Source: Nemertoderma westbladi
Taxonomy: Eukaryota; Animalia; Xenacoelomorpha
DNA length: 64,000 nucleotides
Reading direction: 5' to 3'
Assembly (NCBI GenBank): GCA_032718475.1
Contig: JAUCBJ010007765.1
Span: 1-64,000, forward strand
The notes under the pieces are model-generated. The model did not search any database, had not been told where the DNA came from, and worked only from the letters and a program-made list of their open reading frames with translations. Positions within the stretch are counted from its first letter, which is position 1, and every line of letters starts with the position of its first letter. Shown piece by piece: positions 1 through 64,000 of this stretch. Both the position numbers and the translations under genes were made by a program.

Positions 1-3000
1 ATGGAGTGGAGATTTATCTTATCATGCGTATGAGTGTGTGAAAGTCTCCCAAACATAGTCAATAGCCGATAAAATTCATAAAGTCATGTATAAACAGGAC
101 ATTGACTATTAAAGAATTACTATTAAATAACATCCCAGATCTGTATGCATGGGAATCACCCTAATTCTACCGCTAGCTTTGCATAATGTCACCATAGCAA
201 CAATCACGCTAGAATTAGAATTGAGTTAAAAGAACAATAGAAAGCTTGTCCCATTGAATAGCATAGGAAATAAATAGTGCACTGATAGTATCCAAGGATA
301 CATAATAATACAGTGACATTCTGGAAGGCATTGACTAACGGACAAGTGACCCGAGTGTGTGTAATTTGTGACAAGTTGTGTGTGTGGTACTTGTGAGTTT
401 ATAGGCGAATGTTACTACTAAGGTGTGTTTACAGTAGCCAGTCGCAATCGTAAAGTAACCTAACTCTCCAAGGAAAACCTGAAGTACATCTAAGACTTTG
501 GGACGGACAGTTGAGTGACTTGTGCCGGTTGTCGTTGTCGTTGTGCGGCTACGTCGTTGGCGAAAGTACAGCGGTGACGACACATCGGCGCTGAGGATCT
601 CGTACTGTCCGGGGTTGATTGGGGTAGGCAGCGACGCCCGCTCGCCTAAATATAAACTCATTATAATATGGATAAACTCATATATAGCAGATATGACGGA
701 GTTGATAGAAGATGGTCTTGTCATCCTATCGATTTACACAATACGGACTATGTCGACTATATATCCTGCCCAGCGGAGTCGGAACCATAAACGGAAATTC
801 AAATGCGAAAATTCTATTCGAAATCGACTCGAAAGAAAAGACACTTAAGAAACAAATGGACGCGGTAACTCCAACGTATATTTGGAATTCTTGATAGAAG
901 CATTGTAACAACAAATAAATATCACCCGCGTTTACCCTACCAGACGTGCGTCTTTGGTATTATGACGATAAATGCCCTAGACCCAACTAATAAACGGAAA
1001 GACATAAACATCCACGTAAACCGAAACTTGTTGACGTATCACCTATGCTCACTCGGCTCGAACGATCCTGGAGTAAACCTACGATCAGAGTCCCGGAATA
1101 CTCGGTCAAACCTCCTCATTCCTTAGTTGGACCTCAGACCTGCGATCTTGGTGGTGTCGCGGATCCTCGCGGACTGTATTCACTGTTCAAAGATCTAGTG
1201 CTACCCTAACAATTAATCGGTAACACTCCGACAGTGATTTCTAGCTAGCCGCCCATCTTACCTAGCCGGATTGTGACGCGGACACCTAATATCACTATCC
1301 AACCGTATGGTCGTCCACGTTTAACGCGATACAACCCCTCATCAAGGTGAAGGAGAGCGTTGTACGAAACGAGTTAAACGCTATTTTATAAAGATCAAAA
1401 AGGAAACCTGCGTTTGTTCAGATAAGCGTAAGTTATAACAGTGAGTCCAATCGATAAACGAATTGGCCTTATCTCAATTCGATTGGGAAATCCAGAATCT
1501 TTAAGAAGTTATCGAACTTGGACGATCCTATTCTCTGCGAGAGTTTTTGGATGAACGTATCCAGCTACGAGCGGAGGAAAATCAGCTCGAGGAGAAGCAT
1601 ATCGAAACGGCAGATACCTCGACCACAATCCTACACCTTCTGATGCAATCATATTGCACCCTTCACCCAGGAGTTATGGCCCTCCTAGTAAAGTGGCTCC
1701 CCCCAAAGAGAAAAAGACTCTTGCTAGCCTCAAAAAACTGCGTAAACGCCGTCCGCGCAAGAAAGACTAACTGTTTAGAGTATCTTTGTGTTTTAGAAAC
1801 TGTGATTTTTATATTTTATAGACTGAAAATCCCATTTTCTGGGAGCGGTGTAAAAGCCTTTGCTGAATTGCCCCGTTATTTTTATTATCTTTTACATTAA
1901 AATACTCTGTAGTTGATTTAATAAGTGTAAGAGACCGTATTATTGCTGTATCGGTGTTTTTAGAGGATCTAAGACCTATTTCCTCCGTATGTGTACTGTG
2001 AAAGGCATATTTTATGATTCTATGGCAATTCGTGACGCAAAAGGGTGATAGCTACTCTTGAACAGTAGTTACTATGACTACGGTTAACAGCTGACATTCA
2101 TACGTGTTGATTTCCTTTGTTCTACGGCGTCTCTCAGTTCAGTCAGCCAATGAGAGCGTTTTTGTGGCTCCTTGTACAGAAAATTTCCGAGAAATGACGC
2201 AATGCCTATGTGCAGTGTTTACATTCAGTCTTGAGCCAAAGAGAGAACGGCTTGGAAGTATTTTGTGCTGTACTGCTTTTAGTCGTACACTAGTAGGTTT
2301 AATTATAAAGGGCATATATCCTTTAACGGACTGCTGCAATTTAACATACCTGATGACTGCTGACTGATCATACATGCTGACTGCTGAAACATTGCAAACT
2401 CATAACAATCAGTGTTTTCATTGTTGTTTTATACTGCTATTTACCGTCAGTTCTTCATAATATGGTTGATGAATAATTATATTTGGAATAACGATAAACA
2501 ACCCCTAAACCCAATATTCTTGATATACCGAAGGTAAGAGAGAAGGGTTACAAATAAACGATTGTGACTTATGTTAAAGTGGTTTGAAGTGAATCTAATG
2601 TTATTTGATAGACCCTACATGATTCAGTCTGTGTTCCTTTTATATGTGACTAAAATCAGTGAAGATTGGCAGATTAGTGTGCAGTATTGTGCAGCATTGT
2701 GTATGAGTGAGTCTGTTAAAGAAGCAATTCCTAAAGAATGCGCCATATATGTGAATTATAATTAAGCCATATCGTTGTGAGTAGTTTAAGTCATAACTCT
2801 GTTTATATAGATAAAGCGCCACGTCCTAAAGGAACTGTTAATATTACCGAAGGTGAATAATATTGTCAGAGATTATATATTACTGTCAGTCGAATAATAC
2901 ATTAGGCTTACATAGCAATAAAAATTAAACCGTCGAACCCAATCTCCCGGGAATATCCAGCGGGTGAATGGTCGCGCACGGATTGGTTTCGACTAGTGTA

Positions 3001-3565
3001 GTGAATCAAATACTTGTCATAGACTAAAAAGCGATTTATTATCTAGAAGACATTCTAATTTGGCGGGTTAAACTGCCAAAGGTCTGAAAGCGCGAACAAA
3101 TCCTGAAGATGGACAGAATTTCGGTTAACACTATTGCTATAGACCCAGGGCGATGTAGGTGATTGATGCAGACTTGCATTAAAGTCTCCCAGGAATGTTA
3201 AGAATGCATGCTGATCCACTCCATCAGTAGCTGCTTGTAGATTGTGGTAGAAATTTTCCACCTCCTTTACAGGGGCAACACTAGTTGGAGAGTAGCACAC
3301 AATCAGAACCACCTTAGGAAACTTCTTAGCCAGTCTTCCAGAACATGAGAAGTGGCAATGGATGATGCGGTTAGAGATTTGGTATATTTTGTCCAATGCT
3401 GCATGTGCAGTTGGATTCATCAATAGACCAATTCCACCATTGCCACTATCATCTGCTGACGCGAGGGCGAGTCGCCAACCGCCCCCCATGTCCTTAATCA
3501 GAACCTCATCAGTCTGTCCAGTCTGCATTCGGTGCTCTTGAACACCCACTGCGCTAAGAAAGCTT

Positions 3566-6493
3566 CCCGGGTTGAGAATCTTATCATATTAGTAAAGTAC
3601 TACCTAATGGCAAGTTACTGGCATGATAATTTTACTAAAATTTTACAATTACCACAATTTGCATTATTTGTTAAGGAATTAAATAATACTTGCCAAGTAC
3701 AGTATAGATTTTAAGAAATATTTGGGTGGGCACTTATCATGCAATGCACTTTCCAAATTCTTAACAAATTTTGTATTCCTAGAATATACTTTCTGTGACT
3801 TTATAACTTGACAAACATTTCATAAATACATAAATTAGTGGTGCTTGACACACATTGCAATTATAAATCAGACACATGATTCATCGCCAATAAATGACTC
3901 ATTCAGTCATTTTGTGGTCAGTAGGCCTACTGCTGTACTGCAGAGTTGCGTTTATTGAGTTTTCTTTATTTAAATTTAATTGTTTAATGAGTTTTGCTTA
4001 CAAATATTCAAAATAGTGTAGGGCCTATAGTGTTTTGTTACTTTAATTTTTACTGGTAGTTTTATTGCTGTTTGTTTACTTCAATTCAATTGTTTATTGT
4101 ATTTTGTGCTCTTTAATTCTGTAATTAATGTTTATCGAGTTTTGTAATCTTGAATTGTTTAGTGCCTTTTGTATGCTTGTTTTGTTTATTGTTTATTTTT
4201 TTTGTTTGTACTGTTTATATCGTTAATGAAATATTTATGGTTTGCCTAATTGTCTGATTGTTGCTAATTGGCAATTGTAATTGGATTAATGCCTAATTGA
4301 TATACAATTAAAATTCAAATTATTTAAATGTTGTGAAATTTGCTTAATAACAATTGAATTTGGAAGAATTGGAATTTAAAAAAGGCCTCATAATCCAAAG
4401 ACATACAATGAACTTGTTGGGGATGTTGTTGGGGTTCTGGCCTCTCTAGCATTTGGACCACGAAACGTGCCAGACGGAACCCATAGTCAGAGACCAGCCT
4501 GGATTAAGTGGAGAGGCAGGACTTTAGTGTGATGTAGGAGTTCCAGGGGCATTCAACCCGGAGACTCAGGCGTTGTTAGATATCAGCAGATCAGGGTCGT
4601 AAACCTTGACGCCGAGTCGTATGTGGGACGCCGCCCAATGAGGGTCCTAGAATCTGCGGAGGACGCTAAAACGGCACTATATGCTGAACCAGCGAGACAG
4701 AGGAGAGCAGTCTTTGCACCCTTCGTAGTCTCTTGCGATGGAGTTCTGGCACCGCAGTCCAACAAGCTCCTGAGAAATCTTCGCTGTTAGGTTGCACCAC
4801 AACTGGGACAGACCTTATAGCACCGTCATGGAGTGAGTTCGCCGCCGTGTGCAGTTCACAATAGTTCGAGGGGCTTCTCATTGCATCAGGAGGACAGTGG
4901 TCTGGGTACGGAGGATGGAGCTGGATTGCCGATCACTCTACTCGTCTGACTCTGTAAACTGAATCTGTAAACTATGTAATGTGTTGTGTTTTCTCTTATT
5001 TGTATCTGTGCTAGTCTTTTTGGAATTATAGTTACTGTAGGTTCTTGTAAAATTCTCAGTGTATAATATTAATTGTAATTTCTGCTTTATATTATTATAT
5101 TATTGTTAAAGCCGTTTCATTGTACTAAACGGGGGTCTGGGGTTTGGGAGCGGCAGCTCCCAATAAAAAATAACAAAATGAAGATAAAAAAGTTAACCCT
5201 ACTTAAAAAAAATAAAAAAAAAAATTTTCCCTGATTTTTATTCTGTTTTTTTTCCATACATTTTCCCATGGAAACCTTATTTTCTCACAGACACCGGGTA
5301 GTAACGAAATTGTAAAAAAATGCACTGTACAGTTACAGTATATAAAATTCAACTGGACCTCCCCAATGAACCGCTAGTTATCCTGCATCTAAACTCAATA
5401 ATAACTGTATATCTACAGTATATCGTATTACAATACCAGTACTATGGTAGCCGTAGCACTTCATTATTTGGAATTCCTTGTACTAACTGTATTAATGATT
5501 TTTAACATGACTAAAATTATTTTTAAAACTAATGTTAATTTGATCATTGAACTGAACCACTATCTTCGTTGGGAAAAGTTAACCCTAATGTTCAAAATAC
5601 AATTGCTGCAATCTATAGTTTAATATGATGATATTTTTAGCATCTTTATATGGGTGATAAATTTTTTATTTTATTTCGTGCTCCAAGTCGTAATCTACTG
5701 TAGCGATTGATAAGATTATAAATTTGAATTAAATAGTTTTATTGCATAAAAAGAAATGAGGAATACCATTTTTGAACTTTATTGTTAAATTTTTCCGACG
5801 TAACTGTGTTTTAGTGTAGACCTACAGTATTTACGCGATTATATCTGATTTATTTGATGATCTGATTTATATATCTATGTAACGTACAGTAATATTATGT
5901 TTGTTGATATGTTGTTTATATTAAAAACAATAAGTAAGAGTCTCTGTATTAATTTGTTTACATATGTCATGGGGGGGGGGGGGGGGTGGGGATGCAACAA
6001 AGAGTATCAAACCAAACATGTGCATACATCACTCACCATGATGATGTTCCATGTATTGTTTCTCTTATCGGATGGGGGGAGGGAGGGGGGGGGGGGGGGG
6101 CATCATTTACTTTCATTCGAAAGCTAACATTTATTTTTCAAAAATAATTATTACTTAAAAAATTAGCGACGCAGGTTCGAACTAGTGCCGGGAATATATA
6201 GGTTATAGATATATGCTAGATTTGTAATGCGTATGTTATTAGTTCATTACACTTGCAAAGTGCTTGCATACATCATCGGTTACATATAAAGCACGTTTAT
6301 ATATCCTGTAATACTTGTCAGTCACATAGCAACAACTTGCTAAACATTATAAACTTGCAATGTCCTTTTTATGAGATTGGAAAATTTGTTAAGTACTTTA
6401 CTCACCCTTTGCACCAACGTTGCTAAGCGTTCTAAGTCTTTCTAAGCAGACTTGTTTAAAACTTAGGAAATATACTAAGAATTTCAACCCGGG
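3566..6493. mobile_element. Non-autonomous TIR DNA transposon (CCC...GGG termini, 2-bp TSD; CMC/EnSpm-like)
   Basis: Left end CCCGGGTTGAGAATCTTA, right end TAAGAATTTCAACCCGGG; TT duplicated on both sides; interrupts the LINE endonuclease frame; no transposase ORF. Confidence 0.7.
4400..4960 (+). mobile_element. 3' fragment of an RLE-type (CRE-like) non-LTR retrotransposon
   Basis: Broken translation GL*CDVGVPGAFNPETQALLDI..IRVVNLDAESY..VLESAEDAKTALYAEPARQRRAVFAPFVVSCDGVL matches the PD-(D/E)xK restriction-like endonuclease C-terminus of these elements. Confidence 0.65.
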
Positions 6494-7553
6494 TTATCTG
6501 CCAAGGCAGTCAGCTCACCTTGTCGCATTGGGGACCCGAGTGTTAGGGTGTTTACTGAGGCTAGTCTTGTGACTTGCCTCAGATTCACCAATGGCTTTTG
6601 TTGGTCGGGGTGGAACATGAGAGTAGCCTCCAACTCCAGAATCCCTCTCCCCATCACAATCTGGCCTTCCTGGTGACCCAGGGTTTGGGCCAGAAAGGTC
6701 ATCAGGAAAGGGACTCAAAGAATTGTTGGCTGCTCTCTCTCCAGTAGGGGGTGAGACAGGCAGCCGGTCAGGAGTTAACTGACGCCTGTGAGGCCGATTG
6801 TGTCCGGTAATTCCACTGGCCTCTAGTGGCCGGACCTCTGCATTGCTAATGTAATCCATAGTGGGGGTTGGGGTGCTTTTTTGCCGAGTCAGCTCTCGGG
6901 GCAAATACCACACCCTGGTTTGCCATTCCACAGGGTGGGTGTCGCAATGGAGTCAGATATGAGGCCCATCACCCATATCTTTTTTTTTTTTTTTTTATCT
7001 ACTCTGGCGCACATGACCCACCATTGGCTGTTGCAGCTCATCTGCTGGGTCATGCCCTGTACCCTTGCTGCCAGGTGCAGGTCGCAGTGAAGTGCTCTTA
7101 GAGTGGACATGAGAACACTCTTCTCCTGACCAGCCATTGGTAGATCACCATCTGCCTGGTCAGGCCATATACCCCCGCAGCCAATTAATGGGTCCTTAAT
7201 CCAGGACCAAGGGCGTCCTTATCCCAGAACGAAGGGGGTCCTAGTTACAGGACCAGATTTGCCCTAGTAAGAGGGTCTATGCAGCTACAGGTGGCACCTC
7301 CTTTATGCTACATGGAGGTGGCAAGTTTTCTTGATCAATGACCTAGAGCTAGAATACCTGACCTGACCATAGTACGGCAGTACGGTAGGCCCTACTACAG
7401 TACTATTACAGTATTATAGTATTATAGGCCTACCTGCTACAGTCTGACAGTGCTGCAGTGCTATCTGCATAGGCCTATTCCAGTATTCCAGTACAGCAGT
7501 ATACCATATACTATATCACTTATGAATTCCGTTATCGAGGAAAGTTATTAGTG

Positions 7554-7880
7554 ATGAGTTACCAGCTGTACCGTAACACCACTCTGGGGAACTGTTTACA
7601 GGAAACTCTGGACGAACTCGTCTCCCAGCAACAGATTACACCGCAGTTAGCCCTGCAAACTCTACTCGTATTTGATAAAGCGATAAACAATGCGTTGGCT
7701 CAGCAAGTCCGTAACAAAATTAGTTTTAAGGGGAATCTAAAAACCTACAGATTCTGTGACAATGTATGGTCTTTCGTCTTGGATGATGTGGAATTCAGGG
7801 ACGGGACTGAACTCAAAGTGGATAAAGTTAAAATAGTTGCGTGCGACGGTAAAGCAAATTCTTCTACGGAAGCCAGGTAA
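7554..7880 (+). CDS. GTF2A2: Transcription initiation factor IIA gamma subunit (108 aa, intronless CDS)
   Basis: [22 protein letters not shown]...FDKAINNAL...[10 protein letters not shown]...VKIVACDGK is the highly conserved TFIIA-gamma sequence; ATG at 7554, TAA at 7878-7880. Confidence 0.97.
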
Positions 7881-9479
7881 AATAACTGAACTCTTACTGC
7901 TGTACTGTCTTACGAATATTTCCTTTTCTAGATTTGATACCAATGCGCTTTGTCTCATCAACCCATAGCTTTAAACATTTAGCCATAAAAGCATAGGCCT
8001 ACTGGCATAAGCTTATTACCATAGGCTTTATGCGAAGAACTTTGGTTAGGCCTACACAATCTAAGAATGTATGTATTTAGGTACCGGTATCTGGGTATGT
8101 ACCGCTGTACCGGTACCAGGAATTTCATTTATATATTCCTGTATTCTGTTCAACGATTTTTCAAGCCTATGGATTGATACGAATGATTGATCTGCAGTAA
8201 TGTATATTTAGACATCAGTATACTGGTATATACATATCTATTTCATATTTTTTGTGAAATCTTAAAATATTTAATAATACAGTAATATAAAACATGATCT
8301 TATTCTCGTTTTATTAGTTTATTACATTATGTAATTATGTGATTTATTACATTTGTTACAACACATGGTATATATTTTTGAAAAATATATATCTCCAGTC
8401 CAGTGCTCAATGCAGTCGCGAGCTGTTGTTGCTTATGGACGCTCTCCATCTGCCCATCACCAGAACTAACCCCGGACTATCAACCATAATTATGGTTACT
8501 GGGTTATGGTACTATCTATCCCTTATGACATATTTATCTATTTTAATTAATTTGTAACATTGACGAGTCGTGCGCTGCTCACCTCAGCACTTATTTCAAA
8601 TACTGGTCAAAATCACTAAAAGTCAGAAAGTCTCCAAAATTAGATTGGGATTTTCGTTTCAAAACCTATAAACATATATATTATTCCAGTATTCGAAAGC
8701 TCTTTTTAAGGATAATTATGATGGGCACAATGAACAGCTATTAATTTTTACTTCACTAACTCTATTCTTTTTGGGTTTTAAGTTAAGTCCCCTCTGTAAT
8801 GCAATGCCCCCCCCCCCCCCCCCCCCCCCTACTTGTATTGCCATTTTCGCATGGTGTCTACTCTGTAATGTAATGCATTATACCCTACCTAATAGCGTAA
8901 TAGGGTTGGTGCACGAAAAAATCGTTGGGCTAGAAACAATTGAATAAGGGGTAAGAAGGTGGAGGTAGAATAAAACGTCTGTCCTTAATCTGATCTGATC
9001 TGACGGCATCTGGTCGTATAACCAATCAAGAGAAAGAGATATAATATTTACCAAGGAATGTTATTATATTATTAAAAATGCGATATATAATGAATGATGG
9101 CGGGTATGAAAGTTTTAAGTTGTGTTATTGCCCCAGCAAAGATGGATAGTTAAACAAGATAGATTAAACATTTATTAAAAACAATACACTCTTTGCTGCA
9201 ATATTTTGGTAAATCTTTCTTGTTAATAGTTATCATTATTAATAGTTAAAGTTAATTATTATATTAATTATAATTAATATTATTAAATAAATAATGATAC
9301 TTATTAATATATTACATTTAAAATATTTATTGTTTGTTTGTTACGCTAAAGGGAGGCAGGAAGGAGTTTCTATGGTCTTAGTGTGATGATTAACTTATCT
9401 GCTTCTATACATGCATCACTACCGTACCGGTACCACTGTGCACTAAACAGCCTGTACCAGTACTGCAGTATCTGAGTCA

Positions 9480-9830
9480 GCTGATCACATTTAAATCGAC
9501 CTATAATTAAACGTCGAAATAATTCACTGTCAGCTGATCACATTTAATACAACATATAATTATAGATTGAAATAATACAATGTCTCATTTAAAATTACAT
9601 ATAATTATCGGTTGAAATAAGTCAACTGTTATTTAAATCGAGCAATAATATCAAGCAAAATAATTCAACAGACAAAATGTTTTAAATAAACCTATAATAT
9701 TAAGCAAAATAATGCAGTTTTGAAACATTATTTAAATTGATCAATAATATCAAGCGAAATAATTACGTTGAAAAACATTATTTAAAACGACCAATAATAT
9801 CACTCGTATTAAATTATTGAATATTGATTC
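9480..9830. repeat. Degenerate ~58-bp tandem repeat (about 6 copies)
   Basis: Recurring ATTTAAATCGACC(T/A)ATAAT...GAAATAAT units. Confidence 0.55.
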
Positions 9831-10349
9831 TAAATGAATGCCGTACTAGAACAACCTATAAATGACTCTCTGTGACATACTAGGTATACTGGAAATACAT
9901 AGTAAAATGTATGACGTAGGGACATACTGAGACATAATGTCGCACTGCGATGTAAACGTAAAGTTGGAAAATATGTCGCCCTGGAGATTTGGTAGTGCGA
10001 AATTTATTCCACACAAATAAATAAAATCTACCCTACATGCTAAAGCCTGCGTTTTTTAATTAAAACAAGGCAAAGATAGGTGAAATATTTCGTAGTAGTT
10101 AAATGGTTATTATGCGAAATGCCAAGCCACACAAACAAAACTGACACAAAGCATCGCAATGCCCTGCCTTTTTTTCTTTAATTTTATATATTATATGTTT
10201 AAATTTATTTTCGTCTACTCTAGTACAGTAGCACTACTTTGATATATTATATGTTTAAATTTATTTTCGTCCGCTCTAGTACAGTAGCACTACTTTGAAA
10301 TATTGATATTTTACCCTAGAACAATAATATAATGGCAAAAATATGATTT

Positions 10350-10465
10350 CTTATATCAGCTGATCGAGGTATTCTAGAATGTTGTGCGCTTATATCAGCT
10401 GATATAGGTATTCTAGAATGTTGTGCGCTTATATTAGCTGATAGAGGTATTCTAGAATGTAGTGA
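10350..10465. repeat. 39-bp tandem repeat x3
   Basis: TTATATCAGCTGATnGAGGTATTCTAGAATGTTGTGCGC repeated. Confidence 0.75.
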
Positions 10466-10637
10466 GCAGGCCTATTTGTTATTCTGTGTGTGAGGGGGGT
10501 CCAGCAACAAGTTTCAGTAACAATAGGCAGCAACAAGTTGCTCCGTGTGAGGTGGGCCTTACTCAATGTTAAATAATTTTGTGTTCTCGAATATTTATTA
10601 CGTAACTAGAGAGAACTACATAAACCAATATCAGATA

Positions 10638-11592
10638 TAGGTCGTGGAACCATAGGGCCTATTCTGGCGCTTAGAATGATAATCGAAGAGTTATCGACAA
10701 AGAAAGACAGACATATGCCTGTTGTCTTTGTTGACTTCTTTAAGGCCTTCGACTCAGTCTCCCGACCGTGGATGTTTAGCATACTTGCAGCACATGGGAT
10801 TCCTGACGAAATTATTGCTCTGTCACCTACATCTATCACTATCACATATCACATCATCTATCACATAACTGTACATGTACGATGGTTCCACCACATTTGT
10901 GTCTACTGTTGATTGTGATACAGATCCATTTCATTCGCAGTCTTATGGGGAGTCCTTCAGGGTGTCACACTTGCACCATTCTTATTGTGGTATTGTGGTT
11001 GATTATGTTCTACGCATGTCCGTAGACAATCTTATTAGAAATGGGGTGATGGTAACACCCCTTATTGGCACAAGAAGTAGAGGAAATCCAGCAAGCAAAG
11101 CCAAGTACCTTACTGATCTAGACTTTGCTGATGACTTAGGGTTACTGTCAGAATCACTAGAGGGAGCCCGAAGGCGCCTCTGCTCATTGGAACAGGTTGC
11201 TTCTAGTGGTGGTCTTTTTGTAAAGCTTTTTCTTTTTGCAGCCCTCAAAACATGTCTGAAGAATGTCTTGCTTGAGCACATGGATGACTTCTGCTACTTG
11301 GGATCATGGATCCGGAAGTCAGATAAAGACCTTTGGGATCATAAGGCATTGGCAGCATTGAATAGTCTGTCCAGGATTTGGAAGTCCCATAGAATAAAAC
11401 GGAACCTTAAGTTTCGATTATTTATGGCAGTAGTAGTACCAGTCCAGTACTCTTATATGGGAGTCCATACGGGGCTCTAACTGCAGAAGATACCAAATCT
11501 CTGGATGGCACTTTCACAAGAATTCTGCGCCAAGTTCATTGTGTTAAGTACAATGAACACATCTCCAATCAGACTATATGCAACATTGGGTG
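10638..11592 (+). mobile_element. RTE-like LINE reverse transcriptase fragment (decayed)
   Basis: FVDFFKAFDSV, MYDGSTT, LTDLDFADDLGLL, DDFCYLGS motifs with frameshifts; near-identical sequence at 32800-33370 and, inverted, at 40400-41050. Confidence 0.9.
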
Positions 11593-11624
11593 TGTTTTAT
11601 TAGTCTACCCACAGCGTTATTCAC

Positions 11625-11677
11625 ATCCTGCTGAAGAAAACCATAAGTTTGAAACCTAGGTACCGGGTTCGAGTCCC
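11625..11677 (+). ncRNA. Degenerate minimal type I hammerhead ribozyme motif fused to a tRNA-like B-box
   Basis: ATCCTG-CTGAAGA-AAAC CATAA GTTT-GAAA-CCTAGG-TA-CCGGGT then TCGAGTCCC: intact core, 4-bp stem II, palindromic stem III (ACCTAGGT), GUA site, stem I with one mismatch. Confidence 0.6.
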
Positions 11678-12215
11678 AATAGGTCGGTTGCTATGTTTCG
11701 CTATTGAGGGTTTTCATATCATTATATTATATGAACTAATTAATTATTTTCTACCATTATTGCTGTAGAGTTCTAAGTTATTTGTTCGGACAGAGTTGGT
11801 TGTTAAATTAAGCAGTCCATATAAAGGGATAATACCACACCATCTTATATCCTCTTAACCCTCTTGGCCTGCTAGTGGATCGAGTTTGCCAAAAAATATT
11901 TTGCTCAGTACACATGTAAACTCATTAAATAGTAGACCTTTATTCCTTCTGAATAGTAAAACTAAATAAACCCCCATCATACCAATTGTTTTGAAAATTC
12001 TTGAAACTTCACCTTAGTCTTACTTGCCAAATGTAATGATGCCAAAGGCTTACTAGTCGATTGGTAATAATTAACAGTTTAGTAAAACGAGTTAATAGTT
12101 TACTTATTATAAGTACACTGTTCGTACACCTCGAACAAACAGTGTTGTAGTTCTGTAGGTTGTGACTACCGATGTCATCTCGTAACTCCATTATTTGTTA
12201 TTAACTTTGAAAAAG

Positions 12216-13134
12216 ATGTATGACAGAACAGGCTTCCCCGGTTTGCGTTTACGGAGCTTCGACGACAAACCGTTCACTATATTTGGATTTAAGGTCTACT
12301 ACCTTGGTAATAAATCATGTCCAAACACTCCCAGTAAGGATTTTATTGAAAAGGCATCCTCATTGGTTCAAAGCAGACGCCATTTCCTTGGAAACAAAAA
12401 GCGTCTCCGACGTATGGTGATTGAGGTTTCGCAACACGGTTTGGGGTTCTTTGATACGAGTGGATTGAAATCTAGGAAAATGGGTTTTACTGCCAGCGAC
12501 TACGTTCCTTTATACAGGGTCACCTACGTTAGCAAGCAACCACAAAACAAAATATTATTGCTAGTAATAGAAGAAGAAACTGAAAGTTTACTAGTGCGGG
12601 AAGCGGTGCGTAATACTGTATACGTTTGCCACCTAATCCTATTTTCCAGCGTGAATGAAGCTGCCACCGCATATCATAAAATAGAAGAGGCGTTTTCCGA
12701 TTCGCGTAAATACTACGGAATAACTGACAGGAATCCTGAAGCTGATCAGGAGTGGCGACTACTGTGTCAACAGAAGGATAATTCGGAATCTGTTACTCCT
12801 TTAGAAAGTACTCGACATGTAGAATTACCGAAGTTCAAAGTCGAGGAAAATAGATCCAAATTCAATGCAGCGAGAAGCGAATCATGTTTACCTCCTGCCG
12901 CGGATATGGATAACCCTAAGTTATTGAGGTTCAGATTGAGCACCGATGGCGATATAAAGTACAAGTTAAGTACGGATGAGGAAATAAAGTTCAGAGAGAG
13001 TACTGGTGGTGGAGAATTAATGTTCAAAGTGGTTAACGGTGAAGAAATACGAAGTAACGAAGCTGTCAGAAATCGTCCTTATACATCAACGAAATCAGAT
13101 ACAAGACCAAATGTAAATCAGGACAATGTGACAG
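12216..13134 (+). CDS. PTB/PID-domain protein (FAM43-like), exon 1
   Basis: Long ORF with PTB pattern FKVYYLG...RRMVIEVSQHGL...VPLYRVTY...VCHLILF..A; donor ACAG|GTAAAA at 13134, phase 1. Confidence 0.75.
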
Positions 13135-14014
13135 GTAAAATCTATAATATTAAAATAATAATAAAAATACAGTAGAATAGGACTATAGTTTTACAGGAGA
13201 TTACTGTAGGATAATGAAATTATGTTGCAAAAATGCCTTAGGTAGGGCTAACATAATGTCAATCAAATGGTTCTGAAAAAAATATTGGATATTGTAAAGA
13301 GTAAAATTTCAGAAGTGGTGATCAAGCAAGGGTAGTATAGTATCATGGCCTGGTAGTAATATAACTAGAATTCCAGAATAACTATACGGCACAGTAGGTC
13401 TACAAACATTCGAAAACGATTTTAGGGTTAAAAAATATGAATACTAATAGTATATGGAATAGGATACTAAAGTACTGTAGTACAGTACTGGATCACATCT
13501 CCACGGGTGGCAATTCTCCTTTGGGGCAATTGTCCTCCCTTGCGTGCATTATTCTCAGGGGGCAATTATTGTCCGAAGGGGAATTGTCCTAGTTCCGCCT
13601 ATAGTTAGTAAGGGGTGGGCCATACTTACAACAATTTGATTGACTATTTAATCGAAAACAAAGCGAAAAGCTGGGAAAATTTACTTCTGAAAGAAAACAA
13701 ACATGTCTAAATTATGGTGACTCTAAAGGACTACTGTTGTATTTTTTGGTTCAGAACTGACGATCATCATTCAGCCATGGGCCGATCGCAGAATATCTAA
13801 ATGCTGAAAAGTCTCATAAACTCGTGCGTACAACTTTTCAGTTCCTACTTTTTATTTAGTATTGCTAAATTTTGTACGCACCACTTTTCTGTTCTGAAGA
13901 AAAAATACAAAAAATGCAATCATATACGGTAGCACCACCATACATACAAAGTTGCTGTTCTCTTTCTTTCCACAGAAATCTGAATCCCAAATAACCCTCG
14001 GTGATTCAACATAT

Positions 14015-15918
14015 CGTACCGTACCGTAAGGCACTGGAACCGGTATCGTCCCATGTGTGCGTACCGTAAGGCACTGGAACTGGTGTCGTCCCATGTGTGC
14101 GTACCGTAAGGCACTGGAACCGGTATTGTCCCATGTGTGCATACCGTAAGGCACTGGGACCGGTATCGTCCCATGTGTGCGAGTGTGCGTACCGTAAGGC
14201 ATTGGAACCGGTATCGTCCCATGTGTGCGTAGCGTAAGTCACTGGAACCGGTATCGTCCCATGTGTGCGTACCGTAAGGCACTGGTACCGGTATCGTCCC
14301 ATGTGTGCGTACCGTAAGGCACTGGAACCGGTATCGTCCCATGTGTGCGTAGCGTAAGTCACTGGAACCGGTATCGTCCCATGTGTGCGTACCGTAAGGC
14401 ATTGGAACCGGTATTGTCCCATGTGTGCGTAGCGTAAGTCACTGGAACCGGTATCGTCCCATGTGTGCGTACCATAAGGCACTGGAACCGGTGTCGTCCT
14501 AGGTGTGCGTACCATAAGGCAGTGGAACCGGTATCGTCCCATGTGTGCGTAGCGTAAGTCACTGGAACCGGTATCGTCCCATGTGTGCGTACCGTAAGGC
14601 ACTGGAACCGGTATCGTCCCATGTGTGTGTACCGTAAGGCACTGGAACCGGTGTCGTCCCATGTGTGCGTACCGTAAGGCACTGGAACCGGTGTCGTCCC
14701 ATGTGTGCGTACTGCAAGGCACTGGAACCGGTATCGTCCCATGTGTGCATACCGTAAGGCAGTGGAACCGGTATCGTCCCATGTGTGCGTACCGGAAGGC
14801 ACTGGAACCGCTGTCGTCCCATGTGTGCGTACCGTAAGGCACTGGTACCGGTATTGTCCCATGTGTGCGTACCGTAAGGCACTGGTACCGGTGTTGTCCC
14901 ATGTGTGCGTACCGTAAGGCGCTGGAACTGGTGTCGTCCCATGTGTGCGTACCGTAAGGCACTGGTACCGGTGTCGTCCCAGGTGTGCGTACCGTAAGGC
15001 ACTGGAACCGGCCCATGTGTGCGTACCGCAAGGCACTGGAACCGCTATCGTCCCATGTGTGCATACCGTAAGGCAGTGGAACCGGTATCGTCCCATGTGT
15101 GCGTACCGTAAGGCACTGGAACCGGCCCATGTGTGCGTACCGTAAGGCAGTGGAACCGGTATCGTCCCATGTGTGCGTACCGTAAGGCAGTGGAACCGGT
15201 GTCGTCCCATGTGTGCGTACCGTAAGGCACTGGAACCGGTATCGTCCCATGTGTGCATACCGTAAGGCACTGGAACCTGTATCGTCCCATGTGTGCGTAC
15301 CGTAAGGCAGTGGAACCGGTATCGTCCCATGTGTGCGTACCGTAAGGCAGTGGAACCGGTATCGTCCCATGTGTGCGTACAGTAAGGCACTGGAACCGGT
15401 GTCGTCCCATGTGTGCGTGGAACCGGTGTCGTCCCATGTGTGCGTACCGTAAGGCACTGAAACCGGTATCGTCCCATGTGTGTGTACCATAAGGCACTGG
15501 AACCGGTATCGTCTCATGTGTGCGTACCGTAAGGCACTGGAACCGGTATCGTCCCATGTGTACGTACCGTAAGGCAGTGGAACCGGTGTCGTCCCATGTG
15601 TGCGTACCGTAAGACACTGGAACCGGTGTCGTCCCATGTGTGCATACCGTAAGGCACTGGAACCGGTGTCGTCCCATGTGTGCATACCGTAAGGCACTGG
15701 AACCGGTATCATCCCATGTGTGCGTACCGTAAGGCACTGGAACCGGCCCATGTGTGCGTACCGTAAGGCACTGGAACCGGTATCGTACCATGTGTGCGTA
15801 CCGTAAGGCACTGGAACTGGTGTCGTCCCATGTGTGCGTACCGTAAGGCACTGGAACCGGTATCGTCCAGTGTGTGCGTTCCGTAAGGCACTGGAACCGG
15901 TGTCGTCCCATGTGTGCA
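14015..15918. repeat. 40-bp minisatellite, about 47 copies, intronic
   Basis: Unit GTACCGTAAGGCACTGGAACCGGTATCGTCCCATGTGTGC head-to-tail with point variants and some 34-bp deletion units. Confidence 0.97.
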
Positions 15919-15953
15919 TAAAATAACTATTTATTTGTTATTAAATCTTTTAG

Positions 15954-16300
15954 ACTATTATTTCAATGGAAGAAACACCGACTCGAAAGAAGTAGAATCG
16001 CCTGATGATTTTATGTCTGTTAATTATCTCAAATGGCGGCGTAATGTTACCATGACTACTACTTCATTACCACACCGGACTGATGTTATAGACGATTGGG
16101 ATCTCGACACAGCATTGGCTCGGCTCGGTAACGATAGCAACGGCGTACACAATGGACGAAATGATTCCGATTCTATAGGTATTAATTGGGAGGAAAGTAA
16201 CAGCACAATGGATTCGGCTGCTACCGGTAGTGAAGAAGAGTTCAATCAGCTGTTGAACATCGCACGGCGTATATCTGTCTGTAATACTGAGACCAGATAG
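15954..16300 (+). CDS. PTB/PID-domain protein, exon 2 (terminal)
   Basis: Acceptor TCTTTTAG|AC at 15953; G|AC TAT TAT keeps frame with exon 1 (..VT-D-YYFNG..ARRISVCNTETR*); AATAAA downstream near 16432. Confidence 0.7.
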
Positions 16301-16770
16301 ACTCTTAAAAATGAGACAGGGGGGAAACTGGACGCAAATCCTATCCTGGTGAATTAATATCCCGCTTCAATGTTGAATTTTTGATTTAGGGAAAGGAGCA
16401 AGTTACAACGGCACGTTAATTTAACCAAAACAATAAACTAAACACAATAAATAGAAAAGGTTACAGTTTTATTTTCTAGATTAATCAGCTGTTATTTGCG
16501 TAGAATTTCCCCTGGAGAGGGATGCATTTTTATTGCGTCCAGTTTCCCCACATATCTGTTAAAAATATATCAGGTGATTTGTTTGTAGGGAACTTAGGCA
16601 GTAAGAATACGTTGTGGTCTGTACGGGCAGCACACGGGATTGGGGTAGCAAAGCATAGGATTGACTCACAAGAACTTATTTAGATTAACTTACCTGTTTC
16701 GCAGCCATTTTCTTCCATAGTAACCATTACTTAGATAACAGTTTGTATTGTCGGTATAAGTATACAGTAA

Positions 16771-17583
16771 TACACCATGACCCGTAATATCATTTTCTGA
16801 TGACACGGACACCCCCCCCCCCAAAAAAATTTTTTTTTCAACAAATCTTTATCATATTGCTTGAAATTTGAAACACAACTAGTTCAACTCACCGTGGTTG
16901 TTACCATGAAGCCGGAATTTTCTATTTCGCCTTTAAATTTTTTATAAGCGTTTTAAAAAAGTGTGTTTTGCGAAATCGCACCATCCGTATCATTGCCATT
17001 CTTCACATTAGTCGTTTAATTTGTTTCATATCAATAGAAAGCTTGCGTTACAAGGATTCCAAATATGTAACAATATCTGAATTTCGTTTTTTTTTATTTC
17101 GTCTGATTTTATTATATTTAATAAATACACAAAATTTTAGAACGTTTTTTTTAATTATTTTAAGAGTTAGTTGGCAACAGTGGTATGCCTATACAATATC
17201 TATATTGCGTAGCTTATCATATACATAAACAAATTGTTCCAGAATATTGTGTATTTATTAAATAGAATAAATGGCCTGCAGCGAACGATAATTCTTGCAA
17301 TCTTTGAACGCCTATATCTCAGCTGTTTCTCAACGAAATTCAGATATTGCTACATATTTGGAATCCTTGCAACGCAAGCTTTCTATTGATGTGAAAAAAT
17401 TACGATTAATTTGAAGAATGGCAATAATACGGATGGTGCGATTTCGCAAAAGACACTTTTTTAAAACGCTTTTAAAAAAAATTTAAAGGCGAAATCGGAA
17501 ATTCCGGCTTCATGGTAACAACCACGGTGAGTTGAACTACACAGTAGTTGTGTTTCAAATTTCAAGCAATATGATAAAGATTA
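16771..17583. mobile_element. MITE with ~240-bp inverted arms (related to 24485-25403)
   Basis: 16843-17086 is the reverse complement of 17334-17582; begins TACACCATG like the 24.5-kb element; right terminus truncated. Confidence 0.8.
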
Positions 17584-19189
17584 CAGTATGTTTACATATA
17601 TGTTTCCACGGATATGTCACATCACATGGAAAAACAACATTTTCACTGCACATTTTTCTCCCACCATTCTCATTCTTATCAAGTACAGTATGTCTTCACG
17701 AAGAGCCATAAATTAATTAAATGCTGTAGACGAAATCGGAAATCTTTTGTAGCATGGCATGGAATAAACCAGCTCTCTCAGTTGAAGAGCTAGTTTATGA
17801 TTTCGTCAGATATCATGTTGAATCGAGTCTGGCTGAGTCCAGGGTTCGCATAGAGACCATAGCGTGGCGACCATAATATTGGTTTCCGTCAAGGCCAAAG
17901 TGCCTTAGAGCCAATTCTAACAGAAAGAAGAGGAATTGAAGTACTACATAAGTGCCAAGAAAGACAGACCTTTGACTGTTAATTTGTAGACTTCTTTTAG
18001 ACATCCATTCAGTCGGCTCTGTGTCAACACTGGTCTGTTCAAAATATGCAAAGTATATGGAGTTCCAGAAAAAATATTAAATAGATCTGATGCAATCCGA
18101 TCGGGTCTATTTATGACGGGTCCGCGAGATTCGTTTCCAGTTACGTGGGAAATACAGACTAATCTGAACCCTGTGGGGGTGTCCTTCGGGGGGACAATTG
18201 AGCCCCAATGCCAAATTTCTTAATCTTTACTGAACATTATTGTTCTGTCGGAGACTTCGGCGGTAACTCAAAAGTTGTTACACAGCTGAAAGAAGCTGAC
18301 ACCAATGTTGGTCATTAAAACTCTTAACAGTGAACATTGCTGACTGAGGTAGGCCTAGCCTACCTAGGCCTAATCTGCCTTGCATTATTAAATGGTAACT
18401 AAATTAGTCTGGGGAGTAAGTTCTGGAGGACCGCAGTGAAATTAAGTCGTAAGACTTTGTGTTAAATTTTTTAAATTCCCGCTATGTTCCGTTGCTTAGT
18501 TACTATTATAGTCAGCTGGGTTGTGGGATATTTTACAATCATATGATATTACCATATCGTATAAATATTTTAACAATTTATCAAAATTAATAATTGAGAA
18601 ACCAACATTAGTTTATTGTTGTGGTTAGAATAACTGTAACCTGCTCCTTTCTTTAATTTATTTAACTTCATCATTTATTTAACATGATATCATATTAATT
18701 TGCCTAAACGGGATTTACGTCCACGTCCAGCCACCCCCCCCCCCCCCCTCCCCCCCGTGTCTCACAGAACATGTGGGTCTGCACTAGCGCAAAGCGATTA
18801 TAGCGAACAATATGATCAGTTGGTTGTACATACAGTAATTGTCAGCCAAATCATTATGTAATTATACAGTAAAACGACGTCAACGCAAACCATGTGATCA
18901 ACCGACTATTAAATATAACAAAATACCTACTGTAATTATATTTATGCTTCATAATATGTTGGATAATTTTACGTGGCAATTATTTTGGGGAATTGCACAG
19001 ATGTTTTTGGTCATGTTTGATTCTTTAGAATAAAATGTATATACAGTGCAGTATGACACGACGCAACTTCATTCAATAATTCATTCGTGTACGAAAACCT
19101 TAGTTTTATCGAAATCTCTCGGGAACCTTTGGAATAGCTCTGTGGTATCGTACTTTGATTCGAAACTGAAATTTACGGATACTGTCAAC

Positions 19190-19223
19190 ATGTCTATGTT
19201 GATTTTCGTATTATATCTATCAG
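19190..19223 (+). CDS. Secreted ShKT-mucin-DUF5648-like protein, exon 1 (signal peptide)
   Basis: MSMLIFVLYLS then CAG|GTATGG donor, phase 1; joins in frame to AAQALV of exon 2, giving a signal-peptide-like N-terminus. Confidence 0.7.
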
Positions 19224-19307
19224 GTATGGGTGAGTTTAATTCCAGTTATTATAAACTGTACAGTCCAACGTACTGTCATACTAGGCCTACTGTTAGTAGC
19301 TATCTAA

Positions 19308-19614
19308 AGCCCCGTTCACATCCAACGGTGCGTGACCGGTAAAGTAGTCTGGCGGTATTGAAGCGGTAAGCCAGCGGTACACTACCCGGAGCCCGTTCAC
19401 ACCCAACGGTACCGTTGCGGTAACTGATTGTCTATCTGTCGACTGTGAATTCAACAGGCAATTACATTAATTGTTTTAACATTGTTTAAATGGGCTGCGG
19501 TAAACCGCGCGGTTTAGCGCACAACTACCTGTTGGGTCGTTCACAGTCAGCGGTGTACCGCTGGCCCTGCGGTACACCGCGCGGTCTACCGTTCCGTTGG
19601 ATGTGAACGGGCCT
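19308..19614. mobile_element. PIF/Harbinger-type MITE in intron 1
   Basis: TIR AGCCCCGTTCACATCCAACGG / CCGTTGGATGTGAACGGGCCT with TAA duplicated on both sides. Confidence 0.8.
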
Positions 19615-19826
19615 TAAAGCAAGTAAATAGTAAAGGAACAGGATCTAAGTGAAAATTTAAAGATTGTATGTTAGGCCTAATTCTACAACAACTGTAGTTA
19701 CCGAGATATGAGATGTCGTGTAAATTTTATTTATTTCCCGTTGTATTGTTCATATAATTTATTTGGACGGCTCGCAGGGTCGTGTTATTTAGTAAGTACT
19801 GTATGTATAAAATATATTTTTTTTAG

Positions 19827-20003
19827 CTGCACAAGCGCTGGTTATTAGGAGAAGTGTGGGCCCCACGCCATGCGAGGAGTTAGAAGATCTAGCAGGTAGT
19901 CTGTGCGCGGGATGGGCGGCTCTTGGAGAGTGTACCAACAACCCCGACTACATGTACCGAATGTGCCAGAAAAGTTGCAACTTATGTGATGACGGTTACG
20001 ATG
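19827..20003 (+). CDS. Exon 2: ShKT domain 1
   Basis: CEELEDLAGSLCAGWAALGECTNNPDYMYRMCQKSCNLC six-Cys ShKT pattern; TTTTAG| acceptor, G|GTGGGT donor, phase 1-1. Confidence 0.88.
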
Positions 20004-20405
20004 GTGGGTTTAATATACTCTTGTATGTTACCATGACCTACTGTACTACTGTAAAAAAATCTTATACTGTACATATTTAGTAGTTCATGGTGTTGCTTAA
20101 AACCTCGTTTATGGAAATAACAATTGGCTCACTTACAGTAATGTTATGTTATGTGGTGAGTGAGGGAGACTTTGAACACCAAAAGTTTTACTCTTTCTGA
20201 AAGAATAGATTTATGAATTTTTCAATCCCGTTTTAACTTTATTACGTTGCATTTATGATTGCTATAGGCCTATCATTATGTGATTGTTGGATAATTTCAA
20301 TCCTTAATCTTTTTTAATTAAGTGAGCTGAGATAATAACATGTTCAACTTGACTATTTTATAATAGAGCAAAAAAAAATTGCAAAAAATACGATTATTTA
20401 TCTGT

Positions 20406-23400
20406 TGTGACGGTATCCAGTTGAGTTGACCCCTTGGTGCTAGCCTCACTAGCTTATTTGTCCCTGTGAGGTGGTTTGACCTCTCACCTTCCTTTGTGGC
20501 TTACGGCGTGTATCGCCCCCCCCCCCCCCCCCCCCATTTGGTTATGAGGTGAGATTATTACTGGTAATCTCACATCCCCAACTATATTGGTAAAATGCCA
20601 CTAGTCCCATTTTTGGTGGGTGATGCACGGAATGGAATCCGCTTACACTCCCCCCCCATGCTATCTTCCCGGTGAGAAGATAGCATCAACCTTAGGTGCG
20701 CTTCAATTCCGCTGGAATCCAATCTAATATTGGATGTGGGGTGGAATTTTCTTCTCGGGGTCGGCTTTCCAGGCCAATGGGTCTGTTATCACTACCCATC
20801 CTTGGTACATCTGCGAGCTATGTTGCACCAAGGTATCTGGCGTCTCTGTTTGAGATCATTGCCCTCACTCCTCACACAATTTTCCTCAAATTTTCTTCAC
20901 GGACCTTTGCTGTCCCTTCCTCTCTCACCAGTCCCTGTGGGACTCATCCTCCTCCACGCTCGCCCCCCACACTTGAATCTCGCACTTCCTCCACTTCCCC
21001 AATTCGAAAACCTCATCCCCATATTTTCCCCATCTTCGTACACTCAACCCATGTCTATTATTATTCTCAGCGCTCTTATCGAGTCCCACGCATGTGTGCA
21101 GCATGTCAATGGGATTCGTCTAATGTCTTGTCCTCCCAATTTAGTCAATTGGTCCCCGATCCCAGTAGCTAGTTGGGTTATATATGACTATAGTACTTAC
21201 ATTGATTATATTTGCTATTAATTAATTATTTTTAAGTACGTACATACTAATTGCACTTAATTAATTGCACTTAGGAGTTTGTACTGTTCCGATCATGTGG
21301 TGCCTTCCAGGCACACCCACACACCTGTTCCTGAGTTATAATTCGCTCCTCCTGTCTTCGGGAACCATCTGAGTTCCTTGCCCATATCGTCATCTTGCCT
21401 GGGCCGTATCCTTCCTTCCTGTTTATCCTTGAGGCTACTCATCCTCGCCGATCGCTTTGCAGGTGGTCCCACTGAGTGTCCCTCCTGTTTCCCTCTGGTA
21501 GCGTCCCACAAGATCATTTTCATCACCCGCGGCACGTGCTCCCCCAGAAAGTCCCTGAATTCGATTCTATTTTCTCTCTAGGTATCTTTGAGTGTTAATG
21601 ATCCCTCCGTACGATGCCACTGTTGCTACCTCCTGATACGTGAATGGTAGTCTCCTCTTGGTGATCTCCTGGTGGGCTTCCACGTTAATGCTAAAGAAGC
21701 CCCACCAGAACTCCTGGCCTTCATCCTTTGTCGTGTCATGACTCCGACGTCGGCCCACTACTCGAAGATCCGGAACTTCTCCTCGTCGTCCATCCAATCG
21801 CACTGGTGCTCAAAGTGCCCTCGAAACTTGCACTTTGAGCATCTGTTGTGCTACCTCGGACACACACCCATCTTATGGGTCGACTCGCGGCAGTAGAGAC
21901 ACACCGTCCCCTTCTGGAAACGGTACAGACAGTTCTTTTGCTGGTGGGTTAGTCTCCCACAGTAATCGCAACCATGTACCAATGTGTCCCGCCCCAAGTC
22001 GTCCTTGGCTCTGATTGGCCTCCTGGGTCTATGGAGCCGCTGGTGGGCAAACATCTGGATGCTGTCCTCCCTACCCATGTCGATGTCCTCTTCCACCCTC
22101 GGCATTGTTTCTCCAAACACTACCCGTGGTGCCATTCCCGGTTGTTCGCCCAAACTGATCGTACTCGCCGCGAAATCCATCTCCGGCTCCCCGTGCTCCC
22201 AGGTCCGCTTACCGGGTTTGTCCCAGAAGGCTCTCGTCCTGCTGGCCGTCACCACCCTCCCACCCACCCAGTCCGTATCCGAGTGGCCATTCCTCGCTAT
22301 CGGCAGCATCGCCCCGAACTCGTCCTCCTCCTCTTCCCCTGCTGGAGCCGCAATCCTCTCTATCGGCGGCATCTATTGCTCCTCGCTCATCGCTCTATCG
22401 ACTCATGCTCTTCTTCCTCTCCTGCTGGGAGTGGATCCGAACCCAGTAGCCTAGTTGATCCACTGTGTCCCTTTCCACCTTGGTATCCGCCCATGACTTT
22501 CCATCCTTCTAACTCCCCCCGTCTCTTTCTTCCAATGTTGCCCTCAGAGCCCCCTGGCATGGGCATTGCTTGCAATCCCAATGTCGACTGTCTCGGTGAT
22601 TCTTCCATCCAACCCAGTTCATCCCCCAGCCAAAACTCGTCTGAGGTCTCTGATCCCCACCTCTCTTCCAAGAGTTGGGCTTCGAGCTCACGATCCTCTC
22701 CCCTTATATCCACTTTTCTCTCCGCTGCCTCCCTCCTTTCTCTCCTGGCGACCTCCTCTAGTCTCCTCTCCTCTCCTCTCCTCGACCCTATCCGCCTCCA
22801 GTTTCTTCCATCGCTTGTACGGTGTGTCTACCCCTCTGTCCACTATGTGTCAGGTATCGAAGAATACCGACTCGCCCTTCAGCCCCGGGTGGTCTACAAG
22901 ACCTTCAAAGGCCACCTTAAAGGCTCTCCTGTGATTCAGAGGTGCTCCTGATAGTAGAAACGCCATTGGCTCCCTCCCGATAACCATGGTGATGAATAGG
23001 TTTAGTAAACCTATCATTATCCAATCCTCCTGTAAGATATATCTCTTCTGATATATCTTTATCGCTCCCCTCCGGAACTGATATACTTCCTGCTTTCCTG
23101 GTCTCGCTCCCCATTTTAGCAAGTTCGCAAGTTCCGCTCCGTATTCTTCCCGGAACTTGCCCCAGTCCATTGGCTTGTGGCAGACGAGCCCCATTAGTTG
23201 GCCCATCGCCACGGCTCTGCAATGTCCCGTGTTCTGCACCAATCCCAACCCCTTTGGTCTCGTCATAGCCATATAGACTACTTGCATGTCAAGGAGATTG
23301 GAGGTGTCCAGTCCAATAATCCTATCCGCGTCATCGCGGATCGCCGATCCCACCTTGACTGTAGTGTATCGCTCGTCCCGACGTCCTCCTCGTGAACTTT

Positions 23401-24428
23401 GCCTTCTCTCCTCGTCCGGCGCCGTACCGTAGGCCCCACCATCGCCGTTCTGGTGGGCCGTTCGCCGCCTCGGCCAGTGGTTGTCCGGCGACTTCGGTAC
23501 CTCGACCGCCATTGGAATCTTGCGTCGACTCGTCATCTTTCCCTCCTCGTTGTCGGCCGCCCTCCTCTTGGGTGTCCGGATCATCCCTCGCTGGCGAGTC
23601 CAGTGTGTTGGGCTGGTACCGCCTCGTCGTGGCCTCTCAAATAGTTTGGTCTGTATCGCTCGGGGTCCGCGGCGGTGTTCTTCCTCCTTCTGAGCCTTGC
23701 GGCGTTTGTTCGCTCATCTTATCCTCCTTCAGGGTTGTGGTCACAGTTTACTATTTGTTAAACTCGCTGGTTAGTTTTTGACTGTGACGATATCCAGTTG
23801 AGTTGACAGTGCTGAATACCGACCGGTGTAGGTTGTACGCGTCATTGCGTCGCTGGGCTGCTGGGCTGACGGCTGGATAAATATGTTTGGCCAAAGGCCG
23901 TTAGAAAGCAATGGAGTTAGTTGTCAGTATTGATAATCACAGCATTGATAATAGCACAGTCTGAATATAATAATATACAATACAAACAGTAACAGAAACA
24001 ACGACGGTCAAAAACTATTCTGGTCTCACAACCGTAAGGGAATCAACTAACTAAATCAGTGATTACAAGAGTTATATCATTAACACATATTGGTTTTAGC
24101 CCTACTACTGGGCGGCCTCTAATATCCAATGGATGCGCTCTTGTCCTCCCAATGTGCGTTCCTGCCCGCTATTGGCGTATGTATTAATTGTCACTTCACC
24201 ACTCCCTGTTGGCGTTACCCCTTGGTGCTAGCCTCACAAGCTTGTTTGTCCCTGTGAGGTGGTTTGACCTCTCACCTTCCTTTGTGGCTTACGGCGTGTA
24301 TCCCCCCCCCCCCCCCCAGTTGGTTATGAGGTAAGATATTATTGGTAATCTCACATCCCCAACTATATTGGTAAAATGCAACTAATCCCATTTTCGGTGG
24401 GTAATGCATGGAATTGAATCCGCTTACA
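20406..24428 (-). mobile_element. Internally deleted LTR retrotransposon carrying a decayed DEDDy exonuclease-zinc knuckle ORF
   Basis: LTRs 23783-24428 (5') and 20406-20647 (3', ~410-bp internal deletion), both TGTAAG...GTCACA on the minus strand; TSD TCTGT at 20401-20405 and 24429-24433; PPT GGGGGGGGAG abutting the 3' LTR; no RT, RNase H or integrase motifs seen. Confidence 0.92.
21567..23400 (-). pseudogene. Disrupted exonuclease (ExoII-ExoIII) plus 3 CCHC knuckles, homologous to the ORF at 61490-64000
   Basis: TVKVGSAIRDD, NLLDMQ, KFREEYG, LKW, QKRYILQE; knuckles CDYCGRLTHQQKNC, CLYCRESTHKMGVC and, after a stop, CSKCKFRGHFEHQC; then FE*WADVG..WWGFFSIN..LPFTYQE. Confidence 0.8.
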
Positions 24429-24484
24429 TCTGTCAAATTATTAACCCAAATTGTATACAAATTTAGGTAGTCATTCACATACTG

Positions 24485-25403
24485 TACACCATGTCCTGGA
24501 ATATAGTGTCGTTATTCTGGTGGTGCATGGACCCCCCCCCCCCCCCCCCCAAAAAAATTTTTTCTACAAATCTTAATGAGATTGCATGAAATTTGAAACA
24601 GAGATAGTTTCACCTCCCTCCTTCTTGCTGGGTGAGCCAGAATTTTTATATTCGCTTTCATTCTTTAGCTACAAGCGTTTGAAAAAGGTGTCTCCTTGCA
24701 CCAGTTACACCGCAGTTATTCTTCAAACATTTAGTGATTTGTTGGTACTAGTGGAAAGCTGACCGCGCTAGGATTCCAAATATGTAAAAATATGTGAATT
24801 TGGTTGGGAAATAGCTGAGGTAAAGTAATCGGGCATTCGAAATTTGCATGTATTTGCTTCCGCTGCAGGCCATTTATTCTATTAATAAATACACAATGTT
24901 CTAGAACATTTTGTTTATCTCATAAGTAGCTTGGCAACAATGCAATGCCTACATGATAATACTAGTATATGGATATTCATACATAATCAAAATGTTCTAG
25001 AACATTGTGTATTTATTTAATAGAATAAATGGCCTGCAGTGGAAGCTAATACATGCAAAATTTCCAATGCCCATATTGCAGCTATTTCCCAACCAAAATT
25101 CACATATTTTTACATATTTGGAATCCTTGCGCGGTCAGCTTTCTACTAGTACCAACAAATCACTAAATGTTTTGAAGAATAATTGCGGTGTAACTGGTGC
25201 AATATCGACGGAGACACCTTTTTCAAATGCTTGTAGCTAAAGAATGAAAGCAAAAATAAAGATTCTGGCTCACCCAGCAAGGAGGAGGGAGGTGAAACTA
25301 TCTCTGTTTCAAATTTCATGCAATCTCATTAATATTTGTAGAAAACTTTGGGGAGGGGGGGCTGGTACCTGAATAACGACACCATATTCCAGGACATGGT
25401 GTA
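24485..25403. mobile_element. Tc1/mariner-like MITE, almost fully palindromic (~920 bp)
   Basis: TACACCATGTCCTGGAATAT ... ATATTCCAGGACATGGTGTA with long inverted arms and TA termini. Confidence 0.88.
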
Positions 25404-25809
25404 CAGTAGTTATCCTAACAAGAACGAAATATACTGTATATTTATATTTGGTTTATTAACCGCGATAAAATGGCACTTTTTAATTAAAATTACCTTGTAT
25501 ACTTTTTAATCCAGGCTTATTTTAATTGTTTTCCTGTAATTTAATTGGCGTGTGCAGCATTCTGACGCAGTGGCATCTACTTTAAGCTGTCAATTACACA
25601 GTTAGCGGTCTCATAGGCAAGTAACCACGGTTGCAAAGAGGGAATTAAGATTTGGTTAGCTTGGCGTGACTTCTCCATTATATTCACGTTCCATTTATAG
25701 CTTGTTATCTAATAAAAAATCTAGTCCCCCATAAAGTATCTCCTCTCCTCTCACTCTCTCACCCTGGAGTAGGCCTATTATTAGATTTGAATAGCAGTCG
25801 AAATCAACC

Positions 25810-26456
25810 TGTTTCGAAAAGTCCTAGAAAATGTCTGGGGACGAAAAGTCCCTTAAAATGTCTGGGGACGAAAATTCCGGGGACGAAAAGTCCGAGGACG
25901 AAATGTCTACCAACCCGGATTTTTCGTCCCGTAAGTACATAAGTATTAGCTACTTTAACTATCAAGTAAAAATTACTTGCTACCATGATCATGGTAGCAA
26001 GTAATTTTTACTTGATAGTTAAAGTAGCTAATACTTATGTACTTATGACTCATAAACTATTCCATACATACATTTTAATTGAAGATTAAATCATATTTTT
26101 AATTTTTTTACGAGCTAATAAAATGTAATAGCTAACACAAAATCAATATTACTACCAGAGGCCTATAGCTACCATATCTTACTGTCAGAAGGTCAAATAT
26201 TTGTTCTAGAACAAAAAACTAATAATAAAAGCCATTTTCACAAGAAAAAAAAGTTGGTAAATTTTTTTCAATTTTTCAATTTTAATATTTTTCACTGGCT
26301 AATAAAAAGTATTAGCTAACACAAAATCGAAATTACTAGCAACCATCTTACTAACAAGTCCGTGTCGAAAAGTCCGGGACGAAAAGTCCGAGACGAAAAG
26401 TTCGGGTCGAAAAGTCCGGGGACGAAAAGTCCAGGGACGAAATGTCCGTATACCGT
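25810..26456. repeat. Fragments of a non-autonomous element with GGGACGAAAAGTCC 15-mer arrays, containing a perfect 114-bp palindrome
   Basis: 15-mer arrays at 25815-25915 and 26355-26450; spacer-less palindrome at 25932-26045. Confidence 0.7.
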
Positions 26457-26537
26457 TGAAAAAGTATCGCCGGAGAAAAGGTTTGCACATCATTTGAGCA
26501 AAATCCATTCACACACACAAAAGTTATAGCAACATTT

Positions 26538-27526
26538 AGGGTCTACAAGGCGTACTGCAAAACGGAACTCAACATCCAATATTGGTTTATGTACAGTAGA
26601 TAAGTGGCTCTCTAGTTACGCAATAAACATTCAAGAACACTAAATTATTTTAACATTGAGTAAGGCAGAATCTGGAGTTGAAGAATACAATAATTGGAAG
26701 GCACTTATACTATACGACAATGGGTACCTACATTTTTCCATTTTTTTTAAACCCGTGTATTTTATGTAAAACGGCATTGTACATTTATTAATCATACAGT
26801 ATATGCATATTGCAAATTCAGTATGTCTCAAAAAATGTTCTAGAAAAAAATGTGTTCTAGAACAAAAATATTTATCAAAATTGATAACTAATGCGTGTTC
26901 TACAACATTTATAAAAAATAAGGTAGAAAAAACTAGCCAGTATAAAAAATAAGAAATGTATTCTAGAACAAAAAAAAAGTGTTCTAGAACAAAAATATTC
27001 ATCAATATTGGTAGATTACACGTAATTTGAAAATATAGGTACCCATGTCGTATAAGTGCCAAGTGGAATAGCAGTAAATATGGAAGCAATACAGTAAAAT
27101 AATACAGTTCAAAATAGTACAGACCGTTGTGACAACGGCGCGGTGACAGTGGTGTGAAAGCGTGATGGGAGACCCGTGTAGCCGTGACAGCGTTTTGAAC
27201 TGGTAATGCTGACAAATCACAACGTTTTGGTTTTTATGGTTACAGTTTACAAATGTTGTAACATTGCACACACTCTTACTAACTGGTAGTGGACTTATAA
27301 TACATACATACACGGAATGCATTTCGGAGCTCATCATTGTTTCCAAGTTATGCATCGACATACCACTCTCTCCTCATGAATACATGCGGTATCTCGCTAA
27401 AACTCTCTAGACATGCATCCCCAAGAAGCTGCGGATGTATGCGCGTTCTAATATTGACTACGTGGCCGACGCATTTATAGATGTAATGACGTAGATTTAT
27501 CGCTCCTGAATTAGCTGTAGACCCCT
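26538..27526. mobile_element. Possible MITE with short TIRs
   Basis: AGGGTCTACA at 26538 and TGTAGACCCCT ending near 27526; internal inverted TGTTCTAGAAC motifs. Confidence 0.4.
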
Positions 27527-27901
27527 AAAGTGATATTTATGTAGGGTATGTTCGGTTGTACCAGGGGACCGTTGATGCTATGTTTCCTGAATTCGTTGAA
27601 ATAACTTTTGCATTTTGCAGTAATTAGTTTTAAAATTAATTTGAGATTTAAGTAATTAAACAAGACTAAGGATGATCCAACTCTATAGTGAACAACTCTA
27701 TCCTTAGCCCTGTTGAATTACTTAATAATTTATACAATCTATGGATGTTGAACACATATACAATAACATTCGTTTGCAGTACAGGTCATAACTGCGACTG
27801 TATTATAATACAGACTAAATCCATCCGTAAGGAGGACTGTATTCAATAGCAACCGTAAGGTAGCTTACCACCTATAGTAAATCAATCGGAAACATGCAGG
27901 A

Positions 27902-27976
27902 GCCTCCGTGGTGTAGTGGTTAGCATACCTGCTGAACGTTTATCGGGAGACGCGGGTTCGATCCCCGCTGGTGGCG
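27902..27976 (+). pseudogene. tRNA-derived SINE head or tRNA pseudogene
   Basis: A box TGGTGTAGTGG, B box GGTTCGATCCC, perfect T stem GCGGG/CCCGC, acceptor GCCTCCG/TGGTGGC (one mismatch), non-canonical anticodon arm, TTTTT downstream. Confidence 0.65.
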
Positions 27977-28284
27977 AATTCACTTTTTCCGCTCCTTGTT
28001 CGCACACTTGCAAACCCAAATCACAAATTCCTGCAACATCCAACAAAAGTGTGTAGGCTATAGTAGCGGCTGAATATTGTCTTCAGCAGCTCTCTCTCCA
28101 GAATAATACTTGCAAGCGCGCTCTTCTTATTCTGTATGCTTGACTGCTGTAATGACTGTGGGAGGTAAACTTATAATGGGAAATATTAAAATTTTAATTT
28201 TGCGAATTTTTTTAATTTTGCGAATGATATTACGCAAAGCACGGTTAGCTATGCCAATTAGAAGTTCTAATTACAAGTTCCGCG

Positions 28285-28520
28285 AATTATAATAATAATA
28301 ATAATAATATACATGATAATAGTAAAAAAAAAGCAAAGCAAAAAGTCGGCCGAGGCCGGAGGCGACCCGAAGGCTCCTCTTTCGATAGCTTCCACCTGAA
28401 GGTAGGGGTGGGCGCTACTCCTATCCCAAGATTTGCTCCCAGTAATTAAATTGGTCCTCATTTTTAACGACCCCAGTGTAATGAAAGAAGATAGAGAAGA
28501 ATGAGTCTGAACCAACCTGT
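28285..28520 (-). mobile_element. 5'-truncated SINE body with (TTA)n tail
   Basis: Minus strand CTTTCATT..GGGGTCGTTAAAAATGAGGACCAA resembles a conserved metazoan SINE core (recognised from memory), followed by a GC-rich hairpin tail and a simple repeat. Confidence 0.45.
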
Positions 28521-29155
28521 TGAAATGTTAAAAGTCATTTTAAAGATTCCTATAATGAACCCATGCACTCTAAAAGCGCATAGCAAACAGGGGAATATGA
28601 TACAGTAGCTCTGCAATGGAATATGTCATCCGGTTATCAGGATCAGGTTACAAGCAATGTTTTGACATTGAAATTGACATTATGTTTCGAAATGTGCTTT
28701 ATAAGTCCAGTCATATCTTGATTGAACCTGGACTGCTAGTTTTGGCTCTGATGCATTATTGGTTGGACTGTGCCACATATTACTGTTGTCTTGCAATTAC
28801 CATCAAATATTGCAATATTGACTCAGGTTGTTTAGGGTCGGATGTTTAAATGGAAATGGACTTACAGTAGCTAATTTCCTACTCCACCAATTAATAATAC
28901 ATTGGCCGAATTGCATTATGTTGAGTTGGTTACAACCTAATATTGATACAGTAGTAGATAGTCAATAATTAAACATATAATAAATGCGGCTCCAAATTCG
29001 CACATCTGTGTTTATTTCAACCAATTACTTTATGTAGATGAGTAAAAAGTATAAGAAAAGTTATCAGAGAAAGTGAAACACGAAACGCCGGAGGCCACTC
29101 TTGGGCTCCTCTCTCTTTCCTGTCACCAACAACCATGCTAACGAGGTTGAATAAT

Positions 29156-30593
29156 CGGGAAGCAGGACAATTCGGTCCCGGACAATTCGGTCCCATTAAT
29201 TTTGTGTTTTGGGACCGAATTGCCCGGGACCGAATTGTCCGGATACTGACTAGGACAATTCGGTCCCAAAACAAGCATATTAATGGGACCGAATTGTCCG
29301 GGACCGAATTGTCCGGGACCGAATTGTCCGGGACCGAATTGTACGTGACCGAAATGTCCGGGACGGAATTGTCCGGGACCGAATTGTCCGGGATCGAATT
29401 GTCCGGGACCAACTGTAATTGGTACTGCTGTACTATATAATGGTGAATGTTCTAGAACCTTAAAAGATATAATTATATGGTAGCTAGTGTTTTTTTTTAT
29501 TAGCTAGTATTTTTTTGAAAATAAAAAAAATTTTACTTTTTTTTGTTAACATTATTAGTTATGGTAGCTATTATGGTGTTTTTATGGAGCTTGTGAATTA
29601 TTTACTAGCTAGTAATAGTATGTATTTAAAATGTGTAAAACTGATTTTTTATATATTGCGTACGTATACTGTTTTATGGAGCTTGTGAATTATTTACTAG
29701 CTAGTAATAAGTATGTATTTAAAATGTGTAAAACCGATTTTTTTATATATTGCGTACGTATACTGTTTTATGGAGCTTGTGAATTATTTACTAGCTAGTA
29801 ATAAGTATGTATTTAAAATGTGTAAAACTGATTATTTTATATATTGCGTACGTATACTGATTTATGGAGCTTGTGAATTATTTACTAGCTAGTAATAATG
29901 TATTTAAAATGTGTAAAACTGATTTTTTTATATATTGCGTACGTATACTGTATGTGTTGTTGGTTGGTTAACAAGCCTAAATTATTATCCTAGATAATAG
30001 CTGGATCTCATTCAGGGACTGTTATAATATTATCAATATTTTTGGTAATTAATATAATCAGCAACAGTTTAGTGAAATACCGAAATTATTGAAATACAGT
30101 CAACTGAAATATCAATGTTTTCACAAGTATTTTTATAATTTCAAGGAAATGCTAGCTAGTAAAAAAAAACACTAGCTACACCTTAATAAGTAATATTTAA
30201 TAATGTTCTCGAACACTTACCAATAACAAAAATAAAAAAAATATAGTATTTTTAAAATTTCAAAAAATTCTAGCTAGTAAATAACACTAGCTACCATAAA
30301 AAAATATCTCTACTAATGTTCTAGAACATTCACCAATATCAAAAAAGCACTAAAAAGCTGCTATCAGGAACCGGACAATTCGGTCCCGGACAATTCGGTC
30401 CCGGACAATTCGGTCCTAGGACAATTCGGTCCTAGGACAATTCGGTCCCGGACAATTCTGTCCCGGACAATTCGGTCCCATTTATTTAGTGTTTTGGGAC
30501 CGAATTGTCCGGGACCGAATTGTCCGGGACCGAATTGTCCGGGACCGAATTGTCCGGGACCGAATTGTGCGGGACTGAATTGTCCTACATCCG
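29156..30593. mobile_element. Non-autonomous DNA element with inverted 15-mer arrays and internal ~95-bp tandem repeats
   Basis: Termini CGGGAAGCAGGACAATTC / GAATTGTCCTACATCCG, AATAAT on both flanks; GGGACCGAATTGTCC arrays in both orientations at each end; 4 copies of a ~95-bp unit at 29580-29950. Confidence 0.8.
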
Positions 30594-30799
30594 AATAATC
30601 GGTAAATTTTTTCCTTTACACCCCAGAAGATTACAGAACCTGGGTGAGCGCCCTCTTGGTACGAATAAAATCCGGATAGGATCTAACTTGGGAGACCTCC
30701 CAAGAAACAAGAAAGACACATCTAGCTGTAGGCTAGAGGTAGACTTCCATAATTATTATTTACCGAGATAATAATTTTTTTTTTCTTGTTATTTTGCAG

Positions 30800-30928
30800 A
30801 TTGTGTTGAGTTGGAGGACGCGAATTTCCATTGTCCAGGTTGGGCTGCCGACGGGGAATGTCTCGCCAATAAAGGATACATGTACACCAACTGCCAGACA
30901 TCTTGTAACAAGTGTGACGACGGTGAAG
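30800..30928 (+). CDS. Exon 3: ShKT domain 2
   Basis: DCVELEDANFHCPGWAADGECLANKGYMYTNCQTSCNKCDDGE; TTTTGCAG| and AAG|GTAAGT, 129 nt, phase 1-1; absent from the ORF track. Confidence 0.9.
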
Positions 30929-31103
30929 GTAAGTTGTATGGAAATCTATTGTAGATCGACGTTCATCAAATATATACTTTCTTAACATCCATTCAAAAAT
31001 CTATTATGTGATATATTAAATATTAGGATTGTGTTGGGCTTGGGAGCTCCGAGGTAGGTACATGAGGTTGAGGATCGAAATGGTTTTCTAGGATCAGTCA
31101 GAC

Positions 31104-31137
31104 CATGGAATACTAAATATAGATTTAGTATTCCATG
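31104..31137. mobile_element. 34-bp hairpin mini-element with 7-bp TSD (P-superfamily-like)
   Basis: CATGGAATACTAAAT-ATAG-ATTTAGTATTCCATG flanked by GTCAGAC on both sides. Confidence 0.7.
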
Positions 31138-31559
31138 GTCAGACAGATTTTATTTCACCAGTACGTACAGTACAGGCCTGGTGGGCTATCATAAAGGTGA
31201 GGTGCGCAAGCCACAAGTTGCAGGTGGAGGTAGGCTGGTGGGAGCGGAGTGACAGAGGGCTTCCGAGATAGATTATGTCGCGTTTGTAATTGAGGATGAA
31301 CTTTATTTTTACTGACTACATTTTTATAGACTACAGAGCTCTATTAATCGAATTTATTAATTATTGAAAATTTATTATTTCTTTATGTATTTTGCATTTG
31401 AGTATTGCATTTTCTTATTGGTTCTGGAACTGACAATGTTTATGTCGTTCCGAAATTTCCGTTTCTGCCGTGGTGTTGCAGACCTACAGAGGTAGTTGAT
31501 TGTTGATTTACTAAGGAAGGATAACGAAGTCAACTAGGATAACAGCTAGAAGGGTATCT

Positions 31560-33480
31560 TTCTTTGTTGAATACTCGTTTCCTCCTAAGAAAGTCGGCTG
31601 CTCCATGTTCTTTAGGAATTCATTCTGGTTGCTGCGTAGAAGTCTCTCGATAGGATCTACAGTATGATGCATTCAATGTAATTAAATAATTGTATACCGG
31701 TAGCTATATCAGCAATCGAAATCAACGAAATTCCAAGAAAAGATCAGTGTGAACTGGCACCAACATACTTATCTCGTTTTCTATTCTCTCTACCGGATGA
31801 ATGTATCGGCCCGTTGAATGACCAGAGGGGAAGGAGGTAAACTTCCAGCCAACAAATGGACTGCAACGGGGCAGCAATGTTCGAGTTCTTATCCCACATA
31901 TTGGTCCATCACTCGAAAATTGGCTCTCATGACGATGGACGACATCCGAGAAGATATAAAGTTGAGCACTAAACGCTGAGCAGCAGATACGAGGTTCTCA
32001 CCTCTGAGGCAACAGATCACTGCGAGAGCTATACTGCCTTCACAGAAGCAGGTTATTTGCAGCTGAAGAAACAGTTCATGACCTCTCTAAGGCGCCGACC
32101 TGGGCACACGAGGACAACCAAGGTTGTAGTTTGTTAAGGCTGCATCTAAGTCCCTTAACAGGCAGTTGGGCCTACTCTGATAATCTGAAGGAGCTTATGA
32201 ATAAACAAGTTGATGGCATTACAATGCTGATGACAGCAGACAATCAGCCCAGACATGGCAATCAATAAACCTGCTCACTGGGAGGAAAAGCCAACCAACT
32301 ACCAAGGTTAAGGCTGAATCTCCAGCTGAACGACTAAAAGGTTGGTAGGCCGACTTTGAGAAGCTTCTAAACAATGACAGGGTGTTGCCTGGTAATAACT
32401 CGTGAGTGTGTGTGTCTGTGCATGAGTCTGTGCTCACAGATATCCCCATTGGTGACATCTGCTTTGCTGAAATCAAGACTGAATCTAGGAGCATCAAGAC
32501 CAATCGTGCCAGTGGAGTAGATGGCGTGGCCCCTGAGGTCTTTAAAATTCCTGAGTGTTTGGAGCTCATTCACACCATTAATTTAATGTGGACATGTATA
32601 GGACAACGAGAGTCCCTCAAGAACGGAAAACAAAAAAAGTTGGTCCCTGTGTCCCTTCCCCCAAGAAGGGCAACCTAACAACACGTGGAACTTTTCTCGT
32701 GGAATCTCATTAATCTCGATTACTGCAAAGCTATACTACAGAATTATATTAAATCGCATCATGGATCATGTTGAAAGACTGTTACATGGGAACCAAAATG
32801 GGTTCCGTAAAGGTCGTGGGACCATGGAGCCTATTCTGGCACTTAGAAGGATAATTGAAGAGTTATCAATAAAGAAAGACAGACAACTATTATCTATACC
32901 AGAGGCTATTATCTTTGTTGACTTCTTTAAAGCCTTCGACTCAGTCTCCCGACCACGTATGTTCAGCATACTGGCAGCAATCTGATCAGCATCTGATCGT
33001 AAGCTCTAAGGATGGCTTGCTTGAACACGTGGATGACTTCTGCTATTTGTGATCATGGATCAGAAAGTTAGGTGAAGACCTTTGGATACGTAAGGGGAAG
33101 GCATGGGCAGCGTTAAATAGTCTGTCCAGGATTTGGAAGTCCCATAGAATAAAACGGAACCTTAAGGTTCGATTATTTATGGCAGCAGTAGTACCAGTAC
33201 TCTTATATATCATATATATCTCTCATACTCATACTCATACTCTCATATATATATCTAACTGCAGAAGATACCAAATCTCTGGATAGCACTTTCACAAGAC
33301 TGCTGCGCCGGATTCATTGTGTCAAGTACAATGGACACATCCCCAATCAGACTCTATACAACATTGGAGTGTTCCATTAATCTCCCCTAGCTTGACACTT
33401 CGACGGAACCGCCTCCGCTTTGCAGCATATTGCTTTCTGGGTGAGGACCAGCCAGTGCATAATCTAGGGATAGTAGTAGA
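31560..33480 (+). mobile_element. RTE-like LINE fragment (decayed)
   Basis: RASGVDGVAPEVFK, NQNGFRKGRGTME.ILALRRIIEE, FVDFFKAFDSV, RRNRLRFA.YC with many stops and an internal deletion; left boundary approximate. Confidence 0.85.
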
Positions 33481-33669
33481 TTGTGACAACAGTCGAAAAC
33501 AGGCGAAAACAGTTGGAATGTAGGGAAAACAGACGAAAACAGTGAGATCATTTAAAAATATTCATCCATGCATCCAGGTGAAAATAGATATTGAAGTAAC
33601 TAGGTGTAATAATAGATTTACAATTTAGTGGCATTTATAATGTCGCTAACTTAAGATGACGTTCGACCC

Positions 33670-36600
33670 GAACATTTCTTCGCGATTTTCGCGATCTTCG
33701 CAAACGTCACGATTTTTGCGAAGATTGCGCAAATAGCGAAATTTCGCAAACGTCGCGATCTTCGCGATATTTTGTGTTTAACAATACTATAGGTGGAGCT
33801 TCGCAAACGTCCCGATCTTTGCGAATGTTCTACAACATTTTTTAAAAAGTAAGAAAATCTATAATGAAAAAATAAATTTTTTAAAATTTTTCAAGAATAC
33901 AATATATTATTAGTTCTAGAGAAAAAAAAATAATTTTAAATAAAATATCTAACATGTTCTATAATATATATATATACTGACACTATTAGTATTGTTCACA
34001 GAATTCTAGAATGTATATATATACAGACAGATGGTATAAAATTGTATTCTAGAAGTCCATGTATTTGTGTAGGCCTTCCAGAAATTTTGCTATTTTTGCG
34101 TCGCTGTACCTATAATGGTATTAATAAATAATATTATTAAAGGTTGAGAAATTTTTTTATCGAAGCTCCACCTATAGTATTGGTAAACACAAAATTTCGC
34201 GAAGATCGCGACGTTTGCGAAGCTCCACCTATAGTATTGGTAAACACAAAATATCGCGAAGATCGCGACGTTTGCGAAGCTCCACCTATAGTATTGGTAA
34301 ACACAAAATATCGCGAAGATCGCGACGTTTGCGAAGCTCCACCTATAGTATTGGTAAACACAAAATATCGCGAAGATCGCGACGTTTGCGAAGCTCCACC
34401 TATAGTATTGGTAAACACAAAATATTCGCGAAGATCGCGACGTTTGCGAAGCTCCACCTATAGTATTGGTAAACACAAAATATTCGCGAAGATCGCGACG
34501 TTTGCGAAGCTCCACCTATAGTATTGGTAAACACAAAATATCGCGAAGATCGCGACGTTTGCGAAGCTCCACCTATAGTATTGGTAAACACAAAATATCG
34601 CGAAGATCGCGACGTTTGCGAAGCTCCACCTATAGTATTGGTAAACACAAAATATCGCGAAGATCGCGACGTTTGCGAAGCTCCACCTATAGTATTGGTA
34701 AACACAAAATATGTCGCGAAGATCGCGACGTTTGCGAAGCTCCACCTATAGTATTGGTAAACACAAAATATGTCGCGAAGATCGCGACAGTTTGCGAAGT
34801 TCCACCTATAGTATTGGTAAACACAAAATATGTCGCGAAGATCGCGACGTTTGCGAAGCTCCACCTATAGTATTGGTAAACACAAAATATTCGCGAAGAT
34901 CGCGACGTTTGCGAAGCTCCACCTATAGTATTGGTAAACACAAAATATTCGCGAAGATCGCGACGTTTGCGAAGCTCCACCTATAGTATTGGTAAACACA
35001 AAATATCGCGAAGATCGCGACGTTTGCGAAGCTCCACCTATAGTATTGGTAAACACAAAATATTCGCGAAGATCGCGACGTTTGCGAAGCTCCACCTATA
35101 GTATTGGTAAACACAAAATATGTCGCGAAGATCGCGCACGTTTGCGAAGTTCCACCTATAGTATTGGTAAACACAAAATATGTCGCGAAGATCGCGACGT
35201 TTGCGAAGCTCCACCTATAGTATTGGTAAACACAAAATATGTCGCGAAGATCGCGCAGTTTGCGAAGTTCCACCTATAGTATTGGTAAACACAAAATATG
35301 TCGCGAAGATCGCGACGTTTGCGAAGCTCCACCTATAGTATTGGTAAACACAAAATATGTCGCGAAGATCGCGACGTTTGCGAAGCTCCACCTATAGTAT
35401 TGGTAAACACAAAATATCGCGAAGATCGCGACGTTTGCGAAGCTCCACCTATAGTATTGGTAAACACAAAATATGTCGCGAAGATCGCGACGTTTGCGAA
35501 GCTCCACCTATAGTATTGGTAAACACAAAATATCGCGAAGATCGCGACGTTTGCGAAGCTCCACCTATAGTATTGGTAAACACAAAATATTCGCGAAGAT
35601 CGCGACGTTTGCGAAGCTCCACCTATAGTATTGGTAAACACAAAATATGTCGCGAAGATCGCGACGTTTGCGAAGCTCCACCTATAGTATTAGTAAACAC
35701 AAAATATGTCGCGAAGATCGCGACGTTTGCGAAGCTCCACCTATAATATTGGTAAACACAAAATATCGCGAAGATCGCGACGTTTGCGAAGCTCCACCTA
35801 TAGTATTGGTAAACACAAAATATGTCGCGAAGATCGCGACGTTTGCGAAGTTCCACCTATAGTATTGGTAAACACAAAATATGTCGCGAAGATCGCGACG
35901 TTTGCGAAGCTCCACCTATAGTATTGGTAAACACAAAATATGTCGCGAAGATCGCGACGTTTGCGAAGCTCCACCTATAGTATTGGTAAACACAAAATAT
36001 CGCGAAGATCGCGACGTTTGCGAAGCTCCACCTATAGTATTGGTAAACACAAAATATGTCGCGAAGATCGCGCAGTTTGCGAAGTTCCACCTATAGTATT
36101 GGTAAACACAAAATATGTCGCGAAGATCGCGACGTTTGCGAAGCTCCACCTATAGTATTGGTAAACACAAAATATCGCGAAGATCGCGACGTTTGCGAAG
36201 CTCCACCTATAGTATTGGTAAACACAAAATATCGCGAAGATCGCGACGTTTGCGAAGCTCCACCTATAGTATTGGTAAACACAAAATATGTCGCGAAGAT
36301 CGCGACGTTTGCGAAGCTCCACCTATAGTATTGGTAAACACAAAATATCGCGAAGATCGCGACGTTTGCGAAGCTCCACCTATAGTATTGGTAAACACAA
36401 AACATGTCGCGAAGATCGCGACGTTCGCGAAGCTCCACCTATAGTATTGGTAAACACAAAATATGTCGCGAAGATCGCGACGTTTGTGAAGCTCCATCTA
36501 TAGTATTGGTAAACACAAAACATGTCGCGAAGCTCCACCTATAGTATTGGTAAACACAAAATATGTCGCGAAGATCGCGACGTTTGTGAAGCTCCATCTA

Positions 36601-37679
36601 TAGTATTGGTAAACACAAAATATGTCGCGAAGATCGCGACGTTTGTGAAGCTCCATCTATAGTATTGGTAAACACAAAACATGTCGCGAAGTTCCACCTA
36701 TAGTATTGGTAAACACAAAATATCGCGTAGATCGCGACGTTTGCGAAGCTCCACCTATAGTATTGGTAAACACAAAATATGTCGCGAAGATCGCGACGTT
36801 TGTGAAGCTCCATCTATAGTATTGGTAAACACAAAATATCGCGTAGATCGCGACGTTTGCGAAGCTCCACCTATAGTATTGGTAAACACAAAATATGTCG
36901 CGAAGATCGCGACGTTTGTGAAGCTCCATCTATAGTATTGGTAAACACAAAATATGTCGCGAAGATCGCGACGTTTGTGAAGCTCCATCTATAGTATTGG
37001 TAAACACAAAATATGTCGCGAAGATCGCGACGTTTGTGAAGCTCCATCTATAGTATTGGTAAACACAAAATATCGCGTAGATCGCGACGTTTGCGAAGCT
37101 CCACCTATAGTATTGGTAAACACAAAATATGTCGCGAAGATCGCGACGTTTGTGAAGCTCCATCTATAGTATTGGTAAACACAAAATATCGCGAAGATCG
37201 CGACGTTTGCGAAGCTCCACCTATAGTATTGGTAAACACAAAATATCGCGAAGATCGCGACGTTTGCGAAGCTCCATCTATAGTATTGGTAAACACAAAA
37301 TATGTCGCGAAGATCGCGACGTTTGTGAAGCTCCACCTATAGTATTGGTAAACACAAAATATGTCGCGTAGATCGCGACGTTTGCGAAGCTCCACCTATA
37401 GTATTGGTAAACACAAAATATGTCGCGAAGATCGCGACGTTTGCGAAGCTCCACCTATAGTATTGGTAAACACAAAATATGTCGCGAAGATCGCGACGTT
37501 TGCGAAGCTCCACCTATAGTATTGGTAAACACAAAATATGTCGCGTAGATCGCGACGTTTGCGAAGCTCCACCTATAGTATTGGTAAACACAAAATATGT
37601 CGCGAAGATCGCGACGTTTGCGAAATTTCGCGATTTTCGCAATCTTCGCAATAATCGCGACGTTTGCGAAGAAATGTTC
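33670..37679. mobile_element. Foldback-type TIR element whose right arm has expanded into a 57-59-bp satellite
   Basis: GAACATTTCTTCGC at 33670 and GCGAAGAAATGTTC ending 37679; one inverted unit at 33740-33830. Confidence 0.75.
34160..37625. repeat. 57-59-bp CpG-rich satellite, about 59 copies
   Basis: Unit GAAGCTCCACCTATAGTATTGGTAAACACAAAATAT(GT)CGCGAAGATCGCGACGTTTGC head-to-tail. Confidence 0.97.
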
Positions 37680-37949
37680 AAAATCGTTGCCTTACTCGCT
37701 CGGGACGGCCTGCATCACGTAGATGCCCAAGATGGAGTCAAGCAAGATCCAACTTGTAGAGTGACAGACTGAACTGCTAGGCCTAGGCCTACCTCATCGC
37801 GCCCTATCGGTAATGCAAAAAGGAATAATTTAATGATGGTAGTACTGTAGTGTATGATAAACATTATATAGATTAATTTAAAAATCTTTGCGTTAACATT
37901 AATACTTATTATGTTTTTAATTTACTATGTTTGTATTGTTTGTTTAACT

Positions 37950-40280
37950 TGTTACCGGATGAGTATGCTTTTGATACTCAGGAATTTGAAGGGATTGATA
38001 TTTCGCATGTTAGAGACAGTAGTGTGACTCGTCCTTTATTATCTCTCATGGCAGGCAGGTGCCTTCTTTCTCTATGTAAGGCAAGAGAATATTCAATGGC
38101 CGAGTAGGCCTAGGTAGTGTGATAGGGGAGTTGGCAGCTGTACTTAATTTTGTAATGCTGGGAATAATAGAGTAGGATCATCGCTATTTGACTATTGTTT
38201 AGGTAGACCTGATTGCAATTTTTCAGTTGATAATCCTAATGTTTTCTCACACCATGTATCTCTTTCAATTTCATTAAGAGGTTCCGGTCCCAGTATTGTG
38301 GCTCAAAGTAATTCAGATTATGTTTTGCAAACCTCATGTAAAATGCCTGAAGAAAAGGCTAGAATCTCTTAGAAGAATTGTGTAGGATCAGAGGATAAAT
38401 TTCGGGCAGAATTAAAATCATATTATGCATCTGGTGTTTTGGATGACGTTAATGATTTAGCTACCAGTACTGATTTAAATAGTGAAATAATTAATTTAGG
38501 GGCTGACAAGTTAACCACCCTTATTTTCAACTGTGCACAGAAAGTACCACCGGCACCGAAACACATTTCTAAGGATCATATACATAATGGTGCTAGGTGG
38601 TTTAATAATGATTGTGTTGTTTCTAAAAGTAAATTTAGTAATGCGCTTAGTGATTGGCGCCGTGCCCGTTTCGATCTAGCGCTACTTAATTTGCAGAATG
38701 CAAGGAAAATTTATAAAAAAAACTCTCAGACAGGCAGGTGTTGTGTACGGAAAGGTAGAGTCCACTAAATTAATGAGGCTGGGTCTAAAAAATGTTAAAA
38801 TGTTTTGGAATAAACTTAAAAATTCTTGTACTACCTCCAAGCTCCAAGGGCAAGGCTATGCCAAGTACCGAGGAGTTTGAAAGGTATTTTAAGGACTTGT
38901 GTGGTGGAAACTCGGATATTGAAGATATGGGGACTAGCCATAGCCAATCATAAAGTTTTAATGTATCTGATAGTAACTCAATGTTTGAGACATATATTTG
39001 TCAACCATTTGACGAGTCTGAAGTGGCTGCCGAGATGAAGAAATTAAAGTTGGGGAAAGCACCCGGTGAGGACATGATTTTGAGTGAATTTCTGGATCTT
39101 TTTAATGTACAGCTTTGTTTACAGGTAATTTCCCAACGGGATGGACCACTACTGGTCTTATTAAACCATTGTATAAGAACAAAGGCAGTCGCTTCGACCC
39201 GACAAACTTTCGTGGTATTACTTTGCTTTGTATTATTGGTAAATTGGTTACAACTATTTTAAACAATAGGTTAATCTGGTGGACGGGGTGTTTTGGTATT
39301 ATAGTGGAGGCCCAAGCTGGCTTTCAACTAGCGGAGAAGGCTAGTAAAGCTTATTTTTCTCTTTGGAGGTATTTTATCCAGTTCCCGTGCATTTCTTTTC
39401 CATTTGCTCTGAAATTATTCAATAGCTTAATTAAACCGATCCTTATGTATGGTGCTACGGTGTGGGGATTTCATCCCGCCACGATATTGAGCGATTGCAT
39501 CGAAAATTTATGCGTAACTATTTGGGTGTTAAAGAATCGATCCCGAATGTCACCATTTATGGTGAATCGGGGGAGTTCCCATTATCTATTGATAGGAAAG
39601 TTACGATTATTAAATATTGGTTACATATTTTGGGTATGGTTGGGTGCAGGTTACCGGTTCATGCATATAATATGCTCCTCAGTCCTCAATGATATTTCTG
39701 TTAACTATAATACCATTAATTTGGCCTCACGGGTGCGGGATATATTTCACTCTACTGAATTTAGTGACGTCTGGGTCAACCAGGGTGTTAGCGATAAGAA
39801 ATGGTTCCTATTGGAATTTAGACAGAGATTGAGAGATCAGTTTATTCAAGAATGGTGGAGTGCAATAGATTCCTCATCTAAAGGTCGATTATATTTTGTG
39901 CATTCTTTAAATATGATGTCATATTTAGATATATTACATGACCATGTAGTGTTACGGCGGTTCATTTCTAAAATATGGTGCTCCTCGCACAATTTAGAAA
40001 CTGAACGGGGGGGGGGGGGGTGGGGGTGTGGTACAATACTGACTGTAGTGACCGTTTATGTTCTATGTGTAACAGCAATTTTGTGGAGGATGAGCTACAT
40101 TTTTTGCTCGGTTGCCGGTGTTACGACGACTTAAGACTTCAATATCTGGGTGAATATTTTCGAGACAGCCGGGTTTGTTAAAACTAAAGCAGGGTGAATA
40201 GTTACCTTTCGGGCAGTAATGCTGCCAAGATACGAATGATTGGTTTATTTATTTACAGAGCCTATCTGCGACGTAGTCTC
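37950..40280 (+). mobile_element. Decayed APE-type LINE (RTEX-like), RT core deleted
   Basis: KLKLGKAPGEDMI, LIKPLYK.KG...P.NFRGITLL, EAQAGF joined directly to post-RT LFNSLIKPILMYG..VWG; C-terminal SHNLETE.G..C..C..VEDE.HF..C motif. Clade call tentative. Confidence 0.8.
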
Positions 40281-40384
40281 TTATTGGGTCAATTGTAATT
40301 TTGTCATTCAGCAAGAGACTTCAATTTGCATTGCTTTGTGCTATTATGTAATTTTGGTATTAGGTGGAGTTATCATCACCCCAC

Positions 40385-41370
40385 CATCTTTATGATGATC
40401 TAAGGACATGCGTAGAACATAGTCAACCACAATTATGAACAAGAATGGTGCAAGTGTGTCTCCCTGGAGGACGCCCCATAACACTTCAAATGGTTCCGTG
40501 TCACCGTCAACAGTAGACACAAATGTTGTCGAACCATCGTATACTGATCTGATTGCTGCAATAATTTCATCAGGAATCCCATATAATGAAGTATGCTGAA
40601 CATACGTGAGCGAGAACGAGAGACTGAATCAAAGCCCTTAAATCAAAATCAAAGGGTTAACTCTGCCCTAATGTGCCTAAGAGGCTCCCGTAGACATAAG
40701 ACTGGCCGGCAAATGCGATCGGTAGCAGAAACTGGGGTTATGTCTGCTGCTGCGGAGGCTGGGTGCACTTAGTTCTAGTACCCCAACCATACTACATAAT
40801 AATAATTTTAGTTATATTTCAATCCCGGTTACAGCCAATAATTACTGTGTATTTAGTGTTTATTATGTTATAAAAAAAAATACTTAAAGTTGCGATTCAA
40901 TGAGATGCGAGAAAAAAAAAGAATCAAAGGCCTTGAAGAAGTCAACAAAGATAACAGTCAGATGCCTGTCTTTCTTTTTTGATAACTCTTCAATTATCCC
41001 TTCTAAGTGCCAAAATGGGCACCATGGTCCCACGACCTTTACGGAACCCATTCTGATTTCCACGGAACAGTCTCTCAATGGGATCCCTGATGCGATTTAA
41101 TAGAATTGTATTGTATAGCTTTGCAGCAATCGAGATCAATGAGATTCCCCGAAAAGAACCATAGAGTGTTAGGTTGCCCTTCTTGGGAACTGGCACCAAC
41201 TTATTTGTTTTCATTTCTTGTGGGACTCTTGTTGTTCGGTATCGGTACATGTCTACTATGATGGGATAGTTGAGCTTTAAACACCCAGGTATTTAAAAGA
41301 CCTCAGGGGGAACACCATCTACTCCACAGTAGGACTGGCACGATTGGTCGTAATGCTCTTTGCAGCGGCC
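40385..41370 (-). mobile_element. RTE-like LINE fragment, inverted
   Basis: LVPVPKKGNL...FRGISL.SIAAKLYN.ILLNRI, NQNGFRKGR, FVDFFKAFDS, GVLQGDTLAPFLF on the minus strand. Confidence 0.88.
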
Positions 41371-41633
41371 ACTAGCCGCTGCCGCTCTTCGCTCCTGTCA
41401 CGTATCATGGCCTAAAGCCGATGAACATTTTGGCATATGGTTGATGACAATTGAGTGAAAAATGCAAAAAAAAGTTTGTAAGACTCTTTCTTTCATTTTG
41501 CCATATAGTTCGCAATATTTTGATTCAGGTTGTTTACATAGGTTAGGATAGGTATGGTTACAGTGTTATACCACACAGAAAGCTTCATAAGTGAAGGAAA
41601 TTTTTACTTTAATTTTTTACTGCGTATTTTCAG

Positions 41634-41768
41634 TTTGCGAAGAGCGTGAAGATCTGAGCGCCCACTGTGGTTTTTGGGCATCAGACGGACAGTGCCAGGA
41701 AAATCCTAGGTATATGTATAACTACTGTCAGACCAGTTGCAACAAATGTGGCGATAAAGCAACTAATG
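41634..41768 (+). CDS. Exon 4: ShKT domain 3
   Basis: VCEEREDLSAHCGFWASDGQCQENPRYMYNYCQTSCNKCGD; TTTTCAG| and G|GTAATT, 135 nt, phase 1-1. Confidence 0.9.
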
Positions 41769-41896
41769 GTAATTGGATAAGTATTTTGATTATTTAAATA
41801 ATTTCATATATTTATTGGTCAACAATATTTGTATACTACAGTAACTGTATAATATATTTTGCAATTTTGCAACATAAAACGTGTACTATTTACCAG

Positions 41897-42418
41897 AACC
41901 CACTACAGCCGAACCAACTACAGCCGAACCAACTACAGCCGAACCAACTACTGCCGAACCAACTAAGGCCGAACCAACTACAGCCGAACCAACTACTGCC
42001 GAACCAACTACAGCCGAACCAACTACTGCCGAACCAACTGCCGACCCAACTACAGCCGAACCAACTCCTTCCGAACCAACTACAGCCGAACCAACTACAG
42101 CCGAACCAACTACAGCCGAACCCACTACAGCCGAACCAACTACAGCCGAACCCACTACAGCCGAACCAACTACAGCCGAACCAACTACTGCCGAACCAAT
42201 TGCCGACCCAACTACAGCCGAACCAACTCCTTCCGAACCAACTACAGCCGAACCAACTACAGCTGAACCAACTACAGCTGAACCAACTACAGCCGAACCA
42301 ACTACAGCCGAACCAACTACAGCCGAACCAACTACAGCCGAACCAACTACAGCCGAACCAACTACAGCCGAACCCACTACAGCCGAACCAACTACAGCCG
42401 AACCCATAGAAACCATAG
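41897..42418 (+). CDS. Exon 5: (EPTTA)n mucin-like stalk, about 33 repeats of 15 bp
   Basis: TTTACCAG| acceptor, AG|GTAATT donor, 522 nt, phase 1-1; variation between units is mostly synonymous in the EPTTA frame. Confidence 0.85.
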
Positions 42419-43226
42419 GTAATTGGAAAGCATTTCAATATTGACTATTTTGTTTTATTTGCTGAAATGCATTATTTATTCCCGACTGCCGTTTACCACA
42501 ATATGTATAATTTTGCAAGTTTCAGCAAGCGAGGTCAATTAGCGAGGGGTAATAATAACTATCCTATAATTGTCATTATTACCGAATTATAGTGGGAGTT
42601 TCAAAATATAAGATTTTTTGCTATTTTATCCGGGTGCGAGATTTTCCCACTTGCTATTTTATCCGGGCGCGAAATTTTCCCACTTGATGACTCTTGATCT
42701 ATGATTAAACTTAGTCGCTGACACTCGGGAAGTTATACTGTACATTACGGGGTCGGCGAGAAATATAGCACCACATTTTCCCCATACCTAATAGTTTTTA
42801 GTCGATTTATTTAAATATATAATTTATGTAGCTGGCTAACTCCCGAAAAATATCATAACAAAGACAGTTGAAGCGATGAAATTATTAATGCATCGCGGAG
42901 GTATTCAATATTCTTTAACATAAAGTGCTTCTGTATCTGTATAAATTAAATTTATTCTGTATATGGATATTTCTAACACAATCAATTTATGTCATTTTAA
43001 TAAAGATAACAAATTTGTTAATTTATTCTAAATTGTTAAAGATCACAAATAACTAAATATAGGAATCAAATTAATTATCATTGCTCTGTAACTTTCTGAA
43101 TTTCTCAGTTTCTTGTAATTTCCAAGTTTTGTTAACATCAGTAGTTTTGACGATTGTGTTCTAAGATATTTTCATTCCTAATATTTCTCAATTGTGTTAT
43201 TCAATATCATTTATATTTTAAATTAG

Positions 43227-43405
43227 TTCCGTTCTATCGTTATTGGAACGGGAGAAGTAATCATTACTATACAACCAATGCTGATGAGATCGGAACCACT
43301 ACACCCGGAGAAGTCGGAAATTACGGATACATTTCGGAAGGGATAGCGGCATACGTACATAATCAACAAGTTTCAGGAACCGTTCCGCTTTATCGCTATT
43401 TTTGG
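43227..43405 (+). CDS. Exon 6: DUF5648-like repeat domain (first part)
   Basis: VPFYRYWNGRSNHYYTT..EIG..GYISEGIAAYV..GTVPLYRYFW; AATTAG| acceptor phase 1, TGG|GTGTGT donor phase 0. Confidence 0.85.
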
Positions 43406-44029
43406 GTGTGTATACTTTACAGTACGTCTACAGCAACTTGGGGGTTTGAATTCACAGAGTCATTACCAAATGTAAAGGTACAGTAGTAGTACTGTAGCTG
43501 AGGAGGGGGGGGGGGGGCAGGGGCGGGTGGGTGTTAATGATGTTTGTGTTGGTGTGTGGGTAGACGCAGAAGTCTCCTTCCCAGTAAAAAGTACAGATGG
43601 GCCTACCGATCGAACCGTATTTCAAATTTATTGCGATCTTATTTGTAGAAAATTAAGAATGAGGTGGGGGGGGGGGGGGGGGTGGTGTTAGGTTTAGCTA
43701 CAGTCCGTTAATACACTACTAACTGTACAGGGGGGGGGGGGGGGGGGTGGTGTTAGGTTTAGCTACAGTCCGTTGATACTCTACTAACTGTACAAGTATA
43801 TTAAAGATCTGCAGCCGGTGTTTCGCCGGACAGTACCACCCAACGACCCTTACTAACAGTGAGTGATACATTGGGTTATTTGTGACATGAATTAGATAAA
43901 TCTATAATAATTATGCCCAACTCAATGAAAAAGTGCAGGAAAGGTCACCGTAAACAATAATAATTATTGATGAATTTCAAATATGAAGCTTTTATTGACA
44001 AATACAAATAAAATATGATATTATTTCAG

Positions 44030-44302
44030 GGTGATGGATATGATCATTTTTACACCATTGATGAAGAAGAAATTGGAACAATTGAGTATGGTGACGACTA
44101 CATTAATGAAGGTGTAGCGGCTTTCTGTTACGACACCCAAGTAGCAGGTACCGTTCCTTTGTTACGGTACTGGCATAATTTGATCGTGGATCACTTTTAC
44201 ACAACGGATGCGGATTACATCGGTTCAACCACGCCTGAGGAGGTTGGCCACGACTACGTATACGAAGGAGTGGCCTGTTACGTGTTTGGGACATTTGAAT
44301 AA
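44030..44302 (+). CDS. Exon 7 (terminal): DUF5648-like repeats 2-3
   Basis: GDGYDHFYT..EGVAAFCY..GTVPLLRYW..DHFYTT..YEGVACYVF*; TTTCAG| phase 0; AATAAA near 44329 and 44453. Confidence 0.88.
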   Translation, partial: GDGYDHFYTIDEEEIGTIEYGDDYINEGVAAFCYDTQVAGTVPLLRYWHNLIVDHFYTTDADYIGSTTPEEVGHDYVYEGVACYVFGTFE

Positions 44303-45675
44303 GTCTACTGTAGATTTAACTGAAAATGAATAAAGAACATTTTACAGAGGGAATTAGTACCAAATTACACGGTTTTAGTTCAGTCAATCTGGCATAAAAC
44401 TCGAAAGAAATTGTCATTCTTCGATATCCAAATCGAATTGTTACGTTTCAGGAATAAATATTAAACCTTTTTTTATACAAATATACATGGGATTTACTTT
44501 TATTCAGTTACTTTTATTCCTGAAAATGGAGGATTTTCACTTTCAAATATATTTACTTTTATCCCAGAAATAGCGGTTGTTAATTGTATTTTCTGTCAAA
44601 CAATTTTTTTCCAACAAATATCCAATAAACTTAGTCAAGTTTTAATTTAATATGATTGGGGGCTACCAGACAACCCCCTAAACAATAACAATAACAAAAT
44701 TCAGATTTATGATTTATAACTTATTAGGAGCACCACTACTTAGGAGCACCACTACAGTAGTCTACAAACACTATAATTATGCTTTTATTCCAAAACGTAG
44801 CCCATAAATTTGAGGATCTCTAAAAAAAATTTGGGACTGTACAATTTTACATTTCGTAGTAACAACAATTCTTAACACAAGTACAATTATACTAAAAATT
44901 ATAAATGGTTCGAAAAAGTTAAGTTGCTTTGGAAACTACAGTGCATACAGTTTGTGCAGATTTCTGTAAAGAAATAAATTGGACTAAGGTTGTCTTGGTC
45001 ATATTTGAGAAATATCCCACCAATAGTAATCTTGTTGCTATGTAAAACAATGTCGCTAAGGACAAATTATGAAATTGAAGGTGATTCACTTAGTACTGTA
45101 TATTTATATATAGACTATTTTGAAGTACATTACAGTAGGCCTATAGGCAAGATAAAGTTCGAATCCAAAAAAAATGGTTTGAATGAATTATGATTTAGAC
45201 CAGTGTTGCTCAATGTTTTCCCTAGATTGACTGAACTATAATGTAGCTTTTGGGTGACTGTATATTTAAAAAAAATTGGTGTTGGATGTTAGTGTGTAAT
45301 ACATTCCACTCTGTATCATTGGGTATCAGAAATTATAATTGTTATTGCAGTTATAATATTGATGTCTCGATGAAGGAACTGCCTTTAGCGGGTGGTTGGT
45401 TGGTGGCGACAGTACCAACAAACGTAGCCAGTCCAGGAAAAAGTCATATGGGTAAATTACAAATGATATTTAAGTTATCAATCAAAGTAAATGACACTAA
45501 ACATAAGGAGTATGATAATTCGTAATTCGGAAGTAAAATATCACCACAATTCCATATACAGAGGTAGGTCTACCACTACAAGACCTGTGCAAACTCGACA
45601 CCGTTGCGTTCACTATCCTAACAATGTGTTATCCTTTTTGTGTTCTTGACGGATCAACCATTAACCACGGAGTTT

Positions 45676-45781
45676 TTATTTTTTGTGAACGCCAAGTTGC
45701 ACACCGCATACAGGGCAATAATGGTGGACATCTTTAAACTCATTCACCAAGAGCGGTATAAGACAACAACATGAACACCAC
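45676..45781 (-). CDS. LITAF-domain protein, terminal exon
   Basis: TTGCAG|G TGG..: WCSCCCLIPLLVNEFKDVHHYCPVCGVQLGVHKK* carries the HxCxxC half of the LITAF zinc domain. Confidence 0.9.
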
Positions 45782-45940
45782 CTGCAACACCAATAATGAA
45801 ACTACAGTATATGAGTAGTAAAGTGATTGGTGAAAGTGCGTCATAAGTCAATAAGTCTACAGTAGTCAGGCCTCTGAAGTTAAAACGAATGTCGTGGGAT
45901 CCATCATCAGGTATAATGATGGTAAACCTGATCGACTTAC

Positions 45941-46055
45941 CCGATAACAAATAGGGCGCAGCAGGCGTGGCAACTGAGATCTCCAAGTTTGTGTTTCGTA
46001 GTTGTTTTAATTTTACAGTTACAATACGGGCATTTAACTGCTACCGAACGGGGTC
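45941..46055 (-). CDS. LITAF-domain protein, middle exon
   Basis: TTTTAG|GA..GG|GTAAGT: GPRSVAVKCPYCNCKIKTTTKHKLGDLSCHACCALFVIG (CxxC plus hydrophobic segment), phase 1-2. Confidence 0.9.
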
Positions 46056-46170
46056 CTAAAATACAAGGATATAAAAATAGCGATAATACTGTAGATATAT
46101 GTAGCATCAATCATTCAATGTCAATCGATTCAAGATTTAAATTTACATGAATATTGAATATGAAACTTAC

Positions 46171-46221
46171 CAAGGTATGTGACAGGTTCCGGTTTTTTTG
46201 TCATTTCTAATACCTTCGGAC
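46171..46221 (-). CDS. LITAF-domain protein, upstream 51-nt exon (candidate ATG at 46204)
   Basis: TTTCAG| and TTG|GTAAGT; reads PKVLEMTKKPEPVTYL in frame with the next exon; further upstream exons not located. Confidence 0.7.
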
Positions 46222-46639
46222 CTGAAACAGTTACAAACATACTGCTGAAATAAACTATTGTAACATCATAATCTTGATTGTGACACCGCGCCATATGTTT
46301 TTTTTCAATATCCTCGAGGCATTTTATTTACCGAACGCCAGCGAGGTTAATAAAGTGTGATAGTGAAAAACAGTTCGACGTTTTACCTTTTCCCCATGTA
46401 ATAAATAATTATATTATTTTGTTTTTTCTCCAAGAAAATAAAAAAAAAAATAATATAAAATACAAAAAATTATTTCACTTCGTCAATGTTCAAAGCTATC
46501 AAATGCGTTATTGGCAAAATTTCATCACAAAAAACATTGTAAAATTATTTGTATTATTATTATTAAAGTATTTTTATAGCGCCAATAATACGCATTGTTC
46601 TTGGCGCTACTCCTTACAGTAACACATGATAACGGGAAC

Positions 46640-48060
46640 ATTAGTGGCATTTATTCTGGTTTTAATTGGTAGCCAGTGGAGATCTATGTGGTCCGACTTC
46701 CTTATGCCACACAACAATCTAGCTGCAGAATTTTGAACACATTGTAACTTTTTGATAAGCTTTTGGGGCAAACCATAATATAAGGAGTTGTTTAAATCTA
46801 GTTTGCTGCTAATAAAAGCGTGAATGAGAGTCTCAAGTTCTCGTCTCGGAAAGAAACGTCTCACTTTGGCCAAGTTTCTAAGATGATAGAAGGATTTACG
46901 AACAACCAAGCAGATGCGTTTCTAAAGAGTAAGGTGTGCATCCATCATCATGACACCGATGTCCTCGGTGCATTCTACAGATTCGCCGCCAATATGTACG
47001 GCTAGTTGACTTAGCTGAATACTAAAAAGCGATTTCAATAACAGTGTTTCAGTTTTCTCAACGTTTAACATATCTTAAACATTCTTCAGTTAGTTTAACA
47101 TTGGAGTCAATATCGGTCGGCTTAAACGCAACATATATTTGGGTATCATCTCATCATACAGTACTGTATATGATAGGAAAGTGCATACTTATGTATAACG
47201 GAAGTTAGTAAACGGGTATAAATGCTGAAAAAAAGCGGACCCTATACTGACCCCTGTGGTACACCGAATCTCAACAACTTTTTTCCTGAAAACGAATCTC
47301 CAATAGGGACCTGCTGTGTGCGGTTAGCTAAATACAGTAGGACTCGAACCATTTCAGAGCAGCTCCTCGGACACCAATATCGTTTTCAAGGATCTTTAGC
47401 AGAATGGAGTGCTCGACCGTGTCAAACGCGGCGCTTAAATCCTACATCATAATTGAGTTGAGATAATGTCTGGGAGACCTCAGGTGACCAAAAAGAAAGG
47501 GTAACAACAGTTACGAGCTTTCACCCAACAGGGCTTCTTCAGGTAAAATAATATACGAATATACAGAGAGGGAAGACTGCACCAGTATACAGAATGCAAA
47601 GAAACCTACATCACCAACATGACTGCCGAACCGTCATCAATGCTGCGATACACATGATTGTGAACCCGGAGAAGTGCCGACTCTACGCTATGGTGTTCTC
47701 TATTGGCGCTCTGAAAAGGATCATTCAGAGAATCCAGGTTTGAAATTGGTCGGAAGTTGTTCAATACAGATATAGCATATAGAGATATATATGCATATAG
47801 AGATACTGTAGTTTTTTTAATTTCAATGGATCCAGTACTGCATTTTTAAATAGAACTGGCATTGTTGATGTTGTTAATGATAGATTAATAAATCAGTGTA
47901 GGCCTAATGATAGGAAACAGGATGCTCAGTGAGTATTTCAGCAAGCTAGTTGGGAGAAGGTCACAGGGGCTTGTCTTAATTTGGCGCTCATTTGCCAATT
48001 CTTTAACTTCATCCTCAGTTACTGTTCGATAATCCGTTAATGGTATGCCAGTAAACTTTA
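46640..48060 (-). mobile_element. L2-clade LINE fragment (decayed)
   Basis: FYHLRNLAKVR..LETLIHAFISSKLD..NSL.YGLP..KLQCVQNSAARL, GVPQGSV*GPLFF, NFRPISNL motifs. Confidence 0.85.
47511..47546 (-). ncRNA. Minimal type I hammerhead ribozyme motif (Penelope-like element type)
   Basis: Minus strand TTAC-CTGAAGA-A-GCCC TGTT GGGT-GAAA-GC-TC-GTAA: stem I TTAC/GTAA, stem II GCCC/GGGT, palindromic AGCT stem III, UC cleavage site. Confidence 0.65.
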
Positions 48061-48359
48061 ACTCATTTGGATCATTATTTATCTATTTTTTCATCATTAT
48101 TTATTTCATTGTCATCATAATTTATTTCATTGTGATTGGTATTTATCTCTTTATTTAACAGATTTTCATCATTGACACTATCAATAGTTTCGTTCTCTAT
48201 CTATATGTGGCGGTGCATATAGAAAGGCGTTATTCGCAGAAACAATGTTTCTGAGAAAAACGCATTTAACCCTTTCGCGCCTAATTAAAGATTTTATGTG
48301 TTCCCCAAAAACTGAAATCTCTCGGTATTTCTGGCAGTTTGTCTGTCAAGACTTAACAA

Positions 48360-49730
48360 AGAATAAAATCTACTTTAACATTCTCGCTATGGGGGTTTTA
48401 AGGGTTGGTGATTTAATTTCTGATGTCAATTTTTACGACGTCAGAAATCTAGGCTGTCTGTGTATGTTTGTATGTCTGTTTGTCAGTCTTTCTATCAAAA
48501 AATAAGGAAGCATATTATGTAATAAAAACATTCGCCATGGGGGTTTTCCAGGTCTCTGACTTTATTTCTGATGTTAGTTATTACGACTGACCAACTCTAG
48601 GCTGTCTGTGTCTCTACGTCTTAAAAAATGTCTGTATGTGTCAAAAAAATAAGGAAGCATATTATGTAATAAAAACATTCGCCATGGGGGTTTTCCATGT
48701 CTGTGATTTTATTTCTGATGTCTTTTTTTTTACGACTGACCAACTCTAGGCTGTCTGTGTCTGTATGTATGTCTGTCAGTCTTTCTGTCAAAAAAATAAG
48801 GAAGCATATTATGTAATAAAAACATTCGCCATGGGGGTTTTCCATGTCTGTGATTTTATTTCTGATGTCTTTTTTTTTACGACTGACCAACTCTAGGTTG
48901 TCTGTGTCTGTATGTATGTCTGTCAGTCTTTCTGTCAAAAAAATAAGGAAGCATATTATGTAATAAAAACATTCACCAGGGGGGTTTTCTAGGTCTCTGA
49001 TTTCATTTCGGATGTCAGTTTTTACGACTGACCAACTCTAAGCTGTCTGTATCTGTATGTATGTCTGTTTGTCTGTCAGTCCGTCTGTCTAAATAATAAG
49101 GAAGCATATTATGTAATAAAAACATTCGCCATAGGGGTTTTCCATTTTTCCGATTTCATTTCTGATGTCAGTTATTTCGAGTGACCAACTCTAGGCTGCC
49201 TTTGTCTGTATGTATGTCTGTCAGTCTGTCTGTCAAAAAATAAGGATGCATATTATGTAATAAAAACATTCGCCATGGGGGTTTTCCAGGTCGCTGACTT
49301 TATTTCTAATGTCAGTTTTTACGACTGACCAACTCTAGGCTGTCTGTATCTGTATGTATGTCTGTCAGTCTGTTTGTCAAAATATAAGGAAGCATATTAT
49401 ACATACAGTCACAGTGAGTGGTGAGTCGAGCAGACGTGAAAACTGACATCAGAAATGAAATCAGAGACATGGAAAACCCCCATGGCTAATGTTTTCATTA
49501 CATACTGTAGTATGCTTAACTGTCAGACAAACAGACATACATACAGACACAGACAGCCTAGAGTTGGTCAAACGTAAAAAAAAATTAACATCAGAAATGA
49601 AATCAGCGACCTGGAAACCCCCATGGCGAATGTTTCGAATGTTTCTGTTACATAATATTCTTCCTTATTTTTTGACTGACGGACAGACAAACAGACATAC
49701 ATACAGACACAGACATCCTAGAGTTTGTCA
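48360..49730. repeat. ~140-bp tandem repeat (about 7 copies) followed by about 2 inverted copies
   Basis: AAAATAAGGAAGCATATTATGTAATAAAAACATTCGCCATGGGGGTTTTCC... units; orientation flips near 49420. Confidence 0.9.
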
Positions 49731-50944
49731 TTTTATAGCTGTCAGCACTTTTCGTGCACCATATTGGGTGACAAAAAGTGTAATTTTTCACATCTGGGTA
49801 ACCCTAAAACATGTTACATTGTAATCAGCACCTCAAAAAACCCCATATGGTAAATTCCACGTTGTCGGACGTTATGGACATTCTCAATTTTTGAATGTTT
49901 TTCTTTAAAATTACAAAAATACTTGAATTTTCGACATCAGATTGCGTTTAATAAATGAGACTATTTATTAAACTTTCAGAATAACATAAATACTCTGCAT
50001 TGGGAAACGTTACTCTTCTCGTGCAGATTACTTTTAAAAAAGTGTCGGCCAAAATAGGACACTTTTTATTGTACATATTATATTTTTGATTGCATTTAAT
50101 GCCGAAGACTGGTATGTTATCATTGTTGGGCTCAAATTGTAGCTCAACTATTCTATTTTTTGAAAATGTTTTCATAATTTCATTGCATATCTTCTGTAGC
50201 CGATATCTCCAATTCAAAGTTGTGCGGAATGGTGTCGGACGTTACGTGTCGGACCTTGCATAACAATTAGCAATATTTAGCCACCTCTGTCGACTTTAAT
50301 TTTCGTCTTTGGAATGTATTCTACATATCACTAGAACCGCCTTCATCTACAGATTCTGAATCTGAAAACCATTTTAAATTTCACCAACACTTGCCAAATA
50401 TATTATCAAAATACTAAGGTGTGAATTTTGAGTCGAAATCGCAGTTATTGAAAAGTATTTTTATTTATTTATGCCTTTACACTATACACTGCAATTTAGA
50501 CATTAATTACGGTACATTAAATACGGCAGTGATTTTTTATGTCCTTTTATTTGACTTTTTTTGTCCTCCTTTTTTTACGAATTGTGCATAATGACCTTTG
50601 TTGTCCTTTTAATGACTTTTATTGTCCTTTTAATGACTTTTTATGTATGTATTTCTTCAAACTGTCAGACTGCTGATTTCTGGACTGTCACACAGTTGAT
50701 TTCAACATGCCTATGCCAAAACATTCAAAATTTGTTGATTTCTGGTCTGTCGGACAGTTGGTTTCACTATGCCTGTGCCAAAACATTCCATGATTCCACG
50801 ATTTATAGACTATGAGAGAGAATTCCATATGCGCCTGTGGTAAAAGACTCTAAATTTAATAGTTTGTGGTTGTTGTCGATAATCGATTACCACATGACGT
50901 AGCAAAACACTCATTTTATAGCCAAAAACAATTACCAATTGATG

Positions 50945-51535
50945 GAAAGGATGAGCAGGTTAAGGCCGGATTTTCTAACCAAAACAATAAACAGTCACTT
51001 TACCAAATCAGGGAAAGGATCAGGTTACAGAGGCGGGATTTTCTAACCAAAACAATAAACGATCATTTAACTAATTGAGGGAAAGGAGCAGGTTGCAGAG
51101 ACGGGATTTTCTAACCAAAACAACAAACGATAACATTACCAATTGAGAGAAAGGAGCAGGTTACAGATGCGGGATTTTCTAACCAAAACAATAAACAGTC
51201 ACTTTACCAAATCAGGGAAAGGAGCAGGTTACAGAGACGGGATTTTCCAACCAAAACAATAAACGATAACATTACCAATTGAGAGAAAGGAGCAGGTTAC
51301 AGAGGCGGGATTTCCTAACCAAAACAATAAACGATCACTTAATTAATTGAGGGAAAGGGGCAGTTTACAGAGGCGGGATTTTCTAACCAAAACAATAAAC
51401 AGTCACTTTACAAAATGAAGGAAAGGAGCAGGTTACAGAGACGGGCCTTTCTAACCAAAACCATAAACGGTCACTTTACCAAATCAGGCAATGGAGCAGG
51501 TTACAGATGAGGCGGGATTTTCTAACCAAAACAAC
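50945..51535. repeat. ~69-bp tandem repeat (about 8-9 copies)
   Basis: GGAAAGGAGCAGGTTACAGAGGCGGGATTTTCTAACCAAAACAATAAAC... recurring. Confidence 0.88.
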
Positions 51536-54407
51536 CGGTCAGCCGGTAGGCCTACCAGTACCGTATTTAAATGGTAGGATACACAGTAGGCCTACAGCAG
51601 TACCGGTGCCGGTACCGGTACTAAAATACAGAAATGCCTGCTTTATACTGTACCTACATCTGTACATACAATACAGCAAAATAGTGCTATATATACTAAT
51701 ACCGGTACTGATAGCCTGAGAGAACAGCAGTAGAGAAACCGGTAGCATGGAACCTAACATTAGATTTTTGGAGGACATAAAAAATGAAAAAAAGGACATA
51801 AAAAATGATTTAAACAGACAATAAAAATTATTGCGATTAAATAATAATAGTGTCGGACGTTACAGGTGTCTGACGTTACAAACTTAATTCACTGAAATCA
51901 CAGCCCTTATGGTAGCCTGGATTGCTGTAAATGGCAGAAGAGACGTCATCTTACGTCGGCATTAGGTCATTTTAATTTCCATATGATTTGCCATACAATA
52001 GAGAAGTAATTGAGAAAAAATGTAAAAAAAAGTGTCGGACGTTACAATTGGGTACAGGTAGCGTTTAATGCTTTTTGTATGAGAAGCCTTCTATGTTTAT
52101 GGCGTTGAACTACCTCATTGGAATGTGCATTACGGCTGATTACAATGATACCAAGGATAGATGGATGAACAGTACAAAAAATATTTTTTTAAGAAAATAT
52201 TTTTTTTCGTTTTTACGTGTTATCTTGATGATGGTCGATATAATCGCAAAATTTCCTACTTTATACCCTCAAATCAATGTACATTTTGTCAAATTCGAAA
52301 AATTTATGAAATTTTACCCAATAAATGCTTATTTTTTAAAGTTTTATTTTTTCATATCGTGTCCCATTTTCTGTGGAAATGCCCATATGGCATTGAATAG
52401 TGATCGAAAATCGTATCTGCAAAAAATGTCGTTTTTTTTGTTTGACACCATGAAAACTGATATTTCACAGAAACCACACCAGTTTATTTAAAGTTTTAGT
52501 CACTTTTAAAAAATCGAAATAGGCCTACAGTATAAAATATACCATCTAAAAGAGCGAAAAATTCTCTATCAAATAGGGCAATAAACTCAATTTCGATTTT
52601 TTGACGAATAACGCCATTCTATATGCACCGCACCATGTCCTCGGATATTGTGTCGAAATTAAGTGTTCAGTGACGCCCCCCCCCCCCCCCCCCCCCCCTC
52701 CTCGCTCAGAATAACTGCCGTGTACCTGGTTAAATTTGACCGGAGTCTCTCTTTTTTAAACGCTAGTACCCCTACAGTAGCTAAATATTGAATGCTAAAA
52801 TTAAAATTCTGAACCACCCAGTAATTAAGGAGAACGGAGGTGAAGTTTTCTTTAGGAGAGCCGTGAAACTGAATCTGATTTAGGGGTGATGTCAGTGAAC
52901 TACGACACTATATTTCAGAACATTGTGTATTACTGCAAACAACGTGAAACCTAACATGTCCTCTAGACCAAACATGTAGGCCTACTGCTAGAACATTGTA
53001 AACAATAAAATTAACAAAACTATCCAAGCTATTTTCATCGACAAATGAAATAATATTGATCATTTAAAGCGATATTTTAATAAATATAAAATAATACGGT
53101 AAATGGAGTAGCCGGTGCAATGTGGTAAAATATGAAACATAGTAACATACTGTACAGTACAGTAAATACATACATACTGTAGGCCTACTGTACATAGTCC
53201 AGTATAATAGTACAGTACGGTAGGCCTAATTAATTAGGCGATAGTCAGAGGGTTATTTATAAATCTCACAACTTACCCGAAATTAAGGGATACTTCTCTT
53301 TCCCTTTTATTTGACTTGCTGGTGTGCCTGGAGATTTCGATTTCGTTTTTGAAAACATAATTGTTATCGATAATCGATTACAGTAGGCCTACCACTGTAT
53401 TTATCTATTTTATTATTATCTCCCTAAAAAGGAAACTAATTTTTCCTTAAAATAATTTGGACAAATTATTAGTGCAATCATAATAAATCGTAATTAACTA
53501 CGGGAATATCAAATTATTTATTGTTAACCTGATGTAAACAAATTAGGGGGCTAATTTCGATATGTTTAATGTCCATGGAAACGCCAAAGTATTGATTTCA
53601 TTTATCGCTGGTAGGCATGATTTTTGTACTGTACCACCTTGATAATAGTGAGTTTAAGATGGCCTTGCTTATACTATTGACTCAAGACATAAAAAGACTC
53701 CAATTAATTTCCGAATGCTGTATATTATGCATACAGTATGCACTACTGAGTCTCCGGTATGTTGTGAGGCTTCAAACAGCGTTTCTAAACTATAGTTTAT
53801 GTCGCCATGACTTCACACGGGGTGTCCGACTGTACACGGTAAATATGGTCGCCATGGATGGCCTCAAACGAGGTCTAAACTATAGTCCAGGGCGCCTTGA
53901 CCTCAGATGAACAACTTATTTCAGCAACATGTAGGCCTACTTAGGCATTATTAGTTTGACTATAATCCGGATTTACAGCCCCATCTACTGTATCATCCGC
54001 GATCACTTCTTTCTTCGAGCTAATTTAATGATATTCCTAACCAAACTCTTGTACTGCACACAAACATTATAGACCCACCCAAACCTACGGTGTGTGTGGT
54101 CTTTAACCAAGGCGTACTTTGGTACGCAAAAGACGACTTTGTTAACCCGGTACGTAATTCTACATCTCAAAAACAATACCGCGTGGGCAGTACTACAGTA
54201 ATTACAGTGTAACATTATGTGAAAATTTAAATGAAATTTATTATTATAAATTTATTATCTAAATATATTAATTATAAATAATTATTGAACTGGTTTAAAC
54301 AAACAATCAAGAAAATACGTATATATTATTTGTGTTACTGTATTAAATAATCAAATTTTGGCTACAGTAGGCTTATTCGTTTGTGTTACTGTACAAGTAT
54401 TGCTCAA

Positions 54408-56084
54408 CTACGTTGATGTAGGCCCACTACTGTTTTCAAACGATTCTCTTTTAGTTTTAGTTATAATCTCGGTCACATGTCGGTTCGTAATATTAACGGT
54501 TGGAATTGGTTTGTTTCGTAGCGACACGCTATTGCAAGATATGCTCTTCCGTCTGGTTGGATCACTGGTTTTAAAGTTCCGATGACGTCGCCTTCCAATC
54601 ATGTCGTCTATAGTGTGACTGTGATTGTGACATTGGAGATCGCAAAGCACAGTTTGGGAGACACGAGGGGAAAGGTATGGCGATTGTGTAAAGTCTGCTG
54701 GACTACGACTACACGCTCTGTTGTAATTCGGCATGTTTGCCCTAATGTTAGAGTGACGTTTACCAATGGGATGTGAGTATTGAGGTTTCGGTAGTTCCGA
54801 ACTGTGAGTCTGTGACCAATAGGAGCTCACAGTGGAATTGTAAAGGTTCTTCATTGGATTCTCATTTTTACTTGTATTATCCCAACTGATTTTCGGAATT
54901 TGAGCCTTTATGACGTTATTTAGATTCGCCCATCTTCCAACGGAGATGCTACCTGGGACCACCCAATGAGCAGCCGTTGCTATATCTAAGGAACTACATA
55001 CCACTTCCTTCCTCCCTTCCTCTGATCCCAGACTTTGCTTCGCTGAATCATAATTGTTGTGCTTCACAATTTCTGCTTCTAATTCACCCAAATGCCGGCC
55101 AACGTTGTTGAGTTCTTCTATTAACATCTGTTTATTTGTTTTGTTTAGTTTAGGAATGCTGGACTCATCGGATAGACTCCTGATAGACCCACACCCCTTG
55201 TTTCCGCCATCGCTGTCAACGACTTGTGTAATGTACTGCTTGTTTAACGCTACGACATTCTTCTCTAAATTATATTCTGAGCTAATTGCAACTTGTAGGA
55301 GTTTCGACCACTTATCTTCCAGAAGTGAAGTTCTCCCACACAATTGATCATCGGCGTTAAATAAGCCAAGTAAAATAGTGACCAAATCGTCTTTGCTGAG
55401 AATCTCATTCCGAATATTTTGGACAAACTGAACTTTGTCACTTAATGTTTCTTTTGCGTCATTATTTGAATTATTTATAGTTTCCAAAATCCCCAAAAGC
55501 CATGTTTGCAGACTTTTTATCTTCTCAATTATATCGTTATTTTCTGTTTTATTAGTATTCGCAAGATTATTTTCGAGGTCTTTTAGGACTGGCTCTATTT
55601 TATTACCCCAATCTTTGAATGACGTTGTAACGTCTTCTACGGTTTCATTTGTTGATTTATGAACTCCACTTTTGATTTTCTGTTGCGCTGATTGTTCAGT
55701 AATGACGTTTAAATCTTCTAAACATCCCTCCGGGGATATTTTGATGGTCATAGCGGTTGCACCTAAAGTTTCATCATTAGCAATGTTACTTCTAGTCTCA
55801 TCTCCGTCAAGTACTGCCTCTTCAGCGTCAGGTACTGTGTCTACATCTATGGCGGATGAAGGTTTGGTATCTGAAGCATTATTTTCTTCATTTAAGTTAT
55901 TATTTGTAAGTTCTGTATCTGCGGGCCATATTTTTTCATCTTTGTTTTTTCTGTCTTCCGGTAAAAGTTTTTCAGATGAATCATTTATATTGCCAATCGA
56001 ACCACCAATTGGGTTGACTGATCCACTTTTCCTTGAAATCAAATTTTCCCGAGCGCATTTATCTAACATAACTTCCATATCCAT
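54408..56084 (-). CDS. 558-aa uncharacterised protein; acidic disordered N-terminus, one spectrin-repeat-like helical segment, Ser-rich basic tail
   Basis: 1.7-kb non-repetitive ORF with ATG in AT-rich flanks; IKSLQTWL..IRNEI..V..L..LEDKWSKL..EYNLE resembles a spectrin repeat. Confidence 0.65.
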   Translation of the reverse strand: MDMEVMLDKCARENLISRKSGSVNPIGGSIGNINDSSEKLLPEDRKNKDEKIWPADTELTNNNLNEENNASDTKPSSAIDVDTVPDAEEAVLDGDETRSNIANDETLGATAMTIKISPEGCLEDLNVITEQSAQQKIKSGVHKSTNETVEDVTTSFKDWGNKIEPVLKDLENNLANTNKTENNDIIEKIKSLQTWLLGILETINNSNNDAKETLSDKVQFVQNIRNEILSKDDLVTILLGLFNADDQLCGRTSLLEDKWSKLLQVAISSEYNLEKNVVALNKQYITQVVDSDGGNKGCGSIRSLSDESSIPKLNKTNKQMLIEELNNVGRHLGELEAEIVKHNNYDSAKQSLGSEEGRKEVVCSSLDIATAAHWVVPGSISVGRWANLNNVIKAQIPKISWDNTSKNENPMKNLYNSTVSSYWSQTHSSELPKPQYSHPIGKRHSNIRANMPNYNRACSRSPADFTQSPYLSPRVSQTVLCDLQCHNHSHTIDDMIGRRRHRNFKTSDPTRRKSISCNSVSLRNKPIPTVNITNRHVTEIITKTKRESFENSSGPTST

Positions 56085-59000
56085 GGTATGAATTACGGGT
56101 TTATAAACTCATTTAAATATTATTATAAATATGAATATGATTTTTTTTATATTTTAAGGCCTAATTTTTTTGTAATTATGTAATATTCTTTATGTAATAT
56201 TAATTGCCTACTCTCTAATATAATTTGAGTAATATGATTTCTATGCTGACAAACACACTAACTAAAAAGTATTATGTTGTAATTCAATCATTAACGCTGA
56301 AATAAGCAGACATTAATCCAAAATTAATTATGTCAATTATTATACTGAAATCAATCAAACGCGCAATGCAATGAAATATCATAATAATGCCAACGCAATG
56401 GTAAATGGATGTTAATTTAAATGTTACACTTGGCATTCAATGATTTATTACAACATTTCGCGATTGATAACAGTAGACATTTCCTTCGTTATGTATTCGC
56501 GTATCGTTCATCGTTATAGACCACCCAGTAGGCCTACTATAGTTAAACCTTCTACGGACTTCCTATCCTAGGAGTTTGGCAATTCGCACGTCCATTAAAG
56601 CGTAGCGCTACGTATTACTGAAAATCCTATCCAATTTGCCTCCAACTAATAAACCTTGTCAAGAAAGTTGAATTAAAATAATACTGTAAATGCAGTATCA
56701 TATGTATTGTGTTTGCGAATTTCTGAACCGAAAATAACAACTCCTTTAGTTCCTACATCAGGTCCACCACCGGATTGCTTTAATTTAATTTGGCAACCAA
56801 ATCAAAATCCATTCGATATCTCGAGCAGAAATATTTATAGTGTTTTCCATAACAATACAGTAATGTAATGGTAACCGCAACAATACTGTACAGTAGGCCT
56901 AGAGTCTACGTAATTTCTTTATCGTGATTTACTCACAGCGGCTTTGATTCATGTTAAGAGATAGTATGAAAGCCTACTGTATTTGATATTGATATGATAA
57001 AATCACCATATCGGGAAATGTAAAGTAAATTACTACAAATACTACACTGTACTGTATAAGATAAATATAACTCATGATTTGCGTGTACTTTAATATCGGA
57101 CCATAAGAATCGCGTAAGGTTCTCCTCTTGCAATTTAAATTCCAGTTTATAAAACTTATTCTGCAGTTACAGTTTAGTCAATGGACTTCTTCCGGTAGAA
57201 TATTATTTATACCTATAAAATAAAAGGTAATAACTATATACTGTATAGGCCTATACGTCATTGTTCAGAAAGTAGCACATTATAGTGTTACGGCACGAGT
57301 GATCATAGAACGAGGGCCGGTGCAGATTGTTGTTATCCTACTGTACACTATATCAAGTGTTTACAGGGTGCAACAAGCGCATGGCTTTCTTACCCTTTAC
57401 TTACACATCATACAATACTTTTCAGTATCAGTACCAGTATTGAAATCGTGGCTGAGACTTGCAGTTACGGCAGTACGGTTACTTACTGATAGTCGCCTAT
57501 TCCTATTTATTGCAAGATTGCAAGATAAGTTCAAGTTGTCTGGTTGTTGCCTATTTAGACAACAATGATTCTATGTCAGTATGTGTTGCCAGTATAGGCA
57601 TCACTGGCATCAGACAGTCAGAGCCGAAAAGTGTGCCCCCTAGCGCGGGTTTCCTGCTTATGTAAGTTGTAAGTTTTAATATTACAGTATTACAGGATGT
57701 ACTGTACAGAAAAATAAAGTAGAAAAACAAGCATAACCGGTACAGTTAACAGTTCTACGTACAGTACTTTCTCAATTCATTCGCCATTTTTGCTGATTGG
57801 CAGATTGGGAAAATTATTTCTTTTTCCTACAGTTCATACTACTAAACACAATTTAGATTTTCTAAATTTTTTTCCAACCGTTTAGAAACTTTTCACAATG
57901 AACATTTTGAGAAAAATCCAAAAAGTGTCCTGAAAAGAAGGGATGTGTAACACTTCCCAAGCATGAACACTTCATAAATCATAAATATTCAACCTTTTGT
58001 TTCTCCCTTACTGCCTTAGGGCCCTATACAGTTATAAGCTACCGGTACTGAGCTAGGCAAAGGTCAGTACAGCAGTAGGTTCATACTGTCATACAGTCAT
58101 ACTGATACCAGGATACTGTTGGATTTGCGATTTGCGTAAGAACTAGGGACTAAAGTGTCCGTTTATTGTTCTTCTGTTCTTTCTATGCCCTACTGCAATA
58201 CTGCCTTCCAGCCTTATCCAGTTATCTGGCAGCCTTGCTTTAACAATTTTTGCTAATGACAGAATGAAGCTTTTGTTTTCGTCTTGGCACTTTAAAATTG
58301 TATAATCATGTAGGCGCTGAAACTGAAATCGTTTACTAGCATAGGCCTAGTTTAAGTTATCGGTATACTGTCAGACTGTCTGACTGTCAGTTTGCGATTT
58401 TACCTGTTGCGCTGTTGGTTTGTGTCTTTTGTTGTCGGTGGTACCCAGGCTGCCAGGTCAGCAGGTACCGTATGTAAATTGGAGAGATACGCCTATTCCT
58501 ACTATCGGAAGAGACGGTAACAATACCTGCAATATCCTACTGTAAAGTTTGTAAATCAAATCATAAATCCGACCTTCTCACCAAAACAGTAAACCCCAAG
58601 TAAGCGAATATATTGCAGTATCGATCTCTTTTAACCGGTGAGGCAGAAAACAGTCTACGAGCAGACAAACTTCGATAAAACAAAATCCCGCGCAGCGAAT
58701 CCTAAAATCAGGCTGACTCACTGACGGACTAAGAGGCTCGTATACTTTGCCGCGGTGTGATTTATATGGTTGGGCAAAGGGACGCTAGCTAGGTATAGAG
58801 CAGATTTGGAGATGTCTAACTAGCGAGCAAAGTGCAGTAAGGACGAAAGTTAATTTTATATATTTCGAGGTGTAAATAATTTCTAACGCGCGTGTGTTAA
58901 TTCTGAACGGTCAAAGCAGTTTTGCTCCTTCACATATATAATTACTGGGTACGGTGTGTATTTTACGAATATTCTAATTTTATAACTTGTAGGTCCAATA

Positions 59001-59841
59001 CTCACGAATGGTAAGGTTCCTTCCCCTCTTGCGTATTTCCAGGACTCAAATTCAGGCATAAGGTTAATACTACGCCCAGAATTCGGCAATTTTAGGTACC
59101 AGGTCCCTGATACTAAGAAGAGATGTGTTAGTTTACTACGGTAGGCGTACGGGTACTAATAGCTATCCTGGCTCCTATCTAGAATTTTAGTCACCCAGGT
59201 AGTCCGGGTAACTTCCTATTAGGGCGTTGGCGGGGACACGGTAGATGTTAGTATATCCCTGATAGCCTCAATTTATTTGCGCCTAGTGTAAACTGCCCTA
59301 CCGCCTGAACGGTACAATCCCAATTCAGGTGAAAACACAGCAACCCCCTAGCCTACAAGTTCTGATGTAACGGACACCGTTGTACGGCAAATAGTCGCAC
59401 ACACACCTGTACTTAGCAAGAGTTAAGCGTACAGTTTGCTGCACCCTAACCAATGTGTATGCCTTGTACCGGTGTGCCTACGTCCTATCTGCGTACTAGT
59501 ATCTGCTCTCTCTCCCTCTCCCCCCGTAGGAATATGAAGGTCTACTGCGGTTTTTCCTGAATCAAGACAGTACAGTCCCTATGATGTAATTTTGGGCTTA
59601 CAGCGTGTCACTACGTCTACCTTTTGATCTTTGGTCTTACACTTAGGTAGCAAGGATCGAACGCTGTCTAACCTTTCAGGCGATGGGCGAATAACTTTAA
59701 ATGGTATTGCGGGTTGTCTCTCGTCTACATTCCCGTGATGTTCCCGTTCATTGCTGCGGCCCGATCTCTAGCTGGCCATCCTGTCCCTGAGTTTGTTCAC
59801 CGTAGTGAAACCATATTAAAACAGATAGAAAAGGGCTGAGA

Positions 59842-60478
59842 TGTGACTAGTATTTCTGACTTTATTACAAAACATATAATAACTATTATACAATAAACAA
59901 TGTAATCTGAAATAAGACAGAAAGCGAATGATGGAAATTGCAGTGAATAACTAATGAACAAATCGCACCTTTATATACTAAATTTGTGCTGCAATCAATC
60001 GAGAAAATTCTCGATTGTTCTATGGGTTCTAACAAGGTTTTAAAGATAGCTTATTGGTCCAGCTAATATATAACTTGCACGACATTGGTTACAATCAAAT
60101 AACTACAGCCTTATTGGTACAGATAAATGCAATTAATTTGTAGCGGTTAATTTAAATGAGTTGAAATTCTGCACAAAAAATGATTCGCACTTACTAGGAT
60201 TCGAACTCGATACCTACTACACATATAATTTCCAACGCTCTACCAACTGAGCTACTGAACCACTTGACCGATAGATGCATAATAGATAGAACCAATACTA
60301 ATGAGAACTCAAAGCAATCTTTACAAAGTTAATTCGAATAAAATAAAATTTTGAAAATCCACGGCATTTAGGGAATATAATTCTATACCGCTCCATGAAA
60401 ACAGGATATTATCGTGCATAAATATACGGTTTTCACCAATAATCAATCAAACTATAGAATACTTAGGGCGTACTTACA
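59842..60478 (-). promoter_or_regulatory. LTR-like U3-R module downstream of the exonuclease ORF
   Basis: Minus strand: three CCAAT boxes ~30 bp apart (60117, 60088, 60057), GTATATAAAG (59978-59969), TCATT Inr (~59957), AATAAA (59866-59861); TGTAAG and GTCACA at the proposed ends. No adjacent PPT, so boundaries are tentative. Confidence 0.4.
60190..60261 (-). pseudogene. tRNA-like Pol III cassette (A and B boxes)
   Basis: GGTTCAGTAGCTCAGTTGGTAGAGCGTTGGAAA..GAGTTCGAATCC; D arm intact, acceptor and T stems do not close. Confidence 0.55.
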
Positions 60479-60496
60479 TATTTACAATTAAGTTTC

Positions 60497-60875
60497 AAAC
60501 AATACTTCCTTTCTACGTAATGATTCGATACAAAATAATTACAAATTCAAACTTTACGTATTTAAGGCTTTACTAAGTAAGTACAATATAAATCTAAATT
60601 AAATTCACCAATATAAATCTATTGCATCTCAAATATTGCATAAATTCAAACAATTACAAATACAAATAAATGAAAACAATGAAAACAAACAAACAATACT
60701 TCCTTTCTACGTAATGATTCGATACAAAATAATTACAAATTCAAACTTTACGTATTTAAGGCTTTACTAAGTAAGTACAATATAAATCTAAATTAAATTC
60801 ACCAATATAAATCTATTGCATCTCAAATATTGCATAAATTCAAACAATTACAAATACAAATAAATGAAAACAATA
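60497..60875. repeat. Near-perfect 194-bp tandem duplication in an AT-rich 3' region
   Basis: CAATACTTCCTTTCTACG... begins at 60500 and again at 60694. Confidence 0.9.
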
Positions 60876-61489
60876 AGAAAGGCTCGCAAGTCTTCCATCT
60901 ACTATTGCATCTCAAATATTGCATAAATTCAAGTAATTACAAATACTTTCGTACCTAAATGTAGATTGCATAGGTTTGGAATAATTACAAATATGAGTCT
61001 TTCTGAGCACAAAATTTTCTGTCTATAAAACTTTCTCTTTAGGTACAAATACTGCTTATAAAATGTAAATTGCATAATATTCGGAACAATATAAATTGCA
61101 TAAGTTGGACTCTTTAGGTAAGTTCGGAATAATTACAAATATAAAATATAAATTCTTACTAAATATAGATCTTACTAAATATAAGTCTTTACTTAAATAT
61201 AAATATAGACTGCATAAGTTTAGAATAATATAAACCTTTGCATCTCAAATATGAAACATAAATCTTTCAAATATAAGTTCCTTCTAAATATAAACTTTCT
61301 AAATTTCATAAATTCGGAACAATACAAATTACATAAGTTTTGAATAAGCACAAATATAAAATATAAGTTTTTACTAAATATGAGTCCCTTTCAGAATACA
61401 AAACTTTCTAAATATAAAACATATAATTCAAATAAATCACAAATCATAAGAAAGGCCCACGAGTCTTCCGTCCACCCTTGCCCTCCCTT

Positions 61490-64000
61490 TTATCGCTTAG
61501 TAGATCGAGCCCTGCCGCGTCCTCGAAAACTGCGCACAGGTGACTTTGCTCGCGATATGGGACTAATGGGGCGAGTCACTGGTTTACTTGGGACGTTAAG
61601 AGACGGTGCGACTATTTCCTCACAAATTCGTCTATTTGGCATCCCAAAACCTCGACCAATTCCTCGTGACCGATCAGTTGTCACTACAGTTGGTAGAACG
61701 TCTGGGAACGCGTGAGAAGCGGACGACGCAGACCCAAGAGTAGCTTGCGCCCCCTGTTGATCAGCTGGTGTATGTCCCGATCCTCCTACTGGTTCTCTTG
61801 GAAGTGATACCGTATCCCGAGTAACTCGAATAGTCGGCTCAACTCCCTTGCGTTCTTCTACATTAATAATTTTCTTCAATTGTTGGCCCACTTTCTGGAC
61901 CCGTATGATCCTACCCTGCCCGTCCTCCCGAGGGTGACGTGCAGACGGCGCAACCGGAGTGGCTGATATATTCGTCGCCTCTAGGACCTCTTCTTCCTCG
62001 AATACGCTCGCTCGTATACGTTTATGGTAAAACGCGGCTCGGTACGCCCATGCGACGGTTAACCAAGCTCCTTTATTCCGCTTTTCGGTTCGGAAACGAT
62101 CAAATTCACCATACGTGATACGATTTACGACTTTCTGAAAATTCCACGTGTTTTTGTTATCCGGGTGAATCTGTAACAGATACTCGCGCACCACTCGAAA
62201 TCCGCTGTCGTGGGGCAAAATATCGACAACCTCGATAAGTTCGTCATATTGAGGCATAGCGGAGATGTATCCTTCCGACATCATCGTTTGAGGATTTACC
62301 GCCCAAAATCCGAGATGCGCTCTCATCGGAAACCGTCTTCTCTGTGCCGATACATGTTCGTCGGCCAAATCTTCCCACTCATCAAATAACTTCCTCACGA
62401 GTTTAACAGATTCGTGTTCATAGGGTATGTCTCTTAGTTGGCATTCAGATGCTCGATGTCCCTTTATATTGCAGTAAGTACATTGAGCCATAAATCTCCA
62501 GCAAGTATAAAAGGTATGAGACCCTTGATCCCCACACCATCCACAGATTAGCTGAGTCGTAGTAATGTGCTTTCCACTGCACTTTGCCATATGATGTCCA
62601 GCGACGCCACATTTACTACACATCGTATTAGCAGGGTACCACACTCGTTCGTATATAAGATCTCCAATCGGTCGAGCGCTTCCTCCCATACTATAATCGT
62701 AATCATCTGGGTCTATGGGTTGGTAGGTTTCTGAAGGTTGTATGCAAACTATAGCATCTGTTGCTTCAAGTTGTCGAATCTCCGTCTGAGATTTCTTCGG
62801 GAGGTTCCTTTCTATCTCAAGAAGTTCCTCTAAAGGATCGTCGGCGATCGTAGTAGTTACGTTGAAATCATCACCGAGGTGACCGATAGGCGCGCGCGTC
62901 TGCCGTGATTCATCCGTAATTTCCACAATACGTTCTCCTTCATAGGGTAACAATGTAAACATAGATGGTCTTTCGATAAGAGATCCCGCACAGCGAAGAT
63001 ACACGTCTCGAAATATGCTAAATCCTGCTCGAGTAAAGGCATTACACTGAGCGTCGGAGTTGTAGAAGGGTTCAAGGAATCGTCTAAACACGTCGGTACG
63101 AATTCTCCCTTCCATGTAGAACGTATGATCTTCTCCGAGACAAAGTGGATGTCTTTTGAGAGTCCGAGACACAATGTCGGCGATTAGGCAAACATTCACT
63201 GACGACTCTATCGCTAAATAATATTGTAAGACCGCTCTTGGAGGTGACGTAATAGCCCAATACACGCATCCTCTCCATTTAAGCTGTGATTCAAACTCAC
63301 TCATATCTGGAGTATCACCTTCTCCATAAGTTTCAATATACTTGTTTCTTTTACCTTCCTTATAATCCCAATTGAATAACAGGTAGGAAATGTATCCAGT
63401 TCCAGTCTTCTGAGTATTATACTCACGAAAATATCCCTGTTCTATAGACCACAGAATAAGAGGTCGAGTGTCGACGTATGGTGTCGGTAGTCGGTCATCG
63501 CTGTCCGTCATGCCGGCGAAGTCGCTAATTAGATCCTCCCTTACTCCTGATCCAACCTTTACAACAGTTTTATCTAAAATCATGTTTCTTACCATCTTCG
63601 GTAACATTCTAGCGTCAATATTACAAGCTTGGTCCATCTTCTTTACTATATCGGTGATAAGATGGTGTCGCTTTGTATTCGCTGGAGGTATCGGCATTCG
63701 TTTGTCGCTCCTCTGTCTACTGAAAACGTGCAGGACTCCGTCCGCCGCTCTAATCTGTATAGTCTTAGAAGTCAAACTCTGCTGATGACTGCCGCCCTCG
63801 TTATCGTAAAACATATAACCGTTTTCCTGAAACGATCTAAACGTCCTAGTCCATTCATCCAATAATTCTTCCGAAGGTTGCCAAATCTTCTCTATATCCT
63901 TATCCTCATCGAAACGAATAACCTTACCTCGCCAATCTGCGGCAATATCCGTATCCGACTCGAAGGTTCCGATTCCAATCCATAAACGAATCGTCTTGGT
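61490..64000 (-). CDS. DEDDy-type 3'-5' exonuclease plus triple CCHC zinc-knuckle protein, probably retroelement-borne; 5'-truncated by the window (at least 836 aa)
   Basis: Frame stays open to base 64000. ExoI MFYDNEG, TIQI, LPKMVRNMILDKTVVKVGSGVRED (ExoII), YVDT, LQYYLAIE (ExoIII-like); knuckles CSKCGVAGHHMAKC, CGWCGDQGSHTFYTC, CTYCNIKGHRASEC; RG-rich basic tail; intronless. Confidence 0.85.
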   Translation of the reverse strand, partial: TKTIRLWIGIGTFESDTDIAADWRGKVIRFDEDKDIEKIWQPSEELLDEWTRTFRSFQENGYMFYDNEGGSHQQSLTSKTIQIRAADGVLHVFSRQRSDKRMPIPPANTKRHHLITDIVKKMDQACNIDARMLPKMVRNMILDKTVVKVGSGVREDLISDFAGMTDSDDRLPTPYVDTRPLILWSIEQGYFREYNTQKTGTGYISYLLFNWDYKEGKRNKYIETYGEGDTPDMSEFESQLKWRGCVYWAITSPPRAVLQYYLAIESSVNVCLIADIVSRTLKRHPLCLGEDHTFYMEGRIRTDVFRRFLEPFYNSDAQCNAFTRAGFSIFRDVYLRCAGSLIERPSMFTLLPYEGERIVEITDESRQTRAPIGHLGDDFNVTTTIADDPLEELLEIERNLPKKSQTEIRQLEATDAIVCIQPSETYQPIDPDDYDYSMGGSARPIGDLIYERVWYPANTMCSKCGVAGHHMAKCSGKHITTTQLICGWCGDQGSHTFYTCWRFMAQCTYCNIKGHRASECQLRDIPYEHESVKLVRKLFDEWEDLADEHVSAQRRRFPMRAHLGFWAVNPQTMMSEGYISAMPQYDELIEVVDILPHDSGFRVVREYLLQIHPDNKNTWNFQKVVNRITYGEFDRFRTEKRNKGAWLTVAWAYRAAFYHKRIRASVFEEEEVLEATNISATPVAPSARHPREDGQGRIIRVQKVGQQLKKIINVEERKGVEPTIRVTRDTVSLPREPVGGSGHTPADQQGAQATLGSASSASHAFPDVLPTVVTTDRSRGIGRGFGMPNRRICEEIVAPSLNVPSKPVTRPISPISRAKSPVRSFRGRGRARSTKR

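Follow-up and report, generated by a model that had tools for sequence, protein, structure and literature searches.

The question raised by this locus is what is encoded by a long, intact reading frame that runs to the end of the window (the whole stretch of 64,000 nucleotides of Nemertoderma westbladi DNA that was analysed), what carries it and what its product could do. On the minus strand, a stop-free frame of 836 codons extends over 61490..64000; it is open at its 5' edge, which is the window boundary (64000), and the encoded protein has at least 836 aa, with its start outside the window. The longest ORF produced by 200 base shuffles of 61001-64000 was of 235 aa, against the 836 aa of the real sequence. 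The frame described in the first-pass annotation is thereby confirmed, and all the DnaQ-like motifs quoted there are present in it.

From the N-terminus, and always on the minus strand, the protein comprises an EXD2/WRN-type DEDDy exonuclease-like domain (63161..63838), with D66, E68, D156, Y261, and E265 as candidate catalytic residues, an acidic and poorly conserved linker (62636..62965, approximately aa 346-455, 21% D+E), three tandem CCHC zinc knuckles (62441..62620, aa 461-520), an unnamed post-knuckle domain (62006..62428, aa 525-665) and a basic tail rich in R, P, S, and G (61493..61990) that has no aligned counterpart in the relatives described below. The three knuckles reported at first reading are indeed present, their C-x2-C-x4/5-H-x4-C motifs starting at aa 461, 486, and 507; they resemble the fingers of nucleocapsid, Air2, and Lin28 and are matched weakly by Pfam zf-CCHC (E=0.011, below the cut-off). 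The post-knuckle domain is delimited by the family alignment and by pairwise shuffles: its first ~90 residues (F-E/D-x-F/W-x-D, then R, GF, and Y-x-x-L) recur in the relatives, and it has no credible match in Pfam or PDB, the best being to a Scone-R entry over 37 residues (E=0.005). The tail had been called RG-rich, a generous label since it contains just 4 RG pairs in 166 aa, while its basic, R/P/S/G-rich composition stands. No capsid domain was detected in the protein by Pfam or by PDB-sequence comparison, and NCBIfam returned nothing except a sub-threshold match to DNA polymerase III epsilon (E=0.11).

The protein belongs to a small and divergent family. A phmmer search of 1.84 billion representatives with aa 1-670 as query (E<=0.001) gave five matches, two of which (P0001 and P0003) match via the knuckles only and were dropped as family members. 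The other three, P0002, P0004, and P0005, share the whole layout; they are unnamed proteins of 558-715 aa from ENA contigs, and their identity to the intact ORF protein in the alignment is 24, 24, and 17%, respectively. The invariant columns of the family alignment include D66, E68, and D156 (in all four full-length sequences), the K-x-G-S block, the knuckle ligands and, after the knuckles, E543, A546, D547, and R555. In shuffle tests of the intact ORF against the three relatives the exonuclease part gave z=12-20, the knuckles z=9-15 and the post-knuckle part z=4.8, 2.8, and 0.1, scores that are not independent of the search, since the relatives were retrieved with the intact ORF as query. The same 1.84 billion representatives yielded no close annotated cellular homologue by phmmer. 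A word-index protein search gave no matches either for the single protein or for alignment A1 and, with the five-sequence profile A2 of the N-terminal domain on longer proteins, retrieved P0004 itself only; this is weak evidence of absence, because the search missed members of its own query. No family members were found by locus searches of metagenome and viral contigs.

A second copy of the gene, now decayed, is present in the window (21567..23371, minus strand) and comprises the ExoII-ExoIII region, a purine-rich linker, three knuckles and a post-knuckle block. Nine stops interrupt one frame between 22852 and 21760, and the last block lies in another frame. When the six frames of the window were scanned with a profile of P0002, P0004, and P0005 (rows taken from an alignment that had included the window protein), the decayed copy was matched over the knuckles and the following block with E=6e-16 and over ExoII-ExoIII with E=2e-4, the next unrelated match having E=3.2. 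Compared directly, the two copies agree beyond shuffled sequences in the knuckles (z=9.1, reached by 0/500 shuffles) and in ExoII-ExoIII (z=4.3, 1/500), with 21% identity across the part of the exonuclease that can be aligned. For ExoI no alignment with the decayed copy was obtained (z=0.3, a score reached by 176 of 500 shuffles), a DNEE motif at ~23553 was rejected as its ExoI for the same reason, and the two post-knuckle blocks taken alone are not significant between the copies (34/500 and 79/500). The block-for-block alignment claimed by eye therefore holds for the knuckles and ExoII-ExoIII and fails, in the pairwise comparison, for ExoI and the post-knuckle blocks. A plain tblastn comparison of the two copies reaches no significance (E=5.9 and 7.8), and it is the profile that finds the homology; the absence of DNA similarity between the two elements was confirmed (no blastn match at E<=1). 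Taken together, these comparisons identify the decayed copy as a true, if distant, homologue of the intact ORF. The suggestion of an old family also agrees with the identities, which are 17-24% to the three outside proteins and no higher between the window copies.

As regards the type of the N-terminal domain, profile A2 was searched against PDB sequences at E<=10 and gave eight matches, the top four of which were human EXD2 (6.2e-5), mouse WRN (0.0028), Egalitarian (0.031), and human WRN (0.042); the remaining four consisted of another entry for Egalitarian and of noise from SAS-6. Neither Rrp6 nor RNase D figures among these eight matches, and no HRDC domain was found by Pfam in any family member; judged in this way, the family would not belong to the Rrp6/RNase D group, in which the exonuclease is accompanied by an HRDC domain. 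The Pfam comparison put forward at first reading was only partly rewarded, with the sub-threshold zf-CCHC match mentioned above and no single member passing the cut-off for PF01612. In the Atlas, the features of aa 40-360 reached PF01612 clusters at 0.92 (lead-level), behind three unnamed clusters at 0.92-0.93, and the structure search with P0002 gave PF01612-bearing clusters in ten rows out of ten, each below the bar for naming a family. Structure prediction, also proposed earlier, was similarly mixed: the AlphaFold models of the window protein, made from one sequence and from four, both have pLDDT ~31 and the latter gave no Foldseek match at E<=0.001, while the Atlas model of P0002 resembles a PF01612 protein of 210 aa (best TM 0.73 by target length). 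The exonuclease assignment thus rests on the profile matches, the conserved acidic residues and the P0002 model. These support a DnaQ-like, exonuclease-like domain of EXD2/WRN type, which narrows the WRN/EXD/Mut-7/RNase D layout recognised by the first-pass annotation.

The catalytic positions fit this assignment, the D-x-E of ExoI and the D of ExoII being kept and aligned to the ExoI and ExoII region of EXD2, with ExoIII in register. The last motif is Y-x3-E in both window copies and in P0004 and Y-x3-D in P0002 and P0005; an acidic residue is therefore present at ExoIII in all five aligned members, and a canonical DEDD-y set is found in two of the three outside relatives. The Glu noticed early on in both window copies is real, but it is no constant of the family, two of the five members having Asp. 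Such a replacement may weaken catalysis.

The decayed copy lies inside an LTR element, a fact absent from the first-pass annotation. All the parts of this element are on the minus strand: a 5' LTR of 646 bp (23783..24428), a 3' LTR of 242 bp that lacks ~410 internal bases (20406..20647), a 5-bp target duplication on the two sides (24433-24429 and 20405-20401) and a G-rich purine tract just before the 3' LTR. Both LTRs begin with TG and end with CA, and they differ by 12 mismatches over 235 aligned bases. Directly after the 5' LTR there is an 11-nt primer-binding-site candidate (23772..23782) of the self-priming type, exactly complementary to 24017-24007 (position 412-422 of the 5' LTR), a match found in 20 of 20000 Markov-simulated LTRs; the TGG of a tRNA-type site is absent after this LTR. 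By its TG...CA repeats, target duplication, purine tract and primer-binding site, the carrier of the decayed copy is an LTR retroelement. No Pfam matches to gag, reverse transcriptase or integrase were obtained in the three minus-strand frames of 20659-23790, and a GPY/F remnant of integrase suggested by eye at 20660-21000 had no Pfam support. The gag-pol coding capacity of an autonomous element was thus not found, which leaves two readings of the element: a derivative formed by deletion, or a non-autonomous unit whose single gene was the decayed ORF.

The surroundings of the intact copy were examined with contigs from four public runs, mapped on 57500-64000. In X2 and X3 the summed depth, which is not a copy number, amounts to ~30-40 in all but one of the four flank bins (that one having 600-870), climbs near 58500 to tens of thousands or more (>50,000) and continues through to the window edge; single X3 contigs in the ORF have depths of 7,000-10,300, against ~20 for those of the flank. 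The depth profile of X1 is different and uneven. The intact copy therefore lies in a high-copy repeat that stops sharply on the right, where it ends in ...ACA at 58473. In X2 and X3 the depth is ~2-4 times greater over 58600-60500 than in the ORF, with a step down near 60540. The ORF is followed by an AT-rich (25% GC) 3' untranslated stretch (60502..61489, minus strand) that contains a 194-bp duplication and many deletion variants among copies, and within it by a candidate polypurine tract (60514-60505, minus strand); in 58401-61490, pure runs of ten purines at most three bases from a TG occur solely at 60501 and at its duplicate. From the depth profile, the purine tract and the ends, 58473..60501 (minus strand, TGT...ACA) fits a ~2-kb 3' LTR placed after a 1-kb AT-rich spacer. 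A purine tract directly after the stop codon (61474) was also considered as the start of the LTR, but 60501 agrees better with the depth profile. The 3' LTR stays a candidate because the 5' end of the element lies beyond the window, and the fall in depth towards the 5' side could also mean 5' truncation.

Neither a hammerhead nor a tRNA was found near the intact copy, Rfam giving no matches at E<=1 in 57500-61600. The terminal-repeat hammerhead of Penelope-like elements and Terminons is thus not seen in 57500-61600, and the second element has a target duplication and TG...CA LTRs. No gag or pol was seen for either element, the intact copy being cut by the window edge. The intact ORF is the last before the candidate 3' LTR, and the decayed one is the last before the 3' LTR of its element. 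Moreover, of the ten variants that fall in the intact ORF among the best-supported 40 of 218, a small and selected sample, seven are synonymous (22-29% expected, p=0.002-0.009) and none creates a stop, and the ORF is apparently under purifying selection. Carriage by a retroelement, proposed at first reading, is now supported by the homologue inside an LTR element and by the high-copy repeat around the intact copy; the ORF is very probably LTR-element cargo with a DEDDy-type domain.

What this cargo would do is best approached from the RNase D of T. brucei (TbRND), in which the first two of four CCHC fingers hold nucleotides R5-R9 and two cations carry out the cleavage of the 3' end (PMC7797062). 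Since the same parts stand in the same order in the window protein, the same trimming logic is suggested: an accessory gene product of LTR retrotransposons in which the knuckles would hold single-stranded RNA at 5-9 nt before its 3' end and pass this end to the two-metal active site of the EXD2/WRN-like domain. The substrate would be the element RNA, or reverse-transcription intermediates, in a ribonucleoprotein particle; Gag and Pol would come from upstream ORFs or in trans, and the post-knuckle domain might, as a guess, bind a partner such as Gag. To this full mechanism, a 3'-5' RNA trimmer probably acting on the RNA or intermediates of the element itself, we assign a probability of roughly 0.45. 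Trimming of the element's own RNA is preferred because the simplest role for cargo that selection maintains in a retroelement is in the replication of that element, but sequence alone does not tell RNA from ssDNA, nor element RNA from host RNA.

It is possible, though unlikely, that the protein instead shields the element from silencing, by trimming or sequestering piRNAs or siRNAs or by acting as a decoy for EXD1/Mut-7-like components. Its nearest named relatives do include EXD-type proteins of small-RNA pathways or with RNA-binding roles (Egalitarian), and P0002 reaches an EXD1-like cluster in the Atlas at 0.80, which is below the reliable range. On the favourable side, too, TbRND trims small guide RNAs (PMC7797062) and a silencing role for DEDDy ORFs was raised by Rodriguez et al. 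(PMC5408684), who nonetheless saw no clear relation of ORF3 to copy number. Mature animal piRNAs, however, are 2'-O-methylated at their 3' end, a modification by which many 3'-5' exonucleases are blocked. Rather improbable is a pseudo-nuclease, i.e., a domain weak or dead through the Glu at ExoIII (three of five members) in a protein that would serve as an RNA-binding chaperone or packaging adaptor, its knuckles taking the part of a nucleocapsid. In its favour, the knuckles look like those of nucleocapsid, the ORF remnant is the sole coding region found in the second element, behind the primer-binding site, and DEDD derivatives that have lost activity are known, among them EXD1 and Maelstrom (PMC5408684). 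It is countered by the invariance of the ExoI D/E and of the ExoII D in the full-length sequences and by the acidic ExoIII of every aligned member, and the protein has no detected capsid domain.

The exonuclease substrate of WRN is DNA, EXD2 acts on both RNA and DNA, and CCHC knuckles also bind ssDNA; a ssDNA exonuclease can thus be envisaged, with the task of trimming the ends of cDNA or removing aberrant cDNA while reverse transcription or integration proceeds. Dada DNA transposases carry an inserted DEDDy domain, for which a role in 3'-end processing has been proposed (PMC3706591). Nevertheless, TbRND, which among proteins of known mechanism comes nearest in architecture, is an RNase and LTR elements transpose without such an enzyme, and the chance of this reading is small. 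The least probable explanation is that a piece of a host gene was captured passively and does nothing for the element. The complete decay of the second copy would fit it, but two elements without DNA similarity both carry the gene, the intact copy keeps its 836 open codons at high copy, its variants are mostly synonymous among the best-supported 40 of 218, and no close annotated cellular homologue was found among the 1.84 billion representatives searched. Beyond the preferred RNA trimmer, one could imagine a whole class of non-autonomous, self-primed LTR elements with the exonuclease-triple-knuckle protein as sole gene, which would borrow Gag and Pol from autonomous partners and give them in exchange a nuclease that disables small-RNA silencing; the protein would then be a piRNA antagonist encoded by retrotransposons and spread across animal lineages, a picture that we consider decidedly improbable.

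To our knowledge, enzymatic cargo genes are rare in LTR retrotransposons. In the literature searched, DEDDy cargo has been reported only for bdelloid rotifers, with no activity shown (PMC5408684), and the present family appears to be a separate acquisition, of EXD2/WRN type and provided with its own RNA-binding module. Being intact, high-copy and apparently under purifying selection, the gene is therefore a ready substrate for the question of how a nuclease benefits an element; should its targets be small RNAs, the protein would give animals an example of silencing countered by a transposon-encoded factor.

Among known systems, the Tf1/Sushi group resembles the second element in the 11-nt primer-binding site complementary to a site in its own 5' LTR, with no tRNA-type TGG. 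Tf1 self-primes through 11 bases (PMC7175516), and self-priming elements are listed in PMC6934838. The second element differs in having no reverse transcriptase or integrase that would place it, and the self-priming type leaves the superfamily unfixed, since this mode of priming, reported for gypsy elements of the Tf1/Sushi group, is predicted in some copia lineages as well (PMC6317226). EXD2, WRN exonuclease, and Egalitarian (PF01612 clan) give the best profile matches of the window family over ExoI-ExoII; they are, in contrast, cellular genes without knuckles, the similarity is remote and no member of the window family passes Pfam.

The bdelloid DEDDy ORF3s occur in the Juno/Vesta LTR retrotransposons and in the Athena/Terminon retroelements, have a DEED motif and no demonstrated activity (PMC5408684; restated in PMC6431247, PMC5718144, and PMC6338049); the Juno/Vesta ORF3 is proposed to process the 3' ends of element RNA (PMC5408684). 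Like it, the window ORF is a stand-alone DEDDy-type ORF of an LTR element, with an altered acidic motif, and is the last before the (candidate) 3' LTR. The rotifer proteins are RNase D-like with DEED, whereas the window family has D-E-D-E or D-E-D-D and is nearest to EXD2/WRN, a distinction drawn from the published descriptions of the ORF3s and not from their sequences. Moreover, the accessible account speaks of knuckles in gag and pol only, besides a Cys-His-Cys motif in two ORF3s, unlike the three tandem CCHC knuckles and extra domain of the window family, whose elements also show no pol in the window.

TbRND (PDB 7C42 and 7C45; PMC7797062) has in common with the window family a DEDD exonuclease domain followed by a linker and by tandem CCHC fingers. 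The knuckle region of the intact ORF matches 7C45 weakly (E=0.35), and the top Atlas feature match of P0002 is a mostly euglenozoan PF01612+zf-CCHC cluster (0.87). Unlike the window protein, which has three fingers behind a linker of >150 aa, an additional domain and a mobile setting, TbRND is described as a cellular enzyme that trims guide RNAs and carries four fingers, with a linker of 28 aa (PMC7797062), and the shared layout is probably convergent, since the exonuclease profile has no match to TbRND at E<=10. The fusion that the first-pass annotation did not recognise from any element is therefore known as an architecture in TbRND, but no retroelement ORF with the exonuclease, three knuckles and extra domain was found in the literature searched (Repbase, Dfam and most subscription papers lying outside it). 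Without any claim of membership in either family, the window protein would ride in LTR elements as the rotifer ORF3s do and follow a TbRND-like design; both the joining of an exonuclease to tandem CCHC knuckles and DEDDy cargo in LTR elements have precedents, whereas the searches made did not turn up the two combined as LTR cargo.

Tandem repeats occupy several parts of the window, with units of 40 bp (13915-15950), 57-59 bp (33700-37660), about 147 bp (48384-49725) and 68 bp (50895-51574), the 57-59 bp and 147 bp arrays carrying inverted copies at their borders. Endonuclease and reverse transcriptase pieces of decayed LINE-like elements were found at 3055-3588 and 10869-11480, which are together covered by weak matches to Exo_endo_phos and DUF6451, and at 39106-40134, where the remnant was recognised by eye.

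Two long intact ORFs, of 329 aa (12186-13175, forward strand) and 566 aa (54408-56108, reverse strand), gave no Pfam match over the cut-off and are likely host exons. A host gene, secreted or mucin-like, is probably also represented by a ShK-like domain exon (41630-41755, forward strand; PF01549, E = 1.8e-8) and the AEPTT tandem-repeat ORF directly downstream of it (41878-42444).

Within the candidate 3' LTR of the intact exonuclease-like ORF, A-box and B-box tRNA-like motifs were spotted by eye at 60180-60262 (reverse strand), a stretch with very high sequencing depth in contigs of public runs and for which neither ARAGORN nor Rfam returned a hit; it is possibly a SINE insertion.

The second element, which bears the decayed homologue of this ORF, looks like an invertebrate LTR element. 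A short distance beyond the outer side of its 5' LTR lies an 818-bp MITE-like element (24544-25361), whose inverted arms are long (152 nt, 91%). Its primer-binding-site candidate (23772-23782) has an 11-nt complement at 24007-24017 in its own 5' LTR, an arrangement of the self-priming type, a mode for which the cited literature names fungal, vertebrate and some plant elements (PMC7175516; PMC6317226; PMC6934838).
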